Positions 1 to 59,184 of a stretch of DNA of 59,184 bases are shown here, one piece after another. Source of the stretch: Nanobdellota archaeon (GTDB lineage: Archaea; Nanobdellota; Nanobdellia; Parvarchaeales; Parvarchaeaceae); the NCBI GenBank assembly GCA_021794235.1, contig JAJYRE010000020.1, forward strand, positions 1 through 59,184, given 5' to 3'. The notes below the pieces were generated by a model. It searched no databases. It was not told where the DNA came from and was given only the letters and a program-made list of their open reading frames with translations. Each line of letters starts with the position of its first letter. Position 1 is the stretch's first letter. The translations under genes were made by a program, and so were the position numbers.

Positions 1-196
1 GATCTGGTACATAACCCTGGGATGCTACGAACGAGGCCCGGTACATAGCATCTATAAGCTGATCCTTCACAGTCTTTATTCCGAATATCCTTTCGGACAT
101 AAGTCCGCCTTTGTCACTCTTTACCAGGCTGTCATAAATACGGCGGCTGGTTGTCTTTTCATCCTTCTCAAGAAGCTTAGTAAGCTCAGAGGCCAT
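1..196 (-). CDS. PrkA-like paralog, N-terminal fragment (gene runs off the left edge)
   Basis: ATG at complement 196..194, 15 nt after the stop of the upstream PrkA-family gene. My translation is MASELTKLLEKDEKTTSRRIYDSLVKSDKGGLMSERIFGIKTVKDQLIDAMYRASF... It mirrors the N-terminal pattern of the neighbour (HQMMYFAISRYG ... QLYGVDDIADAFVDAV). Only about 65 codons are visible. Confidence 0.4.
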   Translation of the reverse strand, partial: MASELTKLLEKDEKTTSRRIYDSLVKSDKGGLMSERIFGIKTVKDQLIDAMYRASFVASQGYVPD

Positions 197-211
197 TAGA
201 ACATTTCTCCT

Positions 212-2455
212 TTACCCCTTCTTGTTTCCACTGTTAGATAATGTGTAGGCCACCTGTGCGCATCTCTCACAGTATCCCATTTCCTCGAGTTTCTTTGTTA
301 TGACTTCTCTCGTACTGTCGAGCTTTGTCATCGGTTTCGTGTGCTCCTTCAGGTATTCTAGAACCCCTTCCTGGAATGACGGGTAGGTATCCAGGAGTCT
401 GAGCCCTATCTTGTCTATCAGCTGGTCATCCATCGATTTCCCGGACTTAAGATAGTCTCCGAGTGTGTTCGTTACGTTGTTTCTGAGGCTCTCCTTATTC
501 AAACCCTCGGCCTTTTCCTCGAGTTTATTCACATATTCCTCGTCTACGTTCTCTATTTTGTTGTTGTATTCGAATTTGTTGGTCTTTTTATTCATGAAAT
601 ACACGTTCAGGATGTACTTGTTGACTATCTCTCCGACAGCCCCCATTCCGTATATGGCCTTTATCACATCCCTGCCGACTTCCTTCCTGTACTCATCGAA
701 GGCATCAGCAATTATCGTCTTGCCGATTTCAGACTGAAGCCTGGAACGCGTTTCCGCAGAGACATCCTCCATAGTGTTCAGTATGTCCTCGAGAAACCTC
801 GTCTCGTCCTTTTCAAGGTCAAAAATCGAATCGAGGCATACCTTCTCCTTATTGTCCTTGTTGAGTTGCCTTGCGTAGAAGTAAAGCTTTCTAGGCGCCG
901 TCTGCATGCTGTTGTATGTAAGTGCGTACTTGATTCCTTCCATTCTGTTCATTATCGGCTTTGCGTCTGCCATCCTGACTAGGTCGATCTTGGTGGGCGT
1001 TTTCTCGGTTTCGATCTCCTTGCCGTCGTATATATCAGCCTTTTGTGCAAGAGTTATTCCCTCTGCGTTCTCAAGGCTCAGTTCGACCCATACTCTTGCC
1101 AGTACATCATTGAAGTGTTTAGAGTGGTGGTATCCGTATACTGTCTCATATTTGCTGACTATATTGTCCAGTGCATTTCTCGCATCCTTCAGTTTGTGTA
1201 TGGATTTGAATACAAACTGGTTGAACCTTCTCGATAGGTATGTCTTTAGGGTGTTTTCTATGTTTGCGTAGTCGTCAAAGTTAGTCGTAGCCAGGAAAAG
1301 ACTGTCCATGGATTCTACATAGGAAGACTTGAATCCGGTCTGCATGTCTTCTGTAAAGTCCAATGACTGCTTTACAAACGACTCCGGGCTTTTCAGCAGC
1401 TCGTTCAGAAGTATTATTCTGCCGATAGGTGCAGGCCTCATCTGGCTTCCCGCCACTCCATAGTCGTATGAAAGTGAACTGGTGTTGTCTGCTTTAAGCG
1501 CGTTTGCAACAGGATAAAGCATCTCACCGCCGAAAACTCCCTTGTAGTCGAAATTCTTCTCTCCTGTAGCTATCTTTGGCTTTGAAATAGGTATTATGTC
1601 GTTCTTGGACGCCCTTTCTATCGTGACCACCGATTCTAACAGCCTGTTGAGCATGTCATCATCAACGCCGCTGTCCCTCTGCATCACGCCGTTAAGCGCA
1701 TCCGCGAAGATGCCCCTTATTTCGCCGGCTGTAGAACTCTCCTGATCAACCCTCAGATAAATTTTTTTGAGCGGATCGTCGACTTTGCCGTTTATGTTTT
1801 CTACGGTCTTGGTAAGCCTATTCTCAGACTCGTCGCCGTTTTTGTATATCAGTTCGTTTAAAGAGTTGCCTATTGTCATATCCAGAGTCGGTTTCAGTTT
1901 TGTAAGCGATCCGAACTTTTCCCGTATAGCCTCATTAAACTTTTTGAAAAGTTCTTCTCCGCCCTGCATTCCCTGAAAGACTTTTTTGGCCGCCTTGTTG
2001 CTGGATAAATCGCCTAGGTTTATTTTTGCAATGTACTGCGTTCCATCGTCGCTGTCGACAAAACTCCTCTCTGTCTCGTCGAGCAGTCTTATGAAAGCGT
2101 TTTTACCGGTACCGGCTGGACCTACAAACAGGTTTACCTTGTTTCTTTCGTCGCCTATTATTATACCCGCTTTTACAGCGTCAACGAAGGCATCTGCTAT
2201 ATCGTCAACTCCATACAATTGTGCACTATCGGATTTGGTTATAGAATCATCCTTCAGTATGTAACGCCAGTCTCTGCCGTCGTCTTTTAGTTGTTTTGTA
2301 AAAGCCCAATGGCCATCAGAATCTTTTCCGTATCTTGATATTGCAAAATACATCATCTGATGTTCATTATATAGAACCGATGGATTTTCTTCTGCTAAAT
2401 TCAGAAATTCATCAAGGCTCATTCTTGCCTTTTTCTTGGTAGTACTGTTGTTCAT
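212..2455 (-). CDS. prkA: PrkA-family AAA+ ATPase / putative serine protein kinase
   Basis: 747-aa ORF. N-terminal SLDEFLNLAEENPSVLYNEHQMMYFAI and QLYGVDDIADAFVDAV are followed by Walker A VGPAGTGKNAF, then ILLNELLKSPESF and LFLATTNFDDY. This parallels the layout I recall for B. subtilis PrkA / E. coli YeaG. Recognised from memory, not by search. Confidence 0.75.
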   Translation of the reverse strand: MNNSTTKKKARMSLDEFLNLAEENPSVLYNEHQMMYFAISRYGKDSDGHWAFTKQLKDDGRDWRYILKDDSITKSDSAQLYGVDDIADAFVDAVKAGIIIGDERNKVNLFVGPAGTGKNAFIRLLDETERSFVDSDDGTQYIAKINLGDLSSNKAAKKVFQGMQGGEELFKKFNEAIREKFGSLTKLKPTLDMTIGNSLNELIYKNGDESENRLTKTVENINGKVDDPLKKIYLRVDQESSTAGEIRGIFADALNGVMQRDSGVDDDMLNRLLESVVTIERASKNDIIPISKPKIATGEKNFDYKGVFGGEMLYPVANALKADNTSSLSYDYGVAGSQMRPAPIGRIILLNELLKSPESFVKQSLDFTEDMQTGFKSSYVESMDSLFLATTNFDDYANIENTLKTYLSRRFNQFVFKSIHKLKDARNALDNIVSKYETVYGYHHSKHFNDVLARVWVELSLENAEGITLAQKADIYDGKEIETEKTPTKIDLVRMADAKPIMNRMEGIKYALTYNSMQTAPRKLYFYARQLNKDNKEKVCLDSIFDLEKDETRFLEDILNTMEDVSAETRSRLQSEIGKTIIADAFDEYRKEVGRDVIKAIYGMGAVGEIVNKYILNVYFMNKKTNKFEYNNKIENVDEEYVNKLEEKAEGLNKESLRNNVTNTLGDYLKSGKSMDDQLIDKIGLRLLDTYPSFQEGVLEYLKEHTKPMTKLDSTREVITKKLEEMGYCERCAQVAYTLSNSGNKKG

Positions 2456-2658
2456 TTGAACCCCCCTCCAAAACTATATATGGAGACTTTTCACTTATAA
2501 ACGTGCTTAAGGTAATACTGCGTATTATTGGTAATAATTCCAGACAGATTTGTTTAGAAATTTTAAATCTAAATTATTTTATAGTAGTATTTTATTTTTA
2601 TAATGTTACTTATCCAAAGTAACGATACTTTTATATATTAACAACCGTTTCTTTTATT

Positions 2659-3225
2659 ATGGCATTAGCCCCAGTAGCATTTGCTATCTCAGCATTCTCT
2701 GTCGCCGCTATAATTTCCGGTATAAACTTAAGGTCCTCCGGTAAAGACAAGACCTCTGCAAAGACTCTGGGTGTAATAGTCACATTGGCTGGTCTTGCGA
2801 TATTCATATCATCATTGCTGATGATAGTAACAACCCCGTACGGAACCGGCTATCCAGCTTCCAACGTTCAGCTTATGTTCTCATTGCTTATGCTGATATT
2901 CTCATTTGTTTGGATAACCTTTGGTATGACTCTATTGTACAACTGGGACATGAAGTTCATAGGAGACATGACAATGGTCCTGTTTGTTTTCAACCTGATA
3001 ACAATAATAGCACTCGGCTTCTGGAACGCAAATTACGCAGTTTACAGTCTTATAGATTTTATAATCGTAGAGGTCACTCTATTCTCATATCTTCTCGACG
3101 AGGTCGGTTTCTTCGCTCTCACCCACGGCAAAATGAAAGCCGGAATACAGGCGAACTTTCTTATTTCATCAGGAGTGCTTTCAATATTGCTCGCAGTGAC
3201 TGCGAGCGGAATAATACCGCTCTAA
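2659..3225 (+). CDS. integral membrane protein, unknown function
   Basis: 188 aa with about 6 hydrophobic spans. TATA-like ttttatatat lies about 25 nt upstream of the ATG. Confidence 0.6.
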   Translation: MALAPVAFAISAFSVAAIISGINLRSSGKDKTSAKTLGVIVTLAGLAIFISSLLMIVTTPYGTGYPASNVQLMFSLLMLIFSFVWITFGMTLLYNWDMKFIGDMTMVLFVFNLITIIALGFWNANYAVYSLIDFIIVEVTLFSYLLDEVGFFALTHGKMKAGIQANFLISSGVLSILLAVTASGIIPL

Positions 3226-3246
3226 GCCACACAGGAGGTGTTTTAA

Positions 3247-3900
3247 ATGGTAAGTGTTAAATGGTTGGGCCATGCTGCATGGTTGATAAATTTCAAGGAT
3301 ACAAAAATTATAATAGATCCTTTCCTTACGAACAATCCGAAGGCGGCTATGAAGGCGGCCGATGTGAAAGCAGACATGGTTCTGGTTACTCATAATCACT
3401 TTGATCATCTTGGAGACGCGTTTGACATCGCCAAGCGGAACAATGCAAAGGTAATAGGCAAGTTCGAACTGTCTATAGACGCTAAGAATGCAGGGGTTCC
3501 TGAGGCTAACGCCATAGGAATAAACACGGGTAGCATGACCAAATTCGGTTCTTTGGAGATAGCTATGGTGCCCGCCATTCACAGCGGTAACGAGAACGGC
3601 TTTGTCATCAGAGGAGATGGAAAGACTATATATCACGCCGGAGATACCGCTCTGTTCAGTGACATGCAACTCATAAAGAAACTCTACAAGCCGGATGTGG
3701 CGATGCTTCCAATCGGCGGATTCTTTACCATGGGCCCCGCGGAAGCAGCCATTGCCGCTAAATACATAGGAGCAAAGACTGTCTTCCCGATGCACTACAA
3801 CACATTTCCTCCAATAGCGCAGGACGGAAACAAGTTCGCAAAGATGGTGAAGGGTTCAAAAGTTATAGTGCTTGAGCCTGGACAGGAAAAGACTGTCTGA
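3247..3900 (+). CDS. metal-dependent hydrolase, UPF0173 / metallo-beta-lactamase fold
   Basis: Motifs KWLGHAAWLI, IIIDPF, VLVTHNHFDHLGD, YHAGDT and FPMHYNTFP are typical of the archaeal UPF0173 family. Confidence 0.85.
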   Translation: MVSVKWLGHAAWLINFKDTKIIIDPFLTNNPKAAMKAADVKADMVLVTHNHFDHLGDAFDIAKRNNAKVIGKFELSIDAKNAGVPEANAIGINTGSMTKFGSLEIAMVPAIHSGNENGFVIRGDGKTIYHAGDTALFSDMQLIKKLYKPDVAMLPIGGFFTMGPAEAAIAAKYIGAKTVFPMHYNTFPPIAQDGNKFAKMVKGSKVIVLEPGQEKTV

Positions 3901-3916
3901 TAGGATAATCCGCAGA

Positions 3917-4207
3917 TCACTCCAACCGCTTTATTATGTGGTATCCGAATCTTGTCCTCACAAGGCCGGATATCTGGCCTTTTTCTAGTGCAAAAGCTGC
4001 GGTCTCAAATTCTTTGACCATCATGCCCCTGCCGAAGAAACCTAGATCCCCACCCCTCCTTCTGGATCCGTCAATGGAATACTGTTCTGCTAGTTTTGAG
4101 AAGCTCTCTCCTTTATTGAGTTTTTCAAGGATCTCCTTTGCGAGAGATTCTTTCTGGACTAATATATGCGCGCATCTTATCTTATCGGCCATAAGATTAT
4201 GATTCAA
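3917..4207 (-). CDS. parvulin-type peptidyl-prolyl cis-trans isomerase (PpiC family)
   Basis: 96 aa single-domain parvulin: CAHILV, GGDLGFFGRGMMVKEFETAAF, GLVRTRFGYHIIK. The start may be Met6 (4192). Confidence 0.85.
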   Translation of the reverse strand: MNHNLMADKIRCAHILVQKESLAKEILEKLNKGESFSKLAEQYSIDGSRRRGGDLGFFGRGMMVKEFETAAFALEKGQISGLVRTRFGYHIIKRLE

Positions 4208-4233
4208 TCTTATAATTTAAACGGTTTCGGCAA

Positions 4234-4587
4234 TCAAAATATTTCGCCCACGATTGAGGTGATTCCGCCCTTTAGGTTGTATGATTGTACTTTGGCTTTG
4301 TTCAGGTAGTTGACGACTGCTCCGGACGTGTTTCCGTGGTAACAGACAAATACAGCACCTTCCAGTTTCTTTGGGTCCTCAATCGACAACAACTGTCTGG
4401 GGTTTATACACATTATTTCATCGTTGCCGGCTTCTAGTGCATTTTTTGCTATGCTGAAGTGCGCCTCTGCGCCCACCCATACAAACTTTTTTCCGCTCTC
4501 CTTTACCATCTTTTTAGCGGCTTCTAAGCTTATGTCATTTTCCATCCGTATTATGCGGAAATATAACTTAAATAGTTTACCTTCCAT
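4234..4587 (-). CDS. rhodanese-like domain protein
   Basis: Active-site-loop-like VFVCYHGNTSGAVVNYL followed by YNLKGGI. The start may be Met15 (4545). Confidence 0.55.
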   Translation of the reverse strand: MEGKLFKLYFRIIRMENDISLEAAKKMVKESGKKFVWVGAEAHFSIAKNALEAGNDEIMCINPRQLLSIEDPKKLEGAVFVCYHGNTSGAVVNYLNKAKVQSYNLKGGITSIVGEIF

Positions 4588-4634
4588 CTACTCCAAATCA
4601 GTTAGTATTTAAACTACAGGATTCTTAAAACAAA

Positions 4635-5273
4635 ATGGCTGATGATGAGATCGATAAGTTTCGATCATCCCTGTCAAAGTTAATAACGGATTCTAACTTT
4701 AAGGACTCCGGCAACAGCGAGCTGGAGAGCAGAGTATTGAGAAGCGTACAGGATTTTGAATTCGGACTCGGGCGTAATAAATTCGAGAAACTTGCCAAGT
4801 CGTACGCCGATGACAGCAATTTTTTCAATCATGCATTCTCCTCGTATCTGACAGCCGTTACAAAGGAGATGAACAAATACAAACGATACGACGGCGATGA
4901 AAACGGATACAAACTTATACTTTCACAGGCATCGTTGAAAATGCTCGAGAGGGAGCTTTACCGTTCGAATTACAATACTGGTTCGTCCATGAAGTCACTC
5001 GACTATTCAAGAAAATTTGGTAAAAAATATCTGTACAAGACGGCTCTTAAGAGCCTTGAAAACGAAAACTTTGTCCAGAAGGTCAAGGTTGGCCATTATC
5101 TGCTACTTCTTTCAATAGCAATGGTAGCGTCGCTTCCACTTATAAAGGAGGGACTTAGAACTCCGAGCGTATACGCCGCTGAACTGGTCGGTAGCACGGA
5201 TATACTCCTGGCACTGAGCGGTGGGCTTCTGGCCTACTTTATAGGTTATGAAAACGGAAAGAGATCCAAATAA
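4635..5273 (+). CDS. hypothetical protein with C-terminal two-TM anchor
   Basis: 212 aa: a soluble charged N-terminal part, then HYLLLLSIAMVASLPLI and ILLALSGGLLAYFIGY hydrophobic spans. No recognisable family. Confidence 0.5.
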   Translation: MADDEIDKFRSSLSKLITDSNFKDSGNSELESRVLRSVQDFEFGLGRNKFEKLAKSYADDSNFFNHAFSSYLTAVTKEMNKYKRYDGDENGYKLILSQASLKMLERELYRSNYNTGSSMKSLDYSRKFGKKYLYKTALKSLENENFVQKVKVGHYLLLLSIAMVASLPLIKEGLRTPSVYAAELVGSTDILLALSGGLLAYFIGYENGKRSK

Positions 5274-5301
5274 CCAATACCATAAAAAATAAAACCGGAG
5301 T

Positions 5302-6051
5302 ATGCCATATACACTTATGGTACAAAAGATAACGGTAAAGTTTTCCAAGCCTGCACTTAGGTTCGGGCTGATAGTCCCTTCCTCAAATACAAACATGGAG
5401 ACCGAGCTTTGCAAGATGATGCCGGCAGATATATTCCTGCACTCGGACAGGATGCGCATGAGAAAGGTAAACGCAAAGGAACTGATTTCCATGGACAGGG
5501 AAGCAGAGAGGGCTGCGGTCTATCTTTCCGACGCTAAGGTAAATGTGATAGCCTACGGGTGCACCATCGCAGTCACAAGCAGAAAGCCGGGATATCACAG
5601 GACGGTAAGGAAAAAATTAGAGCTGGTTGCAAAGACTCCTGTTGTGGTTAGTGCGGAGGCTGTCCTGGACGCTATGTCTCACATGGGGATGAAGAGAATC
5701 GCCGTCGCAACGCCGTACACCAAGAGGATTACCGAGATGGAGATGGATTACTTCAGAAAATCCGGATTCGATATAACAGATTATAAATATCTTAGCGTTG
5801 AGGACAACGTTGCTGTAGGCAGAATAAGGGCGGGTACAGTCCTGGATCTTGTAAAGAGCCTGGACGTGGAAAACGCCGATGGAATACTGATAAGCTGCGC
5901 CGAACTTCCGAGCGTAGACACGATAAAAATGCTTGAAGATGAATCAGGGTTGCCTGTAATTTCAACAAATACCGCGACCATGTGGGCCATGATTAGGAGG
6001 CTGAACCTCCCTATTAAGATAGGCGGATACGGGCGTCTGCTGGAAGAATGA
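5302..6051 (+). CDS. Asp/Glu/hydantoin racemase superfamily protein (maleate isomerase / arylmalonate decarboxylase-like)
   Basis: GLIVPSSNTNMETEL near the N-terminus, with two Cys-containing loops (IAYGCTIAVTS and ILISCAELPS) in the positions of the paired catalytic cysteines of this superfamily. Confidence 0.65.
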   Translation: MPYTLMVQKITVKFSKPALRFGLIVPSSNTNMETELCKMMPADIFLHSDRMRMRKVNAKELISMDREAERAAVYLSDAKVNVIAYGCTIAVTSRKPGYHRTVRKKLELVAKTPVVVSAEAVLDAMSHMGMKRIAVATPYTKRITEMEMDYFRKSGFDITDYKYLSVEDNVAVGRIRAGTVLDLVKSLDVENADGILISCAELPSVDTIKMLEDESGLPVISTNTATMWAMIRRLNLPIKIGGYGRLLEE

Positions 6052-6055
6052 CAGA

Positions 6056-6451
6056 TCAATAGCTATCCAGACTTTTCTGGTCGTATGCATGATGTCCGCT
6101 GTCAAGTTCTTTCTCCTTTTTCCGTAGGTACAGGTTGTAGTCTATAAATCCGTATATTATGTACCCGAATCCTCCGAATACACTAAGTAAAAGAAGCGAT
6201 TTTTGCAGTTCATTTGGAAGCGGAGTGACTGCTATTCCCGTTCCGACGATCATTCCGAAGCCTTTTCCAACGATGAAGTTCTCCTCCCTCCTCATGTATT
6301 TCTCAAACGCATCTTCTTTTTGCGAGTGCGGTACATCAGAATCCAATATATTTTCCAGCGCAGCCCTTCTGCCTCTTTTTGAGGCAAACAATTCGCTGAA
6401 CGGTTTTTTGTTCCCCCGTTCTCGGTGTTCGTTACATTCTTCAGGTTTCAT
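6056..6451 (-). CDS. small membrane protein with Gly-rich TM pair
   Basis: 131 aa. GKGFGMIVGTGIAV and LLLLSVFGGFGYIIYGFI form glycine-zipper-like TM segments. No family assignment. Confidence 0.45.
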   Translation of the reverse strand: MKPEECNEHRERGNKKPFSELFASKRGRRAALENILDSDVPHSQKEDAFEKYMRREENFIVGKGFGMIVGTGIAVTPLPNELQKSLLLLSVFGGFGYIIYGFIDYNLYLRKKEKELDSGHHAYDQKSLDSY

Positions 6452-6530
6452 AGCTCACAATTCGATAGTAATACAATGATTATATATAAATTCCAGTTCA
6501 TATCTAAAATTACTTATTAAAAAGGAAATC

Positions 6531-7211
6531 ATGGTAAATCCTTATTATAGTATTTCCGAACTGGAGAACCTCTTGGAGGACAGGAGGAGATCTATTCTTT
6601 TAAACGATTCCTCGGTTGTTTTTAGGTCGCCCCTGGGTGAAATGATGCCGGCAGACAGCTACAAAATAAGCCTGTTAAAGCTCGATCCAAGCAGGCTCAG
6701 GAGCGAATATAACTATACCGCCGGTTCTGTGAACCTTTATAACGATGCGGACGGAGGGTCATCCAGAGTACACTGCTACATAGATAAATCTCTGGCCGAT
6801 TCCGGATACATGGAACTATACGGTTTTAACAACTTCATACCCGGGTCTGTTAAAAACTATTCGACCGGTGATGACACCGCTAGGCTGGGAACTGCGATAT
6901 CCAAAATACAGGAATTGCTAGGAAGGAGTACCCCGTCAGCAGAGCGTAATATACGGGTGTACTCGATATCCTCAATAAGTCATGAAGTTTACAGGCTAAA
7001 GGAAAACACGGAATACATAGCCCCGGCACTAAAGTTGAACCAGACGTCAAAGGAAGTCTGCTGGCATATATACACTTCACCGAAGGGGGAGGGGAAGATA
7101 GTGGTATTCGAACACCCTACAAGGAACACCGTGCTTCCGAAGCGTTCACAGAAATTTGAATATTTGGCCCTAGATATTGCCCCGCGCAAAAATGGCAATT
7201 CTAAAAGGTAG
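6531..7211 (+). CDS. hypothetical protein
   Basis: 226-aa ORF divergent from 6056..6451. No recognisable motifs. Confidence 0.5.
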   Translation: MVNPYYSISELENLLEDRRRSILLNDSSVVFRSPLGEMMPADSYKISLLKLDPSRLRSEYNYTAGSVNLYNDADGGSSRVHCYIDKSLADSGYMELYGFNNFIPGSVKNYSTGDDTARLGTAISKIQELLGRSTPSAERNIRVYSISSISHEVYRLKENTEYIAPALKLNQTSKEVCWHIYTSPKGEGKIVVFEHPTRNTVLPKRSQKFEYLALDIAPRKNGNSKR

Positions 7212-7290
7212 GCTCAAGATGCCGCCTTAGGCCTTCAAAAATTAAGGACAAACTTAATATACTATCAGTTTTTAATCATCAGATACAATT

Positions 7291-7821
7291 ATGGAAGGCG
7301 ATCAGGTCAGGAAGTTCAGGTTTAACGTACTGTATATTCTGGTACCAGTATTGATAGCAGTCGCCTTCTTGGGGGTATTCTACATGGAAAGTTCAAACGG
7401 TGCGGTGCCGGTCGTATCTGCAGGCGATAACGTAAGCGTATACTACCAGTTATCATTCACAAACGGAACAGTCTACCAGTCAAATTTCAATGGTACGCCG
7501 TTATCATTTGCTGTGGGCTCGGGCCAGGTAATAAGCGGATTCGACAAGGCGGTTATAGGAATGAAAGTCGGAGAGACAAAAACAGTTACCCTGCCTCCGG
7601 ACGAGGCGTACGGTAACACGAATCAGTCCCTTATAGTAACTGTTCCGAAGTCGGAGTTTGGAAATGCATCGGTAAGCGTAGGCGAGAAGGTCCAGGCAAG
7701 TACGGGTGCAGTAGGTGTCATCACCAGCCTCAACGACACAAACGTTACTGTGGATTTCAATCCACCGCTGGCCGGCAAGACTCTGGTCTTCGAGATAAAA
7801 CTCCTAAATATAACTAAATGA
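7291..7821 (+). CDS. membrane-anchored FKBP-type peptidyl-prolyl isomerase
   Basis: N-terminal TM (FNVLYILVPVLIAVAFLGVF), then an FKBP core: GDNVSVYYQLSFTNGTVYQSN, FAVGSGQVISGFDKAVIGMKVGETKTVTLPPDEAYG, and DFNPPLAGKTLVFEIKLL. Confidence 0.85.
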   Translation: MEGDQVRKFRFNVLYILVPVLIAVAFLGVFYMESSNGAVPVVSAGDNVSVYYQLSFTNGTVYQSNFNGTPLSFAVGSGQVISGFDKAVIGMKVGETKTVTLPPDEAYGNTNQSLIVTVPKSEFGNASVSVGEKVQASTGAVGVITSLNDTNVTVDFNPPLAGKTLVFEIKLLNITK

Positions 7822-7876
7822 GCCTCCTGTAAAGCCTACATACAAGAGTTATAAGAGCTAACTGATAAGGTAGGCT

Positions 7877-10285
7877 ATGGATAAGAGCACCGCAGATTCG
7901 CTCGGTGTAGATGAAATATTCAAACAGCTGGACACCAGCGATGCGGGGCTAACAGAGAAAGAAGCTTCGGACAGGCTGGTAAAATACGGCTTCAACGAGA
8001 TAGAGAGCAAAAAGCAGAGCCTTCTGGTCAAATTCGGTTCTAAATTTGTGGGTCCTATCCCCTTTATGCTCTACATAATAATAGTGATATCCGGGTTTCT
8101 GGATAAGGTTATCGATTCGTATGTAATAATCGGCCTCGTCATCTTTAACGGCATAGCGTCATTTTTGGAGGAATACAAGGCCGACAACACCCTTGAACTG
8201 TTAAAGAAAAAGCTTTCTGTAATGGTAAACGTCAGGAGGGACGGTGCATGGAAATCGCTCCCCTCCAGGCTCATAGTGCCGGGAGACATCATACGCGTAA
8301 AACTGGGAAACGTTATAGCGGCCGATGCGAAGATAGTTGAAAGTGATTACCTTTCCGTCGACCAGTCCATGCTTACAGGAGAATCCCTTCCGGTGGATAA
8401 AGAAAAGGGTGACGCGGTATTTTCGTCATCGATAGTCAGGGAGGGCGAGGCCACATGCGTCGTTATGTCCACGGGTAAGGACACCGCATTCGGGAAAACG
8501 GCCGAGCTGGTAAAGATAGCCAAGACAAAAACACACCTGGAAAGCAACGTACTGAAGATACTGAAGTATCTTATGGTACTGGATGCGGTTCTGATAGTAG
8601 CGGTGTTCATAGGATCGTTCGCATTCGGAATCGAACTGCTGTCAATAGTCCCATTTGCTCTGCTTATCCTGCTTGCTTCTGTGCCGGTCGCGCTTCCCGC
8701 CGCGTTTACGGTAGCGATGGCGTACGGTACACAGAGATTATCGGCGAAGAGTATACTCGTCACTAAACTCGAATCTATAGAGGAGGCTTCCACTATAAAC
8801 GTCGTATGCCTGGATAAGACCGGCACTATCACAAAAAATGAACTGTCTATATCGGAACCTTTCGTCTACGGGAACTCTTCGAAAAGCGACGTTTTAAAGT
8901 ACGCTGCACTCGCATCCAGAGAGGAAAACAATGACCAGATAGACCTCGCGATGATAGCGGGTGCGAAGAACGCAAAAGTGTATACCCATGGATACAGGGT
9001 TATCGGATTCAGGCCATTCGACCCGTCCACGAAGACATCCGGCGCCACACTGGAGGTCAACGGAACAGTAGAGGAGGTTATGAAGGGTTTTCCCGCATCT
9101 GTAATGGCAAAGTGCGGGCTGTCACAGGCGGCTAAGGACGATATAAACAACCAGATAAAGACGTTCGCATCCTCCGGTTTCAGGGTGCTCGGGGTTGCTC
9201 ACAGAACCGGGGGGGCCTGGGAATTCTCCGGTCTGATACCGATGAATGACAAACCCAGGGAGGACAGCGTAAAACTGATAGAAGAGTTAAAATCATTGGG
9301 CCTGAAAGTCAAGATGCTCACGGGAGACAATCAGGAAACCGCTAAAACGATAGCACGTCTGGTCGGAATAGGCGATAATATACTCAGCGTTGAGCAGCTC
9401 GATGATAAAAGCGGAAAGGAGCTGGTCTCAATGATATCAGAAGCCGATGGCTTTGCAGGGGTCTATCCGAAGGACAAATACACAATAGTAAAGGCGCTGC
9501 AGGACAGCGGATTCCATGTAGGTATGACAGGGGACGGCGTCAATGATGCGCCGGCGCTAAAGCAGGCAGAAGTTGGCATAGCGGTATCCAATGCAACCGA
9601 TGTCGCAAAGAGCGCAGCGCAGATTGTGCTTACATCCAGCGGAATAGAACCTATTGTTAATGCCGTTGAAGAGAGCCGTTCGATATTCGAAAGGATGATA
9701 ACATACACGCTGAAGAAGGTATCTAGGGTGCTTCAGACCGCTGTATTTCTCTCAGTATCGTTCCTTCTGCTCGGCTTTCTGCCAATGCGACCGATACAGC
9801 TTATACTGGCAATGTTCCTAAGCGATATTGGCAGCATAAGTCTGTCCACCGACAACGAGAAGTATTCTATTCGTCCGGATACGTGGAACATAGGCGCCAT
9901 CTTCAAAGTCGCCTTAATGTTCGGTATTTCTGCAATAATCCAGATTGCACTGGTTGCCTACATCGGTATTTTCGCCCTCGGCCTGAACAGGGGCCAGTTC
10001 CAGAGCCTTATGTTCCTTACTGTGATAGCTTCTATGGAACTTATGACGTTCTCGATGAGGGAGAGGAGAAGATTCTGGTCCTCCAGGCCCAGCTTCTTCG
10101 TAACCCTGCAGATAGTGACCGCCATAGTTCTTGCATCCGCGTTCTGTTACTTTGGCGTGCTTATGACGCCAATAAATATCTATGATATAGTTCTAGTCAT
10201 GGGAATCGGCCTGATATCCCTGTTGGGTACCGACATTGTAAAGCTGTTTTCATTCAAGAGAATAGCGGAGTTTAGCTCCATCTGA
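7877..10285 (+). CDS. P-type ATPase, plasma-membrane H+-ATPase-like (type III)
   Basis: 802 aa. Phosphorylation motif CLDKTGTITKN, TGES loop (MLTGESLPV), KMLTGDN, and hinge MTGDGVNDAPALKQAEVGIAV. The N-terminal GLTEKEASDRLVKYGFNEIE resembles PMA-type pumps. Confidence 0.9.
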   Translation: MDKSTADSLGVDEIFKQLDTSDAGLTEKEASDRLVKYGFNEIESKKQSLLVKFGSKFVGPIPFMLYIIIVISGFLDKVIDSYVIIGLVIFNGIASFLEEYKADNTLELLKKKLSVMVNVRRDGAWKSLPSRLIVPGDIIRVKLGNVIAADAKIVESDYLSVDQSMLTGESLPVDKEKGDAVFSSSIVREGEATCVVMSTGKDTAFGKTAELVKIAKTKTHLESNVLKILKYLMVLDAVLIVAVFIGSFAFGIELLSIVPFALLILLASVPVALPAAFTVAMAYGTQRLSAKSILVTKLESIEEASTINVVCLDKTGTITKNELSISEPFVYGNSSKSDVLKYAALASREENNDQIDLAMIAGAKNAKVYTHGYRVIGFRPFDPSTKTSGATLEVNGTVEEVMKGFPASVMAKCGLSQAAKDDINNQIKTFASSGFRVLGVAHRTGGAWEFSGLIPMNDKPREDSVKLIEELKSLGLKVKMLTGDNQETAKTIARLVGIGDNILSVEQLDDKSGKELVSMISEADGFAGVYPKDKYTIVKALQDSGFHVGMTGDGVNDAPALKQAEVGIAVSNATDVAKSAAQIVLTSSGIEPIVNAVEESRSIFERMITYTLKKVSRVLQTAVFLSVSFLLLGFLPMRPIQLILAMFLSDIGSISLSTDNEKYSIRPDTWNIGAIFKVALMFGISAIIQIALVAYIGIFALGLNRGQFQSLMFLTVIASMELMTFSMRERRRFWSSRPSFFVTLQIVTAIVLASAFCYFGVLMTPINIYDIVLVMGIGLISLLGTDIVKLFSFKRIAEFSSI

Positions 10286-10288
10286 CAT

Positions 10289-11068
10289 CTATCCGTCAAC
10301 GTGGTTCTCCTGCATCTTACTCTTTATGATCCTGAGTATTTTATCGGAAAAATCTTCGCTTCTTCCGTCGAGTTTTACAGCATTTACCTTTTTGTTTGAT
10401 AGCCTCACTCTGAACTTGCTACCTTTTCCAACGCTTGCTATCCCTATACCGTCGTAGCTGAGTTCACCCCTGCCTTTCTCTATCGAGACTTCTATCTGTT
10501 CGTTGCTCCTGAGGACCATGGAATTTGTGAGCGGGTTCTCTATCGACAGGAATGTAAGGCACAGTGTCTTATTGTCGAGGATTATCGGCCCGCCCGCGGT
10601 CCTGTTATACGCGGTGGATCCGACGTTCGTTGTTATCAGGAACCCGTCCCCGCTCAGGACATACGGATAAAGGCTTTTCAATTTTCCGTGCTCCCTATAA
10701 TTGAGCCTGAAGTATACCTCCTCCTGCACATTTCTTAGCAGTATCTCGTTTATCCCGAAGTATTTCTTGCCGTTGTAGGAGAGCCCGATTTTCTTGCTTA
10801 ATTCCTCCACTCTGTATCTCCGTTTTTTCAGGCTTTCAACTATAAAATCTATATCGTTCAGGCTCACATCGGCGTAGTAGCCCGTGCTCTGCTTCTCTTC
10901 ACTTCTTATCGGGAGTATAGGACAGTCAAAATCATTTGCTGCCTTTATGAACGTACCGTCTCCGCCTATGGCAAGGCATATGTCCCCCTTCTGTGAAACG
11001 TTGAATGCTCCATACAGCTTCTTGAGCTCTGGGTAATTTTTCTTAGAAACTATACTTATATTCAACAT
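10289..11068 (-). CDS. nadK: NAD+ kinase
   Basis: Intact GGDGT motif (AIGGDGTFIKAA) and C-terminal GSTAYNRTAGGPI motif. Last gene of the pncA-nadE-nadK same-strand string. Confidence 0.85.
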   Translation of the reverse strand: MLNISIVSKKNYPELKKLYGAFNVSQKGDICLAIGGDGTFIKAANDFDCPILPIRSEEKQSTGYYADVSLNDIDFIVESLKKRRYRVEELSKKIGLSYNGKKYFGINEILLRNVQEEVYFRLNYREHGKLKSLYPYVLSGDGFLITTNVGSTAYNRTAGGPIILDNKTLCLTFLSIENPLTNSMVLRSNEQIEVSIEKGRGELSYDGIGIASVGKGSKFRVRLSNKKVNAVKLDGRSEDFSDKILRIIKSKMQENHVDG

Positions 11069-11095
11069 ACCAATCTTAGCCCCCTATCTTTTTTA

Positions 11096-11929
11096 TTACT
11101 TGAGGTCTATCACACCAGGTGAAGGCGGCAGGATATTCTTGTGCATGTTCCCGTTTTTCATGCCAAGCACCCTGTCTATAGTATCGGTTCCGAGTCCTGT
11201 TGCGGCGGCTATATCTTCTCTTGTTGTTTTCTTCCCATAGTCGTTCATATAGTAGAGTATCCTGTCTATGTCCTCGTACTTCATAGACATCTCATCCTCG
11301 GCCGTCTGCCCCTTCCAGAGCTGCGGAGAAGGCAGCTTTTCTGCGACTCTCCTGTACACGTCTTCTCCCGTCTTATCTGCTATGTGCATCAGCAATGCCC
11401 TTACCTGCGTTTTGTAAAGATATTCCGGTACGTTTATGTCCACTCCACCATCCCCGTATTTTGTGAAATAACCGAGCTCGTGCTCGCTCCTGTCATCGGT
11501 TCCGGCAACCAGTCCGCTTATCTTATTGGCCTCTTTGTATAGCAGGACCATCCTCAATCTGGCTTTCAGGTTGGCATAAGCGACCCTGTTTTCCTTTTCA
11601 GTTATTTCTTTGTCGCCACTGCACACTGCATCGAGCATCGCGGTTATATCCGTCCTGATAGTCTTTATACCAAGTATCCCGGCAAGCCCCTCGGCATCGC
11701 TTACGTCATCCGCGGGACTGGAATCTTTAGTCGGCATTATCAAACCAAGTACATTCTGCCCACCAAGGGCCATCGCACAGATATACGCTGTAAGTGTAGA
11801 GTCGCTCCCGCCAGAAAGGCCTATCACTGCTCTAGTCTTTCCTGCCTTTGCGAAGTATTCTTTTACCCACCCTATTCCGTATTCTACAGCCCTGTTGTAG
11901 TCTATCTTTATTTCATCCGGTACGTTCAT
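11096..11929 (-). CDS. nadE: NH3-dependent NAD+ synthetase
   Basis: PP-loop GLSGGSDST plus FTKYGDGG. Overlaps the stop of the upstream pncA by 4 nt. Confidence 0.9.
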   Translation of the reverse strand: MNVPDEIKIDYNRAVEYGIGWVKEYFAKAGKTRAVIGLSGGSDSTLTAYICAMALGGQNVLGLIMPTKDSSPADDVSDAEGLAGILGIKTIRTDITAMLDAVCSGDKEITEKENRVAYANLKARLRMVLLYKEANKISGLVAGTDDRSEHELGYFTKYGDGGVDINVPEYLYKTQVRALLMHIADKTGEDVYRRVAEKLPSPQLWKGQTAEDEMSMKYEDIDRILYYMNDYGKKTTREDIAAATGLGTDTIDRVLGMKNGNMHKNILPPSPGVIDLK

Positions 11930-12540
11930 AATCCCTCCATCGCATTTCCACTCGTGATTATTTCGGCGGAATAATTGTTTTTCATGTAATTTATCGCGTT
12001 TTTATGGCCTTCCAGTGTCACATCAGCCGTACAGTCTTCCACTATCTTCAAATTGTACCCTCTGAAGAAGGCATCCGCCGCAGTGTGTTTTACGCATATA
12101 CCTGTTACAAGACCTGCTATGTACACGTTTTTTACGCCAAAATCCTTCAGTATCCCGTCCAGATCAGTGTTATAGAACGCGCTGTACGCCCCCTTATCGA
12201 TTCTCAGTATCCCGGAAGCGTCACCGAGTTTATAGTCCAGTTTCTGGTTTCGTTTGACGGTTATCATGCCGTTCTGGGGAAGAGAATCCAATATTTCACT
12301 CTCTTCTGTGTCAGCCATGCAGTGATAATCCCATGGCCCGCCGTTTCTTTTTAGCTCTTTGTCCGTTTCTATGTGAGCATCAGTGCAGTATATCAGCGGC
12401 ACTCCTTTTTTCACGGCTGACTCCGTCAGTTTCTCAAGCCTGCCTATTATTCCGGCAGAGTTCCCGCAGTACATATTCTTGTTAGAACCTTCTTTTGCGA
12501 ATCCGTTTATAACATCTACGACAAGCAGTGCATTTTCCAT
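11926..12540 (-). CDS. pncA: nicotinamidase / isochorismatase-family hydrolase
   Basis: MENALLVVDVINGF, YCTDAH, and IAGLVTGICVKHTAADA with the catalytic Cys context. I prefer the start at 12540 because GGAGGT lies about 7 nt upstream. The longest ORF extends to 12576. Confidence 0.8.
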   Translation of the reverse strand: MENALLVVDVINGFAKEGSNKNMYCGNSAGIIGRLEKLTESAVKKGVPLIYCTDAHIETDKELKRNGGPWDYHCMADTEESEILDSLPQNGMITVKRNQKLDYKLGDASGILRIDKGAYSAFYNTDLDGILKDFGVKNVYIAGLVTGICVKHTAADAFFRGYNLKIVEDCTADVTLEGHKNAINYMKNNYSAEIITSGNAMEGL

Positions 12541-12601
12541 TTTTTTACCTCCATACCAGTCTGAATCAGCAATCAATTAAACAGGGTTTCGTACAGGAAA
12601 G

Positions 12602-12613
12602 AATTGCGCAATT
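12602..12613. promoter_or_regulatory. perfect 12-bp palindrome AATTGCGCAATT in the pncA/pncB divergent promoter (candidate operator)
   Basis: Self-complementary by inspection. It abuts/overlaps the TATA-like attatataaa (12611..12620) that faces the pncA-nadE-nadK string. Confidence 0.45.
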
Positions 12614-12679
12614 ATATAAATGAATACAAAAATTACCTGTTCAGTCAGTATAATAACGTTCCTCCTTTCATAATAGAAT

Positions 12680-14104
12680 ATGAAACAACTCGATTCATTG
12701 CTTGAAAGCGAAGACGAAAAATCTCTTTTTGCAGACTTTTACGAGCTGTCTAGCGGCAAAGCCAACTTCGACCATTCACGAAACGATGTGATAACCGAGA
12801 CATTTTTCTTCAGGAATATACCTGAGCACCTAGGGGGCTATATGGTGGCCGCCGGTCTGGAGCAGGTTGTTGAATTCATAAAGTCGTACCGCCTGACCGA
12901 ACAGGACGCAAAATGGCTGGGGGAGAGTTCGGACGGGGCGATAAGTGAAGGGTTTATCGACTATCTAAAGAACTTCAAATTCGACGGGGACGTCTACGCC
13001 GTACCTGAAGGCACCGTTGTTTTTCCGAATGAGCCGATACTCAGCATAACCGGCAAGTCGATAGACGTGCAGCTTTTTGAAACGTATCTGTTATCCGTCA
13101 TGAACTACGAGACGATGGTAGCCACGAAGGCGTCTAGAATAGCTTATTCTGCGAGGGGAAAACCGTTCCTTGACTTCGGGGCAAGAAGGGCGCACGGCAG
13201 AGATGCGGCATTGCTCAGCTCGAGAGCCTCTTACATAGGCGGTGCCGACGGAACCTCTTTGCTCGTTGCCGCAAAAAAGCTAGGCATACCGTATTCCGGG
13301 ACAATGCCGCACAAGTTCGTGCAGGAAAGAGACTCGGAGATAGAAGCATTCAGGGAGTATGCCGAATCGTTCCCGAACAGCTCTGTCATGCTCATAGACA
13401 CCTACAACACCCTGGAAGGAGCTAGAAAAGCGTGCGAGGTCGGAAGAGAGCTTAGGATGAGGGGATACGAACTCAAGGGCGTCAGGATAGACAGCGGAGA
13501 CCTTCTTGATCTGAGCAGAAAAGTCCGTACGATACTCGACGGCGAGGGTTTTGAAAACACGAAGATAATCGTAAGCAGCGACCTTGACGAGTTCAAGATA
13601 GACTATCTTATGTCAAACGGCGCACCTATAGACAGTTTTGGAGTCGGAACCAGATTGGATACCGCTGCAAATTACGATTCGTCAAGCGGCGAAGGAGGGG
13701 TCTCTGCGCTCGGCGGTGTATTCAAGCTAGTAGAAGTCCTGAAGGAGGGAGTTATGACCCCAAGGATGAAGATAAGCAGCGACGGCCACAAAAAAACGCT
13801 TCCATACAACAAACAGGTGTACAGGAGAATCGCTGACGGCAGGATTATCGGGGACACGATAGACAGGTATGGCAGCGGAGCGTATCAGGGGGCTTTGGAA
13901 ATGCTTAAGCCTATAATTATTAATGGTTCTTTGGTGTATGACTTTCCACTTCTCAAAGAGATACAGGTATACGCCAGGGCTCAGACAGAGTCACTGGGAG
14001 ACGAATACAAACTCCTTACAAACCCGGAAAAATTCCCGGTTACGGTGGGGAGGGAAGTCCTGGACGGTGAAGAAGCATTTCTTTCCAGGCTGTCTGCTAC
14101 TTAA
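12680..14104 (+). CDS. pncB: nicotinate phosphoribosyltransferase
   Basis: 474 aa. LFADFYELS, the FGARRAHG and GTMPHKFVQ segments, and DTYNT / VRIDSGD / FGVGT are typical of the archaeal/Gram-positive type NAPRTase. Confidence 0.9.
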   Translation: MKQLDSLLESEDEKSLFADFYELSSGKANFDHSRNDVITETFFFRNIPEHLGGYMVAAGLEQVVEFIKSYRLTEQDAKWLGESSDGAISEGFIDYLKNFKFDGDVYAVPEGTVVFPNEPILSITGKSIDVQLFETYLLSVMNYETMVATKASRIAYSARGKPFLDFGARRAHGRDAALLSSRASYIGGADGTSLLVAAKKLGIPYSGTMPHKFVQERDSEIEAFREYAESFPNSSVMLIDTYNTLEGARKACEVGRELRMRGYELKGVRIDSGDLLDLSRKVRTILDGEGFENTKIIVSSDLDEFKIDYLMSNGAPIDSFGVGTRLDTAANYDSSSGEGGVSALGGVFKLVEVLKEGVMTPRMKISSDGHKKTLPYNKQVYRRIADGRIIGDTIDRYGSGAYQGALEMLKPIIINGSLVYDFPLLKEIQVYARAQTESLGDEYKLLTNPEKFPVTVGREVLDGEEAFLSRLSAT

Positions 14105-15107
14105 GATGGTATATGCTGTATCTTGCGTCCTGCAATGATCTTCGTTCCTCTATTATGTCTTTTTTCTTCAGATAGGACAGTCCGTGTCTCACAGTTCTTG
14201 CCTGCAGCGAAGAGAGTCTCACGATGTCCTTCTGCGTGAGGGGTCCTTCATATTCCAATAGTTTTATTATGAACTTTGCGGACGGCGGAGCCTTATCAAC
14301 GTCATCTATCCGAATGTCCTGCCTTTTTTTCAGTTTTTCCACAGACGATCTGCTGAATTCCTTGAATACTACGAATCTGGCCGGTTCCTCATATTTTCTT
14401 ATGAGTATCTCGTTTCCCCTCAGCCTGCTTCTGAACCTTCCGTCGCTTATCAGTTCAACTCCGAATCCGGAGTTTATGTCCTTTATCTTTATCACGCTGT
14501 TCTCGGAGAAGACCATCGGCCTTGCCTGGGTCATCGATGATATGGGAGTCAGTGCTATGACTTTGGAATCGCTGGAGATTATCGGACCTCCGGCGGATGC
14601 TGAATATCCCGTAGAACCGTTGGGGGTCGATATTATTATTCCGTCCCCTGTATCGTTGATTATCTTAATTCCGTCGACAACGATGGAATAGGAGAGTATA
14701 GACGCGCTCCTTTTGGCTGCTATTACAAGATCGTTTAGTACCGGCGGAGTGGGTTTTTCATCCACTATAATCTCTATCCTGGAACGCTCCTCTACCTCGT
14801 ACTCCAGCTTCAGGATTTTCGGGAGCATGGTCTCAAACTGTTCGACTGTCAGTTCCGGCAGGAATTCATTCATGTATGCCGACACTCCGAGGACCGGTAC
14901 GCTTATTCCATCGAGTTCCCTGAAGGTTTTCAAGATGTTCGAGCTGCTTCCCACGGATATTACCATATCTGCATCGCCCTTTTGTACGCCATGAAGGTTG
15001 GTGGATGGCCTGGCTTTGTTGCCGCTGTTTTTAATCATCTTCAGAATACGTGTCACAGCTTTTGCGCTGCTCCTGTCTGAGCCGTCTCTGGCGACTATAA
15101 ATTTCAT
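14097..15107 (-). CDS. NAD-kinase-fold protein with degenerate GGDGT motif fused to a C-terminal winged-helix DNA-binding domain (putative regulator)
   Basis: It has GSTGYSASAGGPI (the NadK C-terminal motif) and ADMVISVGSSSNILKTF where NadK carries GGDGT. The C-terminal ~65 aa (FIIKLLEYEGPLTQKDIVRLSSLQARTVRHGLSYLKKKDIIEERR..YSIYHL) reads as a classic wHTH. The 3' end overlaps pncB convergently by 8 nt. Confidence 0.7.
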   Translation of the reverse strand: MKFIVARDGSDRSSAKAVTRILKMIKNSGNKARPSTNLHGVQKGDADMVISVGSSSNILKTFRELDGISVPVLGVSAYMNEFLPELTVEQFETMLPKILKLEYEVEERSRIEIIVDEKPTPPVLNDLVIAAKRSASILSYSIVVDGIKIINDTGDGIIISTPNGSTGYSASAGGPIISSDSKVIALTPISSMTQARPMVFSENSVIKIKDINSGFGVELISDGRFRSRLRGNEILIRKYEEPARFVVFKEFSRSSVEKLKKRQDIRIDDVDKAPPSAKFIIKLLEYEGPLTQKDIVRLSSLQARTVRHGLSYLKKKDIIEERRSLQDARYSIYHLK

Positions 15108-15190
15108 AGGATTATCTATCCACCTTCCAATAAAAACTTGTGAAGTGACACGAATGGTTTTTATATATCCACTGTTCTATCATCTTTAAT

Positions 15191-16642
15191 ATGTCGGCTA
15201 TGGATTCGGGTAAGGATTACGGGCTGGATCCGTTGTATGTGGCCAAAAAGGATGTGGAAGAAGCCATATCCGCCACGAGAAGCGATGAAAAGCTTACCTC
15301 CCTCGGGAAAAGGAAAGGACTGAGGCTCGATAATATTCTTGAAAATAAGGTCGAAATAGACGGGGACTATCTGAGAGTGTCATCAAAATACGATACGTCG
15401 GATTACAGCAGGGATATTGTGTCGCTTGTCAGGGCAATGGAAAGCGTCAGGCAGTTTTCTATAACCCCCTACCCAAATTCCAAGCTTGAAATCTCATATT
15501 CCGGTGATGAGGCTTACAATCTACGTTTTTCCGATAGCAAGAGCAACAGGCTCTTTTCCATGCATATATCGAAATACTCCCAATATTCAGGCAACATGGA
15601 CAAGATTAGCCTTTATACTACAATGGAAAAGGAGTTTGCATCACGACCGGGTTATGCTAAGGAGTTTTACTCCCTCATCTCAAAAGAAGTCGTTATGGAC
15701 GGGTTGGAAAAGACATACGCAAACCTTGTGGTCGAGAATGAAGAGGATGACGATGATGATGAAGGCGGAGAACACACCCTGGAGGAGATACTGGAGAACT
15801 TTGGTCTTACAGTATACAGCGGTAACACCTCCATAAACAACATAGGCGGATACCACGATGTAAAGAGCAGGGTCGAACGTGAGATATTCACCCCATTCAT
15901 ACACGGTGATATGATAAAGGAGCTCAGAGAACTTACCAGACTGGATAAAAAGAACGACACAAGCGGTGCGATATTCTACGGGCCGCCGGGAACCGGTAAA
16001 ACCATGATGGCAAGGGCGATAGCACACGACAATGACGTAAACTTCATATACATGAGCATCTCGAAAATATACTCGCACTGGTACGGCGCTTCTTCCAAGA
16101 GAATGGAGATGGCCCTGGATCTCGTCAACACCTATGCAAAAAAGAACGGGAAGACCGTACTGTTCATAGATGAAATAGATTCGCTGGGAAACAGGCAGTC
16201 CAATTACAGCGGCGAGAGCAATAAGGTTATAAATTCGCTTCTTACAAGGCTGAGCGGCGTAAAGTCTGCCGAGAACTCGGACCTGATGTTTATAGCCTGC
16301 ACCAATCTTCTGGATCAGATTGATCAGGCCCTGCTTTCAAGGTTCAAGACAAGGATATACTTCAGAGCACCGAACAAGGATGATAGACGATCCATAATAG
16401 CAACCTACGCAAAGACATTAAACAGCGAGGAAATGGAGAGATTCGCGGCAAAGACCGAAGGCCTGACAGGGAGGGACATAGAGGCGATAGCATCCATCGC
16501 CGAAGAGAACCATATATTTGACATAGCCGGGGCGAAGATGCCGCTGACTGCACCGGATATCAGCGATTACATAAAGGCGGCTGAACTATTCACATCGAGT
16601 GCAAAAGAGGCTAACGCGAAGTCAAGCGGACTTTACAGTTGA
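15191..16642 (+). CDS. AAA+ ATPase (classic clade, single AAA module) with novel N-terminal domain
   Basis: Walker A FYGPPGTGKTMMARAIA, Walker B VLFIDEIDS, second region of homology TNLLDQIDQALLSRF. An acidic linker EEDDDDDEGGE separates an unassigned ~200-aa N-domain. Confidence 0.85.
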   Translation: MSAMDSGKDYGLDPLYVAKKDVEEAISATRSDEKLTSLGKRKGLRLDNILENKVEIDGDYLRVSSKYDTSDYSRDIVSLVRAMESVRQFSITPYPNSKLEISYSGDEAYNLRFSDSKSNRLFSMHISKYSQYSGNMDKISLYTTMEKEFASRPGYAKEFYSLISKEVVMDGLEKTYANLVVENEEDDDDDEGGEHTLEEILENFGLTVYSGNTSINNIGGYHDVKSRVEREIFTPFIHGDMIKELRELTRLDKKNDTSGAIFYGPPGTGKTMMARAIAHDNDVNFIYMSISKIYSHWYGASSKRMEMALDLVNTYAKKNGKTVLFIDEIDSLGNRQSNYSGESNKVINSLLTRLSGVKSAENSDLMFIACTNLLDQIDQALLSRFKTRIYFRAPNKDDRRSIIATYAKTLNSEEMERFAAKTEGLTGRDIEAIASIAEENHIFDIAGAKMPLTAPDISDYIKAAELFTSSAKEANAKSSGLYS

Positions 16643-16687
16643 AGCAGCCGGGCTAAAGCTTATATACGCGCATACTTAGGTTATTGA

Positions 16688-16915
16688 ATGAAAGCCAGTA
16701 TTGTAGTCCTGGGAATATTGGTGATGCTGATAGCCGTCATTTTGAATCTTACTGTATTCGGTCTGCTTTTGGAGCTGCCTATCGGTGTGATAGGCTTCTT
16801 AATATTCCTCATAGGCCTTGCAATGCACGGAAGGCATCATGGCAGCAGGAAAGACGTAGTCATTAAAAGCAGCGTCCAGCCTAAGGAACACGGACGCCGC
16901 TGGCACCGCGGATGA
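16688..16915 (+). CDS. small two-TM membrane protein
   Basis: 75 aa with two hydrophobic spans and a basic C-terminal tail. No family. Confidence 0.4.
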   Translation: MKASIVVLGILVMLIAVILNLTVFGLLLELPIGVIGFLIFLIGLAMHGRHHGSRKDVVIKSSVQPKEHGRRWHRG

Positions 16916-16984
16916 TCATCCGACAGCCGTATAAAGATATTTTAATGTTTAGAACATCATAAATCTATAATTTAATCACAATCA

Positions 16985-18157
16985 ATGGAAGATGAACCTA
17001 AAAAGAGCGGGAATTTGGAGGACACTGACAGCATACCTCCCCAGTATCCGCAGGCCGGTAAGAAAAAGTTTCCTGTGATAGGGATATCAGCGATCGTACT
17101 CATTCTGGTTGTACTGGTTGTCTTATATTCCCTGTCAAGCATGAATATAATAAATCTGAAAGGGCTAATGGGCGGTTTGACTTCAAAAACCACCGCTATT
17201 CCGGCAAACGCGAGCCTTTCCTTCAGCACACCATCCGGTCTTAGCTATATACAGGGGAATAACAGTAATCCTATAATCGATTATGCCGTGCAAACCTCCG
17301 GGTTTACCGGGGGAAATCCTTATCCCGCCAGCTATGCGTTTGCAGTCTCCCCCGGCCTTAACCTTACAATGACTGGGCTGGAGCCCGGAGTAACGATACT
17401 GGCTTCCGCGAATAAGAGCGGTGCTCTGAACAACAGTGTATTCTACAATGCGCTACTGACAAACAACAACAAGACAGTCACTATAAACGTGGACAACAAC
17501 GGTACAAACACGTCAATATCCAGAGTATCGGGTGTTGCACTTAACGGGTATCCGGGATACATGCAGATTCAAAACTCTACAATACCCGCGAAGTTCGTTA
17601 CAAATAACCAGTACTCGTACAATCATCCCGGAAAGAGAGTATACTACAACGCGACGTACACATGCGGGGCGTCAGGGCTCACGGTGAATCTCACCAATCA
17701 CTTCGGCAGCAGTCTTATACTGGCGAAGGTTTCTATAACGAATGTATCGGTGAACTTTTCAAACGGCTCCGTAATCAAAGATTTTTACACCATCGACATG
17801 TTTAACAAGACGGTACAAAACGGCTCTAGTTTTGTAATCTCCCTTAACAGCTCATTTATTAAGACCCTATGCGGCGAATCGAATGACGCTACGGCTGTCG
17901 GTGTAATTAACACCACTTCCTTCCTGTCCAACCAGACCACCCCGTTCCACCTTGGCAACAGCCCGGTATTTTCGTTTTATTATTATCCAGCTAAAACCGT
18001 CGAGCAGGCGGTAGCATACGCGGTCGGCGGCGGATACATGTACGCCGTGCACGGCATGGCGTTCGGAAAGTTCGCAGGAAACCAGAACGGTGCAAACTAT
18101 CTTTCAAGATTCCCTTCTTATTTCGGCACCGTTACTAGCAGCTTAAGCTACAGATAG
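16985..18157 (+). CDS. membrane-anchored extracellular protein, N-glycosylation-sequon rich
   Basis: N-terminal anchor VIGISAIVLILVVLVVLYSL, followed by an Asn/Ser/Thr-rich ectodomain with many NxS/T sequons. Confidence 0.6.
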   Translation: MEDEPKKSGNLEDTDSIPPQYPQAGKKKFPVIGISAIVLILVVLVVLYSLSSMNIINLKGLMGGLTSKTTAIPANASLSFSTPSGLSYIQGNNSNPIIDYAVQTSGFTGGNPYPASYAFAVSPGLNLTMTGLEPGVTILASANKSGALNNSVFYNALLTNNNKTVTINVDNNGTNTSISRVSGVALNGYPGYMQIQNSTIPAKFVTNNQYSYNHPGKRVYYNATYTCGASGLTVNLTNHFGSSLILAKVSITNVSVNFSNGSVIKDFYTIDMFNKTVQNGSSFVISLNSSFIKTLCGESNDATAVGVINTTSFLSNQTTPFHLGNSPVFSFYYYPAKTVEQAVAYAVGGGYMYAVHGMAFGKFAGNQNGANYLSRFPSYFGTVTSSLSYR

Positions 18158-18250
18158 GAATTCTCAGTTTATCTACGGCAGTATACTATAAAGAAAACCC
18201 GGACGCCCAACATCATAAAGTGTACCGGTTGAAAAGTAAATATTAAAAAG

Positions 18251-20035
18251 ATGGACGCAGATAGATTGTTATCAATGCCATTGACCTTTGCCGATTCAAA
18301 AAACTGGGGATTCATAAGCAATCAGCTGACCGCTTCGCTTATAGACGGCAGCGGCAATATCCTTTGGCTCTGTTTTCCAAGATTCGAGTCGGATCCTGTA
18401 ATAGGATTTCTACTGGACGAAAAAAACGGTGGGACATTCTCGATAAGGCCAAAGGATGCGTATAAATCAGAGCAGAAATACATAGCGCCAAACATACTCA
18501 GAACGACATTCAGTACCGAGAAGGGTGCGTGCAGCATAACCGATTTCCTGCTGCCCGGAAAAACCATGCTGGTTAGAGAGATAAAATCCGAAGTGGACCT
18601 GGAGCTGGAACTCAAGCCGACATTCAATTTCAACAACTCTCCGGTTAATTATTCCGAGAAGGACGGATTCCTCGTATTCGACAACGCAAACAGCAGTGAA
18701 AGACTCGCTGCGAAAATAAGCATGGACATAAAGGACAGAAGTGCAGACGGAAAGTACACGCTCGGACCAGGGTACGGGCATGTTATTCTTGCTTACTATG
18801 CGTCGCAGGACGTATTTGATTTTCCGGCCGAGCGTGAGATCTTTCAGACAATACCCAAATCGCTCGAATCGACCGTAGAATACTGGAGTTCGAAGGCGAA
18901 GATAGAAACCGACGGCCTGAAGATGAGCGGAGACGCAAAGCTTGATCAGATTTTCAAAGTGTCGATAGGAGTTATCCTGGGATTGATGTACTCCCCGACC
19001 GGCGGGATAATAGCGGCCCCTACGACTTCGCTTCCAGAGGACCCGGGCGGCGTAAGGAACTGGGACTACAGGTATCTCTGGGTTAGGGACTGCTCCATGA
19101 TGGCTTCATCGCTGTGCGATACCGGCTCGATCGTGGAGGGCAGAAGAGCGCTGGAGTTCATATTCGGACTCGTAGACTTCTCGGGAAAACCCCTTTACAA
19201 TCTCTACAAGGTTACAGGAAGCAGGATATACGGGGAAAGATATATAACGAACCTTGCAGGGTTTATGAACTCAAAGCCCGTAAAGGCGGGTAACAGAGCC
19301 TCAAACCAGATGCAGCTTGACATAGAGGGGGAGTTTCTGGATGCCGTGAACCATTATTTCAAAAAATCCAATGATTCAGTATTCGTAGAGAGCCATCTGA
19401 AGGCCATAGAATACATCGGTGACTGGATAGCGGAGAACTGGCAGCTCACCGATTCGAGCATATGGGAAAAGCCCACCGACAGGGAGTATACCTATTCGAA
19501 GGTCATGATGTGGGTCGCCCTGGACAGGGCGGGCAAGCTCCTCTCAGTAGTCAACAAACCAGACAGATGGAAAAATACCAGGGAGAATATAAAGAAATGG
19601 GTTATGTCCAACTGCGTAAAGGATGGCCATTTCGTCGTAGAATCGGAAAGCACAAAGACCGACGCCACGCCCCTCCTTTTCCCCGTGTATGGATTCATAG
19701 ACGTGAATGACGGCATTTTTACGGAGACGCTGAAGGTCATAGAGAAAAATCTCGCAAGGGACGGTTTTGTTTTCAGATATCTTTCCGATTCTCTAGGCAA
19801 GAGTACACACCCTTTCACCCTCTGCTCCTTCTGGCTGTCATCGGTATACAGCATGCTCGGCGACAGGAAAAAAGCCAAGGAAATCCTTGACAGTGTAGCA
19901 TACGTGAGCGGACCGCTCGGGCTAATCGGAGAGGACATAGACGTAAAAGAAAAGGTTTTTACCGGAAATTTCCCGCAGGGTTTTTCCCACGCCGGATTCA
20001 TAAGGGCCTTCATGAAGATGACGGGCAACCAGTAA
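18251..20035 (+). CDS. glycoside hydrolase family 15 (glucoamylase/trehalase-like)
   Basis: 594 aa. APTTSLPEDPGGVRNWDYRYLWVRDCS is the GH15 catalytic-region signature. Archaeal GH15 members from Thermoplasma have been characterised as trehalases (from memory). Confidence 0.85.
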   Translation: MDADRLLSMPLTFADSKNWGFISNQLTASLIDGSGNILWLCFPRFESDPVIGFLLDEKNGGTFSIRPKDAYKSEQKYIAPNILRTTFSTEKGACSITDFLLPGKTMLVREIKSEVDLELELKPTFNFNNSPVNYSEKDGFLVFDNANSSERLAAKISMDIKDRSADGKYTLGPGYGHVILAYYASQDVFDFPAEREIFQTIPKSLESTVEYWSSKAKIETDGLKMSGDAKLDQIFKVSIGVILGLMYSPTGGIIAAPTTSLPEDPGGVRNWDYRYLWVRDCSMMASSLCDTGSIVEGRRALEFIFGLVDFSGKPLYNLYKVTGSRIYGERYITNLAGFMNSKPVKAGNRASNQMQLDIEGEFLDAVNHYFKKSNDSVFVESHLKAIEYIGDWIAENWQLTDSSIWEKPTDREYTYSKVMMWVALDRAGKLLSVVNKPDRWKNTRENIKKWVMSNCVKDGHFVVESESTKTDATPLLFPVYGFIDVNDGIFTETLKVIEKNLARDGFVFRYLSDSLGKSTHPFTLCSFWLSSVYSMLGDRKKAKEILDSVAYVSGPLGLIGEDIDVKEKVFTGNFPQGFSHAGFIRAFMKMTGNQ

Positions 20036-20037
20036 GT

Positions 20038-21246
20038 TCACGCGTTTCTCAATTCATCTTCTACTATGTCTATGAACATACCTAGTGTCCAGGCCTGTAC
20101 GGCGCACGGTTTCACCTTCAGCTTTTTTTCATTCATGAGCGCACCCGATGCAGATATGCCTATGTATTCCTTAGGATACTTCTCCTTTATTATGTAATCG
20201 AGTATCCTGCCCCTGAGCTCCTTATATTCCTCCGTGAAGCCGTGTCTCAGCAGCCCCTGCATTATCACCCAGTTGTCATTGAACCAGACCGAACCCCTCT
20301 GATACTCGCTTTCATCGAAATAAGTGTCGTCACTCGCGGTAGTTCTTATGCCGTATTCCGTCATCATCGTTTCTCCGAACAGCTTCCTTACAATGGAATT
20401 TTTGTGTTTTCTGTCCGGTATGCTGCTGTAGAGTAGGTGGCCTTCGCTGCTCGTCGTCGAATATATCATATTCCCGTCGAGCGATGCTGCCGGTGAATAC
20501 ACGCCTTCTTTGCCTATCCACAGCTTACCTGTTTTGTTTTTCAGTTTTTTCATGGCGTTCGTTACCGCACGCACATCGTACCCGTAATCCAGTTTTTTCG
20601 CCAGGAAGATGAATTCTTCCATCGCTCTGTGCGCGTAGGCCTGCGCCTCCACCGCCGCGACGTCCCCCCTCAGCCTGTCGTACACGCCCCAGCAGCCGTC
20701 TTTCCAGCACATAGACGCCAGGTGCCCGCCGTAAAGGCTGCGGTTGTATGTGAGCAGCCCGTCCCTGATTCCGTATTCCGACAGCCAGCTCATCGCCGAT
20801 TTTATGTTCTCACGGATCTTTCCTATGAAACCGCTGTCCATGGTTTTTCTGTAATACTCCGATGCGGCTATTATAAACAAGGGAGTGCTGTCAACCGAAT
20901 AAAAATACCTCGTTCCGGACTTCGGAAAACGCTGCGTTGCGGCAGCCCGGCCGTCCGTTCTGTTCCATTTTTTGCCGTAGAATTCATGCAGTACCTTTCC
21001 TGGTTCCTCGCCCGTCTTCATATCTATTTTCTTTCCCTGGTTTCTGGACAGCATCTCGAGTGTTTTCTTGGCTGTCACAGGTGAATAATCCAGAAGCTCC
21101 ATAGAGGCGATTAGCGAGTCTCTCCCGAACAGCCCTTTGAATCTTGGTATGCCGGCAAGCAGAAAGCCTTCCTTCGTGCGCAGCTTCAACAGGAGACTGC
21201 GGTAATAGTCCTTTCTTTCTGTAAGAATCCGTATGTGACGTTCCAC
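20038..21246 (-). CDS. amylo-alpha-1,6-glucosidase / glycogen-debranching-enzyme-like (six-hairpin glycosidase)
   Basis: GIPRFKGLFGRDSLIASMELL and C-terminal YQRGSVWFNDNW / AWTLG resemble the archaeal GDE_C-type family. Convergent with the GH15 gene, 2-nt gap. Confidence 0.7.
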   Translation of the reverse strand: MERHIRILTERKDYYRSLLLKLRTKEGFLLAGIPRFKGLFGRDSLIASMELLDYSPVTAKKTLEMLSRNQGKKIDMKTGEEPGKVLHEFYGKKWNRTDGRAAATQRFPKSGTRYFYSVDSTPLFIIAASEYYRKTMDSGFIGKIRENIKSAMSWLSEYGIRDGLLTYNRSLYGGHLASMCWKDGCWGVYDRLRGDVAAVEAQAYAHRAMEEFIFLAKKLDYGYDVRAVTNAMKKLKNKTGKLWIGKEGVYSPAASLDGNMIYSTTSSEGHLLYSSIPDRKHKNSIVRKLFGETMMTEYGIRTTASDDTYFDESEYQRGSVWFNDNWVIMQGLLRHGFTEEYKELRGRILDYIIKEKYPKEYIGISASGALMNEKKLKVKPCAVQAWTLGMFIDIVEDELRNA

Positions 21247-21363
21247 ACTTAAATAGAGATATCATTTTCCCTATTAATTTCTGAATTTGTTCCTTCGGCG
21301 TATCGTTTTACCGGAGTATTCCTACACCAAAAGGTTTATAACCGCTTAATTTGTTCTAATAGT

Positions 21364-22725
21364 ATGCAAAAAGCACGAAATGTGTACGCATCGGTTATAG
21401 TCGCCGCTGTTATCGTTGCTGTTCTATTTTTCTTTGTCGGATATTATTTTCATACACCTACAGCTCCATCGAGCACAACCGCAATAACATTCTATGAGAG
21501 TCTTGCGCCATCCGAGCAGTCCTATTTCCAGAGCACTATAATCCCTGAATTTGAGGCCCAGTATCCCAACATATCAGTCTCTTTTGTAAATCTGCCGAGC
21601 GGCCAGCCTGCCTCTACAATAGCAACGCTTGTACAGGCAAACAGAGTGGGTGCATCGATAGTAGGATTGGACAATCTTGAGGTTGGTGAAGACTTATACC
21701 CCGGTTATCTTATGAATCTCTCTCCTATGATATCGAACATGTTGCCGACAACGCTTATACCTAGTGCTGCTAATATGGTCAATTACGAGAAACAGGTTTT
21801 CAACGGCGTTTATTTCATACCTTTCAGATCTAATATACCTCTGGTATTTTACAATAAGCTAACGTTTGCAAAGGCGGGCATATCAACGCCTCCAATGACC
21901 GACGCACAGCTTCTTTTGGATGCACAGCTGGTATACAACAAGACTGGCGTTAAGCCAATAATGTTCCAGGGTGCGGGAAATACCGGCGGACATGGTGGAG
22001 CAAGCACCGGCACGGAACTTTATCAGTGGATGGTGCAGGATGGAGGAAATCCTTTCCTGTTCAATGACAGCGGAGATGTTCAGGCATTTGAATTTCTATA
22101 CAACCTCAGTGCATATTTCAGTCCTGAATATACCGGCGGTTACTGGGGCAGCTACAGCGGCCTAGCAACAGGGACCTATTCGTATCTGGATTATCAGTGG
22201 CCTTACGTCTACGGAATACTTACAAATGGTACATATAACATGAACAGCAGTAGCCTCGGAGTATACGGAGGACCTAACGGAACCGTTAATGGAAACCACC
22301 TTTTAGGGGGAGATGTACTAGTAATACCTAAGGGCGCAACCAACGTAGCCGCACTGGAAACATTTGCAAAATTCCTTCTTAGCCCCATACCACAGAAACA
22401 GACGCTTGTACAGTTGTCTTGGGTTGCCACAAATTCACAGGCATACAATAACCTTCCATCAAACACATCGGCGGTCGGAGCAGCGCTGAACCAGTCGATA
22501 AGTAACGGTGTTTTCCTGAGAAACCCGACACCTTGGATAACACAGTGGAATGTGTATGCAAGTGATGCGTTCTATAAGATAATAGTCGACCACGCGTCAT
22601 ACAGCCAGATACCTTCCATACTCAGCAGTTACAACGCACAGATGTACAATTACCTTGTCAGCAACTACAACACAACCGTCGCCAACGAATACGAGTCAAA
22701 TTACTACAAACCGATATCGGTTTGA
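21364..22725 (+). CDS. sugar ABC transporter substrate-binding protein
   Basis: N-terminal anchor (VIVAAVIVAVLFFFVGYYF), then a family-1 solute-binding-like body. Immediately precedes two permease genes and the ATPase. Confidence 0.7.
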   Translation: MQKARNVYASVIVAAVIVAVLFFFVGYYFHTPTAPSSTTAITFYESLAPSEQSYFQSTIIPEFEAQYPNISVSFVNLPSGQPASTIATLVQANRVGASIVGLDNLEVGEDLYPGYLMNLSPMISNMLPTTLIPSAANMVNYEKQVFNGVYFIPFRSNIPLVFYNKLTFAKAGISTPPMTDAQLLLDAQLVYNKTGVKPIMFQGAGNTGGHGGASTGTELYQWMVQDGGNPFLFNDSGDVQAFEFLYNLSAYFSPEYTGGYWGSYSGLATGTYSYLDYQWPYVYGILTNGTYNMNSSSLGVYGGPNGTVNGNHLLGGDVLVIPKGATNVAALETFAKFLLSPIPQKQTLVQLSWVATNSQAYNNLPSNTSAVGAALNQSISNGVFLRNPTPWITQWNVYASDAFYKIIVDHASYSQIPSILSSYNAQMYNYLVSNYNTTVANEYESNYYKPISV

Positions 22726-22795
22726 GTCGTTGCTTTGGATAATCAACTGTATTTCAAAGATTTAATAAATGCATGACAAACGATTAATATGATTC

Positions 22796-23662
22796 GTGTA
22801 TCTATTTAAAATGGTCCTTATAAAGGAGAAATTTATTCCTCTGTTTTTTATTGCTCCTGCCCTTGCCTATGAGGCATATTTCGCTTTTTATCCGACCTTC
22901 TCCGCAGTGTACGGCAGTTTTCTGACTGCGAGCGGAAAGGTCTCAACCATAAACTACCAGGAACTGGCCGGTCTGGGGGTCTATAGCGCAATAACAAATA
23001 CTGTCATTATAACGATCGGGGCACTTGCACTGCAGTTCGTTCTCGGCTTCATAATAGCCAGTCTTCTTGTAAGGGGCTTCAGGGGCAAAAACGCGTTCTC
23101 TGCGCTGCTTATGATCCCATTCGCGACCGCAACCGTCGTCGCTGGTTACATATTCTCCAACGTTTTCTCACCTATAGGCGGATACGCAAACGGTACACTG
23201 AATCTTTTTGGACTTTCCTCGATAAACTGGAACGGCGCCGGGAGCAATTTTATAGTGAACATCATACAGCTGATTATCGCGGACAGTTGGAAAAATACGC
23301 CGATAGTCGCCCTCATACTCCTGGCGGGTCTCACCTCAATACCGCGGGATCTGTACGATGCCGCTGCCGTGGACGGCGCCGGATGGTTCTCCAGATTAGT
23401 GCACATAACACTTCCAAACCTCGTGGGCTTCATAGTAATAGCGCTAGTGATACGGGGTGTTAGCGAGTTCAATATATTCGCCATCGCTCTACTGTTATTT
23501 CCCCATAAACTGCTTACCACCCTGGTGTACGGACTGTTTTCACTCGCCGCCAAGCCGTATCTGTCCTTTGCGGGCGCATCCGTACTGCTCGGATTTATCC
23601 TAGTTTTTGTCGCACTGGTCCTTGCCCTAAGGAGGATAACTGCATCGAGGAGCGGTAACTGA
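22796..23662 (+). CDS. sugar ABC transporter permease (MalF/UgpA-like)
   Basis: Multi-TM with an EAA-type loop (SIPRDLYDAAAVDGAGWFSRLVHITLP). The start may be the ATG at 22811. Confidence 0.85.
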   Translation: MYLFKMVLIKEKFIPLFFIAPALAYEAYFAFYPTFSAVYGSFLTASGKVSTINYQELAGLGVYSAITNTVIITIGALALQFVLGFIIASLLVRGFRGKNAFSALLMIPFATATVVAGYIFSNVFSPIGGYANGTLNLFGLSSINWNGAGSNFIVNIIQLIIADSWKNTPIVALILLAGLTSIPRDLYDAAAVDGAGWFSRLVHITLPNLVGFIVIALVIRGVSEFNIFAIALLLFPHKLLTTLVYGLFSLAAKPYLSFAGASVLLGFILVFVALVLALRRITASRSGN

Positions 23663-24480
23663 TGGCAAAGAAAAAACTCAGAGGGTATCTTATATACATA
23701 GCTGTGATAATACTCAGCATAATCTTCCTGTATCCCCTGTTTATCCTGTTCATGCTGGCGTTTGTACCTGCTCAATATACAATATATTCGGCGTATCCAT
23801 CGCTCTATCCGAAGGGACTAACCCTGCAATATTTCGAGGAGGCACTGAAGATAAACCTGGTCGGGCCGCTTATCAAGAGCCTTGAGGTGGCGTTCATGGT
23901 CGGTGCAATGGCTCTGGCTATAGGGATACCCGCGGCATACGGTCTTAGCAAGCTCAAGCCGAATCTGGCGGCGGGCATATCAACGCTGTTTTTCCTGACA
24001 AATATGATGCCGTCTATAACAATCGCCATACCGATGGCGGTCGAATTTCTCAAATTCGGGTTATACGACACTTCAATCAGCCTCGCACTCGCCCAAGAGC
24101 TTGTAGTGCTTCCACTCTCTATATTCATCCTTCTCGGTGCATTCCAGGCCCTGCCGAAGGACCTCGAAGCCCAGGCGAGGGTTGATGGAGCGGGCCTGTT
24201 TAGAACAATATATATGATACTTACGCCGCTCGCAAAGGCAGGAGTTGTCGCAACATTCCTTATAGCATGGATGATGTCATGGGATGAGTTTACATTTGCG
24301 ATATTCCTATCGCCTATACATCCGACGCTGCCGATTATAATATACGAGAACATAACACGTGGAAACATCCTTGCGACGTCGGCATTTGCCATCGTGGTTA
24401 CCATTCCCGTGATAATACTTGCAGTCGTTCTCGCCAAATATCTCAGGGGAGAATATCTTGCAGGGGGGCTTAACGGGTGA
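23662..24480 (+). CDS. sugar ABC transporter permease (MalG/UgpE-like)
   Basis: EAA loop ALPKDLEAQARVDGAGLFRTIYMILTP. The start overlaps the upstream stop (TGATG). Confidence 0.85.
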   Translation: MAKKKLRGYLIYIAVIILSIIFLYPLFILFMLAFVPAQYTIYSAYPSLYPKGLTLQYFEEALKINLVGPLIKSLEVAFMVGAMALAIGIPAAYGLSKLKPNLAAGISTLFFLTNMMPSITIAIPMAVEFLKFGLYDTSISLALAQELVVLPLSIFILLGAFQALPKDLEAQARVDGAGLFRTIYMILTPLAKAGVVATFLIAWMMSWDEFTFAIFLSPIHPTLPIIIYENITRGNILATSAFAIVVTIPVIILAVVLAKYLRGEYLAGGLNG

Positions 24481-25550
24481 CTAAGGTATTTATGAAACAA
24501 AGTAATAGAACACCTATGTCTGAATACAAGCTGGAACTTGTTGATATATCGAAGAGCTACGGAAAAAAAGTAATCTTTGAAAATATAAACCTGAAGATAA
24601 AAAAAGGGGAGTTCTTTGTTATACTCGGGCCTTCCGGCACCGGCAAATCCACGCTTCTCAAGGCGATAACGGGAACCGTTCCACCGGACAGCGGAAAGAT
24701 AATACTTGACGGCAACGACATAACGGACACCCCTATCAACAGGAGGGATATAGCAATGATGTTTCAGAGCTATGCTCTATACCCGAATATGAGCGCCTAT
24801 GACAACATAGCGTTTCCCCTTAGGATGCACCATATAGATAAAAAAGAAATAGACAGGAGAGTACGTTCTACGGCGAAAATGCTGAAGATAAACGACATAA
24901 TAGACTTCAATGTCACAAAGATCAGCGGCGGCCAGAAGCAGAGGGTCGCCCTAGCAAGGGCGATAGTCAGGCATCCGGCGATATTTCTTCTCGATGAGCC
25001 CCTCAGCAACCTTGATGCAAGGATAAGATACACTACAAGGGAAGAACTGAAGAACATCCAGAGAATGCTGAAGCAGACATTTATACACGTAACACACGAC
25101 CAGAGTGAGGCGAGGGTTCTAGCCGACAGGGTGGCGGTCCTGAATGAAGGAAAACTGGAACAGGTAGGTACGTTCGATGAGATATACAACTATCCCGTAA
25201 ATACGTGGGTAGGCGATTTCGTGGGCACTTTTCCGATGAACTTTCTGCAGGAGGCCAGGAACAAGACCAGGCAGATAGGTTTCAGGCCTGAATGGACAAG
25301 GATAACAAAGAAGGGCGGAATAAATGCGAAAGTACTGTCGGTTGAGAACATCAGCAATACGGCATTCTTATTCTGTTCCGTCCCCGGTTCGGCAAAGCCT
25401 GTTGTCATAACCAGCAGACGCCAGTACAGTGTGGGGGATAAGATAAACTTCAGGATCAGCCGTTTTAACGTTTATGAGAAGGGGCGGTTGGTCAGAAAAA
25501 CCGGAACCGCCGCAAAAAAAGCGCGTCATCCTCTGCACAAGACAAGATAA
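24477..25550 (+). CDS. sugar ABC transporter ATP-binding protein (MalK/UgpC-like)
   Basis: Walker A GPSGTGKST, signature ISGGQKQRVALARA, Walker B FLLDEPLSNLD, H-loop VTHDQ. A GTG start overlaps the previous stop; alternative ATGs are at 24492 and 24516. Confidence 0.9.
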   Translation: MTKVFMKQSNRTPMSEYKLELVDISKSYGKKVIFENINLKIKKGEFFVILGPSGTGKSTLLKAITGTVPPDSGKIILDGNDITDTPINRRDIAMMFQSYALYPNMSAYDNIAFPLRMHHIDKKEIDRRVRSTAKMLKINDIIDFNVTKISGGQKQRVALARAIVRHPAIFLLDEPLSNLDARIRYTTREELKNIQRMLKQTFIHVTHDQSEARVLADRVAVLNEGKLEQVGTFDEIYNYPVNTWVGDFVGTFPMNFLQEARNKTRQIGFRPEWTRITKKGGINAKVLSVENISNTAFLFCSVPGSAKPVVITSRRQYSVGDKINFRISRFNVYEKGRLVRKTGTAAKKARHPLHKTR

Positions 25551-25593
25551 AAAGACCGTGAGGACAGTATCCTGCAAGTAAATTTTTATTATC

Positions 25594-26199
25594 TCACTTT
25601 GAGATACTATTAACTATCTCTTTTGTGTCAAGAACATCAAACAGCATCTTCATATTCTCCAGAGAGCGTTCATGTGCCTCTTTGTTCCTGCTGGAAGAGG
25701 CATCCGCAGCTACGACCGTATAAAATCCCCTATTCAGGGAGTCTCTAGCGGTAGATTCGACTCCTATCTCCGTAGCTATCCCTGCGATGATAAGAGACTC
25801 GATTCCGGCATTCCTTGCCATAAGTTCAAAATTTGTACCAATGAATATACTGGCAGTGTTTTTGTTAAGAACAGTCTCCCCTTCTTTTGGCTCTATCGCC
25901 AGGTCTAGCATCTCTTTAGGAATCTGAGACATATTGAATTTCATCCTGCTGGAAAAATATTTTCTCGCCGGCGATTCAAACTCCTGCGGTAGCGGAGTTA
26001 TTTTGGTGAAGAACACAGGCATTCCTACTTCCCTCGCCTTAGAGATCAAGAAACCGAGGTTTGAAAGGAATTCCTCCTTGTTGAATATGCCGTCTACAAG
26101 CATCTTCTGCACGTCCCATACTATGAGAGCTGTGTGGTCAGGATTTACTACCTCCTTTATATCAGAATAAACTTTTCTTTCCATAGCATAATCTTTCAT
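25594..26199 (-). CDS. isochorismatase-family cysteine hydrolase
   Basis: TALIVWDVQKML, FFTKI, and IIAGIATEIGVESTARD. I trimmed the ORF (it extends to 26268) to Met24, because the divergent MFS gene starts only 17 nt from the longest start and TATA-like sequence lies inside the extension. Confidence 0.75.
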   Translation of the reverse strand: MKDYAMERKVYSDIKEVVNPDHTALIVWDVQKMLVDGIFNKEEFLSNLGFLISKAREVGMPVFFTKITPLPQEFESPARKYFSSRMKFNMSQIPKEMLDLAIEPKEGETVLNKNTASIFIGTNFELMARNAGIESLIIAGIATEIGVESTARDSLNRGFYTVVAADASSSRNKEAHERSLENMKMLFDVLDTKEIVNSISK

Positions 26200-26285
26200 A
26201 TATCCATTAAATATCTTCCGTTTTATAGAACCATTAATTTTAAAAATTTTTATGTCGTAGTAATTCAAATGGTTACGCTTAGTGG

Positions 26286-27974
26286 ATGCATCTTATGAAA
26301 TACAAATGGACGGTTCTTGCGAACACGACAATGGGCGGTCTGATGGCCTCTATAAATGCGACCATAATTCTTATCTCCCTTCCTTCCATATTCAGGGGTC
26401 TGAACGTGGATCCGACTTCTCCCGGAAACTTCACGCTTCTGCTGTGGGTGCTTCTCGGATATATGGTTGTAACAGCCTCCCTTCTGGTCTCCTTCGGAAG
26501 ACTCTCGGATGACAGAGGCAGGAAAAGATTCTATACAATCGGCTTCATAATTTTTGCATTAGCCTCGATAGCGCTGTCTCTAGTACCATACGGCTCCGGA
26601 GTGCCAGGAGTACTGATGATAGTCGTATTCCGGCTTGTGCAGGGGGTAGGAGGGGGCTTCATAATGGTAAACAGCACAGCACTGCTAACGGACGCGTTTC
26701 CTGACAATGAGCGCGGTAAAGCCCTAGGAACAAACCAGGTCTCCTTCCTTGCAGGGTCATTCATAGGCCTGGTGATCGGCGGTCTGCTGGCCCCGTTCGA
26801 TTTTCACCTGATATTTATAGTCAACATACCGTTCGCTGTCTTAGGCGCAGTATGGTCTTACTACAGACTCAGGGAGGAAAAAACGAAGCCACATAGAATG
26901 AACATAGACATTTTCGGCAACCTTTCGCTTTCTGCTGGTCTTATACTGCTGGCGTTGGGATTTACGTATGCACTTACTCCGTTCGGAAACAATTCGTTGG
27001 GGTGGGGCAATCCGTGGGTAATTGCCAGCTTTCTTTTAGGAACCGCCCTGCTTATATTATTCGTACCTCTTGAGAGAAAGGCGAAGTATCCGATATTCAA
27101 TCTGTCACTGTTCAGAAATCGGCAGTTCTCTTTTAGCTCACTTGCGCTTTTCCTGAGTGCACTTGCTAGGGGTGCAGTGATGTTTCTTGTAATAATTTGG
27201 CTCCAGGGGATCTATCTTCCGCTTCATGGCTATACGATAACACAGACGCCATTCTGGGCTGGAGTATTCATGGTGCCCTTGATGGTGGGTTTTATAGCAT
27301 TCGGTCCGATAAGCGGGATACTCACGGATAAGTTCGGTGCAAGATTATTCAGTACACTCGGTCTTATAATAAGTGCGGTCGGCCTTTTTCTCCTTTCTTC
27401 TTTTTCGGTCAATTTTGATTATCTGCAGTTCTCCATAGTCCTCTTTGTCATAGGTGCCGGCAACGGGCTGTTCGCCGCGCCAAACACCAAGCGTGCGATG
27501 GACGCATTGTCGTGGAAGGAGAGGGGCGTAGGAAACGGCATAAGGACCACATTTGCAAACATCGGACAGATGATAAGTATGGCTATGTTCTTTACGATAG
27601 CAATAACAGTATTTTCCTACACACTTCCTGCAGCAATGTCTGCACAGATGCAGTCTCTAGGGGTGCCTTCACAACTCGGCTCTGAGATCGCCTCTATACC
27701 TGCGTCATCATTCCTCTTTTCGGCGTTTTTGGGGATAAATCCTATCGGAACGATCATAAACTCTGCGCCACAATCAGTTATATCCACAATACCAAGCGCT
27801 TCACTGTCCATACTCAGGTCTGGTTCGTTCATACCAACCGTAATAGGGTCTCCGTTTATGCAGGGACTGCGCTTTTCATTGTATATAGGAATAATCATAC
27901 TAATCGCCGCAGCAGTCCTCTCTGCTATGACAAGACACCGTGTTATCAGTTCGGCAAAGAAGCATCAGGATTGA
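26286..27974 (+). CDS. MFS transporter, DHA2 (EmrB/QacA-like, ~14 TM)
   Basis: 562 aa and highly hydrophobic. Contains the MFS motif A-like GRLSDDRGRKRF and LVQGVGGGFIM. Confidence 0.85.
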   Translation: MHLMKYKWTVLANTTMGGLMASINATIILISLPSIFRGLNVDPTSPGNFTLLLWVLLGYMVVTASLLVSFGRLSDDRGRKRFYTIGFIIFALASIALSLVPYGSGVPGVLMIVVFRLVQGVGGGFIMVNSTALLTDAFPDNERGKALGTNQVSFLAGSFIGLVIGGLLAPFDFHLIFIVNIPFAVLGAVWSYYRLREEKTKPHRMNIDIFGNLSLSAGLILLALGFTYALTPFGNNSLGWGNPWVIASFLLGTALLILFVPLERKAKYPIFNLSLFRNRQFSFSSLALFLSALARGAVMFLVIIWLQGIYLPLHGYTITQTPFWAGVFMVPLMVGFIAFGPISGILTDKFGARLFSTLGLIISAVGLFLLSSFSVNFDYLQFSIVLFVIGAGNGLFAAPNTKRAMDALSWKERGVGNGIRTTFANIGQMISMAMFFTIAITVFSYTLPAAMSAQMQSLGVPSQLGSEIASIPASSFLFSAFLGINPIGTIINSAPQSVISTIPSASLSILRSGSFIPTVIGSPFMQGLRFSLYIGIIILIAAAVLSAMTRHRVISSAKKHQD

Positions 27975-28060
27975 CATCGTATCGAGTGAGTTTTATCTCA
28001 CAGAACACTTTAAATAACCATATACTTTAAATATTAAAATAAACTACTAATTTATGTAGT

Positions 28061-31000
28061 ATGATAAAAGGTAGTACTTCGAAATTTTATTTCACGGTGT
28101 TCCTGATATCGTTTTCTGCAATCTGTATACTGGCCGCCATATTCTCATTTTTTCCAAACTTGTATTCATCGTTTTTCAATAGCGCGGCTATGGGTAATTT
28201 TAGAGGCGTCTTAACACCATTCCTAGTTGTCGGTGTTTGTCCTCAGGGAACTTCAGGATACTTATATTCGGAATCCGGTTTGCCGAGCGGTATGACGTGG
28301 AAACTAGTTGCAAACGGGAATACATATTCAGCATCTGCTGGAAGTTCAATTACAGTGTGTTCATCCAGTAGCCCCTCCTTTACGGTTCCTACACTCTCTC
28401 AGACCAGCAACTGCACTAAGACCACTTACACACCCTCCCCCTCTTCCGGAAGTGGAGCAGCTACCATCACATACAGCTCTTCACAGTCTTCCTCTGCACC
28501 GGTCATAACGCTATATCTAAACGGTAAATCCAATTCAAACAATTCCATCACATACGGAAAAACCTCATTATTCAATTCTACGATAACATGCAGCGCAAAA
28601 GTAGAAATATCTATTAACGGTACTGTTATCGCCCCATTATCTACTGGGAGCAGCAATTACTCTAAAGTCATGTCCGTAGGCTTGTACAAGGTTACAGCCG
28701 CATCTAACACATCAGGAGTTACAAATGTAACCTACTACGAAAATATTACAAAAGCCGCGCCTTCGATCAGTCTGACCGCTCTACCAGGAAACTTTACATA
28801 CAACGGGACTTATGAAAACATAACTGGAATTTTGACAGGAAATACTGGGAATGTTATTGCCGCTTCGATGTACATAAACAGTGCAGCATTTAAGACCGCT
28901 GCAGCGGGAGGTACAAACGGCTCAGCCAAGATAACTTATCTAAATTCTTCAGTGGGAACTTACACAGTCATTTTTAACACTTCTGGAAATCAGAACTACA
29001 CGAGCGCTTCGCGTGAAGTAACGGCAGTGGTATCGCAAAGGCCTCCGACTACATCATTGTACCTGAATGGTGTACTGAACGCCAACTCCAGCATAGGTTA
29101 TGGAACGAAATCAAATTTTACTGCAAATATATCAAACAGCAGCGATTTTGTGGGCATCTATATAAACGGCACGCTAACAGTGCCCCTCACAAAAAGTAAG
29201 GCCGTTTATACGAGTGTACTAAATGCAAGTGTGTACAAAGTAACTTTATTCTCCAACACCAGCGGGGTGTCCAATGAGACATTCTACCAGACCGTAAGCA
29301 GGGTCATAAACTATCTAAATCTGTCGGCCTCGCCTGGAAACTTTACATACAACGGGACTGATGAAAACATAACAGCAAGGTTAACTACGTCACTTCCTGG
29401 GCAGCAACCGTTAGCGGGTGTTTACATCAACGGCAGGAGTATAGGAAATACATCGACAAGCCTGACATACCAAAATGCATCGGGAGGAACCTATTTAGTC
29501 GTAATAAACTATTCAGGTAACCAGAATTATGCTCCGGACAGCGTGACGCTGACAGATATCATAGCTAAGGCTAGTCCGTCGCTTTCGCTAACGTCGTCTC
29601 CAAACCAGAACTTCACACAGAACGGAACATATCTAATATATCATATCGGCATATCTTCTGTCAATAGCCAGCTTACAGCTAAACTCTACATAAACGGCTC
29701 ATACAAGGCTTCTACAAACTCAAGCAACCAGTACAACATCTCGGACGCAGTGGGAAGCTTCTCGGGAGTACTCAATACCAGTGGCAACAGAAATTATGAG
29801 CCCGGTTCGGTTAATCTGTCAAGAACAATTTATCCTAACATCCCACAGGAGATTTCTCTGTACATAAACGGTGCAAAGGATTCAAACTCTTCAGTAACAT
29901 ACGGCGCCAAAAGCTCGTTTACAGCCAATCTGACCAGAGGTACGGCATACCTCGGTTTAATCTTGGATGGAAGGGTGATTATACCTCTTAAAAACGGTAC
30001 CATAAACTACTCGGTGATGCTGGCTGCCAGTAATTACAGGGTTACAGTTTTCACAAATGACACATCACTGAATAACGTTACGTATTACCAGAATATCAAA
30101 AAGGCCACACCGTTTCTGTACCTGTTTACACAACCTGGAAACTTTACATACAACGGGACACGTGAGATAATCTCTGGTAGAATATCAAGCCTCGACAACC
30201 AGCTTTTAGGCGTCTTGAACGTGAGTGATCACTTTATTCCTACAGTCTATTCCGCTGTATACTCAAACGCATCGGCCGGCAGGTACTTTGCAAAGTTCTA
30301 CACATATGGAGATGATAACTATACTGCCATGTCTTTAAACAAATCCGTGGTAGTTTTGAAGGGTGTTATAGAACAGACTCTGGCGGCTTTTCCGTCCGAC
30401 CACTACATCTACGATTCTCTGCCACCCACTATACAGGATACTCTGACAAGTGTCGTATACGCAGGAAACAATATAGTCTTACATCTTTACAATGATTCTG
30501 TGTACACTGGTTTGAGTGCAAAACCAGGTCAGGCTACAACGTTCAATTTCTCACAATTACCTTCCAATTATTCTGTTGGGGGATCATATTATTACAACGT
30601 GCCTTCAGTCAGCGATGAAAACTACACTATACTGCAGAGCAACACGTTGCATGTCAACATAACCAGTAGGGTTAATGAAACTATCAGGCTTGTTAACAAC
30701 AGCATTGCCAATATAACCATCTCATTTATCAAGGACAACAGAAGCCTGACAATAAATGTGTCAAAGATACTTCCCTCAACCGGGATAGTCATACCAGTAA
30801 GATTCGGACCCATTTCCCCGCTGAGCAGCATCGTGTTATCCGCAAACAAGTCTGCAGAATTCCCATACATAAAAATATCGGAGGTCAGCAACGAGAGTTG
30901 CAGCGGTACAGCCCCTGTAAATTCGCTTTATAACTTCACAGTCCTTTCTCCACTCGATTACAATCACACACTCAACGGCGTAGTATACAACTTTAAGCTC

Positions 31001-31630
31001 AGGAACGGTGATCTGCTCAGTAAGAACGCGATTTTTTCCTCTATCACCCTGTACAAATGCAACACGACACTTGGCAAGTATATTCCTCTGAAGACAAACA
31101 GGACGTCCTACAACCTTACCTATGAGAGCTACAACGCGGCATCCTCTGGATTCTCTATGTACTACATGGGCTTTTCGTCCTACAGTGTGCCAAATGTGGT
31201 CTTCCAGGAAACCGGTCTTCCCGCGGACGAGATTTGGTCCATAAACTACAGCAATTCTACGGCATACAACTATTCTAATTCATCGATATCCTACCCGCTA
31301 TCCGATAAGACCAGCGGTTTCAATGTATACCCGATAAGCTTTACGGCGTTCGTGAACTCTATAAAGTGCGAGGTAACTTACAGTCCGGATCCGGCATCCG
31401 GTAATATCCCTCCTTCGAACACTTCGCAGTACATAGAGGTTCATTTTATAAAGAGCAGCTATTGCGCTACATCTCCGCCTACTGGACAGGCGCTTCCGCC
31501 GATATTCTATTCCAATGTGTTTGATCTTGAGATTGCGATACTTATTGCGGTCATTGTAATAGGCGCTATAGCGTTACGGGGATCCAAAAAGAGACGAGTC
31601 AGAAATTCTAACAGACGCAGGGGCCACTGA
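28061..31630 (+). CDS. large repeat-built surface glycoprotein candidate with C-terminal TM anchor
   Basis: 1189 aa. N-terminal signal/anchor, three tandem ~180-270-aa modules (LYLNG.../PGNFTYNGT...), about one NxS/T sequon every 10-15 aa, terminal TM (LEIAILIAVIVIGAIAL) and basic tail KKRRVRNSNRRRGH. Confidence 0.75.
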   Translation: MIKGSTSKFYFTVFLISFSAICILAAIFSFFPNLYSSFFNSAAMGNFRGVLTPFLVVGVCPQGTSGYLYSESGLPSGMTWKLVANGNTYSASAGSSITVCSSSSPSFTVPTLSQTSNCTKTTYTPSPSSGSGAATITYSSSQSSSAPVITLYLNGKSNSNNSITYGKTSLFNSTITCSAKVEISINGTVIAPLSTGSSNYSKVMSVGLYKVTAASNTSGVTNVTYYENITKAAPSISLTALPGNFTYNGTYENITGILTGNTGNVIAASMYINSAAFKTAAAGGTNGSAKITYLNSSVGTYTVIFNTSGNQNYTSASREVTAVVSQRPPTTSLYLNGVLNANSSIGYGTKSNFTANISNSSDFVGIYINGTLTVPLTKSKAVYTSVLNASVYKVTLFSNTSGVSNETFYQTVSRVINYLNLSASPGNFTYNGTDENITARLTTSLPGQQPLAGVYINGRSIGNTSTSLTYQNASGGTYLVVINYSGNQNYAPDSVTLTDIIAKASPSLSLTSSPNQNFTQNGTYLIYHIGISSVNSQLTAKLYINGSYKASTNSSNQYNISDAVGSFSGVLNTSGNRNYEPGSVNLSRTIYPNIPQEISLYINGAKDSNSSVTYGAKSSFTANLTRGTAYLGLILDGRVIIPLKNGTINYSVMLAASNYRVTVFTNDTSLNNVTYYQNIKKATPFLYLFTQPGNFTYNGTREIISGRISSLDNQLLGVLNVSDHFIPTVYSAVYSNASAGRYFAKFYTYGDDNYTAMSLNKSVVVLKGVIEQTLAAFPSDHYIYDSLPPTIQDTLTSVVYAGNNIVLHLYNDSVYTGLSAKPGQATTFNFSQLPSNYSVGGSYYYNVPSVSDENYTILQSNTLHVNITSRVNETIRLVNNSIANITISFIKDNRSLTINVSKILPSTGIVIPVRFGPISPLSSIVLSANKSAEFPYIKISEVSNESCSGTAPVNSLYNFTVLSPLDYNHTLNGVVYNFKLRNGDLLSKNAIFSSITLYKCNTTLGKYIPLKTNRTSYNLTYESYNAASSGFSMYYMGFSSYSVPNVVFQETGLPADEIWSINYSNSTAYNYSNSSISYPLSDKTSGFNVYPISFTAFVNSIKCEVTYSPDPASGNIPPSNTSQYIEVHFIKSSYCATSPPTGQALPPIFYSNVFDLEIAILIAVIVIGAIALRGSKKRRVRNSNRRRGH
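28787..28809 (+). repeat. 23-nt exact intragenic repeat, copy 1 (GGAAACTTTACATACAACGGGAC)
   Basis: Encodes GNFTYNGT. Identical at 29336..29358 and 30137..30159. Confidence 0.9.
29336..29358 (+). repeat. 23-nt exact intragenic repeat, copy 2
   Basis: Identical string to 28787..28809. Confidence 0.9.
30137..30159 (+). repeat. 23-nt exact intragenic repeat, copy 3
   Basis: Identical string to 28787..28809. Confidence 0.9.
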
Positions 31631-31679
31631 ACTTCCCAAAGGTATCGGATGGTGCCTTTTGCGAATACACTTATAAGTT

Positions 31680-32984
31680 ATGCAGTCCATTACTAATGAA
31701 TGTGCGAACTGTCAAAAAACATGTTTGCTTGCGCAGGTTTTGTTAGTCAGGTCGGTTTCTATGGGGGCTGACAGCAGTTATCTCGAATCCGTTCTGTTTG
31801 AGGGCAAGAAAGGCGGCGCTTCAAAATTATTAGACAGTCTGGACGGAATAGAATTGCGAATTTCCGAGATGGATGGCAAGAAACTGATCAGTTCCCAAAA
31901 ATATATTAGCCTTTTCCGCCGTAAGCGAACGGGCGTTCTGACAGATAAGATTTTAGAGAGGGGTCCTACCGATGACATATATGTGTGTGTTATGCCCAGG
32001 TCCAGGGCCGAGACGTATTACAGGGTAGAAAACGACAGGATAGTCCGGATGAAGGCGGATTTTGAACTTCCTTCATCTTATCGCCGCGCCGGGCCCTCAG
32101 TTAGGCAGATGGAACGGTTCCTTTCCGATGAACCGACTGAAAGACGTTTGAATCTGGACTTCGATAGAAGAAGGATGAGGCCTTCACCATTTAGTTCCAT
32201 GTACATCCAGTCGGTATCTACAATAGGGTTTTTTATTAGCAGTATAGGTCTTGAGAATTATCTTACACCGTCGTTGCTGACAGATAGTCTTACAGCGCTA
32301 CCTCTTATATTCGCGGATGTGCTGGCTTATGTCGGAATCAGTACATATGCACTGCCTTTGCTAACAAAATCTGTTAAGCAGAGCGCGGATAAGCTAAGAG
32401 AAAGCGCGAAATCCGCCGGCGTAAACTTCAAACGGATGTTTATAATGCCTTCCAGAGAGGAAAATGCCATGACGCTCCCGGATAATTCTATAATACTGAC
32501 ATCGGGAATAGTTGAAGCTCAGAGTCCGGAAGAACTTATGGGGACGATATTCCATGAGTTGGGGCACGTTAAGAAAAGGCACTTCGTAAAGAATATATCC
32601 ATAGCCGCGGGATATCTCTTAACGTCCTTAGTAGCCAGCTCAATTGCCGGTGCAACCACACAGACTCTTTTGCCGGCATTTATAGGCGCTACCGCCGCGT
32701 ATATCGCATCAATCCGCTCTGTACAGAGAAAATTTGAATACGATGCGGACAAGTTCGCGGATTTAAACGGATACGGTCATGGCCTGGTGTACGGTCTCGC
32801 AAAGATCACCGGAAAGCTGGACTTTTACAGGAAAGGCAGTCATCCCTCTACATACAATAGGATAAAAAAGCTTGGTTTTAGACCGGAAAATGTGATGTCC
32901 GATATCGGAATTCACAGGGAGGATGTGTCAGACAGAGTGGATATTGACATAACGACTGTGGAGGAAGGCCGGGATAATCAATAA
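31680..32984 (+). CDS. M48-family (HtpX/Ste24-like) zinc metallopeptidase with N-terminal extension
   Basis: HELGHVKKRH zinc motif, flanking TM segments, and downstream EYDADKFA (third ligand region). The start could be Met28 (31761). Confidence 0.7.
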   Translation: MQSITNECANCQKTCLLAQVLLVRSVSMGADSSYLESVLFEGKKGGASKLLDSLDGIELRISEMDGKKLISSQKYISLFRRKRTGVLTDKILERGPTDDIYVCVMPRSRAETYYRVENDRIVRMKADFELPSSYRRAGPSVRQMERFLSDEPTERRLNLDFDRRRMRPSPFSSMYIQSVSTIGFFISSIGLENYLTPSLLTDSLTALPLIFADVLAYVGISTYALPLLTKSVKQSADKLRESAKSAGVNFKRMFIMPSREENAMTLPDNSIILTSGIVEAQSPEELMGTIFHELGHVKKRHFVKNISIAAGYLLTSLVASSIAGATTQTLLPAFIGATAAYIASIRSVQRKFEYDADKFADLNGYGHGLVYGLAKITGKLDFYRKGSHPSTYNRIKKLGFRPENVMSDIGIHREDVSDRVDIDITTVEEGRDNQ

Positions 32985-33036
32985 AAGCTGTAATATCCCA
33001 TCATATTCTTATATACTAAAACGGCAATCTTAGGTT

Positions 33037-35718
33037 ATGGCTGTAGAAGGTACCATTATAGTTGCAAATCCCGGAACAGGGAAAACAACAGCTCTGGCCG
33101 AACGTGTTGTCGAGCTTCTAAAATCCGGCGTAAAGGAGGAGGATATCCTCTGCATAACATTCACGACGAAGGCAGCTGAGGAGATGCGCCAGAGAATAGA
33201 TTCTAAGATAAACGAAGCGGGTCTGACTGGAGCTAAACCCTACCTGATAAATGTACACACATTCCACAATTTTACATATGAGTATCTCCTCGAAACGAAA
33301 GGAGAGCACAGGATACTGTCCGAGAACCCCCTGCGCTACGCCGTATTCAAGAGTCTGGAGAAAAACAAAGTCTTCACATACGGAGAGGACTACATCGTGG
33401 GTGACATCCTTCCAAAAATAGTAAACGCGATCAGATATCTCAAAAGTTTCGGGATACTGCCGCCAAGCATAGAGTCCGAAAAATCGAAGAGGGAACTGGT
33501 GGATATATACAATAAGGAGGGGATAAAGAACGTCACGGAGGACGAGATACTGGCTCTTTTTGATTATTTTATAGAGGCGTTTAAGGACTACGAGTCTTTC
33601 AAACCGGCAAACTCTATCGACTATATAGATATGCTGCTGAATTTCGTGCAGAACTACGATGGCAGGATTATGCACTACAAGTACGTGCTCGTCGATGAGC
33701 TGCAGGATGTGAACAATCTGGAGGCAAAGATAGCCCTGGAGGTAGGTGACAACCTATTTCTGGTGGGCGACAGGAAACAGGCTATATTCGGCTTTCAAGG
33801 AGGTAGTATCGGCAACTTTAGAAAGTTCGAAGAACTGGATGGAATGAAGAAACTCAAGAAGGGGATAAATCACAGGAGTGCACAGGTGATACTGGACTAT
33901 GCGAAGGAGCACTTTCTGAAGAACAGCTCCGATCCAACGTATGAGGATGAACTGAGCATACTCAAAAGCAGCAAGGACATCAGCGGAGAAGTGTCCCTTA
34001 TCGTCTCAAAAAACCCGTTAAACGCCGCGGTGAAAAAGCTTTCAGCCATACCGGAAAACGAGAAATGTGCGGTGATAACCAGAACGAACAGTCAGCTGCT
34101 GGAGCTGTCAAAACTGCTCGATTCAAAAAACATAGAATACACAACAACCGTAAGTGCATCCGTTTCCGTAGACGCCAAAAAGAGCATAATAGCATTCTTG
34201 AAGGGGCTGCTTTACAGCGACAAGGACACCGTAATAAACGCGCTGTTCACCCCATTTTCCGGTATTTCCCTCAGAGAAGCCTTCGGAATATCAGAAAGAT
34301 TCCATGGAAACGGCAGGACCACAGAGCAGGTACTTGCAGAAGCCAAATCTTTCGCATCATTAAGGGAAAAAAGCTACGACTTTCCGTCAATTTTTGAGAT
34401 ATTCGATACGATTATAATGCCCATATCCGTAACTATTGGAAAAGACTACTTCGCGACTGCGTCCGCGCTGCTTAAAAACATAAAGGAGGCTTTTGACACC
34501 CTTCAGGAGCCTTCCAGGGATGACCTTTTCCTGTATCTTGGAATGACGGCAGACAACTATGAGTCGATGGGCAGAGAGAACAGGGTAACTCTGACGACAG
34601 TACACAAAGCCAAAGGACTGGAATTTGACGACGTAATCTATATCCCGAAGAAGATAGCCGAAAGTATAAGCATGATAGACGCGATAGTCTATGCGATAAT
34701 AAGGAGCACCACCGGCATAGACGCCAGGGAGGAGCTTTTGGAAGAGCACCTGCGTATCGATTTCGTATCTTTTACGAGAGCAAAGAAGAACCTTTACATA
34801 TGCACTTCCAGCGATCTCGAGAGCAGATACCTTCTGGAGAATACCAAAAAAGAGATAGTTAACGACGACACGGAGATAGCACCGGCGTCCGGAAAGTATA
34901 ATGAGGCGTATGCCATGTTTGTAAACGGGAGGTATGATGAGGCGAAGAAGGAACTTACATCATCGGATAGGTGGCTCCCGTATCTGATAGGTTCATACTT
35001 CAAAGGCATAAAAAAAGTCTCATACAGTGCCGCCGAAAGCTTTTCCAGGGACCCGTTCTCTTTTCTTGAGGCCAATATAATGAAGCTGTCCAATGAATCA
35101 GAAGCCATGGAACTCGGAACGTCGGTACACGCGATGGCCGAAGGCATGTTCAAAGGCTCTTTGGATGAGGAATCGATAGAGCCGGGCATGGGAGGATATC
35201 TCCGGAACATAAAAGAAATAGACAGACGGCTTTCCGCCATGGGGATGAAGGAAGTCGCCGCGGAGAGGAGAATAGAGCTGCCTTTGAAAAAAGTGTTCCC
35301 TTCAGTAAAAGAAGACATAATAACCGTTGCAAAAATAGACGCAGTTTACAGGTCTGAAGACGGCAAATATCTTCTACTCGATTACAAGACGGATAAAACG
35401 AACGATAGATCCAGCGAGCACAGAAGACAGCTGGCATTTTATAAAAAAGTGTTTGCAGTGGCAGACGGGATAGACGAGGAAAAGATAGAGGTAGCTCTCG
35501 GTTTCGTAGGCCTGAGAGGGAAAATAAACACAGAGAAACTCGATTCCGAGCTGGATCTGGCGCAGCCTAAGAAAAAACAGATAGATACGGTTGAGAGTCA
35601 TTTTTCCGGGTTTTTACAGTCAATATCCGAACCGGATTCCTTCATTGAAAGGCTGAAATCAAAGCCGATAAAGGGAAACCTGCTGTATGACAGGGTAGTG
35701 GCAGAACTGAACAGGTAG
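33037..35718 (+). CDS. UvrD/PcrA-type SF1 helicase fused to a C-terminal RecB-family PD-(D/E)XK nuclease
   Basis: Helicase motifs: VANPGTGKTT (I), ITFTTKAAEEM, VLVDELQDVN (II), LVGDRKQAIFGFQG (III), TTVHKAKGLEFDDV (V/VI region). C-terminal nuclease motifs: GTSVH, KIDAVY, LLDYKTDK, RRQLAFY. No Cys cluster. Confidence 0.85.
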   Translation: MAVEGTIIVANPGTGKTTALAERVVELLKSGVKEEDILCITFTTKAAEEMRQRIDSKINEAGLTGAKPYLINVHTFHNFTYEYLLETKGEHRILSENPLRYAVFKSLEKNKVFTYGEDYIVGDILPKIVNAIRYLKSFGILPPSIESEKSKRELVDIYNKEGIKNVTEDEILALFDYFIEAFKDYESFKPANSIDYIDMLLNFVQNYDGRIMHYKYVLVDELQDVNNLEAKIALEVGDNLFLVGDRKQAIFGFQGGSIGNFRKFEELDGMKKLKKGINHRSAQVILDYAKEHFLKNSSDPTYEDELSILKSSKDISGEVSLIVSKNPLNAAVKKLSAIPENEKCAVITRTNSQLLELSKLLDSKNIEYTTTVSASVSVDAKKSIIAFLKGLLYSDKDTVINALFTPFSGISLREAFGISERFHGNGRTTEQVLAEAKSFASLREKSYDFPSIFEIFDTIIMPISVTIGKDYFATASALLKNIKEAFDTLQEPSRDDLFLYLGMTADNYESMGRENRVTLTTVHKAKGLEFDDVIYIPKKIAESISMIDAIVYAIIRSTTGIDAREELLEEHLRIDFVSFTRAKKNLYICTSSDLESRYLLENTKKEIVNDDTEIAPASGKYNEAYAMFVNGRYDEAKKELTSSDRWLPYLIGSYFKGIKKVSYSAAESFSRDPFSFLEANIMKLSNESEAMELGTSVHAMAEGMFKGSLDEESIEPGMGGYLRNIKEIDRRLSAMGMKEVAAERRIELPLKKVFPSVKEDIITVAKIDAVYRSEDGKYLLLDYKTDKTNDRSSEHRRQLAFYKKVFAVADGIDEEKIEVALGFVGLRGKINTEKLDSELDLAQPKKKQIDTVESHFSGFLQSISEPDSFIERLKSKPIKGNLLYDRVVAELNR

Positions 35719-35725
35719 CGTTTAA

Positions 35726-36277
35726 TCAGCGAATTTCATCTTTTGAAGCATATCTCGCGACAGAATATACGTCGTATCCATTAAGATCCTCTCTTCCGTG
35801 CATGTACTCCAGTTCCGCAACAAAAGCCACTCCTACGATATCCCCCTTTAACTCACCAATTATCCTCGTGGCAGCGGAGGCGGTCCCGCCGGTCGCCAGG
35901 GTATCGTCCACTATCAGAACGCGTTCACCCTCCTTTATGCTGTCCCTGTGCATTTCGAGCGTGGCAGTTCCGTACTCCAGGGAAAATGTCTCGCTTATCT
36001 TCTCACCCGGTAGTTTTCCGGCTTTTCTTGCCAGGACGAATCCAGCGCCCAGCTCGTAAGCCACCTGTGATCCGGTTATAAACCCCCTCGCCTCTATCCC
36101 GACTACCTTATCTACGTTCCTGCCCCTGTACACGTCGGCTATATTCTTTGCGGTTAGTTTCATAAGTTCCGGATCCATCCAGATTGTGGTAAGATCCAGG
36201 AAATTCACGCCCTTAGTCGGGAAATCGTGTACTATTCTGATGTTCCTCTTTATCATGTCTGAAATTTCGTCGGTCAT
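35726..36277 (-). CDS. apt: adenine phosphoribosyltransferase
   Basis: PRPP-binding loop VLIVDDTLATGGTA, plus FPTKGVNFLD and GIEARGF. Confidence 0.9.
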   Translation of the reverse strand: MTDEISDMIKRNIRIVHDFPTKGVNFLDLTTIWMDPELMKLTAKNIADVYRGRNVDKVVGIEARGFITGSQVAYELGAGFVLARKAGKLPGEKISETFSLEYGTATLEMHRDSIKEGERVLIVDDTLATGGTASAATRIIGELKGDIVGVAFVAELEYMHGREDLNGYDVYSVARYASKDEIR

Positions 36278-37164
36278 AGGATCTTCTTCAGCGCTTCGGC
36301 AATGAGGGGTGACACGTCTATAGTCTCAGAATACTTGCACGGGACGGTGTTTGTCCCCACCACCCTCGAAATCCCGCTTTCAACCATCCGTTTGTATGTC
36401 TCTTCACTTATCAGGAGGTGGGACGCTGCTACCGCGATATCCCCGGCGCCGTTGAGCTTCGCGAATTTTGCCGCCTGTATGACGGTGTTCCCCGTGCTCA
36501 CTATGTCGTCGATTATCAGTACGTCCCTTCCCTCAAAACGGAAGTTCTGCTCGCCGACCAGTCTGACCTCTCCTGTTTTCCTGTCCCTCTCCTTCTCCAG
36601 CTGTGTAAACTGTACTTTCAGGACCGATGCGATGTCCATCGCCTTTGAAAGTGCACCCTTATCAGGAGCGAGTACAACCATGTCCTTCGATCTTTTTCCA
36701 AACAATTCGGCAAAAAGACTGATTGGATCGACTATCGCGTAGTTGCCGTTGAACGATTTTATTGATTCCTGCCTGTGAGGATCGACAGTGACGATAGCAT
36801 CGGCTTCTTCACTGCGCAGCATCCTTAAAATGACTTCGATGCTTATCGGTTCCCCCGGCAAAAACCTCTTGTTCTGTCTCGAATAAGCAAGATAGGGCAT
36901 CACTAACACAATACTGCCTGGCCTGTACCCCTTTACCGCGTCCATAGTGAGGATAAGTTCGATTATATGTTTGTCCTGTGGAGGATATAACGACTGTACT
37001 ATAACCGCCGTCTTATCGGAAACATCCACCGGCACGCGTATGTATGATTCCCCGTCCGGCAGCGTTCTTGATTCTACCTTTACCAGAGGGACATTGAGGA
37101 TTTCGGCTACGCCATCGGCTATTCCATTGGTTGCCGTGCAGGCCACAACGACTACGTTGTCCAT
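36274..37164 (-). CDS. prs: ribose-phosphate pyrophosphokinase
   Basis: Prs motifs: DGESYIRV, MPYLAYSRQ, TVDPH, DVLIIDDIVSTGNT. I trimmed the start to Met55 (MDNVVVVAC). A TATA-like tttaata lies about 22 nt upstream on this strand, and the longer ORF (to 37326) would run through the neighbouring divergent promoter. Confidence 0.85.
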   Translation of the reverse strand: MDNVVVVACTATNGIADGVAEILNVPLVKVESRTLPDGESYIRVPVDVSDKTAVIVQSLYPPQDKHIIELILTMDAVKGYRPGSIVLVMPYLAYSRQNKRFLPGEPISIEVILRMLRSEEADAIVTVDPHRQESIKSFNGNYAIVDPISLFAELFGKRSKDMVVLAPDKGALSKAMDIASVLKVQFTQLEKERDRKTGEVRLVGEQNFRFEGRDVLIIDDIVSTGNTVIQAAKFAKLNGAGDIAVAASHLLISEETYKRMVESGISRVVGTNTVPCKYSETIDVSPLIAEALKKIL

Positions 37165-37223
37165 ACCATTAGTAGGATCTTGGCTATTAAATCGGTTTTT
37201 TGGGTCCATAGCAGACAGGTTTG

Positions 37224-37232
37224 TTTTATATA
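37224..37232 (+). promoter_or_regulatory. TATA box of the pilin-signal surface protein gene
   Basis: ttttatata, 24 nt upstream of the ATG at 37256. Confidence 0.55.
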
Positions 37233-37255
37233 GAAAAAATTCTATAACTGGTATA

Positions 37256-39343
37256 ATGGTGGTCAGAACACAGTCTGCACTGGAATATATGATGACGTAC
37301 GGCTGGGCCATACTTGTAATTGTCATAGTCGCAGCTGCACTTTACGAGATGGGAATATTCAATCCGAATAACAGTCTTACTGAGGGATATACGGGATTTT
37401 CAAGCATGCCAATCCTAGGGCAGGTGTGTCTTTCAAACATCGGTTTGTTTGTATTCGTTGGAAATTCGGTGGGAAACGTTATAACCATAACGTCTGTTAA
37501 TGTTACGCTTCAGAACGGTTCCACTGTATCGGATAATCTGGACCTGACGGTGAGTCCGGACAGCGATATCCTGATTCCTATCCTCGGCGGGTGTCAAAAC
37601 AATGGAAATACAAACTATCATATATCTGCTACAGTAAACTATTATCTCACTGGATTACCGCTCAGGCAGAGCGGTTCCGCCACGGGGGTATTATACGGGG
37701 AAGTAACACAGAATATAAATAACGCACCGGCAGCTGTCAGGTCTCTTTTCTCGGTATCCTACGCGTTTGCAACGCCGTATATAGGTGTTCCGTTCCAGAC
37801 GCAGGAGTACTATGCAAATGGCGTCTTTATAGGCAAGGTGGCTTCCGCATTCCCTACACCGCTCAGCGATCTTAACAATGGATATATACAGTGCGGCAAG
37901 CCGTACAACACACAGGGTTATACGGCTGTTTCTGATGTGTACCTGACCAACGATTCGAGCTTTGAGATTCTCACCAACGACGGTACAACAGTCTTCTACA
38001 GGCCGGTATCCGGGGGCCCCTGGACGAGCGTATTCGGAAGTCAGGCATGGAAAGGTAATTCGGCGGGCCATTTCGGGCCTACGACCGTGCATCTGGCATC
38101 GGGCGAGTACGAGGTCGCGGTCGACTGGATAAACATATGCAGTGGAGGGGTAAGTGCTATAGACGTAAAGGGCGGCCTTCCGGCTTCTAACTACTGGAAC
38201 GTAACTGTCTGGACTCCGAAGGACAACCAGGTCGATCTGCTTTCGTATCAGAATGTGACTTTTAATCCGGCTTATCCGGCAAATATATCGGTAGAGCAGA
38301 TCGGAAACTGGAGCAGTAAGCTGTCGGTGGACAGCTGCAACTCGAATAATTTCTGTACAACCATATTTGACGCATTCAACCTCCCTGCAAACACATCGTG
38401 GTGGGTGGACTACGCGGGCTCGAACGTGACAACAAAATCCAACTTTATATCTTTTACGGTTTCCAACGGAAACTACTCCTACCAGCTTGCCGAGCCGGCA
38501 GTAAACTCCAGCGGCTGCGTAAACAAGTACACCACAGCTACGTCCGGAAACCTTGCATCCGGATCCTCCTTACCTATATTCTACAGTCAATCGGAGAACT
38601 GCTATACTACGCTCAAAGAGAACAACCTGCCGAGCGGGGCACAATGGTCTGCGTCTATAAACGGCGTTCAGGATACGGCTTATTCGTCAAATAATCTGAC
38701 TTTTCAGAACAGCCCGGGTTCCTACTCCATCTCTATACCCAATGTAGTCTATTCGGGTGTGACATACCTTCCGTGCCCTTCATCAGGATACATAGCCGCC
38801 GGAACCTACGTTCAGATAAACTTTTCGACATCCTCATGCGGCTACGGCCTCGCTACTTTTGGGGAAGCGGGTCTGCCGTACGGCCTTAACTGGAGTGTTA
38901 ATTACAGCGGCGACCTCAAGGCCACAAATTCCTCAGCAGTCACACTCGTTGAGCCGTCCGGCTCCCATACATTTACTGTCCCGTATCCTACGCTGGCTTT
39001 TCTGCATACCGGCTGCACCATAAATTACACTGCTAACAGCGTTACCGGCACCCTTTCGACCGGGAGCCTCAGCACCATAAGCTTTTCAAAGTCGTACAAT
39101 TGCACTTCCGAGTTTATCGCGCACGGCCTGCCAGCCGGAGCCCAATGGAATGCAAATTATTCGGATATACTGAAATCATCTAGCGTGTCCAGCATTAACT
39201 TCAGCACTACGCTTGAGGCCGCACAGTTCGGGATACCCACCGTTGCGTACGGTGGCAGCACATATTATCCCTGCCCGAACAATGGGACTCTTCCGAGTGG
39301 AAGTCTGCAAAATATATATTATGCAACAGTACAGAAGTGCTAG
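37256..39343 (+). CDS. surface protein with class III (archaeal type IV pilin-like) signal peptide and C-terminal GLPxGxxW repeat modules
   Basis: MVVRTQSALEYMMTYGWAILVIVIVAAALY is the archaeal prepilin-type N-terminus. The TATA ttttatata at 37224..37232 is 24 nt upstream of this ATG. Four ~80-aa C-terminal modules begin NLPANTSWWV, NLPSGAQWSA, GLPYGLNWSV and GLPAGAQWNA. Confidence 0.75.
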   Translation: MVVRTQSALEYMMTYGWAILVIVIVAAALYEMGIFNPNNSLTEGYTGFSSMPILGQVCLSNIGLFVFVGNSVGNVITITSVNVTLQNGSTVSDNLDLTVSPDSDILIPILGGCQNNGNTNYHISATVNYYLTGLPLRQSGSATGVLYGEVTQNINNAPAAVRSLFSVSYAFATPYIGVPFQTQEYYANGVFIGKVASAFPTPLSDLNNGYIQCGKPYNTQGYTAVSDVYLTNDSSFEILTNDGTTVFYRPVSGGPWTSVFGSQAWKGNSAGHFGPTTVHLASGEYEVAVDWINICSGGVSAIDVKGGLPASNYWNVTVWTPKDNQVDLLSYQNVTFNPAYPANISVEQIGNWSSKLSVDSCNSNNFCTTIFDAFNLPANTSWWVDYAGSNVTTKSNFISFTVSNGNYSYQLAEPAVNSSGCVNKYTTATSGNLASGSSLPIFYSQSENCYTTLKENNLPSGAQWSASINGVQDTAYSSNNLTFQNSPGSYSISIPNVVYSGVTYLPCPSSGYIAAGTYVQINFSTSSCGYGLATFGEAGLPYGLNWSVNYSGDLKATNSSAVTLVEPSGSHTFTVPYPTLAFLHTGCTINYTANSVTGTLSTGSLSTISFSKSYNCTSEFIAHGLPAGAQWNANYSDILKSSSVSSINFSTTLEAAQFGIPTVAYGGSTYYPCPNNGTLPSGSLQNIYYATVQKC

Positions 39344-39389
39344 ATGGCGGTTTCTAATTATAATATACAAATCACTTCTTATCAGTGAT

Positions 39390-39401
39390 AAAGTATTTAT
39401 A
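39390..39401 (+). promoter_or_regulatory. BRE/TATA promoter box AAAGTATTTATA (kinase-like paralog 1)
   Basis: Exact 12-mer shared with 46934..46945. Lies 22 nt upstream of the ATG at 39423. Confidence 0.6.
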
Positions 39402-39422
39402 TGATTTTTGTTCATAAAATTG

Positions 39423-40034
39423 ATGTATATGGCAAACACTCTACTCGATTCGATACTGGAGAAAAAGGTTGATTGGAACGGCGCCGACGTTATCTTCAGG
39501 GGCGACCTTGAGAGGGATGTGTGTAAATCATACATATATTACAGGCATCACGGCATAATGTTCAAATCTTCAAAGAACTCGGAAAAGCAGAACTCCGATA
39601 TAAAGGAGGAATACCTCAGACAGAACGAACTGCACTCCGTGGATCCAGAGCATACTGCAAGACCATACGCTCTGGTACTGGACGATTCCGGCAATTCGCT
39701 GAAGCCGATAGGCTATCTCATGGAGTTTATTGACGGCGTAGACCTCTCCGATTATATGAGAGACGCAAAAGCAAGGAATAACAGGGCGGACAGCTCGATA
39801 ATCAGCCAGCTGGAAAAAACCGTCTCGAAATTCCATTCAAGGGGATTATACCACGGCGACATCCATGAGAATAACATCCGTGTAACAAACGACCACAAAA
39901 TCAAGATGATAGACCCTTATGTATGGCACAACAGGAGCGGGGAATTCTGCGTAAACGTAGACAACGACGAGGTGAGCGTACTGGCAAAAATGATGCTGCA
40001 GGATCCGGCGGAGGCCGTCTCATACCCGTTTTAA
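39423..40034 (+). CDS. minimal protein-kinase-like protein (RIO/Bud32/Kdo-like fold), paralog 1
   Basis: Hinge-like YLMEFIDG, catalytic loop HGDIHENNIRV, metal-binding IKMIDP, candidate beta3 Lys (IMFK) and helix-C Glu (IKEEY). No Gly-rich loop. The start is 39423 or 39429; the track's TTG at 39408 lies inside the promoter. Confidence 0.6.
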   Translation: MYMANTLLDSILEKKVDWNGADVIFRGDLERDVCKSYIYYRHHGIMFKSSKNSEKQNSDIKEEYLRQNELHSVDPEHTARPYALVLDDSGNSLKPIGYLMEFIDGVDLSDYMRDAKARNNRADSSIISQLEKTVSKFHSRGLYHGDIHENNIRVTNDHKIKMIDPYVWHNRSGEFCVNVDNDEVSVLAKMMLQDPAEAVSYPF

Positions 40035-40047
40035 CCCGCACTCTCTT

Positions 40048-40623
40048 ATGGTACAGGAAGACAACAATTTGAGCATCATACTGTTCAGGGAGTCCAGGCA
40101 GTATAATGAAAAACTCGCGTCGCTGCTTGAAAAAGGACGCAACCCCTCCAATCTGCACGGCACCTACTTTTTGGACGACGACAGCATAGAGTGCTATATC
40201 GACAATATAGCCGTCTCTAAGTACGGCAGCGTTGTCAGGGAAAACGAGGACCTGATAAAGTTCGCTGACAGCGGAATCGTCGGATCGGAGTTCGCAAGAA
40301 AACTGGAGGATCATATAGACAAAGAACTGAACTACCGGATTAAGAAGAACATAGACCTTATTGTGGTGCACGAGCTTACCCACAGACTGTCCGGATACCC
40401 CCATCCTAAAAGTTTCTATAAACTACTGGAGAGCGAGCTGTCCAGGGCCAGGCAGGCGGGAAGCGGAGATAACACCGAGAACAAAGATGTTTTCGTGAAC
40501 GATTTTGATAACCCGGAGGCGAAGAAACTGCTGTCGGCCAGGGGGATACAGTCCTACACCACCAGGGATTTCGATAGGGCCATAAAGAGGGCTGTAAGCT
40601 GGTACAGCGACAGCTATCTTTAG
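40048..40623 (+). CDS. putative small zinc metallopeptidase (HExxH)
   Basis: LIVVHELTHRLSGYPH contains an HExxH motif in a hydrophobic-helix context like the SprT/DUF45-type minimal peptidases. Lies 13 nt downstream of the kinase-like gene. Confidence 0.45.
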   Translation: MVQEDNNLSIILFRESRQYNEKLASLLEKGRNPSNLHGTYFLDDDSIECYIDNIAVSKYGSVVRENEDLIKFADSGIVGSEFARKLEDHIDKELNYRIKKNIDLIVVHELTHRLSGYPHPKSFYKLLESELSRARQAGSGDNTENKDVFVNDFDNPEAKKLLSARGIQSYTTRDFDRAIKRAVSWYSDSYL

Positions 40624-40667
40624 GATGTTATCTTAAGGCTTAAAACTATGGACTGGCATTTATTGCC

Positions 40668-41225
40668 ATGGCAGACGAGCCGCAGGAAACAATCAAGAAT
40701 ATACTCAATGCCACCGAGATAAGCCTGATACTGGATACCTATGACGATATATTCTCCGACTTTGACCCCCGCCCGTACAACGAACGCTCCCTTTCCGAGG
40801 ACTTTCTCGCGGAGGCAAAGCGCGCTGCGAGGGATAAAGGTGTCAACCTGGAGCTGCGTTTTTTGGTCCCGAACAGCGCCAGAAACACGCAGCAGGAGGA
40901 GCGCATAAAGCACAGGCTGAGGGCCCATTTCAAGAGCCATTACAACCAGATAACTGGTGAGATAGCAGCGTACAGAAAGCAGGCGATGATACTGATTATT
41001 ATAGGTACGATCATAGGCCTTGTAGAGGCGTTCATACTGTCTTCATCGAACTCCTTCGGACTCGACACTTTGTTCACCGGCCTGGGAATAGTGCTTACGC
41101 CCGCCAGCTGGTTCAGCATATGGACTGGCGTTGAACATCTTGTGTACACTCCCAAGGATATGATTTCCGACGAAGCATTCTACAAGAAGATGGAAACCGT
41201 GAAGATAACCTTTACCTCCTATTAA
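40668..41225 (+). CDS. hypothetical membrane protein (soluble N-domain plus 2 C-terminal TM)
   Basis: 185 aa. TM spans MILIIIGTIIGLVEAFIL and GLGIVLTPASWFSIW. No family recognised. Confidence 0.5.
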   Translation: MADEPQETIKNILNATEISLILDTYDDIFSDFDPRPYNERSLSEDFLAEAKRAARDKGVNLELRFLVPNSARNTQQEERIKHRLRAHFKSHYNQITGEIAAYRKQAMILIIIGTIIGLVEAFILSSSNSFGLDTLFTGLGIVLTPASWFSIWTGVEHLVYTPKDMISDEAFYKKMETVKITFTSY

Positions 41226-41256
41226 GCTCGAAAAGATCTCACCGATGCGGCCGGTT

Positions 41257-41805
41257 CTAGATGCGAGTCGTTCTTTCTCTGATGTACGGGTGCATTTTAT
41301 CCGCTATGCCCCTGAGCTGGTCAAGCTCTTTTTTTGAGAAGTAGCTGCCGGATGCACCCTCTACGCTCTCTACAAATGCGCGGGGCAGTGATATTATCGA
41401 ATGCGTTGACATGCCTATAAATTTTGGTATCAAGTCATAAAGCTCCAGCGTAGTCTCGCTGCTGCCCGTATAGTCGGTAAGGCTACCCGCCTTAAACAGC
41501 CTCTTTAGCGAATCCTGAAGCCTTGGCTGTAGCTTCCCCATCTCCTTCTCGTGGATCGCTATCTTTCTCGATACGTAATGGGTATAGTCTATCAGAAACC
41601 CGATGTCATCGTACGAGTGCACTTTATCGCTGCAGCCGAGATAATCAAGGACGCCGCCTGCGACCGAGCGAAGCAGATATTCCCTGACGGAAGTGGTCAT
41701 GTTCCTGTCGTCATTCTTTTCCGCCGAAAAAACAAGGAGGGAATCAAGCACGTTCTTATCCAGCCTTCCTTCCTCAAATATCTTGTCTAAATCATTATTC
41801 CGCAT
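41257..41805 (-). CDS. hypothetical protein
   Basis: 182-aa ORF with a TATA-like sequence about 25 nt upstream on its strand. No recognisable motifs. Confidence 0.5.
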   Translation of the reverse strand: MRNNDLDKIFEEGRLDKNVLDSLLVFSAEKNDDRNMTTSVREYLLRSVAGGVLDYLGCSDKVHSYDDIGFLIDYTHYVSRKIAIHEKEMGKLQPRLQDSLKRLFKAGSLTDYTGSSETTLELYDLIPKFIGMSTHSIISLPRAFVESVEGASGSYFSKKELDQLRGIADKMHPYIRERTTRI

Positions 41806-41920
41806 TATCTTATTATCCGGTTAAGATATAAAAATCTATCAAATCTGGAAAAATTCCAGAAGTAAAAACTTATAAGCGGACGGAATCTATAGATGTAATA
41901 ACTTCTTTAGGAATGAAATT

Positions 41921-42412
41921 ATGGAAGAACTTTACCAAAAGGCCACTACGAGAAAAAATGTCCAGGAGAGACGCAGCCTGGAGGCTCTTCTGAGGAGTGT
42001 GACCAAAAGACACGGCTTTATGCTGGTGGATTTCTCCCCGTACGAACACCACACAGCATATTCGCTGTACGACGAAAAAAGCATAGAATATGAGACTATG
42101 ACGGACAGGAACGGTGCAGGAGCAATTGTTAAGACGTACCCTGTCGCGGCAAGGATGCTCCTGGGAAACGAGAAGAACAGAGCATTCTACGTTGACGAAG
42201 GGGAAGTCCTGATGTACTGCGCGGATGACTACTACAAGGATATTTTCGGGGAATATGAAAGGATGAAAAAGCTGTCTCTGGACCTTGAGGACGCGATAGG
42301 CGCGAAATTCGTACTGAATCAGCCCGATAGAAGCATTGAGGGGGCACACGAACTATACGAGAAGAGGACGGGACGGATAATAAGGTACTCCAGGGACCCG
42401 GATTCGCTGTGA
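41921..42412 (+). CDS. hypothetical protein
   Basis: 163-aa ORF. No recognisable motifs. Confidence 0.5.
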   Translation: MEELYQKATTRKNVQERRSLEALLRSVTKRHGFMLVDFSPYEHHTAYSLYDEKSIEYETMTDRNGAGAIVKTYPVAARMLLGNEKNRAFYVDEGEVLMYCADDYYKDIFGEYERMKKLSLDLEDAIGAKFVLNQPDRSIEGAHELYEKRTGRIIRYSRDPDSL

Positions 42413-42463
42413 AAGACGCAATTCGTCAAAAAGATTTATAATCTGAATGAATCATAGTCTTAT

Positions 42464-42859
42464 ATGAAGCACGAATATGACCGCAGGTACAGCGGATATT
42501 ACGCAAGCGCATACGGTAAAAAGTTCGTTAAGATCGCAGAATTCCTTACAGATAACGGCTTTACGGTAAAGCCGAACCCACGTGTCAGCAGCCATGGATT
42601 ATACACAACGGTCGATATGCTCGCAGTACAAAACCGCAGGGATTCTATTTTGAGCAGGAGAAAAAAGATAGCGGTGGTTTTCAGAAACGGATATCTCTCT
42701 TCGGACAGTCTTCTCGGATTGTATTTTGCGAAGGCAGCCAGGAAATACGCGGTCGGCGACGGCTGGTTCAACGACCTGGAAAAATCGGCAGAAGAGGAGG
42801 ATATAACCCTCTTGAGCACTGCGGATTTGAACGAGAAGACTCTGGAAGACATGCTTTAA
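42464..42859 (+). CDS. hypothetical protein (possibly a degenerate restriction-endonuclease-like fold)
   Basis: 131 aa with TATA atttata 23 nt upstream. The GKKFVKIAEFLTDNGFTV...VDMLAV...IAVVFRNG layout loosely resembles Hjc/Mrr-type cores but lacks a clear (D/E)xK. Confidence 0.45.
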   Translation: MKHEYDRRYSGYYASAYGKKFVKIAEFLTDNGFTVKPNPRVSSHGLYTTVDMLAVQNRRDSILSRRKKIAVVFRNGYLSSDSLLGLYFAKAARKYAVGDGWFNDLEKSAEEEDITLLSTADLNEKTLEDML

Positions 42860-42900
42860 TCGGGGTTTATTTCAAAGTTGATGAAAAATTAGGGGAAAAA

Positions 42901-43434
42901 ATGGCACTAAACAGATTTTTCGATAAATTGGATGATATCAGAACGGGCATCGCCGAGCCGGAGTGCATGATAAACAGCGCAGACATATCCCGTCTCGGAA
43001 CAATGGACGAGATTCTTGTCGGCGCCGCGGAACATCTGGCTTTATCACACGGCATGTGGAGGTACAAGACAGACTTTACGGTGTATGAAAAGAGCCTGAA
43101 AGGGGACAACGGCGAACGTATAAAGGTAAGGATTCATGACTACGCAAAGGATGGTGAACCGAAATGGAGAATAGAGGAGATTTCCGTAAAAAAGAATCTG
43201 CTGCAGAGATACAAACCGGTAATGTCCTATTCATCGTATACCGATGCCAGTGCCGCGATTCCGGATTATATTGTACACGGAAAATGGGAAAAATCCATTG
43301 TAGACGGATATAACAGGATTCATAAGGCCAGCCCGGCCGGATTCGCCCTGATTCTTGGAAAGAACGAGAGGATCGTCGACGCGGAGCCGGGCGTAAAAAC
43401 CCTGTGTTATGACGGGGATGATGGGTGTAAATAG
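42901..43434 (+). CDS. hypothetical protein, tandem paralog A
   Basis: 177 aa. Shares ordered blocks with the next gene: AAEHLALSHG/TATHLAKIHG, GERIKVRIHDY/GQRIRIIYSAY, ISVKKNLLQRYKPVM/VSVKNGVFGEYRTVM, HGKWEKS/HGDWENT. Confidence 0.5.
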   Translation: MALNRFFDKLDDIRTGIAEPECMINSADISRLGTMDEILVGAAEHLALSHGMWRYKTDFTVYEKSLKGDNGERIKVRIHDYAKDGEPKWRIEEISVKKNLLQRYKPVMSYSSYTDASAAIPDYIVHGKWEKSIVDGYNRIHKASPAGFALILGKNERIVDAEPGVKTLCYDGDDGCK

Positions 43435-43436
43435 AC

Positions 43437-44006
43437 ATGGAAGACAAAATTAACGCACCAAGCAAAAAGACTCTTGATAGGGTACTGGCAAACACGGCCA
43501 CGCACCTCGCTAAGATACACGGGAAGTGCAAACTGGATTCCGGTGAAGGAGAATGCAGGATTGATCTCAGGAAAGACGATGGCCAGAGGATAAGGATAAT
43601 ATACAGTGCATACCGGAGCAATAACACACCGAATCCGGAATTATACGAGACTGTGGTTTCCGTCAAGAACGGTGTATTTGGGGAATACAGAACGGTTATG
43701 AGATTCTTTGGCCCCAGGCAGTATGAAATCGGCCCGTGGATAACGGAGCACGGAGACTGGGAGAATACACTGCTGAATGCAGATGAAAAAATATACTATG
43801 AGAAGAGTAAAAAGAGCAGCGACCCTGAAAGGACAGGTGCGGACCTCCTTACGCTAAGGTACGATGGCAATTTAAGAATCGTCGGTTTCGGGATTTCGGG
43901 CCCTAACTCCAGGATGTACGGATACAATTACGATACGGACTTTCCGTGTATTTATCTTGGCATGAATGAGCCGCTTGGCGAGCCCGTGGAAAAATCGCAG
44001 GATTAA
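43437..44006 (+). CDS. hypothetical protein, tandem paralog B
   Basis: 189 aa. Starts 2 nt after paralog A ends. See the shared blocks listed for 42901..43434. Confidence 0.5.
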   Translation: MEDKINAPSKKTLDRVLANTATHLAKIHGKCKLDSGEGECRIDLRKDDGQRIRIIYSAYRSNNTPNPELYETVVSVKNGVFGEYRTVMRFFGPRQYEIGPWITEHGDWENTLLNADEKIYYEKSKKSSDPERTGADLLTLRYDGNLRIVGFGISGPNSRMYGYNYDTDFPCIYLGMNEPLGEPVEKSQD

Positions 44007-44068
44007 TCCCAAAAAAGCAAGTTTTTGCCACGCAGTCAGCTTAATAATTTATACTGCCTAATCTGGAT

Positions 44069-44608
44069 ATGCTGATAAAATTGAAAGACGGCAGAACATT
44101 GGATATCAGTACACCTAAACTCGCAGCTTACAAACTTGCTATAAACAGTAAAAATGGTTCAAAAAGCTACGTCGTAAGCAGCTATCAGCTTAAAGTTTAT
44201 GACGAAAGAAAACTCGTGGGTAACATCAATGTGAGACGTCCGATGACAATGCACAGATTCTATTATAGTAAACACGTCGGGGAGACAGGGTATTACATCG
44301 CAAAGGAGTTTAGAGGTACAGGACTGTCTTACTTCCTGTTATATTCTATAGGTACCTTTGTAGCTAAGAAGGGGGTGGAGCTAATACTGGCCTCTATAGA
44401 GCCGAAAAACCTCGCTTCGGTGCGGGTATTTAAGAACTGTGGTGGAAAAGAAGTCGGCGTCTTCAAGAGAGTAATAAAAACCAGAAAGGGTTATGAGGAC
44501 AGGATGTGGTTTTCGGTCCCTACTGAGAGACTCGTGAAAAATAGCATGCGTATTTGGCAGAAAAAAGGCGTAAAGATTGTCAAAAAACAGCCGTTCAGCA
44601 TCGCATGA
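44069..44608 (+). CDS. GNAT-family N-acetyltransferase
   Basis: Acetyl-CoA motif A context: YYIAKEFRGTGLSYFLLYSIGTFVAKKG, followed by ASIEPKNLASVRVFKNCGG. Confidence 0.65.
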   Translation: MLIKLKDGRTLDISTPKLAAYKLAINSKNGSKSYVVSSYQLKVYDERKLVGNINVRRPMTMHRFYYSKHVGETGYYIAKEFRGTGLSYFLLYSIGTFVAKKGVELILASIEPKNLASVRVFKNCGGKEVGVFKRVIKTRKGYEDRMWFSVPTERLVKNSMRIWQKKGVKIVKKQPFSIA

Positions 44609-44678
44609 TTGGAGATGCGCCAGTAGAATGTTCTTATAGGCCAGAATGACAACTTGAGGATTCTTATGGTCACGGGGA

Positions 44679-45299
44679 TCATTTTTCAGGATTATAACCT
44701 TCTACTGTTTCTCCGCAGTATTTGCACCTAACGTACTTCGCTTTGCTGTCGTAGACAAACATGCCGGAACAGTTCTCACTTATGAACATCGAGCCTATAA
44801 ACTTGGGGATCCCATTCGACCCGTCGGCGGGGGTTTTTGAATCGGTCAGATAATCCACAAACCTGCTCATATCGTCAAGCAGCTTCCTGCTGTCTTCAGT
44901 TACCATTATACTTGCATTGACATATCCCAGTTTCATTTTGCCCTTTGAGTTGATGTACTTGTCTATATCGTTAGTCCATCCGTTGTCTACCGTCTTTGAT
45001 CCTACATCGTAAAATTTTAGCACCCTGTAGATTCCAACCTTTTCCGATGACGGGTTGTCAAGGTTCTTAATATATAGATCATCCGCCGGCAAGTTAGCCT
45101 TTTCCTCCAGTTTTGCCAGAATCTCCTCTATAGTGGAGCCCCTGGTTGTTATTTCTGAGTGGTGTTTGTACCCGTAGAGCATTTGACCTTTCTTCTGGGG
45201 TATGAGCTTTCTCCTGTCATATCTTTTTATTTTGTTGTAGGTATCGATGTCCCTGCTATACTCGGAAAGATCCGCTCTGCCAGTTTCGTTTATTCCCAT
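44679..45299 (-). CDS. hypothetical protein
   Basis: 206-aa ORF with a C-terminal CSG...RCKYCGE cysteine cluster. No family recognised. Confidence 0.5.
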   Translation of the reverse strand: MGINETGRADLSEYSRDIDTYNKIKRYDRRKLIPQKKGQMLYGYKHHSEITTRGSTIEEILAKLEEKANLPADDLYIKNLDNPSSEKVGIYRVLKFYDVGSKTVDNGWTNDIDKYINSKGKMKLGYVNASIMVTEDSRKLLDDMSRFVDYLTDSKTPADGSNGIPKFIGSMFISENCSGMFVYDSKAKYVRCKYCGETVEGYNPEK

Positions 45300-45441
45300 T
45301 TCAATGTCTCCGGTCGGATATAACAGTATTGAGGAGACATATTATATTAATAATTTGCAGAATCGGTTGTCCGTGTTATTTTGCTGAAGTGTCAATTGTA
45401 CAGTGTCTACAGCGGGATGGCGCAAAGTCCTGTTTAGGAGG

Positions 45442-46059
45442 TTAATCTCCGACTAGCCAAGGCTTCTCTTGTCTGGACTCCTTAATATCAGCATACAGGT
45501 CCTTTGAGACAAGGTCGCCGAGCCTCCATTTTTCCCTAATCAGAGGTATGCCCCTGAAAGTTTCCCTCCAGAAGAACATCTCCGTAGTATCCTCATCTAC
45601 AAACGTCTTGATACCCTTCGAATATGAGCGCGCAGCCAGCTTGTCGACGCAGTCGCCCTGGTGGAAGCCGCCTATAACAAGCTCTTTGTGGACCGGCAGC
45701 TGATTCAGTATGAAATCGTTGTCCGCGTACAGCTCCTCGGAGACGTGCTTTCCAAAAGAAACTCCCGCGTTTAGGATCCGGTCTTCCTTTTCTATCGCTA
45801 CAAAACCAGACAATCCCTTCGTGTCCGGTTTTTCATGGTCGTTCTCATCGCTGAAAAGGACCCAGTTTATCCCGTATCCTTTGCTGCGGTACCTTGAAGT
45901 TATGATATCGTTGAGCTTGTCGACACTGTGCCCTTCTTTGTAGAAGGTTTTGCAGAAGTTAAGCATCGATTCGAAGTATTCCCTGACGGGATATAGAAAT
46001 ATATATTGTTTGCCGTTACCCGCATCGGTCTCCTCCAGGGTTTTCTCGAGTGAATTCAT
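45442..46059 (-). CDS. hypothetical protein (weak isochorismatase/cysteine-hydrolase-like C-terminal pattern)
   Basis: 205 aa. ELVIGGFHQGDCVDKLAARSYSKGIKTFVDEDTTE resembles the G..t..CV..TA.dA...G..v.vv.Da strand-helix of that fold. The N-terminal Asp motif is not evident. Confidence 0.4.
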   Translation of the reverse strand: MNSLEKTLEETDAGNGKQYIFLYPVREYFESMLNFCKTFYKEGHSVDKLNDIITSRYRSKGYGINWVLFSDENDHEKPDTKGLSGFVAIEKEDRILNAGVSFGKHVSEELYADNDFILNQLPVHKELVIGGFHQGDCVDKLAARSYSKGIKTFVDEDTTEMFFWRETFRGIPLIREKWRLGDLVSKDLYADIKESRQEKPWLVGD

Positions 46060-46227
46060 AGAAAGATATTAGACGCAAGGCGGTATTAATAGTTGTTACA
46101 GACCGTAAATACGCCCGAAATCCGTTAATGTCGGTTTTTCCAGTTTTTGTGTGCAGGACATTCAGAGCTACACCGGTTTATGCAGTGCTCCGGCAACCAT
46201 TAAATCCGCCCATTGATATCCATTATA

Positions 46228-46881
46228 ATGGAAAAACTGGATTATGGTACGGGTTATTTTACGTCCGGGTACTATAAAGAAACTGTAAACACACCCTCTG
46301 TAAAATACCCCTCTGTCTCTGAGTTTTTCGCCGAGCACGGCGTTTCAAAAGTTCTGGACTTGGGGTGCGGGGTTGGCAGGCATACGATACCGCTTGCAAG
46401 GGACGGTTTTAACGTCTTCGCACTCGATTATTCCATGATGGCCGTCAAAACTGCCAGAAGGCTGCTGAGAGAAAACTCCCTGAAGGCCAGATTCATAGTC
46501 TATGACATGGATATGGGGCTCCCGTACAAGGAGTCTTTCTTCGATGCCGTATTCGCTTCCAGGGTTGTATATCAGGCAAAAGTGAAGGTTATACAGAAGA
46601 GAATCGGGGATATTTGGAGGGTTCTGAAGGACGGCGGTTATTTCTACTGGGAGGGCCCTACTTACAAGACTCCGTATCCTTCCGCAGAAGGAGTTAAAAG
46701 AAAAACTGTAGAGGCAGGAACGACGATAAGCATAGGCGGACCTTTTTCCGGCGAATGCTACCACAGATTCAGGACAAAGAGGGAACTTGAAAGAACGCTT
46801 AAAGGATTCAGGATAGTAAGGATGGACTTCAAAGGCAAGGAGTTCAGGGTGCTCTGCCAGAAAAAAGTCAACGAAGGATAG
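46228..46881 (+). CDS. class I SAM-dependent methyltransferase
   Basis: Motif I VLDLGCGVGRH, post-I FALDYS, motif II-like FDAVFAS. I chose the ATG (MEKLDYG) rather than the TTG at 46213. Confidence 0.8.
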   Translation: MEKLDYGTGYFTSGYYKETVNTPSVKYPSVSEFFAEHGVSKVLDLGCGVGRHTIPLARDGFNVFALDYSMMAVKTARRLLRENSLKARFIVYDMDMGLPYKESFFDAVFASRVVYQAKVKVIQKRIGDIWRVLKDGGYFYWEGPTYKTPYPSAEGVKRKTVEAGTTISIGGPFSGECYHRFRTKRELERTLKGFRIVRMDFKGKEFRVLCQKKVNEG

Positions 46882-46933
46882 TCTCCATCCAGGCTGTTTT
46901 TACACTTAAGATATATTACTATAACGTAGTGGT

Positions 46934-46945
46934 AAAGTATTTATA
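46934..46945 (+). promoter_or_regulatory. BRE/TATA promoter box AAAGTATTTATA (kinase-like paralog 2)
   Basis: Exact 12-mer, 22 nt upstream of the ATG at 46967. Confidence 0.6.
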
Positions 46946-46966
46946 CTTTGAACTCTTCTTTATAGC

Positions 46967-47605
46967 ATGACAAACAGGGCGCTGGATAAAATCCTGGATA
47001 AAATGGACAGCGATGGCGTAATACACGAACATGACCTGCCACGGCATTTACGCCGGAATCACGGCTATGACAGTAAAAGCGGTTTATTCATGAAGAGGCC
47101 CAACAGTAACATCTATGGGATAACCGACATAGACATAAAGGATGAGTACAGCCTTCTCAGCAGACTCTACCGGGCTGATCCTGAGCATACTGCGCATCCG
47201 TATGCGCTCGTAGTAGGCAATTCTCCGGATGGAATCAAGCCGGTCGGCTATCTTTTGGAATGCATAACGGGCAAAATGCTTTCAAGCTACTTGAATGAAA
47301 ACAAAAACCAGAGCGATTCTATGAAGGAAGCATTGATAGATCAGATAAAGGGGGCCGTTAATGCCTACCACAGTAGGAACCTTGTTCACAATGACCTGTA
47401 TGAGAAGAATATAATGATCACACCGGACGCCGGGGTAAAGATAATAGACCCGATGCCCGTCAAAGACGGCCTTGACAAAAAAATGGAGATGGCACTGGAA
47501 AACATGGATGTCTACAAAATCTCAAAAATGATACGCGGGGAACCGATAGATACAAAGAAATTCTACAATGCAAAGAAAGAGCTTTCCAAATACATGTTCA
47601 AATGA
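46967..47605 (+). CDS. minimal protein-kinase-like protein, paralog 2
   Basis: Aligns block by block with 39423..40034: DPEHTAHPYALV, KPVGYLLECITG, HSRNLVHNDLYEKNIMIT, VKIIDP. The same promoter box sits at the same 22-nt spacing. Confidence 0.6.
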   Translation: MTNRALDKILDKMDSDGVIHEHDLPRHLRRNHGYDSKSGLFMKRPNSNIYGITDIDIKDEYSLLSRLYRADPEHTAHPYALVVGNSPDGIKPVGYLLECITGKMLSSYLNENKNQSDSMKEALIDQIKGAVNAYHSRNLVHNDLYEKNIMITPDAGVKIIDPMPVKDGLDKKMEMALENMDVYKISKMIRGEPIDTKKFYNAKKELSKYMFK

Positions 47606-47634
47606 GGCAGTCGCTCAATTTTCGGTCATACAAT

Positions 47635-47647
47635 AAAGGTATTTATA
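47635..47647 (+). promoter_or_regulatory. BRE/TATA promoter box AAAGGTATTTATA (upstream of the DUF218 gene)
   Basis: One-base-insertion variant of the same box, located in the 47606..47777 spacer. Confidence 0.5.
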
Positions 47648-47777
47648 TTCATTACATTCAAGTAAATATAATAGTTTATTATAATGAGGATTGAATATGA
47701 AAACGAATCTGGAAGAAAAACTGGAAAAATCAGAAAATAGTCTATCCACCGTCAATTCGACCAAGAGGCAGGAATAA

Positions 47778-48362
47778 ATGGGAACTCACCTTTTAGGGCC
47801 GGGAGACGAGGATATATGCTGCCATCCGACTTTTGACCCGAAATACGGCTACGGATCGATACCGAACGGAAATGAGAGCTATAGAAGGGCGATCGTCGTC
47901 CTTGGCGGGCCGAACCAGGATAAAAGACTTGAGAAGGCGTTGTCAGAGTACAGAAACGATTCATCCGCAGCACTGGTGATATCCGGCTTCGGCAAGGACT
48001 TTGTTAAGAAGAAAGAGTATGCAGCCGAGGGAAAGAATCTTGACAGCATCCTAAACGAGAACGACTCCGTCAATACGGAAGAGAATGCAAGAAACTCCAT
48101 TTATCAGATAAAGGAGAATCTACCAGATGTCAAGGAGATAACAGTAGTAAGCGATTACACGCACCAGCCCAGGGCTGAGATGCTGTTCAAGAAATATTCG
48201 AATGACGAGTACAGCATAGGATTCTCCGGGATAAAGACGGAAAACAAGCTGCACAGGGTTGTATACGAGCTGGGCGCATTTCCGCTGTCGGTGATGCCTT
48301 ACAATGTACATAGAAGACTCACAACTGTTCTGAGAAACGTCCTTTACGGAAGCAAAGAGTGA
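47778..48362 (+). CDS. DUF218 (YdcF/SanA-like) domain protein
   Basis: RAIVVLGGPN...ALVISGFG...NTEENARNS...ITVVSDYTHQPRAEMLF follows the DUF218 pattern (vvLGg / ivSGg / T.eNa / vTs.yH.pRa). Confidence 0.65.
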   Translation: MGTHLLGPGDEDICCHPTFDPKYGYGSIPNGNESYRRAIVVLGGPNQDKRLEKALSEYRNDSSAALVISGFGKDFVKKKEYAAEGKNLDSILNENDSVNTEENARNSIYQIKENLPDVKEITVVSDYTHQPRAEMLFKKYSNDEYSIGFSGIKTENKLHRVVYELGAFPLSVMPYNVHRRLTTVLRNVLYGSKE

Positions 48363-48392
48363 ACCGATAGCGGATTCTACTCTGGAAAATCG

Positions 48393-48398
48393 TTTTTT
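48393..48398 (+). terminator. oligo-T tract, candidate archaeal terminator of the DUF218 gene
   Basis: T6 run about 30 nt after the stop at 48362, embedded in a region that can form nested stems. Confidence 0.3.
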
Positions 48399-48579
48399 AG
48401 CATAAGCCGTATAAGAGTGCGTTTCTTTCCAGGAAGTACGATCCATCCCGGTATCGGCTTCGCCGGTTATTACCGATGTTATATATAAATATAACTTCGG
48501 TAAAAAAGCTCATAGATAATGTGATTTACGAATATTACAAAAATAATATGAAAGAGATATGCGCTTACTAGTATAAAGT

Positions 48580-48592
48580 AAAGGTATTTATT
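48580..48592 (+). promoter_or_regulatory. BRE/TATA promoter box AAAGGTATTTATT (upstream of 48614 gene)
   Basis: Same box variant, 22 nt upstream of the ATG at 48614. Confidence 0.5.
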
Positions 48593-48613
48593 AGTTATGT
48601 GGCAAAAATCATA

Positions 48614-49690
48614 ATGCGGAATAGAAATTTTGCAGCCGTCTATGTGCTGATTTTCATCATAGCTTTTCTACTGCTTTATTTTGTTGGTACGATAGAGGCC
48701 ATAGTCTTTTTTATAATCCTTCTCCCACTAGCCAGATACTATTCCAACAGAAATAGCCCCAAATACGCCGGAGAAACCGCCGGCACTGTTGTCAAGCAGT
48801 CCATGAAGAACCTGGCTATATTGTTGGGGATAGTTTTCGGAGCGGTTATAATTGTTACGGTTGCGTTGTATGCCATCGGTGTTTTCTCGCCTTCCGGTAC
48901 TACCGCATCATCTCAGAATACAATACCGCCGGGTACAAACATCGTTTTTGTTCCTGAGTATAGTTTAGATGGATTTAACAGCAATTTTACTGTAGGCTCC
49001 CCGATATGTAATTCCACAGGACTTTATTTTACCCTGTACAGCTACTACGCTGAGAACTATACTCTAATTTCTGCCGTGATAAACAACCAAACAGGCTTGT
49101 CTTCTACGGGTGCGTATAAATTCAACACTACTGCTTTGAATCCCGGCACCTATCCGGAACTTGCTTTTTTGGGTGCGACCTGCGCGAATAAAAGCGGTAA
49201 TTATACGGTTAACATAACAATCAATTATAGGCCGACCAATATATCTGGAAATGAGAGTCTGCACACGTCGGGCGAAGTGAGTGTTTATTACACTCGCATG
49301 ATGATGGTTGCCAGTGGTAGTATCGAGGGATTTGATACACCGCGCCAGTACAGCCTGGGGCCGAACCACCCCGGTGTTTGCAACGCAACAGGACTTTACA
49401 TTAATATAGGCTATGCCCCCCAGGCGAACAATAACAACAACATAACACTTCTATCCGCTGAGATAACAAACCAAACAGGGCTCACTTCATCAGGACATTA
49501 TGAATTTATACCCTCTGTAATCCGGAGTGGTAACGGTGCCAGACTGAATTTCCTGGGGGCCGACTGCTTCGGCAAGTACCCTAATTACACCGCGGATATA
49601 TCAATAAATTACACATACACCAACTCATCCGGTATTTTACAGATAAACGGCACGATGATTTTATCACACTCTCTCGCACCGTTAATCTAG
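48614..49690 (+). CDS. membrane-anchored extracellular protein with internally duplicated Cys-pair domain
   Basis: I chose the ATG at 48614 (MRNRNF), 22 nt after the promoter box; the track's GTG at 48599 is also possible. Three TM spans, then two homologous ~110-aa units: CNSTGLYFTLY...LAFLGATCANKSGNYTVNITINY and CNATGLYINIGY...LNFLGADCFGKYPNYTADISINY. Confidence 0.55.
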   Translation: MRNRNFAAVYVLIFIIAFLLLYFVGTIEAIVFFIILLPLARYYSNRNSPKYAGETAGTVVKQSMKNLAILLGIVFGAVIIVTVALYAIGVFSPSGTTASSQNTIPPGTNIVFVPEYSLDGFNSNFTVGSPICNSTGLYFTLYSYYAENYTLISAVINNQTGLSSTGAYKFNTTALNPGTYPELAFLGATCANKSGNYTVNITINYRPTNISGNESLHTSGEVSVYYTRMMMVASGSIEGFDTPRQYSLGPNHPGVCNATGLYINIGYAPQANNNNNITLLSAEITNQTGLTSSGHYEFIPSVIRSGNGARLNFLGADCFGKYPNYTADISINYTYTNSSGILQINGTMILSHSLAPLI

Positions 49691-49767
49691 TGGTATTCGT
49701 AATAATGTGGTAAACATAGTATATGTATACTGAAAAACGATGCATTTTAATATTCTATACATATTAA

Positions 49768-50754
49768 ATGAATATGTTTGAAAGAGCCAGGAACGGGTGG
49801 AGACTCGCTGCGCAGATAAGACGGATAATAATGTCCGACAAAAAGCTCTTCATATACCCGATTCTCATAGCACTTATAACACTGGTCGAGTTCGTAATCA
49901 TATTCGCCTCCGTTACGCTTATACCGGCCGGAGGAAACATAAACGTGGCCATCGGCAATATAAACGCCATGTCATCTACCAATTCTACCCTGGCTCCGGC
50001 CCAGTCGGGTTCGTCCACAGGAGCACCGTCCCAGACGTCCTCCGCTGAACTTACTACGGAGGGTTTTCTGGTGCTTGGTCTTTTCATATTTTATCTCATA
50101 TCCACGTTCACGACAATGTACCTTGTCATTGCTCTTCTGATATCCTTCAGGAGCTACATGAACGACAGGGACAAGATATCATTCGGTTCCGCCCTTAAAG
50201 CCACCAGACCGTACCTAAAGCAGATACTGGAATGGGCAGTATTCTACGCCATAGTCCTGCTTCTGATAAGGGTGCTGGAAGCCAGATTCAGGGGCATAGG
50301 AAGGCTGATAGTCGCCGGAATAGGCTCGTTCACCCTTGCTCTTGCTTCATTCTTTGCCGCGCAGATAATACTGGAGAAGAAGACCGGGCCTATAGCCACG
50401 GTCAAAGCGAGTTTCGATACGATAATACACCATTTCGGGGCGACTTTCGGCGGAGTGGCCTATTCCGATCTCTACGGGTTAATGTTTGCTGTCATTGGAA
50501 TCCTTGTGATAATAAGCGGGGTCGTTGCCTTCGCAGTGACCGGCAGCTTTATCACGCTTGCCATACCGGTCCTGGGGTTCGTGCTTCTTGTCTTCGGTAT
50601 CGTGATATCCTTCATGACGCTCTCTGTCTTCAAGCTCATCCTCTACGATTATACTAGTACAGGTTCCCTTCCGGACGGCTTCGACAAGAACATGGTTAAT
50701 ATGGCTATCAAGCAGAAAAAAGTGCGGAACAAGCAGATACAGGGCGAGTTATAG
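49768..50754 (+). CDS. polytopic membrane protein, unknown function
   Basis: 328 aa with about 6 TM spans. No family recognised. Confidence 0.6.
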   Translation: MNMFERARNGWRLAAQIRRIIMSDKKLFIYPILIALITLVEFVIIFASVTLIPAGGNINVAIGNINAMSSTNSTLAPAQSGSSTGAPSQTSSAELTTEGFLVLGLFIFYLISTFTTMYLVIALLISFRSYMNDRDKISFGSALKATRPYLKQILEWAVFYAIVLLLIRVLEARFRGIGRLIVAGIGSFTLALASFFAAQIILEKKTGPIATVKASFDTIIHHFGATFGGVAYSDLYGLMFAVIGILVIISGVVAFAVTGSFITLAIPVLGFVLLVFGIVISFMTLSVFKLILYDYTSTGSLPDGFDKNMVNMAIKQKKVRNKQIQGEL

Positions 50755-50839
50755 AAGATATTCTATAGACTAGATTTATTAAACTTTCTTATCAGTAATA
50801 TACCAAAAGGTATATATGTTATAAGTAACTTATAATGTT

Positions 50840-50971
50840 ATGTCCCAAATTAAAATAACCGGATTTAAATGTGAACGCTGTGCCCATAAATGGGTACCGA
50901 ATGATGCAAATATACGGCCAGTTGTATGTCCGAAATGCAAGTCTCCTTATTGGAGCAAACCTAAGAGATAA
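50840..50971 (+). CDS. 43-aa zinc-ribbon protein
   Basis: Not in the ORF track (too short). My translation is MSQIKITGFKCERCAHKWVPNDANIRPVVCPKCKSPYWSKPKR, with CxxC...CxxC spacing typical of a zinc ribbon. Its stop lies 2 nt before the Dam-like MTase ATG, and A/T-rich promoter-like sequence lies upstream. Confidence 0.5.
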   Translation: MSQIKITGFKCERCAHKWVPNDANIRPVVCPKCKSPYWSKPKR

Positions 50972-50973
50972 AT

Positions 50974-51828
50974 ATGAGGATAGAAATACCTACACTAGTA
51001 AAATGGGCAGGAGGGAAGAAGCAGCTACTTAACCAGTTTGATAAATTTTTCCCAAAAAAAATAGATAGATATATCGAACCGTTTCTTGGCGGCGGTGCAG
51101 TGGCATTCTACATAATAAAACGTTTCCATCCAAAAAATGTATTCTTATCCGATATAAATGAGGAACTGGTGAATGCGTATAAAGCAGTCCAACTTAATGT
51201 TCCTGAACTCATAGAAGCTTTGTCTTTATTAGCAAAAAAACACAGCAAAGAGTTCTATTATAAAATAAGGGCACAGGATCCACAAAAATTATCTGATGTA
51301 GATAGAGCTGCTAGACTTATCTATCTTAACAAAACTTGTTTCAACGGTCTTTATCGCGTTAATTCGGAGGGTAAGTTTAATGTACCTATTGGTGAGCACA
51401 AACATTTGCAGATAGTAGACACGAAAGATTTAATGGAGATAAATCATCTCCTAAAACATGCAATTATAAAAACTATGCCATTTGAGAAGGTATTAGACTT
51501 TGCTAAAAAGGGAGATTTTATTTATCTCGATCCTCCATATTATCCTTTGAAAGAAGGTAAAAGCTTTACTAAATACCACAAGGGAGACTTTTCAAAGATT
51601 GACCAGGAGAGACTAAAAAGTATATTTGACAAATTGACTAAACGCGGTTGCAAAGCTATGTTAAGTAATAGCGACGCTCCTTTTATTCGTGATTTGTACA
51701 AAGAGTACTCCATACAGATAGTACAAGCAAGAAGAATGATTAACTGTGATGCAACTAAACGTGGCAAAATAAATGAAGTTGTTGTAACAAACTATAAGCC
51801 AATCTATCAAAAAACACTCATCGATTAA
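50974..51828 (+). CDS. Dam-family (D12 class, alpha) N6-adenine DNA methyltransferase
   Basis: VKWAGGKKQLL, SAM motif EPFLGGGAV, NKTCFNGLYRVN, and catalytic IYLDPPY near the C-terminal third. Confidence 0.9.
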   Translation: MRIEIPTLVKWAGGKKQLLNQFDKFFPKKIDRYIEPFLGGGAVAFYIIKRFHPKNVFLSDINEELVNAYKAVQLNVPELIEALSLLAKKHSKEFYYKIRAQDPQKLSDVDRAARLIYLNKTCFNGLYRVNSEGKFNVPIGEHKHLQIVDTKDLMEINHLLKHAIIKTMPFEKVLDFAKKGDFIYLDPPYYPLKEGKSFTKYHKGDFSKIDQERLKSIFDKLTKRGCKAMLSNSDAPFIRDLYKEYSIQIVQARRMINCDATKRGKINEVVVTNYKPIYQKTLID

Positions 51829-52358
51829 CGACCATTATGTGTAGCGCTAGATACTATTGGAAAGATATCTTCCTTATTGTATAGTGCATTTAAGACTCCT
51901 TTGAACATAAACGCACCCTGATATCCATTTTTCTCTTCCATTGTCAATAACTCCATAACAGTCGCAAGAAATTCTACAGAATATTGACCATATGCATTTA
52001 ACTTTTTAAACCTCTTTAATTTCTTTTTAGTGGCAAAATGCAGTCTACATTCCCGCTGTTCTCTCTTGTTTCTAAAGGGTTTTATCTTATCATATGAATC
52101 TAGCAGGTATTTTATGAATTCTAGAGTAAGTTTTTTATTATGTTCCTTTTTTAACAGTAAATCTATAACCCAATGAATGTGTTTAGGGGTCCTAACCACA
52201 AAATCTCTTGTATTTCTATCCCTATACTTAATAACTATGTCTAGAGCCGGATTCTTACCACGATCGCCTTGAAAAATGCCGATTACCTCACCCTGTGCTA
52301 AATGAAACTCTTTGAAAGCGGAAATACGGGGTCTTCCTTTTGGCTTCCATTCCATCAA
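51825..52358 (-). CDS. hypothetical protein; candidate cognate restriction endonuclease of the Dam-like MTase
   Basis: 177-aa ORF convergent with the MTase, with 3' ends overlapping by 4 nt. It has the same low G+C as the MTase. I could identify no nuclease motif, so the functional call is purely positional. Confidence 0.35.
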   Translation of the reverse strand: MMEWKPKGRPRISAFKEFHLAQGEVIGIFQGDRGKNPALDIVIKYRDRNTRDFVVRTPKHIHWVIDLLLKKEHNKKLTLEFIKYLLDSYDKIKPFRNKREQRECRLHFATKKKLKRFKKLNAYGQYSVEFLATVMELLTMEEKNGYQGAFMFKGVLNALYNKEDIFPIVSSATHNGR

Positions 52359-52496
52359 AATAAATGGTATTTTAACTTTTAATATGCATAATTAGTAAAT
52401 AAGCTATTAAAATAGATACACTAACTTTTTGTTGGTATTGGTATCATTATTCAATCGTTCAAAAAAGCTTAAATTCTTCGATTTTATCATCATAAA

Positions 52497-53537
52497 ATGG
52501 GTGCAAATGGGGGTATTATAGGCATAGACTTTTTTTGCGGCGCTGGTGGATTAACACACGGACTATCAAAAGCTGGCATAGATGTAGTAAAAGGAATTGA
52601 TATAGATTCAACAGTAAAGGATACATATATAGGAAATAATCCTTGGGCGATATTCTTAAATAAGGATATAAGAAATCTTTCATCTGAGGAAGTTATGGGA
52701 GGTGTTGATATAGGGCAGAAAAAGCTCTTACTTGCAGGATGCGCACCTTGCCAGCCCTTTTCCTCGCAAAACAGATCTAATGGAAGAAATACGGATCAAA
52801 GACGATCGTTAATGATGGAATTTGCAAGATTTGTTAAACAATTAAAACCAGAATATATACTTGTTGAGAATGTACCTGGTTTTTCAAGAGATAGAAATCA
52901 TGAATCGTTTATAAGGACTATAAAAGAGCTCGGATACAAATTTGATGAAAATATCCTAAATGCTGCTGATTATGGAGTACCGCAGAAAAGACGCCGTTAC
53001 GTTATGCTTGCTTCAAAAACTATTGATATTAAACTACCAGATCCAGAATATGGATTTGGGGGGAAAAAATATCGTACCGTTAAAGATGCTATAGGAAAAT
53101 TTCCAAAAATTAATGCCGGCGAAACATCGATGAAATTAAAAAATCACACTGCAAGAAAACTTTCGAAAATAAACCTTGACAGGATAAGTAAGGTACCAAG
53201 AAATGGTGGGTCCAGAAATTCCTTTCCAAACCGACTAATATTAAAATGCCATGAAAGTCATTCAGGTCATTCGGATGTATATGGCAGGATGAGTTGGGAT
53301 AAACCAGCTCCTACATTAACATGTAAGTGCACGTGTCTTACAAATGGAAGATTCGGGCATCCAGAACAAAATAGGGCCATATCATTAAGAGAAGCTGCTG
53401 CGCTTCAAACATTTCCAGAGAGGTATATTTTCTACGGCAATATTAGCAATATAACTAAGCATATAGGAAACTCAGTACCAGTATTATTTGCGGAGAAATT
53501 AGGGTCGTATATAATAAAAACAGAAAATGGTAGATAA
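52497..53537 (+). CDS. dcm: DNA (cytosine-5)-methyltransferase
   Basis: Motif I IDFFCGAGGLTHG, motif IV GCAPCQPFS, motif VI ENVPGF, motif VIII QKRRRYVMLA, motif IX REAAALQTFP, motif X GNSVP. Confidence 0.92.
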   Translation: MGANGGIIGIDFFCGAGGLTHGLSKAGIDVVKGIDIDSTVKDTYIGNNPWAIFLNKDIRNLSSEEVMGGVDIGQKKLLLAGCAPCQPFSSQNRSNGRNTDQRRSLMMEFARFVKQLKPEYILVENVPGFSRDRNHESFIRTIKELGYKFDENILNAADYGVPQKRRRYVMLASKTIDIKLPDPEYGFGGKKYRTVKDAIGKFPKINAGETSMKLKNHTARKLSKINLDRISKVPRNGGSRNSFPNRLILKCHESHSGHSDVYGRMSWDKPAPTLTCKCTCLTNGRFGHPEQNRAISLREAAALQTFPERYIFYGNISNITKHIGNSVPVLFAEKLGSYIIKTENGR

Positions 53538-53892
53538 ACTAACTAAATCACAAAGAAGTTATAATATGTCCAGAATCAGATCCAGGGACACCTCAATTGA
53601 GGTTAAACTAAAACCGCTGATGAAAAGTCTAGGTTTTACTTACCATACAACAATATATGGTCACCCAGATTTCGCTAATAAAAAGCAAAAAATAGCCGTT
53701 TTTGTAGATGGATGTTTCTGGCACGGATGCAAAAAACATTACAAAACGCCAAAAAGCAATGTGACATTCTGGAAGACAAAGATAGCTGCAAATATTAAGA
53801 GGGACAGAATAGTAAATAATCGTCTTAAAAAAGAGGGGTGGCGCGTTATTCGGGTATGGGAACACAAAATCCGTAGTAATTTAAATAAATAG
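53527..53892 (+). CDS. vsr: very short patch repair endonuclease
   Basis: SQRSYNMSRIRSRDTSIEVKL, GHPDFANKKQKIAVFVDGCFWHGC, and GWRVIRVWEH. Overlaps dcm by 11 nt. Confidence 0.9.
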   Translation: MVDKLTKSQRSYNMSRIRSRDTSIEVKLKPLMKSLGFTYHTTIYGHPDFANKKQKIAVFVDGCFWHGCKKHYKTPKSNVTFWKTKIAANIKRDRIVNNRLKKEGWRVIRVWEHKIRSNLNK

Positions 53893-53907
53893 CTGCTATA
53901 GATTAAA

Positions 53908-55560
53908 ATGGAAAACAAAGATGAGTTAATAATGAGTTTTGATCCGAATACAATCCAACATTTAGGTATACACCTATACTCGACATTTCCACCAGTATTA
54001 TTGGAATTAATTGCAAACTCATACGATGCCGATGCTGAAAAGGTTTTGATTAAAATCGAGGAGGGGCCTAAAAAGACTGTCGTAATCCAGGATGATGGCG
54101 ATGGGATGACATTTGAGGAAATTAATGACAAATTCTTAAGGATAGGCAGAAATAGAAGAGAGGATGAAAGCAAGCAGAAAACTGCCAAGGGAAGGTTAAT
54201 TATTGGGAAAAAAGGACTAGGCAAACTATCTTTTTTTGGTATAGCAAAGAAGGTTACAATTTCTACAAGAAAAAATGGAAAAGAAAATAAATTTCTTATG
54301 ACATGGGACAGTATTAAAAATTCAAAAGACCGCGAATATCGCCCTAAAATACTAGATAAGGACAAGATTTGTTCAGAAAAAACAAATGGCACAACAATCA
54401 TCTTAAGTGATATAAAACGAGAAAGTCCATTTGATATTAACTCCTTGGCTGACAGTATCTCAAAATCTTTCTTATTTGATAAGGATTTTATGGTCATGAT
54501 TCAGCACGATAATGATGAGCCAGTTGTGATTACTAATGATAGAAAATATGAAAACATAGAAAAACAGATCTGCTGGAAGATACCTGAGGATGTAAAACTG
54601 GAATCTGATTATAAGAATAAAGAAAAAATATTGGGAGAAATAATAGCTACCAAACTGCCAATATCACCAAAATCTGAGATGCGTGGAATCACATTATTTT
54701 CCAGGAAAAAATTAGTAAATGTCCCTGAATATTTTTCAAGTAGCACATCTAGTCACTTTTTCTCTTATCTGACAGGCTGGTTACAGGTTGATTTTATTGA
54801 TGAGATTGAAGATGATGTAATATCTACAACTAGGCTATCTTTAAATTGGGAACAGGAAGATATGATTAGACTAAGAGAGTATTTGACACAATTAGTAGGG
54901 TGGCTACAGAATGATTGGAGAAAAAAAAGGGACGAAATTGGGAGAAAAGATATAGAGAAAAATACAGGTATAAACATTGATAACTGGTTTGAAAAAACAC
55001 CATTAGAAGTAAAGGAAAACTTAACCCCCATTGTACAAGCAATAATAAAAAATGAAGAGGTACCAGGTTATTCTAATAGTACAATAATACAAAAATTACA
55101 TTCGGTGTTACCTGAATATACGTACTATCACTATAGACATTTACATGAAGAGATAAAAGATGCCTCTGGGGGTGACTACAGAGATGGAGATTATTATAAT
55201 GCATTTAGTGAAGCGATCAAACGGTATATTAATACTGCAAAAACAAAAGCGAGTCCTATAAATGCTAAAAAAGATTTTGAAGCAATGGATATTATTTTTG
55301 GACCAGCAGCAAAATTGACTGTAATGAATGGTTATAAAAGGCGATCTGGAAATGAGTTTGATAGAGACACTAAGAAGAGTATAGAACTTGGTCAGAATCT
55401 GCTTTCCAAAGGTATTATTGAAGGGGGCAGAAATGGATTAAGCCATGAGGAAATAGAGGATATGAAAGTGTCTGGATTATTTACAGAAAAAGACTGTTTA
55501 GATATGTTGAGTGTAGTATCTCATCTTTTCAGAAGATTGGATGATGCAAAGTTAAGATGA
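53908..55560 (+). CDS. GHKL (Bergerat-fold, MORC/HSP90-like) ATPase fused to a C-terminal Ymh/TIGR02391-type domain
   Basis: N-box ELIANSYDADA, G1 box IQDDGDGM, G2 box GKKGLGKLSFFG, and a transducer-like middle region (RGITLFSRKKLV). The C-terminus (GDYYNAFSEAIKRYIN...GGRNGLSHEE...CLDMLSVVSHLFRRLDDA) matches the Hypoth_Ymh pattern as I remember it. Starts 15 nt after vsr. Confidence 0.8.
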   Translation: MENKDELIMSFDPNTIQHLGIHLYSTFPPVLLELIANSYDADAEKVLIKIEEGPKKTVVIQDDGDGMTFEEINDKFLRIGRNRREDESKQKTAKGRLIIGKKGLGKLSFFGIAKKVTISTRKNGKENKFLMTWDSIKNSKDREYRPKILDKDKICSEKTNGTTIILSDIKRESPFDINSLADSISKSFLFDKDFMVMIQHDNDEPVVITNDRKYENIEKQICWKIPEDVKLESDYKNKEKILGEIIATKLPISPKSEMRGITLFSRKKLVNVPEYFSSSTSSHFFSYLTGWLQVDFIDEIEDDVISTTRLSLNWEQEDMIRLREYLTQLVGWLQNDWRKKRDEIGRKDIEKNTGINIDNWFEKTPLEVKENLTPIVQAIIKNEEVPGYSNSTIIQKLHSVLPEYTYYHYRHLHEEIKDASGGDYRDGDYYNAFSEAIKRYINTAKTKASPINAKKDFEAMDIIFGPAAKLTVMNGYKRRSGNEFDRDTKKSIELGQNLLSKGIIEGGRNGLSHEEIEDMKVSGLFTEKDCLDMLSVVSHLFRRLDDAKLR

Positions 55561-55656
55561 GCATATCTATTAAAATTATTTCACAGGTTAAAGAAAGTAA
55601 GATTTACTATTTTTAGAACAATTTGAAAATTAGTGGCTCACTTTTAATTTAGTGTG

Positions 55657-55758
55657 AAATTAAATAATATTATAATTAGTATTATATAATATATAAAAAT
55701 AATCATATTTTTATATTCATTATAAATATAATTATTACAATAATAATATTATTATAAT
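55657..55758. other. ~100-nt almost pure A/T tract with palindromes, inside a 450-nt non-coding spacer
   Basis: I count only about 4 G/C in about 100 nt. Contains the 16-bp perfect palindrome ATAATAATATTATTAT (55740..55755). Just upstream is an 8-bp-stem hairpin, TTTAATTT-agtgtg-AAATTAAA (55643..55664). Confidence 0.6.
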
Positions 55759-56010
55759 CCGTGCTTTTATCTAACTTAAATTACTGTTTAAATAATTAAA
55801 ATATCATCTTTTTAACTCTTCCTGCTTTCCTACTCTTCACGGCCTAGAAGCGTCAAAGAAAGCTTCGACGTATTACACAGATCCATCAACAGGCACGAAG
55901 GACTTAGAGAAAAGTACCTGAAATAGTCTAATACAGATTAAATGAAAGCTATTTATAGTATAATACTTCATTTAATTCATTAAATAGTGATGAAAACAAT
56001 GGGGTAAAAT

Positions 56011-56640
56011 ATGTCTAATAAAAATAAACTAGAGGAGCAACTGGAGGATGTAAAAACATCAAAATCAGTATTGGATAAGTTACCGATAACCAAATCCGGA
56101 AAGAAAATAATCGGCTATATGAATGAAAATAACATTGAAGCGGCCAGAAAAGAGGCCAAGAGGGGATCAAAAATTACTGCGTGTGTATACGGCGCTATTG
56201 CATCCGCATCATACACCGCTGCAGGGCTAGGAGCTTACATGGTTAATAACCTGTCGCCAGACAAACTATATTCAGCACAGACTGGTTTTGGCTATGCCGT
56301 ACTTATTACTGTAGGGGGAGTCTCCGCGGTAATGGGCACTTATTTACTTAAGAATGAGCTGGAGACCTATTTTAAACCTGATGGATATATGAAATGGTTG
56401 AAAAATTCGTATGATTCAACCGTAAAACGACTAAAAAAGGACAACCAGCCACAAGCTTATACAAAGGACTGCGAAAAGGTTATGGGAAATATTAACGCTA
56501 TGAGTGAAGTAAAGCGGCTTAATAATATGAATAACTATGAAAATGTTGTAGGAGACATTAATGTTATAGGCGAGATAAAGCGACTTAATGCCGCAGAAAA
56601 TGAAAAACTCAGCAGTGAGCTTGAGAAGAGGTTGGATTGA
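56011..56640 (+). CDS. hypothetical membrane protein (2 Gly/Ala-rich TM), operon gene 1
   Basis: 209 aa. TM spans ITACVYGAIASASYTAAGLGAYMV and GFGYAVLITVGGVSAVMGTYLL. C-terminal short repeat: MGNINAMSEVKRLN / VGDINVIGEIKRLN. Confidence 0.55.
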   Translation: MSNKNKLEEQLEDVKTSKSVLDKLPITKSGKKIIGYMNENNIEAARKEAKRGSKITACVYGAIASASYTAAGLGAYMVNNLSPDKLYSAQTGFGYAVLITVGGVSAVMGTYLLKNELETYFKPDGYMKWLKNSYDSTVKRLKKDNQPQAYTKDCEKVMGNINAMSEVKRLNNMNNYENVVGDINVIGEIKRLNAAENEKLSSELEKRLD

Positions 56641-57098
56641 TGGTAAAATTCGATTTTAATTTGGAGCATCAGGACAAAGATACACAGAGTGAAATAAAAA
56701 AAGCCACACTCGAAGAGGTATTGATGTTCAATAAAATAGCTGACGCAGTAGTAAAGTACGGTAAATCCTATCCCATCTGCGGAGACAAACACTGCGATCC
56801 AAGCAATACTATAGGGTATGGCAGCGCACTACAAACATCAAAAAAGTTTCCCGATAATGGAGCGGTATTTGAAGTGAAGGGAAAATACACAAACAACGAA
56901 TCGCCGTATAATCTGGATAAGAACTATACTTTCAGCCTTGACGTGCGGGTTAAAAACTCGCCAGTTCTTCTGTATGAGCACAAGAAATCGGGAGAAGGAT
57001 ATGTTATGATAGAGAATCAAGGATCATGGAAAACAGCACTGAACACACTGAATCAGGAACTAACTGAATACGGGATGAGCGAAGTGCAGAATATATAG
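56637..57098 (+). CDS. hypothetical soluble protein, operon gene 2
   Basis: 153 aa. The start overlaps the gene 1 stop by 4 nt (ATGA). No family recognised. Confidence 0.55.
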   Translation: MMVKFDFNLEHQDKDTQSEIKKATLEEVLMFNKIADAVVKYGKSYPICGDKHCDPSNTIGYGSALQTSKKFPDNGAVFEVKGKYTNNESPYNLDKNYTFSLDVRVKNSPVLLYEHKKSGEGYVMIENQGSWKTALNTLNQELTEYGMSEVQNI

Positions 57099-57114
57099 AA
57101 TTTAAAGGAAATTT

Positions 57115-57771
57115 ATGAAAACACGTAAAAGTTTGGATAATTTTTTAGAAGCGCCTGTACAAAAGAAAGCCAAATTGGTCGGAACAAAGCATCTCGTTGG
57201 CGTTCTTGGTTTAAGCTCGGGAACCGCATTGACTGAAATCGATGTTCTGGACAGGTTGAATGACGTCAAAGCTGTAACTACGCCCACCTCTATTTCATAT
57301 ACGCCGGGCGGATACGATCTGCTGGGACAGCTAGCAAATAATCCTGTATATCACGATTTTTCGCATTTCCTTGTGACTACGGGCGTATCCGGAGGTCCTA
57401 ACAACACGTTGGGTATACTGGCGGCGGCCGCTTCCATGGTCGTTGGAGGATTGGCAGCAAGATCATATTTGAGAAGCGATAGACAGGAAGCTGAAACGGG
57501 GTATAAATCCGCCAAGGGCGCACTGTACAGCAAGGCGGCAGCGGCTGTTTCATTTTTGTCGGCGGGCATATATCTCGGCTCACAGTCATTCCTACCGGTT
57601 GTAAACGACGTACTCTACAAGGCACCTCTCTCCAGCATGGCTGAAGCGGCTATTGGAGGCGCTGCGCTGCTATCCAGTATATACACCGGATTAAGTTATT
57701 TAAGACAAAAACGTTTTGAAATAGCATATGAATCGTCACAAAAGACGACATTAGAGGATAATAAGGTATAA
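57115..57771 (+). CDS. hypothetical membrane protein (3 Gly/Ala-rich TM), operon gene 3
   Basis: 218 aa. TM spans LGILAAAASMVVGGLAA, AAAAVSFLSAGIYLG and AAIGGAALLSSIYTGL. Confidence 0.55.
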   Translation: MKTRKSLDNFLEAPVQKKAKLVGTKHLVGVLGLSSGTALTEIDVLDRLNDVKAVTTPTSISYTPGGYDLLGQLANNPVYHDFSHFLVTTGVSGGPNNTLGILAAAASMVVGGLAARSYLRSDRQEAETGYKSAKGALYSKAAAAVSFLSAGIYLGSQSFLPVVNDVLYKAPLSSMAEAAIGGAALLSSIYTGLSYLRQKRFEIAYESSQKTTLEDNKV

Positions 57772-57772
57772 A

Positions 57773-58303
57773 ATGGACGGCGATAAAAACTACAGAATAC
57801 CGAGAAAATTCGGCTTCGGCCTGGATGATCTGATAAGCAGCGGCATGTCAGAGTCCAGGAAGAGGGATTTTGAGATATTCAAGAGGGCCGAAATGATTGC
57901 AAATGATGATAATCTGGGGAAAGACAAGGACCTTTTTGCCTATATTGACGGAAGTTCTCCCACTTTCTCCGGCTCGGCTACATGTGATGACTTTGATATA
58001 AAGTACGTCCAGTATAGGGAGGGTATTCTGTCCAAACACTTAGCTATAGATCATCCCAGAGACGGCGTGGATATATTCAATGATAAAGAAACTGTCTGGC
58101 CATCCAGACTAGATATATATTATAAGGAAAAACCGATCTTCAGGGCAGAAAAATGTGACCTTTTTCATGGACCGGGAATAAGCAGAAAGGAAGTATATTT
58201 CAAGGTCGAATACGACGGTATGGACCCAGGTCTGAGAGCTAATCTATTGGAGAAGCTTACCGAAGGATCCAGGATAGCCAACTATCTGTTTTGGGGAAAG
58301 TAA
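57773..58303 (+). CDS. hypothetical soluble protein, operon gene 4
   Basis: 176 aa. Starts 1 nt after the gene 3 stop. Weak block similarity to gene 2 (LDVRVKNSPVLLYEHK/LDIYYKEKPIFRAEK; LNTLNQELTEYG/RANLLEKLTEGS). Confidence 0.55.
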   Translation: MDGDKNYRIPRKFGFGLDDLISSGMSESRKRDFEIFKRAEMIANDDNLGKDKDLFAYIDGSSPTFSGSATCDDFDIKYVQYREGILSKHLAIDHPRDGVDIFNDKETVWPSRLDIYYKEKPIFRAEKCDLFHGPGISRKEVYFKVEYDGMDPGLRANLLEKLTEGSRIANYLFWGK

Positions 58304-58352
58304 AGCCGTATGAACCGGGTTTATATATAAAGTAATCTCTAATAAGCAGGAT

Positions 58353-59184
58353 ATGACTACCAAAACTCTGGAAGAAAGGCTTAACATCGGTAAAAATAGA
58401 AATGAGCCTACCGTGAGTGTAATTCTGGCAACAAAGAACAGGCCAAAAAAGCTTGAAAAGTCCATAGAAAGCGTTCTCGGGCAGACTTACAGGGATTTCG
58501 AGCTCATAGTGGTTGACGGATCAGACAACGATTATAGCGCTAAGATAGTAAAAACCTTCGCGTCGCACGATCCCAGGGTAAAGTACATGGTAGACGGCGG
58601 CAACGGGCCCGCAGCAGCCAGGAACATAGGGCTGTACGGCTCAGGCGGCAGATACATAAATTTTCACGATGACGACATCATTATGAAACCCGACAAACTG
58701 GACGTTCTTGTCGACGGATTCGACGGCGAGAAAGAAGATACAGGGGTGGTATATTCCTCCCATATAGAAGTCTCCAAGAGAGGTACCCGTACCGTACCAA
58801 CCGCCTTAAAGAAGAGCTATTCGACGGATGCGGCTTATATACATAAAAAACTAACAAAAGGCTGCGTTGTCGATTCGAGCTCCGCGATGATCAAAAGAGA
58901 GTGTTTTGATAAGTCCGGCATGTTCGACGAGGACCTAAAAACGGCTGAAGACTGGGATATGTACCTGCGCATAGCCAGGAACTATAAATTCAAGTTCATT
59001 GACCGGCCCCTGTATACGTCGTATTTGGGCACGGATAACCTGCGTTTTGACATGACTAAATTTAAGGCGGCAAACAGGATTATAAGGGAAAAGACCGCTG
59101 ATTATATGAAAAACAGGGGAACCCTACAGTATCTAAAGTATAGGCTTTCAACATACTATGCTGCGGGAGCGTTCTACATTCTGT
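58353..59184 (+). CDS. family 2 glycosyltransferase (5' part; runs off the right edge)
   Basis: Not in the track because it is open-ended. My translation is MTTKTLEERLNIGKNRNEPTVSVILATKNRPKKLEKSIESVLGQTYRDFELIVVDGSDND...GPAAARNIGL...YINFHDDDD, the canonical GT2 N-terminal pattern. TATA ttatatataa lies 23 nt upstream. Confidence 0.85.
   Translation, partial: MTTKTLEERLNIGKNRNEPTVSVILATKNRPKKLEKSIESVLGQTYRDFELIVVDGSDNDYSAKIVKTFASHDPRVKYMVDGGNGPAAARNIGLYGSGGRYINFHDDDIIMKPDKLDVLVDGFDGEKEDTGVVYSSHIEVSKRGTRTVPTALKKSYSTDAAYIHKKLTKGCVVDSSSAMIKRECFDKSGMFDEDLKTAEDWDMYLRIARNYKFKFIDRPLYTSYLGTDNLRFDMTKFKAANRIIREKTADYMKNRGTLQYLKYRLSTYYAAGAFYIL

Follow-up and report, generated by a model that had tools for sequence, protein, structure and literature searches.

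The window analyzed here is the whole stretch of 59,184 nucleotides of contig JAJYRE010000020.1 from a Nanobdellota archaeon of the Parvarchaeaceae (assembly GCA_021794235.1). It contains the following genes and features, given with the evidence on which each rests.

10289..11068, minus strand: short NAD kinase (NadK) with intact GGDGT, third gene of the predicted target operon (sequence; Pfam and NCBIfam NadK matches)
11096..11929, minus strand: nadE (NAD synthetase), second operon gene (Pfam NAD_synthase, 1e-65)
11926..12576, minus strand: pncA (nicotinamidase, isochorismatase family), first operon gene (Pfam Isochorismatase, 5e-36)
12596..12608, either strand: candidate operator site 2, GGAAAGAATTGCG on the plus strand and CGCAATTCTTTCC on the minus strand (sequence)
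12612..12620, minus strand: TATA-like box TTTATATAA, putative promoter element of pncA-nadE-nadK, between candidate sites 1 and 2 (sequence)
12625..12637, minus strand: candidate operator site 1, GGTAATTTTTGTA (sequence; motif search)
12648..12656, plus strand: putative TATA-like box GTATAATAA, about 28 nucleotides upstream of the pncB ATG (sequence)
12680..14104, plus strand: pncB (nicotinate phosphoribosyltransferase), predicted regulon member (Pfam NAPRTase_N, NAPRTase and NAPRTase_C)
14097..15107, minus strand: fusion gene, predicted NAD-metabolism transcription factor (ORF, Pfam, AlphaFold, Foldseek)
14100..14294, minus strand: MarR/TrmB-type winged helix-turn-helix (wHTH), residues 272-336 (AlphaFold secondary structure, profile matches, Pfam in homologs)
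14373..14738, minus strand: NAD_kinase C-terminal (NAD-binding) domain, residues 124-245 (Pfam; invariant residues in the family alignment)
14583..14618, minus strand: region II GSTGYSASAGGP, residues 164-175, within the NAD_kinase C-terminal domain
14937..14954, minus strand: VGSSSN, residues 52-57, at the position of the catalytic GGDG(T/N) (HMMER alignment; tabulation of the family column)

The fusion gene encodes 336 amino acids from an ATG start. It lies tail-to-tail with the convergent pncB, with an 8-bp overlap, and beside pncA-nadE-nadK, an arrangement described in the earlier note. The last gene of the operon carries GGDGTF and GSTAYNRTAGGPI, as that note had read for a canonical NadK, and its sequence leads us to presume that it is the real NAD kinase of the organism. 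The family of this short NadK is confined to Parvarchaeota, Micrarchaeota and Marsarchaeota, and its identity between genomes is 63-74 %, versus 50-55 % for the fusion. The true start of pncA is probably the ATG at 12540, which follows a GGAGGT Shine-Dalgarno sequence.

The fold of the fusion protein was assigned using the Pfam families for the NadK fold (PF01513 and PF20143). Both NAD_kinase (residues 7-103, 4.5e-8) and NAD_kinase_C (residues 124-245, 3.9e-20) were matched above the gathering score. An AlphaFold model with a 30-sequence alignment as input reached a pLDDT of 88.1; the single-sequence model reached only 39 and was unusable. The top Foldseek matches of the model were all NadK structures (E from 1e-26 to 1e-22; 1u0t at 6e-26 with a TM of 0.82), and the whole-model search, which returned nothing else, is uninformative on the wHTH. 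Canonical NadK/PpnK (EC 2.7.1.23; PDB 1u0t, 1suw, 4hao and 7qvs) has the same two-domain fold as the fusion (target-normalised TM 0.8-0.85), with the NE/D motif and the pattern GSTxYxxSAGGP of region II likewise in common. It differs in that the fusion has GSSS for GGDG, carries an extra 65-80 residues that form the wHTH, and scores far under the NadK equivalog cut-offs, the best NCBIfam match being NF002984 at 136.5 bits versus a cut-off of 326.

The Asp of GGDG is the catalytic centre of NadK (PMC9763689, which also describes the roles of the other motifs). In HMMER alignments with the NadKs of Yersinia and Salmonella of solved structure (4hao and 2an1), the segment "visVGSSSNil" of the fusion protein aligned gap-free with "avvVGGDGNmL". 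Because this alignment has no gaps, GGDG is replaced by GSSS and the catalytic Asp by Ser55, a loss that had been proposed from the letters of the DNA and that also fits the modelled fold. The residues for recognition of NAD(P) are all kept, namely, N125-D126 of the NE/D motif (LNDLVI), D155-G156, and T166 and Y168 of region II (GSTGYSASAGGPI, residues 164-176); D152 of the same C-terminal domain is present as well.

The approximately 65 C-terminal residues, which the earlier note had assigned to a wHTH, form the topology H1-(b)-H2-H3-b-wing-b in the AlphaFold model (H275-287, H292-299, H303-315, E319-323 and E331-335; pLDDT of the block 80-89). The recognition helix spans approximately residues 303-315 (RTVRHGLSYLKK). 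The wing contains QDAR, the Q326 of which is Arg in almost all relatives. Against the PDB, a profile of the wHTH only matched AdcR of the MarR family at 1.4e-4, and the profile also matched the Lrp/AsnC HTH and TFE. Taken alone, the window protein gave sub-threshold Pfam matches to MarR, MarR_2 and TrmB (E 0.001-0.02; MarR 18.2 bits versus a cut-off of 24.6, MarR_2 19.2 versus 27). Among 13 homologs, MarR was matched by 11 (best 2.8e-7), and MarR, TrmB and MarR_2 by 10 to 11. The likeness to MarR/TrmB regulators such as AdcR (PDB 3tgn) lies in the wHTH topology and in the wing, where "DAR" aligns with KDAR of AdcR. The fusion differs from them in that its module is minimal, with about 65 residues following the NadK body, and the N- and C-terminal dimerisation helices of MarR are absent from both alignment and model. 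It is the NadK body that would have to provide dimerisation.

The same wHTH module was found in stand-alone small proteins and in other fusions; the fusion to NadK described in the earlier note is real, but the module is not exclusive to it. The argument from an invariant recognition helix to a single conserved operator was dropped, since the same residues occur in the stand-alone wHTH proteins. Judged from the alignments, the invariant wHTH residues are a signature of the module and not proof of a shared operator. Overall, according to its sequence and modelled structure, the 336-residue protein is a NadK fold whose catalytic Asp is gone and which bears a C-terminal winged helix.

Members of the fusion family are present in DPANN, Asgard, Thermoprotei, Aigarchaeota and Nitrososphaerales. 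Public pipelines annotate many of them as "NAD(+)/NADH kinase" or "sugar kinase". A scan of GTDB genomes with the full-length alignment was dominated by matches to NadK in general, with true fusions at only 3 of 80 loci. In an alignment of 30 diverse members, about 30 positions are invariant, including those of the NAD pocket (N125, D152, D155-G156, T161-P162, G164-S165, Y168 and G173-G174-P175) and of the wHTH (R304, T305, R307, D327 and R329). The first Gly is the only invariant position of GGDG. The clade of the window protein has GSSF, GNSF or GSSS throughout, and the Asp is replaced by Ser in this clade, by Asn in a GC-rich clade, by Thr in Heimdallarchaeum and by Ala or Ser elsewhere. 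No intact GGD was found in any of the 25 NAD-linked members of the first locus set, versus 43 of 60 unlinked members with one; members of the thaumarchaeal type mostly keep GGD, and some relatives carry GGDG, GGDR or GGDK. Catalytic degeneracy therefore holds for the window protein and its clade but not for the family as a whole, and, since many members keep the Asp and the thaumarchaeal ones GGD, some may be bifunctional or plain kinases.

A survey of phyletic distribution and synteny revealed that the fusion gene adjoins NAD genes in at least eight lineages, usually in divergent or convergent orientation, which bears out the genomic association proposed in the earlier note. The neighbours belong either to salvage (pncB, pncA, nadE, nadM) or to de novo synthesis (nadA, nadB, nadC). 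The cluster of the fusion gene with pncB and pncA-nadE-(prs)-nadK recurs at 46-55 % protein identity, and at other DPANN loci the fusion gene lies with nadM, a PncB-type phosphoribosyltransferase (PRT), pncA, nadE and a short NadK. In Heimdallarchaeum, nadC-nadA is divergent from the fusion gene, as is nadA in Thorarchaeota; nadC-nadA is also found at a Nanoarchaeota locus, nadA in the P0043 clade, a NadB-like gene at L097, and a PncB that scores above its NCBIfam equivalog cut-off in Njordarchaeum. Linkage extends to the GC-rich clade and to L150/L158. The Nitrososphaerales (thaumarchaeal) and Aigarchaeota members have neither NAD-gene linkage nor nearby sites at the loci examined.

The intergenic region 12577..12679, named in the earlier note, holds the candidate operator, the consensus of which is conserved across phyla. 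Candidate site 1 is a DPANN variant of the palindrome GGCAA-N3-TTGCC. It is the sole match to AGGYAATTTTTGCAC with two or fewer mismatches in the window, and it directly precedes the pncA-operon TATA box and is 11 bp upstream of the one of pncB. Equivalents were found at every NAD-linked locus, and at L093 an identical 13-mer occurs 42 bp upstream of the PRT gene. Candidate site 2, which has two mismatches to the core, is located 29 bp from site 1, centre to centre, between the TATA box and the presumed transcription start of pncA. At L081, L089, L090, L093, L097, L112, L114 and L174, site 1 is likewise accompanied by a second site or a half-site (TTTTGCC) at a distance of 29-35 bp. For pncB, the spacing of about 28 nucleotides between the TATA-like box and the ATG suggests a leaderless mRNA.

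The two sites of the window are degenerate, with three and two mismatches to the symmetric core, and at three mismatches the core is not enriched across the window (4 found versus 3.4 expected). Core-like sites at 25807 and 33723 fall inside ORFs and one at 40655 abuts an unrelated ORF; these are probably due to chance. No autoregulatory site was found in the region upstream of the fusion gene of the window (15108..15190). The conserved block upstream of pncA was also considered as an RNA element and rejected: an Rfam search of 12300..12900 with E up to 10 gave two chance snoRNA matches only, and at gathering scores Rfam matched nothing across the whole window.

The comparison of loci showed that GGCAA-N3-TTGCC marks the promoters of fusion-linked NAD genes. 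With one mismatch or fewer, 30 sites of the symmetric core were found versus 10.6 expected, and 13 of these 30 fall in the promoter zone of NAD genes or fusion genes, which makes up 5.3 % of the sequence. The density in this zone is 13.6-fold above that in the rest of the loci (binomial P 1.4e-9, a statistic that partly reuses the loci of motif discovery), and three of the four perfect sites lie upstream of NAD genes. The independent tests are the held-out and prospective ones. A position weight matrix from five loci ranked the held-out NAD promoters of L097 and L112 first in approximately 650 kb, and the four loci fetched after the motif was defined all carry a perfect or one-mismatch site in the intergenic region where one was predicted (Poisson P 1.7e-8). 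The palindrome is found directly upstream of the fusion gene itself at L116, L114, L115, L117, L171, L002, L173 and L174; among unlinked loci of the thaumarchaeal type, convincing sites in this position are limited to the L114/L115/L117 clade. It is also present in a GC-rich genome (L108, GGCAATTCTTGCC).

From these observations, we consider it probable that the protein, a NadK fold that no longer catalyses, serves as a transcription factor in NAD metabolism. The family most likely acts as an NAD(P) sensor that controls the adjoining NAD-making genes via the conserved palindrome. Counting against this reading are the degeneracy of the two window sites, the lack of a site in front of the fusion gene of the window, Q326 in the wing, and the thaumarchaeal and aigarchaeal members with neither linkage nor sites. 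We infer the ligand (NAD or NADP), the binding to DNA and the action as a repressor rather than an activator; an activator would also fit the frequent location of sites on the upstream side of BRE/TATA. In the proposed mechanism, the fusion protein would oligomerise as NadKs do, forming dimers or tetramers in which the NAD site lies between subunits, and NAD+ (or NADP+) would bind the retained pocket. In the liganded state, paired winged helices on both sites would exclude TBP, TFB and RNA polymerase, so that pncB and pncA-nadE-nadK would be repressed when NAD(P) is plentiful. The NAD kinase of the organism would be the short GGDGT enzyme, encoded within the regulated operon.

Other explanations were weighed against this one. 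The protein might bind NAD(P) without its winged helix regulating NAD genes, the palindrome being the site of another factor or a promoter element and the wHTH serving protein contacts, nucleoid association or another regulon. The generic nature of the module, seen in stand-alone proteins and other fusions, means that another such protein could bind the palindrome. Moreover, the window protein alone stays under the Pfam threshold for every HTH family, the thaumarchaeal members lack both linkage and sites, and the AT-rich centre of the DPANN variant is promoter-like, with a constant orientation relative to the pncA/PRT operon. However, the fusion is the only HTH gene found consistently at these loci, and the palindrome stays while the adjoining NAD genes vary by lineage between salvage and de novo synthesis. 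In the GC-rich L108, it cannot be a generic AT-rich promoter feature. It is also found directly upstream of the fusion gene at eight loci, and no Rfam family matches the region. We consider this explanation unlikely.

It is still less likely that the protein is an active or bifunctional kinase of NAD, NADH or another nucleotide, in which another residue catalyses and the winged helix is an accessory, as in BirA, NadR or RbkR. Such a kinase would be consistent with the complete NadK fold and the retained NAD-binding residues, with the public annotation of many members as "NAD(+)/NADH kinase" and with the location among NAD genes, where a pathway enzyme would also be expected; activity is quite possible for relatives with GGDG, GGDR or GGDK. 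In the window protein, however, the catalytic Asp is Ser and the second Gly is lost too, and the Asp is absent throughout its clade. A separate GGDGT NadK is found in the same cluster, both here and in relatives, and is the better conserved of the two proteins (63-74 % versus 50-55 % identity). The NadK equivalog score of the fusion is far under the cut-off (136 versus 326 bits), and its gene is typically divergent from or convergent with the NAD genes and not co-transcribed with them. A decaying, functionless duplicate of nadK would account for the loss of the catalytic motif and for the faster evolution of the fusion relative to the short NadK, but it is effectively excluded by conservation: intact full-length ORFs of the same architecture form hundreds of clusters across archaeal phyla, some 30 residues of the NAD pocket, the wHTH and elsewhere are invariant, and the position of the gene is conserved.

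With the reading as a transcription factor, a broader proposal may be put forward tentatively, and we think it rather less probable than not. The NadK-wHTH family would be the main regulator of NAD homeostasis in Asgard, DPANN and part of TACK, acting through one ancient operator, GGCAA-N3-TTGCC, and would be preserved at several stages of a transition from enzyme to regulator. The thaumarchaeal members that retain GGD would be housekeeping NAD kinases with a DNA-binding tail, possibly bifunctional, and members in which the Asp alone is left would represent intermediate stages. The lineages that lost the Asp, at least four of them independently, would be pure NAD(P) sensors, each with a separate kinase.

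The fusion family is best placed among enzyme-derived cofactor regulators such as NrtR, NadR and RbkR. NrtR, the Nudix-related transcriptional regulator of bacterial NAD metabolism (PMC2330246), likewise joins an enzyme-derived effector domain to a C-terminal winged helix and is misannotated as an enzyme. Its gene also adjoins NAD synthesis or salvage genes, with palindromic operators and a regulon that varies by lineage. It differs in its Nudix fold, its ADP-ribose effector and its bacterial distribution, and bears no sequence relationship to the fusion, in which no Nudix domain was matched with Pfam or Foldseek and the effector domain is a NadK fold. Enterobacterial NadR and NiaR/YrxA of Firmicutes and Thermotogales are also repressors of NAD pathways that sense a pathway metabolite (PMC2330245), and NadR is likewise assembled from domains of NAD-pathway enzymes. 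Both are, however, bacterial and of unrelated folds, NadR having an N-terminal HTH with active NMN adenylyltransferase and ribosylnicotinamide kinase domains, and NiaR an HTH with a niacin-sensing 3H domain. RbkR (PMC5397151, as cited in PMC8305020) is an archaeal regulator in which riboflavin kinase is joined to a wHTH. It resembles the fusion family as a regulator of a cofactor pathway that combines a pathway kinase with a winged helix. It differs in fold and pathway and is reportedly bifunctional, with an active CTP-dependent riboflavin kinase. Repressors of the ROK family (Mlc, NagC) also use a kinase fold as ligand sensor together with a wHTH, and in that family the repressors lost catalysis while the kinases keep it; they differ in their sugar-kinase (ASKHA) fold, N-terminal HTH, bacterial distribution and role in sugar metabolism.

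The archaeal fusion family is apparently undescribed. No archaeal regulator with a NadK fold was found in a literature search that was thin on subscription journals, in agreement with the earlier note, and no transcriptional regulator of archaeal NAD metabolism was found described there, the known NadR, NiaR and NrtR being bacterial. Each check proposed in that note that could be made by computation favoured its reading. The new regulator family that this note had proposed is indeed conserved, linked to NAD genes in many lineages and accompanied there by a candidate operator; it is, however, not a rarity of this genome but spans DPANN, Asgard and TACK. If the proposed role is correct, the family would supply the missing NAD regulator of Asgard, DPANN and some TACK lineages, together with a defined operator sequence, and would correct the widespread misannotation of its members as "NAD(+)/NADH kinase" or "sugar kinase." The NAD-kinase fold would become one of the few enzyme folds that have been recruited for ligand sensing in transcription factors, and the family would offer a natural series for how an essential enzyme becomes a regulator. 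For the metabolically reduced DPANN, regulated niacin salvage would mean controlled entry of a cofactor that they may get from their hosts.

The earlier note had pointed to a second NAD kinase (NadK) fold, fused to a winged helix, in the following gene:

14097..15107, minus strand: fusion gene, 336 aa, defined by its ORF and Pfam NAD-kinase domains

Both Pfam NAD_kinase (residues 7-103, 4.5e-8) and NAD_kinase_C (residues 124-245, 3.9e-20) matched the fusion protein above threshold, and residues 45-252 aligned with bacterial and archaeal NadKs in a phmmer search against the PDB. In this alignment VGSSSN stands without gaps opposite the VGGDGN of NadKs, placing Ser55 at the position of the GGDG Asp, which confirms that the Asp is lost. 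This residue is the catalytic centre of NADK and contacts the 2'-OH that becomes phosphorylated (NADK review, PMC9763689). The C-terminal NAD-binding features are retained, as had been claimed: the NE/D motif, which recognizes adenine and ribose, is intact (N125-D126), as is region II (GSTGYSASAGGP), including T166 and Y168, the conserved T and Y of this region being responsible for the recognition of adenine and nicotinamide (PMC9763689). The best PDB matches of an AlphaFold model (pLDDT 88.1, pTM 0.72, 30-sequence alignment) were all NadK structures (E 6e-26 downwards, TM 0.8-0.85 relative to target). The protein keeps the fold but is outside the NAD kinase enzyme family, because the catalytic motif is lost and the equivalog scores are too low.

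Following a lower-confidence linker, the C terminus is modeled as helices at residues 275-287, 292-299, and 303-315 and strands at 319-323 and 331-335, which in the AlphaFold model is the fold of a winged helix-turn-helix (wHTH). A profile of the wHTH only gave AdcR (MarR family) as the best match (1.4e-4), followed by Lrp/AsnC-type HTHs and TFE. The domain of the window's fusion itself scores below the Pfam cut-offs; of 13 homologous domains, 11 matched Pfam MarR and 10 each matched TrmB and MarR_2. These results uphold the proposed C-terminal wHTH of ~65 aa. In contrast to MarR proteins, the fusion carries the minimal wHTH alone and is hence no full MarR protein. At wing position 326 it has Gln, where nearly all relatives have Arg. 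An exhaustive profile search, with 456 representatives at E up to 1e-10, found this wHTH type elsewhere as well, both as genuine stand-alone proteins (75-125 aa) and in fusions with rhodanese or other domains; for this reason, the invariant RT.R and DAR residues read as a signature of the wHTH module. Of the 148 top representatives, 79 begin with Met; proteins with the module are among P0246-P0388, for example P0294, P0303, and P0307. The wHTH type that the fusion shares with the stand-alone archaeal proteins has the signature LPPSAK..YEG.LTQ..RT.RY.L..DARQ.Y, and several proteins with this type of wHTH appear haloarchaeal. The wHTH is N-terminal in the rhodanese-domain protein P0377 (366 aa) and in the 684-aa P0291.

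The homolog search with the fusion gave 1,460 proteins; nearly all of the top 120 are 330-350 aa long and have the same NadK-wHTH architecture. Named sources are Parvarchaeota, Nanoarchaeota, Nitrososphaerales, Aigarchaeota, Thermoprotei, and Njordarchaeum, and a genome scan added members from Thorarchaeota and Heimdallarchaeum; judged from these homologs, the family spans phyla. Invariant in a 30-member alignment are the first Gly of motif I (the GGDG catalytic motif), the NAD-pocket residues N125, D152, D155-G156, T161-P162, G164-S165, Y168, and G173-G174-P175, likewise D222-G223 and R226, and a wHTH block of P274, S276, L284, G288, R304, T305, R307, L313, D327, and R329. Beyond its first Gly, motif I is very variable (GGDGD, GGDRx, GEDRD, GDDxx, GDNxF, GSDxx, GTDSD, GDTGT, GESPT, GGAAT), and in the window's clade it reads GSSF, GNSF, or GSSS. 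In the alignment, constraint bears on the pocket that binds the nucleotide and on the DNA-binding module, and spares the phosphoryl-transfer loop.

The neighbours are those described in the earlier note: pncB is convergent with the fusion gene, and beyond it lies pncA-nadE-nadK, whose nadK carries GGDGT. The fusion gene and pncB share 8 bp at their 3' ends in the window (14097..14104) and 11 bp in the homologous locus L081 (11007..11017), and this convergent overlap is kept within the closest clade. The order of fusion gene, convergent pncB, and divergent pncA-nadE-(prs)-nadK recurs in relatives (52 % and 46 % identity), and distant DPANN-type members (37-41 %) adjoin varied combinations of NAD genes, such as pncB/pncA/nadE, nadM with a ~400-aa PRT, pncA, nadE, and a short nadK, or, in one locus, a NadB-like flavoprotein gene. 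The 403-aa PRT of Njordarchaeum (L172) passes the NCBIfam nicotinate phosphoribosyltransferase equivalog (452 versus a 243-bit cut-off), and the ~400-aa PRTs of L090, L097, L112, and L123, each with a Pfam QRPTase/NAPRTase match or a BLAST match to the L090 PRT, are taken to be the same archaeal PncB type. Adding de novo NAD genes to the reference set gave further linked lineages:

Heimdallarchaeum aukensis: nadC-nadA divergent from fusion gene
Thorarchaeota: nadA divergent from fusion gene
L150/L158: nadA and nadC divergent from fusion gene
Very GC-rich clade: nadA directly downstream of fusion gene
Nanoarchaeota: nadC-nadA divergent from fusion gene
P0043 clade: nadA divergent from fusion gene
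Njordarchaeum: PncB two genes from fusion gene

The phyletic and synteny survey thus places the fusion beside NAD genes in many lineages; in Nitrososphaerales and Aigarchaeota, its surroundings are unrelated housekeeping genes. The state of motif I follows this split: in the first locus set, intact GGD is absent from all 25 NAD-linked proteins, about half of which have also lost the Asp, and GGD is kept in 43 of 60 unlinked proteins. The thaumarchaeal fusions may be plain housekeeping NadKs with a tail, or bifunctional.

The short NadK of the window (10289..11068, minus strand) belongs to a narrow family of 317 matches, whose named sources are Parvarchaeota, Micrarchaeota, and Marsarchaeota. 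Pfam matches it weakly, its N-terminal domain falling under the threshold; from genome to genome its sequence is conserved better than that of the fusion. The prs gene (ribose-phosphate pyrophosphokinase; 36274..37326) is 21 kb away, and in L084 it is within the operon (pncA-nadE-prs-nadK). At 25594..26268 is another isochorismatase-family paralog, which shares 27 % identity with PncA. Divergent from the fusion gene is a 483-aa AAA+ ATPase (15191..16642), whose N-terminal ~240 aa have no family match and which is not conserved as a neighbour in related loci. The low-GC region at 50974..55560 (GC 0.31-0.35 versus ~0.46 elsewhere) was probably acquired horizontally as a restriction-modification or defence island, and contains:

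50974..51828: Dam-like D12 adenine methyltransferase
52497..53537: C-5 cytosine methyltransferase
53908..55560: HATPase_c_3 and Hypoth_Ymh protein

To derive the candidate operator, the regions between divergent pncB and pncA, or between nadM and PRT, were compared in five loci; these have GG-N-AATTTTT-N-CA in common and no other intergenic similarity. A weight matrix from these loci was run over all other loci (~650 kb, both strands), and its two best held-out matches lay in NAD-gene promoters, those of L097 and L112. Other matches were located upstream of PRT in L093, between nadA and the fusion gene in Heimdallarchaeum, and upstream of both the fusion gene and pncB in L116. Distant lineages reveal that the element is the palindrome GGCAA-N3-TTGCC (the core), which is perfect between nadA and the fusion gene in Thorarchaeota (GGCAACATTTGCC), 64 bp upstream of nadA in the GC-rich L108 (GGCAATTCTTGCC), and upstream of PRT in L123 (GGCAAATTTTGCC), and has one mismatch upstream of nadA in Heimdallarchaeum, L150, and L102. 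The 63 non-redundant loci span 569,812 bp and contain 30 sites that deviate from the core at no more than one position, versus 10.6 in shuffles. Thirteen of these, including three of the four perfect sites, fall inside the 5.3 % of sequence ≤300 bp upstream of a NAD gene or fusion gene, a 13.6-fold site density (binomial P 1.4e-9) in which the loci are partly those that defined the motif. Given this reuse, four new lineages obtained after motif definition served as a prospective test, and in each of the four the predicted intergenic region contained a site that was perfect or had a single mismatch, against ~0.025 sites expected (Poisson P 1.7e-8):

L171: GGCAATAATTGCC
L172: GGCAAATTTTGCC
L173: GGCAAAATTTGCC
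L174: GGCAAAAATTTCC

Promoter palindromes co-occur with the fusion gene. In L171 (Thermoprotei), an aromatic-acid/H+ symporter-type MFS transporter (4583..6001; TIGR00895, 275 bits, which is below the cut-off) is encoded divergently from the fusion gene, and the 113-bp spacer contains the perfect GGCAATAATTGCC; the transporter might be a NiaP-like carrier of nicotinate that is controlled in the same way. In L114/L115 (~5050..5090) and L117 (5083), which form a hot-spring-type clade with motif I GDDKT, and in L116 (3130), the fusion gene itself is preceded by one or two core sites at a distance of 78-150 bp, and this suggests autoregulation in some lineages.

In the window, the sites flank the likely TATA box of the pncA operon:

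12596..12608, minus strand: site 2, CGCAATTCTTTCC
12612..12620, minus strand: likely TATA box of pncA-nadE-nadK, TTTATATAA
12625..12637, minus strand: site 1, GGTAATTTTTGTA
12648..12656: likely TATA box of a leaderless pncB transcript, 11 bp from site 1, GTATAATAA

The mechanical pncA ORF starts at TTG 12576; the start is most likely ATG 12540, behind a GGAGGT Shine-Dalgarno, and homologs begin at the equivalent Met (MENALLVVD). The pncA/pncB intergenic region would then be ~139 bp long (12541..12679). Both sites are degenerate versus the symmetric core (three mismatches in site 1, two in site 2), and the window has no site upstream of the fusion gene itself. The 13-mer of site 1 is identical in L093, 42 bp upstream of PRT, and the order of site 1, TATA-like box, and second site or right half-site, with 29-35 bp spacing, recurs in other DPANN loci, L114/L115, and L174. 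The best core match in the window, GGCATTTATTGCC (40655..40667, one mismatch), is directly upstream of the ATG of a 185-aa ORF (40668..41225, weak Phage_Gene33 match) and is probably due to chance.

The fusion could be a pathway enzyme sitting among pathway genes. However, its gene is typically divergent or convergent to the NAD genes, a separate GGDGT NadK is present in the same cluster (window, L081, L084, L090, L112, and L113), its catalytic loop is degenerate, and it has a DNA-binding domain; for these reasons a regulator is favoured. In principle, another protein with the same wHTH module might bind the palindrome, given that the module is shared with stand-alone proteins and with rhodanese and other fusions. 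The interpretation of the fusion as an NAD(P)-sensing regulator, advanced in the earlier note, is supported as far as computation reaches.

NadKs are oligomers with the NAD site at the subunit interface, and MarR-type regulators bind palindromes as dimers. On this basis, the fusion would oligomerize via its NadK body, and NAD+ or NADP+ in the retained pocket would determine how the paired winged helices are arranged. With ligand bound, the oligomer would fill both sites around the TATA box and block TBP, TFB, and RNA polymerase. By analogy with NadR, NiaR, and NrtR, end-product repression of the NAD genes is the preferred reading; several sites are located upstream of the BRE/TATA position, and the fusion may instead be an activator.

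RbkR is the nearest archaeal precedent of a kinase-wHTH cofactor regulator. The closest in function is NrtR, which, like the fusion, has a winged helix C-terminal to an effector domain of enzyme origin, is annotated as the enzyme, is encoded next to NAD genes, and has regulon content that differs between lineages (PMC2330246). NrtR differs in its Nudix fold, its effector, and its domain of life. The literature searched, which is incomplete, holds no description of a NadK-fold regulator, as the earlier note had stated for archaea, or of any archaeal NAD regulon factor. The outcome is a phylum-spanning family with a specific, testable candidate operator, which would extend a known kind, the enzyme-derived metabolite-sensing transcription factors of cofactor pathways.

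Follow-up and report, generated by a model that had tools for sequence, protein, structure and literature searches.

The locus and its setting

The 59,184-nt contig analysed here (JAJYRE010000020.1 of assembly GCA_021794235.1, from a Nanobdellota archaeon; the window in what follows) carries a module of three genes, all on the + strand, that encode a C5-cytosine DNA methyltransferase (dcm), Vsr and a 550-aa protein comprised of a GHKL ATPase and a Ymh domain (Table 1). In the ORF listing, dcm and vsr overlap by 11 nt and a 15-nt gap separates vsr from the third gene. The same three genes are found in an independent gene call made on the source contig, which bears out the close same-strand packing described in the initial annotation. 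The island that holds the module has a GC content of 0.29-0.36, against about 0.45 elsewhere. The spacing between dcm and a divergent 177-aa ORF is 138 nt, and the promoter of the operon is presumed to lie in this AT-rich region. A scan upstream of dcm with a sigma-70-type promoter model, which is not an archaeal one, gave no more sites than shuffled sequence.

A Dam methylase and the convergent 177-aa ORF are encoded directly upstream of the module, in the same low-GC island. Relatives of this ORF were sought in every library tried and none was detectable. Two further genes of the window, for a trehalase of archaeal type and a proton P-type ATPase, suggest an archaeal host.

Table 1. Features of the methylase-Vsr-GHKL/Ymh module (positions in the window)
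Feature	Position	Strand	Basis
AT-rich intergenic stretch before dcm, presumed operon promoter	52359..52496	+	inferred only
C5-cytosine DNA methyltransferase (M subunit), 346 aa	52497..53537	+	PF00145, TIGR00675, PADLOC MTase_II
Vsr T:G mismatch nicking endonuclease (predicted), 121 aa	53527..53892	+	TIGR00632, 1CW0 alignment
R-type protein, 550 aa: GHKL ATPase, S5 transducer, helical linker, HEPN (Ymh)	53908..55560	+	Pfam, NCBIfam, AlphaFold, Foldseek
Bergerat ATP-binding domain, motifs I-III, residues 27-147	53986..54348	+	PF13589
Bergerat motif IV, G161-T162	54388-54393	+	just downstream of motifs I-III
S5/transducer-like domain and long helical linker, residues about 201-400	54508..55107	+	NF050001, L086 homology, model
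Ymh / HEPN domain, residues 410-544	55135..55539	+	PF09509; TIGR02391 below cut-off
R-x4-H motif, R508 NGLS H513, predicted HEPN catalytic site	55429..55446	+	alignment, model

The methylase and Vsr

The product of dcm matches PF00145 (2e-59), the PADLOC model MTase_II (1.7e-91) and TIGR00675 dcm, the last with 163.6 bits at a cut-off of 100.65. The motifs FCGAGG, PCQ, ENV, QKRRR and GNSVPV are all readable in the translation, and the gene encodes a complete C5-cytosine methyltransferase, as had been proposed. The related enzymes M.NmeAI and NgoAXIV recognize CCGG according to the literature. This tetranucleotide is not depleted across the window (observed/expected ratio 0.90), and the 46% identity that the window and gonococcal methylases show in their C-terminal halves does not fix the specificity.

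The second gene was likewise correctly named. Its product scores 127.9 bits against TIGR00632 vsr (cut-off 97.85) and aligns to E. coli Vsr (1CW0) with an E-value of 9.5e-22, the Asp of PDF and the His of FWH being conserved.

The ATPase module of the 550-aa protein

The peptides ELIANSYDADA, DDGDGM, GKKGLGKLS and GGRNGLSHEE are all present in the translation of the third gene. Residues 27-147 match PF13589 HATPase_c_3 (3.1e-25). Residues E33, N37, D40, D62, G64, G66, G100, K102, G103 and G105 are invariant in all 72 family members that were aligned, and T162 is kept in 71 of them, so that the Bergerat site can be regarded as intact, in agreement with the initial annotation. The AlphaFold model of the whole protein (pLDDT 82) contains a helix at residues 317-353. 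Foldseek aligns the model over about 370-450 columns to Hsp90/TRAP1, MORC2, MORC3 and the 43K fragment of GyrB, with E-values of about 1e-11 to 1e-9; this structure search, which had been suggested earlier, confirms the transducer-like middle region. Residue 268 of the protein, a lysine here, is K or R in 72/72 members.

A related architecture outside the family is that of the HgiDII/BbrUII proteins, in which the GHKL, S5 and linker regions are homologous to the first ~420 residues of the 550-aa protein. Residues 9-379 match positions 3-398 of the HgiDII/BbrUII profile NF050001 (228.9 bits, E 1.3e-67), far below its equivalog cut-off of 550 bits, and residues 5-423 are 39% identical (E 2e-94) to an HgiDII-like protein, L086. 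The N-terminal module is common to the 550-aa protein, L086 and 10 further representatives of 619-770 aa. L086 and 9 of the 10 cover NF050001 almost entirely, and the 770-aa representative, P0192, covers it to position 500; all the relatives that match this model score under the family cut-off. The C-terminal part of the profile (positions about 400-659) is absent from the 550-aa protein, which has the Ymh domain instead. In the HgiDII/BbrUII-like relatives the corresponding part is a PD-(D/E)xK domain, with a conserved D...E-x-K (D512/E527/K529 in L086) in 27-29 of 31 aligned sequences. A C5-methylase adjoins the HgiDII/BbrUII genes too, but it belongs to an orthologous group different from that of the window enzyme.

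The same engine, GHKL and S5 fused to a C-terminal effector nuclease, is found in the paraMORC ATPases (Iyer, Abhiman & Aravind 2008), which lie in R-M or defence loci alongside genes for C5-methylases and Vsr, as in the window. One of them, VcSduA (paraMORC3, Shedu type I-D), carries a DUF4263 PD-(D/E)xK nuclease and acts without a methylase, whereas the window family has a HEPN domain and a nearly obligate methylase. Phage defence by VcSduA depends on residues of its nuclease as well as on those of its ATPase (PMC12137116).

The Ymh domain as a predicted HEPN nuclease

The Ymh domain that had been noted at the C-terminus stands: residues 410-544 score 38.8 bits against PF09509 Hypoth_Ymh (gathering score 25), and the domain reaches 34.3 bits against TIGR02391, just under the cut-off of 39.45. 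R508 and H513 are kept in 71 of 72 family members, the remaining one having a gap. A separate model of the domain is all-helical (pLDDT 90.7) and places the R-x4-H motif in a loop that leads from a long helix to the next helix, a HEPN-like position. Foldseek with the C-terminal domain against the PDB returned nothing significant (best E 0.16). A match to the HEPN protein 2hsb is weak (E 0.66, TM 0.43), those to the HEPN toxin 7bxo and to AbiV 9bj7 are weaker still, and a PDB profile search with the domain gave no match. Since none of the PDB matches is significant, the HEPN assignment rests on the Pfam match, the conserved motif and a profile analysis in which Ymh is a family of the HEPN superfamily with a conserved R-x4-6-H motif and occurs in R-M neighbourhoods as a fusion with paraMORC ATPases (Anantharaman et al. 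2013, PMC3710099).

With the Ymh domain assigned to HEPN and carrying an intact R-x4-H, and with Vsr being a nicking endonuclease, the initial statement that the module holds no nuclease motif has to be abandoned. A search of the 550-aa protein for nuclease motifs found none other than that of HEPN. The catalytic HEPN domains that have been characterized are metal-independent RNases that require a 2'-OH (Anantharaman et al. 2013, PMC3710099). To our knowledge, no catalytic HEPN domain with an activity other than that of an RNase is known. Within the module, the effector is probably the 550-aa protein.

Distribution of the family and its partners

More than 2000 homologs of the 550-aa protein were found, and the two-domain architecture of GHKL and Ymh is present in all of the best 120. 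Relatives are encoded in 368 of 185,579 species genomes, and neighbourhoods were counted in the best 80 of these 368 species loci. In 71 of the 80 loci the neighbouring gene on the same strand encodes a C5-methylase; in 69 of these it directly precedes the GHKL-Ymh gene, at a spacing of about -49 to +54 nt. In 7 further loci a methylase lies within 6 kb. The window methylase is orthologous to the linked methylase of 75 of the 80. The linked methylases constitute one orthologous group with a mean identity of 47%, in which the target-recognition region is as conserved as the core, and their distances co-vary with those of the GHKL-Ymh proteins (Spearman 0.34, a value reached by none of 500 permutations). 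The suggested check for co-location of GHKL-Ymh genes with methylases was therefore positive, and the reading of the three genes as one methylation-linked module of the restriction or defence kind is supported.

The partnership with vsr is looser. It is found in 30 of the best 80 loci, in variable positions, so that of the three-gene unit originally proposed the methylase linkage stands and vsr does not belong to the core. With so few of the related loci having vsr, and in no constant place, Vsr is read as an optional companion of the methylase. It is not the restriction nuclease. The same counts bear on the proposal that the GHKL protein, like MutL, assists Vsr in very-short-patch repair at methylated sites and is not a restriction effector. 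MutL, itself a GHKL ATPase, stimulates Vsr, V.NgoAXIV included (PMC6116569; Iyer et al. 2008), and in the window vsr lies 15 nt upstream of the GHKL gene. The E. coli Dcm-Vsr system resembles the window in the overlap of dcm and vsr, in the repair of deaminated 5-methylcytosine and in having a GHKL partner for Vsr, but it has no linked effector gene, and the C-terminus of MutL is a dimerization/endonuclease domain and not HEPN. A helper role is nevertheless most improbable, with vsr missing from 50 of the 80 loci that so regularly have an adjacent methylase, with a conserved R-x4-H that a repair helper does not need, and with a PD-(D/E)xK nuclease at the same position in the sister proteins.

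In the best 80 loci there is no recurring neighbour besides the methylase and vsr, no recurring separate restriction-enzyme gene, and a Dam methylase in just one other locus. A guard of the PrrC/RloC kind has been proposed by analogy for the paraMORC-Ymh proteins (Anantharaman et al. 2013, PMC3710099), and the Dam methylase and the unassigned ORF immediately upstream in the same island could be what it guards: a latent HEPN RNase would be held in check by these two and would fire only when a phage disables them. PrrC and RloC are, like the window protein, NTPases fused to a C-terminal HEPN-type RNase within R-M loci; they have, however, an ABC-type ATPase and are checked by a separate Type I complex, whereas the window family has a GHKL ATPase and no conserved separate enzyme. 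The rarity of Dam, the lack of detectable relatives of the 177-aa ORF in the libraries tried and the C5-methylase as sole constant partner make such a guard quite improbable.

The hosts of the family comprise Pacearchaeota, Woesearchaeota, Methanoregula, Methanosarcinales and many bacterial phyla, and an archaeal host is accordingly no novelty.

Relationship to NmeAI and NgoAXIV

The initial annotation could not place the module in any characterized system, and on this point it has to be corrected. In addition to the paraMORC-Ymh proteins of the literature, R.NmeAIP of REBASE is a GHKL and Hypoth_Ymh protein (Orlowski & Bujnicki 2008, PMC2441816), and NmeAI consists of three genes, for a methylase, a restriction and a short-patch-repair (Vsr) enzyme (PMC3787668). 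Residues 3-550 of the 550-aa protein align by tblastn to the N. gonorrhoeae genome CP119142 with 35.2% identity (E 2e-78), and the gonococcal GHKL-Ymh gene is flanked by a C5-methylase and vsr. NmeAI and NgoAXIV, the latter probably the gonococcal locus to judge by its composition, have the C5-methylase, GHKL-Ymh 'R' protein and Vsr of the window, and the Neisseria Ymh domain also has an R-x4-H, as FRNPVQH. The differences are the host, Neisseria rather than an uncultured archaeon; the gene order, M-R-V as opposed to M-V-R in the window; and the state of the genes, M and R both being disrupted in the gonococcal genome examined, whereas the three ORFs of the window are intact. The window locus is a further copy of an R-M type that has already been catalogued.

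The Neisseria proteins are also the source of a different conclusion on the effector, by which the 550-aa protein would be an ordinary Type IIP-like DNA endonuclease of CCGG type, sequence-specific and active on unmethylated DNA. REBASE and a 2026 preprint treat R.NmeAIP/R.NgoAXIV as a CCGG DNA cutter; according to the preprint, CCGG sites of gonococcal DNA that lack methylation are cut by R1.NgoAXIV and R.NgoAXIII, and deletion of RM1R1 lowers pilin variation and increases growth (10.64898/2026.01.10.698803). The HgiDII/BbrUII proteins, two named members of which have been reported as SalI-type (GTCGAC) restriction systems, are homologous to the 550-aa protein over its first ~420 residues, and a tight, conserved link to a single orthologous group of methylases is what R-M isoschizomer families would be expected to show. 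However, HEPN stands exactly where the HgiDII-like relatives have their PD-(D/E)xK domain, and the 2'-OH requirement of characterized catalytic HEPN domains speaks against DNA as a substrate. In the preprint (10.64898/2026.01.10.698803) the loss of CCGG cutting was seen only in a double-operon deletion, and the second enzyme is described as HpaII-like, so that the C^CGG ends could come from it. The gonococcal GHKL-Ymh gene examined here has two in-frame stops; consequently 'R1', if RM1R1 is that ORF, would be without its HEPN domain. A DNA endonuclease therefore appears unlikely, at perhaps one chance in a few.

Proposed mechanism

The three genes very probably constitute a self/non-self module in which M is the protector and the GHKL-HEPN protein the effector. 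If so, RNA is somewhat favoured as the substrate, because catalytic HEPN domains use the ribose 2'-OH. The complete reading, one R-M-like operon of the NmeAI/NgoAXIV type whose GHKL-HEPN effector acts on RNA, is held with slightly better than even confidence. A literature search found no biochemical characterization of any GHKL-Ymh protein.

In this R-M-like reading, Dcm would methylate C5 at a short DNA site, which in Neisseria is CCGG, and so mark the host DNA as self, and Vsr would repair the T:G mismatches that result from deamination of 5-methylcytosine. In the R arm, a GHKL ATPase of paraMORC type would be followed by an S5 transducer, a helical linker and a fused HEPN (Ymh) nuclease domain. 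Upon ATP binding its N-terminal module would dimerize and engage unmethylated cognate DNA, and this engagement would switch on the C-terminal effector, which would most likely cleave RNA, and so arrest growth or abort the infection, instead of making double-strand cuts in DNA. The most specific form of this scheme, in which unmethylated cognate sites on DNA entering the cell are read by the GHKL clamp, whose ATP-dependent dimerization activates the HEPN RNase against cellular or viral RNA, as a methylation-gated abortive infection, is put forward tentatively, and we consider it somewhat doubtful as a whole.

Significance

The window locus by itself adds little, being another copy of a widespread, horizontally mobile module that REBASE and comparative-genomic studies already list. 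The family has a wider meaning. Its DNA methylase is almost obligately paired with a protein whose only recognizable effector is a HEPN domain, and in a sister family this ATPase module is joined to a classical DNA nuclease. Identifying the target of the HEPN domain would settle whether a response aimed at RNA can be triggered by self/non-self marking of the R-M type, and would make clearer the role of the NgoAXIV genes, which are implicated in gonococcal pilin variation (preprint 10.64898/2026.01.10.698803). Were the methylation-gated reading true, an epigenetic mark on DNA would control an RNase.

The three-gene operon and its surroundings

The module is comprised of dcm, vsr and a gene encoding a 550-residue protein with GHKL and Ymh domains. 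As described in the initial annotation, the three genes are packed on one strand, with an 11-nt overlap between dcm and vsr and a 15-nt gap between vsr and the GHKL-Ymh gene. The ORF listing agrees on this with the gene calls stored for the ENA metagenome assembly ERZ27237159 (contig k141_35871, 65 kb), where the same three genes are present, and all the peptides quoted earlier were found in translations of the window. The profile matches listed below bear out the complete C5-cytosine methyltransferase. The identity of Vsr is also secure: the protein aligns with E. coli Vsr (1CW0) at 9.5e-22 and keeps the catalytic PDF and FWH residues.

Features of the methylase island and of the HgiDII-like comparison locus
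Feature	Location	Strand	Evidence or arrangement
Dam-family N6-adenine methylase	50974-51828	+	TIGR00571 1.3e-86
177-aa ORF	51825-52358	-	Tail-to-tail with the Dam gene, 4-nt overlap
dcm, C5-cytosine methyltransferase, 346 aa	52497-53537	+	PF00145 2e-59; TIGR00675 above cut-off
vsr, Vsr endonuclease, 121 aa	53527-53892	+	TIGR00632 127.9 bits, cut-off 97.85
GHKL-Ymh gene, 550 aa	53908-55560	+	HATPase_c_3 and Hypoth_Ymh
HgiDII-like protein of L086 (prophage-like locus)	3992-5848 of L086		Adjoins a C5-methylase

The operon lies in an island of low GC content (about 50900-56000; 0.29-0.36 versus about 0.45-0.50 elsewhere in the window), which holds both methylase modules. Neither convincing direct or inverted repeats flanking the island nor an integrase in the window were found. 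Scanning the window for tRNAs and Rfam families gave nothing, and thus no integration site or taxonomic marker. A promoter and terminator scan, the model of which is of bacterial type and uninformative here, gave fewer promoter-like sites than in shuffled sequence and no terminators.

Nothing in Pfam, NCBIfam, PADLOC, PHROGs, the PDB, plasmids or phages matches the 177-aa ORF beside the Dam gene. The ORF may encode a GATC restriction enzyme that has gone unrecognised, in which case it and Dam would make up a second restriction-modification (R-M) pair in the island. In the host part of the window (1-50800 and 56001-59184), no 4-nt palindrome is more depleted than GATC, with 116 observed and 216 expected occurrences (O/E 0.54; the next is CTAG at 0.57). 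This depletion agrees with a long history of GATC-specific restriction and, if it is linked to any module, would concern the Dam module nearby.

Just downstream of the island (56011-58303), four consecutive ORFs of 209, 153, 218 and 176 aa lie on the same strand, and none matches a Pfam or PHROG family, bar one weak PHROG match. At 28061-39343, a UvrD/PcrA-like helicase (33037-35718) lies between two ORFs of 1189 and 798 aa that match no family, a group that could be a further defence or repair cluster. The window also encodes an archaeal-type trehalase (18251-20035; TreH1 model 1e-191, under the equivalog cut-off) and a plasma-membrane-type proton P-ATPase (7877-10285; TIGR01647, above cut-off). 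These two genes point to a host that may be archaeal, possibly Thermoplasmata-like; the window contains neither rRNA nor tRNA.

Domain organization of the 550-residue protein

The Bergerat ATPase, the transducer-like middle region and the C-terminal Ymh domain that had been read from the sequence are all upheld. HATPase_c_3 matches residues 27-147 (3.1e-25) in a profile search, and Hypoth_Ymh (PF09509) matches residues 410-544 with 38.8 bits, above its gathering score of 25. An AlphaFold model computed with 40 homologs as input (mean pLDDT 82) matches Hsp90/TRAP1, MORC2, MORC3 and the GyrB 43K fragment in alignments of about 400 columns (E 1e-11 to 1e-9). The predicted structure confirms that a GHKL ATPase is followed by an S5-type transducer, a long helix (residues 317-353) and, at the C-terminus, a helical domain.

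PF09509 has been placed in the HEPN superfamily, with a conserved R-x4-6-H motif, and Ymh fusions to paraMORC GHKL ATPases have been described in R-M neighbourhoods (Anantharaman et al. 2013, PMC3710099). The motif of the window protein is R508-NGLS-H513. Its arginine and histidine are kept in 71 of 72 family members from different species, in which E33, N37, D40, D62, G64, G66, G100, K102, G103 and G105 are invariant; this conservation indicates that both activities are under selection. Modelled alone, the C-terminal domain is all-helical (pLDDT 90.7). A Foldseek search of the PDB with this domain gave no significant match, with solved HEPN domains only among the weak hits, and a profile/HMM search of PDB sequences matched nothing. 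The predicted HEPN membership is based on the Pfam match, the R-x4-H motif and the profile analysis of 2013. The initial annotation saw no nuclease motif in the module, which is wrong twice, given the HEPN motif and Vsr. PADLOC matched no named defence system to the module; on the 550-residue protein it placed only generic 'REase_II' matches on the N-terminal part and one weak PD-Lambda-3_B match (E 0.0078) on the C-terminus.

Distribution and gene neighbours

More than 2000 relatives were found by protein search. The best 120 of these are all about 550 aa long, contain both domains, are 49-56% identical, come from many phyla and are mostly annotated as 'TIGR02391 family protein'. When one genome per species was scanned, relatives were present in 368 of 185,579 species; the best 80 of the 368 loci belong to Patescibacteria, Bacteroidota, Pseudomonadota, Actinomycetota, Nitrospirota, DPANN archaea, Methanoregula and Methanosarcinales. 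Viral contigs seldom carry the gene, with 7 loci among 2.9 million.

The homologs are linked to methylases, as had been suspected, and not scattered. In 71 of the 80 best loci, a C5-methylase gene is the immediate neighbour on the same strand (on the upstream side in 69), and in seven more it lies within 6 kb; the remaining two loci, one of them on a truncated contig, have none. The methylases all belong to a single orthologous group (mean identity 47%), and conservation is as high in their target-recognition region as in the catalytic core. Methylase distances co-vary with GHKL-Ymh distances (Spearman 0.34, reached by none of 500 permutations), the pattern expected if the two proteins read the same DNA site.

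Vsr is encoded in only 30 of the 80 loci, in variable positions, and the gene order of the window is shared by only one of them (L018). Clustering of all neighbouring ORFs at the 80 loci gave no further recurrent gene. The core is thus a two-gene pair of the methylase and the GHKL-HEPN protein, and Vsr is a facultative accessory. That the GHKL protein is a MutL-like helper of Vsr is unlikely, because vsr is missing at most loci. A PrrC-like guard lacks its required partner, as no separate restriction enzyme recurs among the neighbours at the 80 loci.

Occasional neighbours include serine recombinases and a Type I HsdR. In Chryseobacterium, a HEF_HK/Response_reg_2 pair sits between dcm and the GHKL-Ymh gene (compare PMC8011034). 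The larger operon of Chryseobacterium sp. OSA05B (locus L058, 290-9291) begins with dcm, a 996-aa paraMORC-like protein containing HEF_HK and a second HATPase_c domain, a Response_reg_2 protein and the GHKL-Ymh gene, and ends with an HNH_2 gene on the opposite strand followed by vsr; L059 is similar. The insert between the methylase and GHKL-Ymh genes is the two-component-like pair of Bellieny-Rabelo et al. 2021.

Exchange of the C-terminal domain

The top NCBIfam match of the query, 'BbrUII/HgiDII family restriction enzyme', covers residues 9-379 only and scores 229 bits against a cut-off of 550; PHROG 6203 shows the same partial pattern. The top 150 matches of an exhaustive search of representative proteins fall into a full-length class of about 550 aa and about 38 proteins of 590-770 aa that align to query residues ~5-420 only. 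Ten of the longer proteins were scanned against the HgiDII/BbrUII model. Nine of them, and the L086 protein (39% identical to query residues 5-423, E 2e-94), cover almost the whole model, and P0192 (770 aa) reaches only position 500. The C-termini of the longer relatives, among them L086 and the proteins P0163-P0270 of 590-670 aa, carry a conserved R-x-D ... E-x-K motif in 27-29 of 31 aligned sequences (D512, E527 and K529 in L086), which is a PD-(D/E)xK nuclease signature.

The HgiDII-like relatives and the window protein therefore have the GHKL-S5-linker part in common and are both found beside a C5-methylase, but the former end in PD-(D/E)xK, a classical DNA nuclease, and the latter in HEPN. 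The use of one engine with two alternative C-termini indicates that the C-terminal domain acts as the effector and that the N-terminal part serves both versions as a sensor or motor. Ymh had been proposed to be either an effector or a regulatory domain; the exchange supports the first, and the HEPN family and R-x4-H motif speak against an unknown regulatory domain. In a related GHKL fusion, paraMORC3/VcSduA, the effector is PD-(D/E)xK rather than HEPN, and ATPase and nuclease residues are both required for phage defence (PMC12137116). A second nuclease site in the middle region (H283, D295, D298, D303, R309) was considered and rejected, because the segment is also conserved in HgiDII-like relatives, where a PD-(D/E)xK domain is already present.

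Relation to NmeAI and NgoAXIV

The module had been thought to belong to no characterised system, which does not hold. R.NmeAIP of REBASE consists of an N-terminal GHKL and a C-terminal 'Hypoth_Ymh' domain, and R.HgiDII of GHKL and an unassigned C-terminus (Orlowski & Bujnicki 2008, PMC2441816). A tblastn search of a plasmid collection matched query residues 3-550 in N. gonorrhoeae (35% identity, E 2e-78); the two gonococcal records there are 2.17-Mb chromosomes, CP119142 being labelled a plasmid in PLSDB. In the gonococcal locus L089 (CP119142, 1547363-1558982), a C5-methylase, a GHKL-Ymh gene and vsr stand in a row, the gene set of the window. The motif there is FRNPVQH, compared with RNGLSH in the window, and the methylase shares 46% identity with the window Dcm over its C-terminal half. 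The gonococcal GHKL-Ymh gene is interrupted by two in-frame stops and the methylase gene by one stop and a frameshift, with vsr intact, whereas the window module is apparently intact. Genes resembling comP and ComEA adjoin L089.

The published ngoAXIV operon has a split R gene, which fits L089, and a complete methylase, which does not; we infer that L089 is ngoAXIV. The window module is a new, apparently intact member of the NmeAI/NgoAXIV type, which has been catalogued since 2008, was discussed in 2013 and occurs in archaea and bacteria. M.NmeAI and NgoAXIV methylate CCGG. This palindrome is not depleted in the host part of the window (O/E 0.90), and the counts give no sign of CCGG avoidance.

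Mode of action

The main alternative is that the 550-residue protein is a classical CCGG-type DNA endonuclease. In its favour, REBASE names the protein a restriction enzyme, and the sister family is named for the SalI-type (GTCGAC) systems HgiDII and BbrUII. According to a January 2026 preprint (10.64898/2026.01.10.698803), CCGG cuts in gonococcal DNA require the ngoAXIV and ngoAXIII operons, which are also required for pilin variation. Loss of the cuts was, however, demonstrated only in the double-operon deletion, and M.NgoAXIII is called there an isoschizomer of M.HpaII, so that the restriction enzyme of ngoAXIII may be HpaII-like. 'R1' (RM1R1), the preprint's name for one ngoAXIV restriction ORF, would be without the HEPN domain if it is the GHKL-Ymh ORF of L089; the text of the preprint offers no domain information.

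In the mechanism favoured here, Dcm would mark self DNA and the GHKL-Ymh protein would engage unmethylated cognate sites, upon which ATP-driven dimerisation of the N-terminal part, typical of GHKL proteins, would activate the HEPN domain. The characterised catalytic HEPN domains (Cas13, Csm6, RNase L/Ire1, RnlA/LsoA, HepT) are RNases that need no metal and act through the ribose 2'-OH. By this analogy, the GHKL-Ymh effector more likely cleaves RNA, with arrested growth or abortive infection as the outcome, than makes double-strand cuts in DNA. The literature searched contained no experimental work on any GHKL-Ymh protein. An R-M system that answers unmethylated DNA by cutting RNA is put forward tentatively, with the odds somewhat against it, and would be of high interest if true.

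Follow-up and report, generated by a model that had tools for sequence, protein, structure and literature searches.

Four translationally coupled genes for alternating membrane and cytosolic proteins beside restriction-modification genes in an acidophilic DPANN archaeon

Four genes at 56011-58303 of the window, the whole 59,184-nt stretch of DNA that was analysed, form a translationally coupled operon (g1 to g4) in which membrane and cytosolic proteins alternate and no product belongs to a recognisable family. Its sequence places g3 in a family of membrane proteins that is undescribed and confined to DPANN archaea. Since g1 and g2 are singletons and g4 is nearly so, the four-gene unit should not be handled as a conserved system. 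All four genes share a foreign-looking, compositionally atypical segment with neighbouring restriction-modification (R-M) genes. The best explanation, which we offer tentatively, is that they constitute a membrane module of the flexible genome with swappable partners, possibly related to conflict. The operon, from a Parvarchaeales-like DPANN archaeon of acid mine drainage, would be built round g3 as its single conserved component, with g1 (a membrane hairpin) and the cytosolic g2 and g4 as strain-specific additions and not copies of one cassette. The analysis removes a duplication that a first-pass annotation had proposed, and defines one new protein family by its motifs, distribution and contexts.

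Layout and coding potential of the operon

All four genes lie on the forward strand. The first, g1 (56011-56640), encodes a membrane protein of 209 aa; g2 (56640-57098) encodes a soluble protein of 152 aa, or 153 aa with a TTG start at 56637; g3 (57115-57771) encodes a membrane protein of 218 aa; and g4 (57773-58303) encodes a soluble, acidic protein of 176 aa. The overlap of g1 and g2 is 4 nt with the TTG start and 1 nt (TGATG) with ATG 56640, which is the start in public gene calls. The gap between g2 and g3 is 16 nt, and that between g3 and g4 is 1 nt. The sizes, positions and tight junctions first annotated for these ORFs were borne out by the ORF list and by six-frame codon scores. A codon-usage log-odds score, trained on 21 long ORFs from the window, ranked the annotated frame first of the six for each gene (0.11-0.28, against a maximum of -0.11 elsewhere), and purine-rich motifs precede every start. 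Hydropathy likewise confirmed the annotated alternation of membrane and soluble products: g1 has two hydrophobic segments, g3 has three and a further weak one near its N-terminus, and g2 and g4 lack any.

An AT-rich spacer of 450 nt (55561-56010, 23.6% GC) separates the upstream restriction-enzyme gene from g1. Reading its sequence reveals an imperfect AT palindrome (55663-55753) and tandem AT repeats. A TATA-like string, TATTTATAGTATAAT (55950-55964), stands about 50 nt ahead of the g1 ATG and is a candidate archaeal promoter of the operon. Scans of the sigma-70 type, which do not model archaeal promoters, returned promoter-like sites not above the level of shuffles.

The g3 family and the other operon proteins

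Searched exhaustively with phmmer, 1.84 billion representatives yielded kin of g3 in about 20 clusters, all from MAGs or metagenomes, at 37-57% identity (alignment-wide); matches to 17 other clusters were full length, with E values from 1e-41 to 1e-90. No member is named or carries a Pfam domain, and Pfam searches over all 20 family members gave no consistent family even at E<=5. The alignment of the 20 sequences has 9 invariant and 32 nearly invariant columns, and its conserved motifs are LDRLND, GISGGPNNTLG and GSQSFLPVVNDVLY, with GISGGPNNTLGIL and GSQSFLPVVNDVLYKAP also among the motifs of g3. About 50 conserved residues (LDRLND…TPTSVSYTPGG…NPxYH) form a loop between a weak hydrophobic first helix (aa 26-45) and three later helices rich in small residues (aa 97-118, 137-160 and 174-196). 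Basic residues concentrate in the N-terminus, in the loop at 119-136 and in the C-terminus, and these charge counts predict an N-in/C-in topology. The AlphaFold2 model of g3 is all-helical (pLDDT 59); its Foldseek matches in the PDB, led by the AhlB pore toxin and TolQ/ExbB, were set aside as meaningless (E>1, TM ~0.2, generic helical proteins). The family is confined to MAGs and metagenomes of acidophilic, Parvarchaeales-like DPANN, and in a wider-alignment scan homologues occurred in only 3 GTDB species representatives. A metagenome scan returned a single locus, already among the known ones.

The other three proteins have few relatives or none. From hydropathy and charges, g1 is read as beginning with a K-rich tail (aa 1-54), continuing as a hairpin of two membrane helices (aa 55-78 and 92-113) with the turn NNLSPDKLYSAQT, and ending in a cytosolic tail of 96 aa, where two 22-aa repeats (aa 155-176 and 177-198) have diverged from each other. 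Its sole non-self match among the 1.84e9 representatives is driven by these repeats, to a 1206-aa LRR protein (E=4e-7 summed over seven repeats); Pfam gave no LRR match. Kinship of g1 with the 227-aa or 118-aa proteins found upstream of g3 homologues was considered and rejected, the similarity not being significant. The same search returned only g2 itself for g2. At aa 105-139, g2 resembles the string 'LL..…KGYI..QG.YK..LN' of A4, a small soluble family that neighbours g3 homologues; this likeness is marginal and out of register (9 of 5000 shuffles do as well, p ~0.002 uncorrected). Membership of g2 or g4 in A4 was rejected (hhalign probability below 3%), and g4 lacks even the local motif. Relatives of g4 comprise one 98% strain variant and one 55% homologue, P0006, with which it shares 96 invariant columns; none was found in GTDB representatives or viral contigs. 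The AlphaFold2 model of g4 is unusable because its pLDDT is 38. The label of ORFans given to all four genes thus fits g1 and g2, nearly fits g4, and does not fit g3.

Profile searches against Pfam, NCBIfam, PADLOC and PHROGs assigned no family to g1-g4. PADLOC-DB 2.0, which covers Kiwa, Zorya, CBASS TM effectors, retron effectors and others, gave 0 families at E<=1, and PDB sequence searches gave nothing under E=0.07. No defence, toxin, holin or channel family emerged from the profile libraries, the PDB sequence search or the fold search, and viral contigs and phage and plasmid collections yielded no relatives. The SMODS-associated TM effectors (Pfam S_2TM and S_4TM) matched neither g1 nor g3. 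Among holins and spanins, the best results were an Rz-like spanin for g3 (PHROGs, E=0.2) and Phage_holin_10 in 1 of the 20 family members (E=3.5). No toxin or antitoxin domain of a type II system was found in the four proteins with Pfam or NCBIfam.

The membrane segments had been described as glycine-zipper-like, a description that holds only loosely. Tight helix packing and oligomerisation go with small-xxx-small spacing, and the five hydrophobic segments of g1 and g3 consist of 36-52% Gly/Ala/Ser, with about 50% in four of the five. The string [GAS]xxxGxxx[GAS] occurs twice in g1 and once in g3, and GxxxG three times in g3 and never in g1. The richness in small residues and the small-xxx-small packing stand, and resemble the helices of small-residue or glycine-zipper membrane proteins (Pfam Gly-zipper families, Rick_17kDa_Anti, and the transglycosylase-associated GlsB/YeaQ type), which are about 50% Gly/Ala/Ser with repeated spacing of this kind. 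In contrast to those families, g1 and g3 have only one or two zipper strings per protein and no Pfam Gly-zipper match, and g3 adds its conserved 50-aa loop.

The annotation had further proposed that g1+g2 and g3+g4 are copies of one membrane-plus-soluble cassette, and had itself named a lack of homology between the halves as counting against this; pairwise and profile alignments detected no such homology. The weak ordered blocks said to link g2 and g4 can be read by eye, but do not exceed chance in BLASTP (E=2.1), in shuffles (z 0.1-0.7), in hhalign (probability 2%) or with the g4-family HMM, against which 300-404 of 3000 shuffles of g2 do as well (p ~0.1). For g1 and g3, BLASTP gave E=0.3, shuffles z 1.6-2.5 and hhalign a probability of 1.9%, and 604-1444 of 3000 hydropathy-preserving shuffles do as well (p 0.2-0.5). 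Two local likenesses were seen. The g1 hairpin and the C-terminal hairpin of g3 have a common turn, 'D(K/V)LY(S/K)A…GYA', which is faint (hhalign P=0.026), and g2 and P0006 have a common N-terminal string, 'KFDFxL…IAD' (BLASTP E=0.33; BLOSUM45 z=3.7-3.8, for that pair only). Taken together, the alignments do not support the view that the four genes are a duplicated pair.

Genomic surroundings and possible roles

That the operon adjoins R-M genes, as annotated, is correct: a low-GC R-M islet (50974-55560) lies upstream, on the far side of the spacer. It comprises a Dam-like N6-MTase, a 177-aa ORF on the minus strand of no known family, a C5-MTase, Vsr and a restriction enzyme, the last a GHKL protein of the BbrUII/HgiDII family with a C-terminal Hypoth_Ymh domain. 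Values of GC3 are 0.61 for a DUF6159 protein (49768-50754; faint Pfam S_4TM match, E=0.096), 0.25-0.34 for the R-M genes, 0.38-0.48 for g1-g4, 0.545 for a family-2 glycosyltransferase (GT2; 58353-59184, forward strand) and 0.64 for the GNAT acetyltransferase that follows GT2 on the full contig. GC3 thus groups g1-g4 with the two R-M systems in one atypical segment (50974-58303), and the value of GT2 is typical of the host. A TATA-like string, GGGTTTATATATAAAG (58317-58332, forward strand), lies about 25 nt before the ATG of GT2, which is therefore probably a separate transcription unit. Homologues of g3 likewise have a GC3 below that of their conserved neighbours in loci L095 and L097, and below that of most neighbours in L093. 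No convincing direct repeats (att-like) flank the R-M islet, and an origin from a mobile element or provirus was rejected, there being no integrase, tRNA or viral relatives.

Partners of g3 change from locus to locus. None of its homologues at 11 other distinct loci has a g1-, g2- or g4-like neighbour, and the four genes are therefore not conserved as a unit. In the window g3 is coupled to g4 (+1 nt); its homologues are coupled to a 161-aa HExxH protein in L093 (-4 nt), to 227-aa and 95-aa proteins in L100 (11 and 6 nt), and to a 118-aa hairpin protein in L110 (12 nt). In at least six loci the gene is solitary, lying 100 nt or more from the genes on either side, and it therefore evidently functions without a coupled partner, a finding that sits poorly with an unregulated pore-forming suicide effector. 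In L097 the g3 homologue adjoins DUF6159 (82% identical to the window copy), and in the window the R-M islet and g1-g2 intervene between the two; the DUF6159-g3 interval is a rearrangement hot spot.

Of the 11 informative g3 loci, 7 (the window, L093, L097, L100, L103, L104 and L109) have toxin-antitoxin (TA) or R-M genes no more than 7 kb away. This is a raw count, not scaled to a genomic background, over loci that are phylogenetically related; several belong to related species and so cannot be counted as independent cases. MNT/HepT-type pairs are very common in these DPANN genomes, and AbiE-type modules are reported to be enriched in DPANN (PMC12988326); proximity of TA genes to g3 is therefore weak evidence.

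The foreign segment with its two R-M systems, the variable regions rich in TA and R-M genes, and the changing coupled partners point to conflict (defence, immunity or exclusion at the membrane) over housekeeping as the putative biological role. Under the flexible-module reading, the Gly/Ala/Ser faces of g3 would pack to give a membrane oligomer, its basic loop and tail facing the cytoplasm. The protein translated right after g3 (g4 in the window, unrelated small proteins elsewhere) would dock on the cytosolic face and serve as an exchangeable regulatory or specificity subunit, and g1 and g2 may form a second, unrelated membrane-plus-soluble pair on the same transcript. A more far-reaching proposal, which we consider unlikely, is that the g3 family supplies the unchanging membrane part of an as yet unrecognised defence, exclusion or host-interaction system specific to acidophilic DPANN, with interchangeable coupled partners (g4 and the HExxH, 95-aa and hairpin proteins), and that the window holds two modules (g1-g2 and g3-g4) acquired along with two R-M systems.

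An envelope function is possible rather than likely. In this account g3, with g1-g4, would supply accessory envelope proteins of an ectosymbiotic DPANN, for surface glycan or protein modification or for contact with a Thermoplasmatales host, and not for defence. GT2 and then GNAT follow g4 in the window, and at the three most distant g3 loci the neighbours are surface or glycosylation proteins: the homologue is flanked in L007 by a YVTN-repeat protein with a membrane anchor and by a sequon-rich protein of 708 aa, is followed by a sequon-rich multi-TM protein in L009, and has a Glycos_transf_4 (GT4) gene 56 nt downstream in L010. GNAT genes stand beside or near g3 homologues in L093, L104 and L097, a GT2 gene is 5 kb away in L103, and the conserved g3 loop is Thr/Ser/Pro-rich, as expected of an exposed segment. 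However, GT2 is probably outside the operon, since its GC3 is that of the host and a separate TATA-like element precedes it. GT and GNAT genes are frequent, and none in particular is found repeatedly; most related MAG species representatives lack g3, and no known glycosylation or pilus component in Pfam or NCBIfam matches any of the four proteins.

The remaining alternatives fare worse. It is very unlikely that g1, g2 and perhaps g4 are non-functional, with selection acting on g3 alone and the others being young or decaying ORFs, or ORFs born de novo, in an AT-rich island of recent acquisition. ORFs of 152-209 aa are improbable by chance at roughly 40% GC and are intact in all metagenomes holding them. 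For every gene the annotated frame stands clearly above the other five, an overlapping stop and start and purine-rich motifs ahead of the starts are what translated operon genes typically show, and g4 has its 55% homologue with 96 invariant columns. In favour of this alternative are the lack of any homologue of g1 and g2 in 1.84e9 representatives, the low GC3, the coding scores of 0.17-0.28 below the genome mean of 0.36±0.09, and three metatranscriptome runs of the same study in which no contig matches the window and the organism is at low abundance. We regard as highly improbable the earlier suggestion of two membrane-effector and cytosolic-sensor cassettes acting beside R-M genes in membrane-disrupting abortive infection. 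The alternation and tight coupling that inspired it are real, the operon lies within the atypical-GC3 segment of the R-M genes, TA or R-M genes near many g3 homologues lend it circumstantial backing, and the faint likenesses of the g1/g3 hairpin turn and the g2/P0006 N-terminus would fit it, yet no g2/g4 or g1/g3 test is significant and PADLOC, Pfam and PHROGs give no match. No g3 homologue has a g4-like gene beside it, the gene ahead of the g4 homologue encodes a soluble protein other than g3 and no g3-like gene adjoins, and a g3 that is often solitary is hard to square with a sensor-dependent suicide pore.

Among known systems, the Kiwa pair (membrane KwaA and soluble KwaB) resembles g3/g4 in setting a small multi-helix membrane protein beside a cytosolic partner and in its place in a variable or defence-type region; its soluble subunit docks on a membrane oligomer, a logic that is here proposed for g3/g4 (PMC11785009). 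There is, however, no sequence kinship, the PADLOC models of KwaA and KwaB giving no match at E<=1; g4 and g2 have no recognisable Pfam domain, the partner of g3 is not conserved, and the host is an archaeal DPANN. Lambda RexAB-type exclusion combines a 4-TM channel, RexB, with a cytosolic sensor, RexA, and depolarises the membrane. It shares with the annotated effector-sensor model a small polytopic membrane protein and a cytosolic activator, whereas g3 has no match in PHROGs or PADLOC, no prophage context, no viral relatives and frequently no partner. Orphan immunity proteins to pore-forming bacteriocins or colicins have 3-4 TM segments and are often solitary in islands. They are like g3 in size, in being polytopic, in standing alone in variable regions and in patchy distribution, but share no homology with it, and no toxin gene was identified near g3; we know of no immunity system of the bacteriocin or colicin type in DPANN archaea. 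To our knowledge, most small membrane proteins of DPANN have no assigned role. DPANN reportedly have little R-M and CRISPR but many single-gene defence candidates that await validation (PMC12988326). Should the g3 family turn out to be a membrane module whose partners can be exchanged, the few membrane-based immunity or exclusion systems would gain an archaeal entry specific to DPANN, and there would be a way into the question of how ultra-small episymbionts protect or manage the one membrane they have.

Occurrence in metagenomes

The DNA of the window is known only from mine drainage and tailings metagenomes, and its P-type ATPase is 68% identical to copies in Ca. Acidifodinimicrobium and Parvarchaeota MAGs. 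Across g1-g4, the only listed difference from the window is a cluster of seven SNPs within 17 nt of g4 (58041-58057, forward strand), which changes aa 90-93 from LAID to STIE and is shared by contig L004 and three of the metagenomes analysed.

Gene structure and composition of the operon

The four plus-strand ORFs lie exactly where the first-pass annotation had read them, namely g1 (56011-56640, 209 aa), g2 (56637/56640-57098, 153/152 aa), g3 (57115-57771, 218 aa) and g4 (57773-58303, 176 aa). Its spacings of 16 nt (g2/g3) and 1 nt (g3/g4) also stand, but the g1/g2 junction, there given as -4, is most likely a 1-nt TGATG overlap, since the public gene calls for this contig place the g2 start at ATG 56640 and a TTG-started form is absent from the protein collection. 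GGAGG-like purine-rich strings precede every start. A codon log-odds model, for which 21 long window ORFs served as the training set, scored the annotated frame highest of six for all four genes (0.11-0.28, vs. at most -0.11 for other frames), with scores below the genome mean of 0.36±0.09. By hydropathy, g1 has two moderately hydrophobic segments, g3 has three and a further weak one at its N-terminus, and g2 and g4 have none; Gly, Ala and Ser make up 36-52% of the g1 and g3 segments (about 50% in four of five). Junctions, codon frames and hydropathy thus bear out a genuine operon, in which closely coupled genes encode membrane and soluble proteins in alternation.

The window belongs to a 65-kb metagenome contig. 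Its P-type H+-ATPase shares 68% identity with the enzymes of Ca. Acidifodinimicrobium and further Parvarchaeota MAGs, its other genes include a trehalase of the archaeal TreH1 type and an ATPase of the CdvC/AAA type, and DNA matches of ~100% identity came only from mine-drainage and mine-tailings metagenomes. This makes the host a Parvarchaeales-like DPANN archaeon, one of a group described as host-dependent and genome-reduced (PMC7779479, PMC10134863). The first 50 kb hold ordinary metabolic and housekeeping genes. As had been noted, the operon adjoins R-M genes: two systems lie upstream within 50974-55560, one comprising a Dam-like MTase and a 177-aa unknown ORF, the other a C5-MTase, Vsr and a BbrUII/HgiDII-family GHKL restriction enzyme. 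The 450-nt spacer before g1 (23.6% GC) carries a TATA-like string about 50 nt 5′ of the g1 ATG. On the 3′ side of g4, a family-2 glycosyltransferase (GT2, from 58353) has its own TATA-like element about 25 nt 5′ of its ATG and is followed by a GNAT acetyltransferase. GC3 is 0.61 in the DUF6159 gene, 0.25-0.34 in the R-M genes, 0.38, 0.43, 0.43 and 0.48 in g1 to g4, 0.545 in GT2 and 0.64 in GNAT (genome mean 0.55±0.04). These boundaries group g1-g4 with the R-M genes in one compositionally atypical segment, 50974-58303, so that the operon sits in a foreign-looking island.

Sequence details were also seen inside the operon. The tail of g1 (aa 155-198, window 56473-56604) holds two diverged 22-aa repeats, E.V.G.IN.....(V/I)KRLN, which look like a 22-residue leucine-rich repeat. 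In g4, seven SNPs in 17 nt (58041-58057) change LAID to STIE at aa 90-93; contig L004 and three of the examined metagenomes carry the cluster, the remaining operon being identical. A DGR-like origin was ruled out because the changes lack adenine bias; they may reflect gene conversion or diversifying selection acting locally.

Relatives of the four proteins and the proposed duplication

An exhaustive phmmer search of 1.84 billion cluster representatives returned only g2 itself for g2, and for g1 only itself and one repeat-driven match between its two 22-aa tail repeats and a 1206-aa LRR/TIR-like protein (P0012). The first-pass annotation had called the four ORFans, which holds for g1 and g2 and nearly for g4, with one relative at 55% (P0006); g3, however, matched five clusters, extended by profile search to a family of 18 listed clusters, g3 included, none of them named or carrying a Pfam domain. 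The g4 family stayed at two clusters. The g3 alignment has nine invariant and 32 nearly invariant columns, with the motifs KHLLGVLGLGSGTGL-E-DTLDRLNDV, GISGGPNNTLGILAAAAAL-IGGLAARSY and GSQSFLPVVNDVLYKAP. Among GTDB species representatives, g3 homologues occur only in three 'Nanoarchaeota archaeon' MAGs, with none in those of Acidifodinimicrobium, and g4 has no homologue. No relatives were found in viral contigs, phages or plasmids, nor any match for g1-g4 in Pfam, NCBIfam, PADLOC, PHROGs or, by sequence, the PDB. Judged by sequence, the four are unrelated to anything described: g1, g2 and g4 are singletons or near-singletons, and g3 is part of a new family of membrane proteins, restricted to DPANN, patchy in distribution and found in variable regions. 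The predicted g3 model is all-helical but of low confidence (pLDDT 59), and its Foldseek matches (E>1, TM about 0.2) were dismissed as noise; the g4 model reached only pLDDT 38.

It had been proposed that g1+g2 and g3+g4 are duplicated membrane-plus-soluble cassettes acting in abortive infection. The weak ordered blocks shared by g2 and g4 are visible, but they do not exceed chance by BLASTP (E=2.1), by local and global alignment against 1000 shuffles (z 0.1-0.7), by the g4-family HMM (300-404 of 3000 shuffles score equally well) or by hhalign (probability 2%). For g1 and g3, BLASTP gave E=0.3, shuffles z 1.6-2.5 and a 20-sequence g3 profile an hhalign probability of 1.9% (P=0.026); once shuffles preserved hydropathy, 604-1444 of 3000 scored equally well. 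A turn, D(K/V)LY(S/K)A…GYA, is common to the g1 hairpin, the last g3 hairpin and a 118-aa protein just 5′ of the g3 homologue in locus L110, and an N-terminal KFDFxL…IAD string to g2 and P0006 (BLASTP E=0.33; BLOSUM45 z 3.7-3.8, vs. only 0.1-0.7 for g2 and g4 itself). Both may be read as hints, below the level of evidence. With neither pair similar above chance, the duplicated abortive-infection cassette is very improbable. Hardly more credit is due to the view that g1 and g2, matched at full length only by themselves and still scoring best in their annotated frames, are non-functional.

Contexts of g3 homologues and possible roles

Contexts were read for 11 distinct g3 loci besides the window. 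None has g1-, g2- or g4-like genes, and the sole g4 homologue sits 3′ of an unrelated soluble protein rather than of a g3-like gene, so that the four genes as a unit are confined to this strain. At least six loci have a solitary g3 (gaps of at least 100 nt on both sides), and a tightly coupled partner is different each time: a 161-aa HExxH protein (-4 nt) in L093, 227-aa and 95-aa proteins in L100, and the 118-aa hairpin protein in L110. Of 11 informative loci, seven have TA or R-M genes no more than 7 kb from g3: the window (two R-M systems), L093 (Mrr_cat fragment, Polbeta/MNT-like nucleotidyltransferase), L097 (PemK, VapBC, three MNT/HepT pairs), L100 (MNT/HepT, PemK, TnpB), L103 (HepT/MNT, ParE-like), L104 (Eco57I-type R-M, MNT/HepT) and L109 (MNT-like pair). 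The three most distant loci (L007, L009, L010) have surface or glycosylation neighbours instead. A GNAT acetyltransferase is near g3 in the window, L093, L097 and L104, and GC3 of g3 homologues is below that of conserved neighbours in L095 and L097 and of most neighbours in L093. The DUF6159 gene of L097, which shares 82% identity with its counterpart in the window, is the immediate neighbour of the g3 homologue, in opposite relative orientation, whereas in the window the R-M islet and g1-g2 come between the two. This identifies a hot spot of rearrangement and insertion.

Basic residues of g3 are concentrated in the N-terminus, loop 119-136 and the C-terminus, from which we infer an N-in/C-in topology. 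The conserved Thr/Ser/Pro-rich loop would face outward, small-residue helix faces could favour oligomerisation, and the coupled protein directly 3′ of g3 may dock on the cytosolic face. Such a pairing would recall Kiwa, whose small membrane protein and soluble partner form a membrane-embedded supercomplex (PMC11785009), and a conserved membrane core with changing coupled partners in TA/R-M-rich variable regions resembles conflict systems in general. On these grounds a conflict-related membrane module is ranked first, as a tentative reading that falls short of probable. The counter-arguments are substantial, however: no homology to any defence protein was found for g1-g4, g3 is often solitary, its loci are phylogenetically non-independent, and these genomes abound in TA pairs everywhere, DPANN being reportedly enriched in AbiE-type modules (PMC12988326). 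The surface and glycosylation neighbours in distant lineages also count against it, and a role in the envelope or in host interaction, the main rival, is somewhat unlikely. That the locus represents a new membrane-based system of immunity or interaction in DPANN is decidedly unlikely. As a kind, a lineage-specific membrane-plus-soluble operon in a DPANN variable island would not surprise a specialist; what is noteworthy is a g3 family with swappable partners.

Other features of the g3 loci and the window

In L109 (7001-8253), the ORF next to the g3 homologue opens with a repeat of that gene's first 27 codons and then continues as an MNT-like nucleotidyltransferase (GS.ARG…DIDLL); this looks like 5′-end duplication and fusion, or promoter capture. 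A small family of soluble 160-280-aa proteins (KLY…LL…KGYID.QG.Y, Y.PG.WE.LL) lies within 4 kb of g3 homologues in L095 (6968-7459), L097 (4668-5743, minus strand) and L109 (10322-11775, minus strand), sharing with g2 only a 35-aa local motif (p about 0.002, uncorrected). In L093 (5491-8358), two paralogous 148/150-aa proteins (LYRGVS…GLYLT..KHEA..YAH) flank the g3 homologue, and two HExxH (metalloprotease-like) proteins lie 3′ of it, the first overlapping it by 4 nt.

At the window's island, the six-TM, conserved DUF6159 protein (49768-50754) lies at the left edge and has a faint Pfam match (E=0.096) to S_4TM, an effector domain associated with SMODS. The 177-aa ORF (51825-52358, minus strand), which has no family match, overlaps the end of the convergent Dam-like methyltransferase gene by 4 nt and is a candidate cognate restriction enzyme or controller. 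The restriction enzyme (53908-55560) joins a GHKL ATPase, which matches the BbrUII/HgiDII family at E=1e-67 (below the equivalog cut-off), to a C-terminal Hypoth_Ymh domain (TIGR02391). Within the spacer, 55663-55753 holds tandem AT repeats as well as a long, imperfect palindrome of A and T alone; many unrelated metagenome contigs stack there to a depth of up to about 340, presumably through low complexity. Farther upstream, a 1189-aa protein without family match, a 434-aa protein and an 893-aa UvrD/PcrA-like helicase stand in a row (28061-35718). A window-wide PADLOC scan, whose matches are not assigned to single ORFs, lists GajB-type UvrD-helicase and RTasHel models, which presumably stem from this helicase, and the row may be a repair or defence module.
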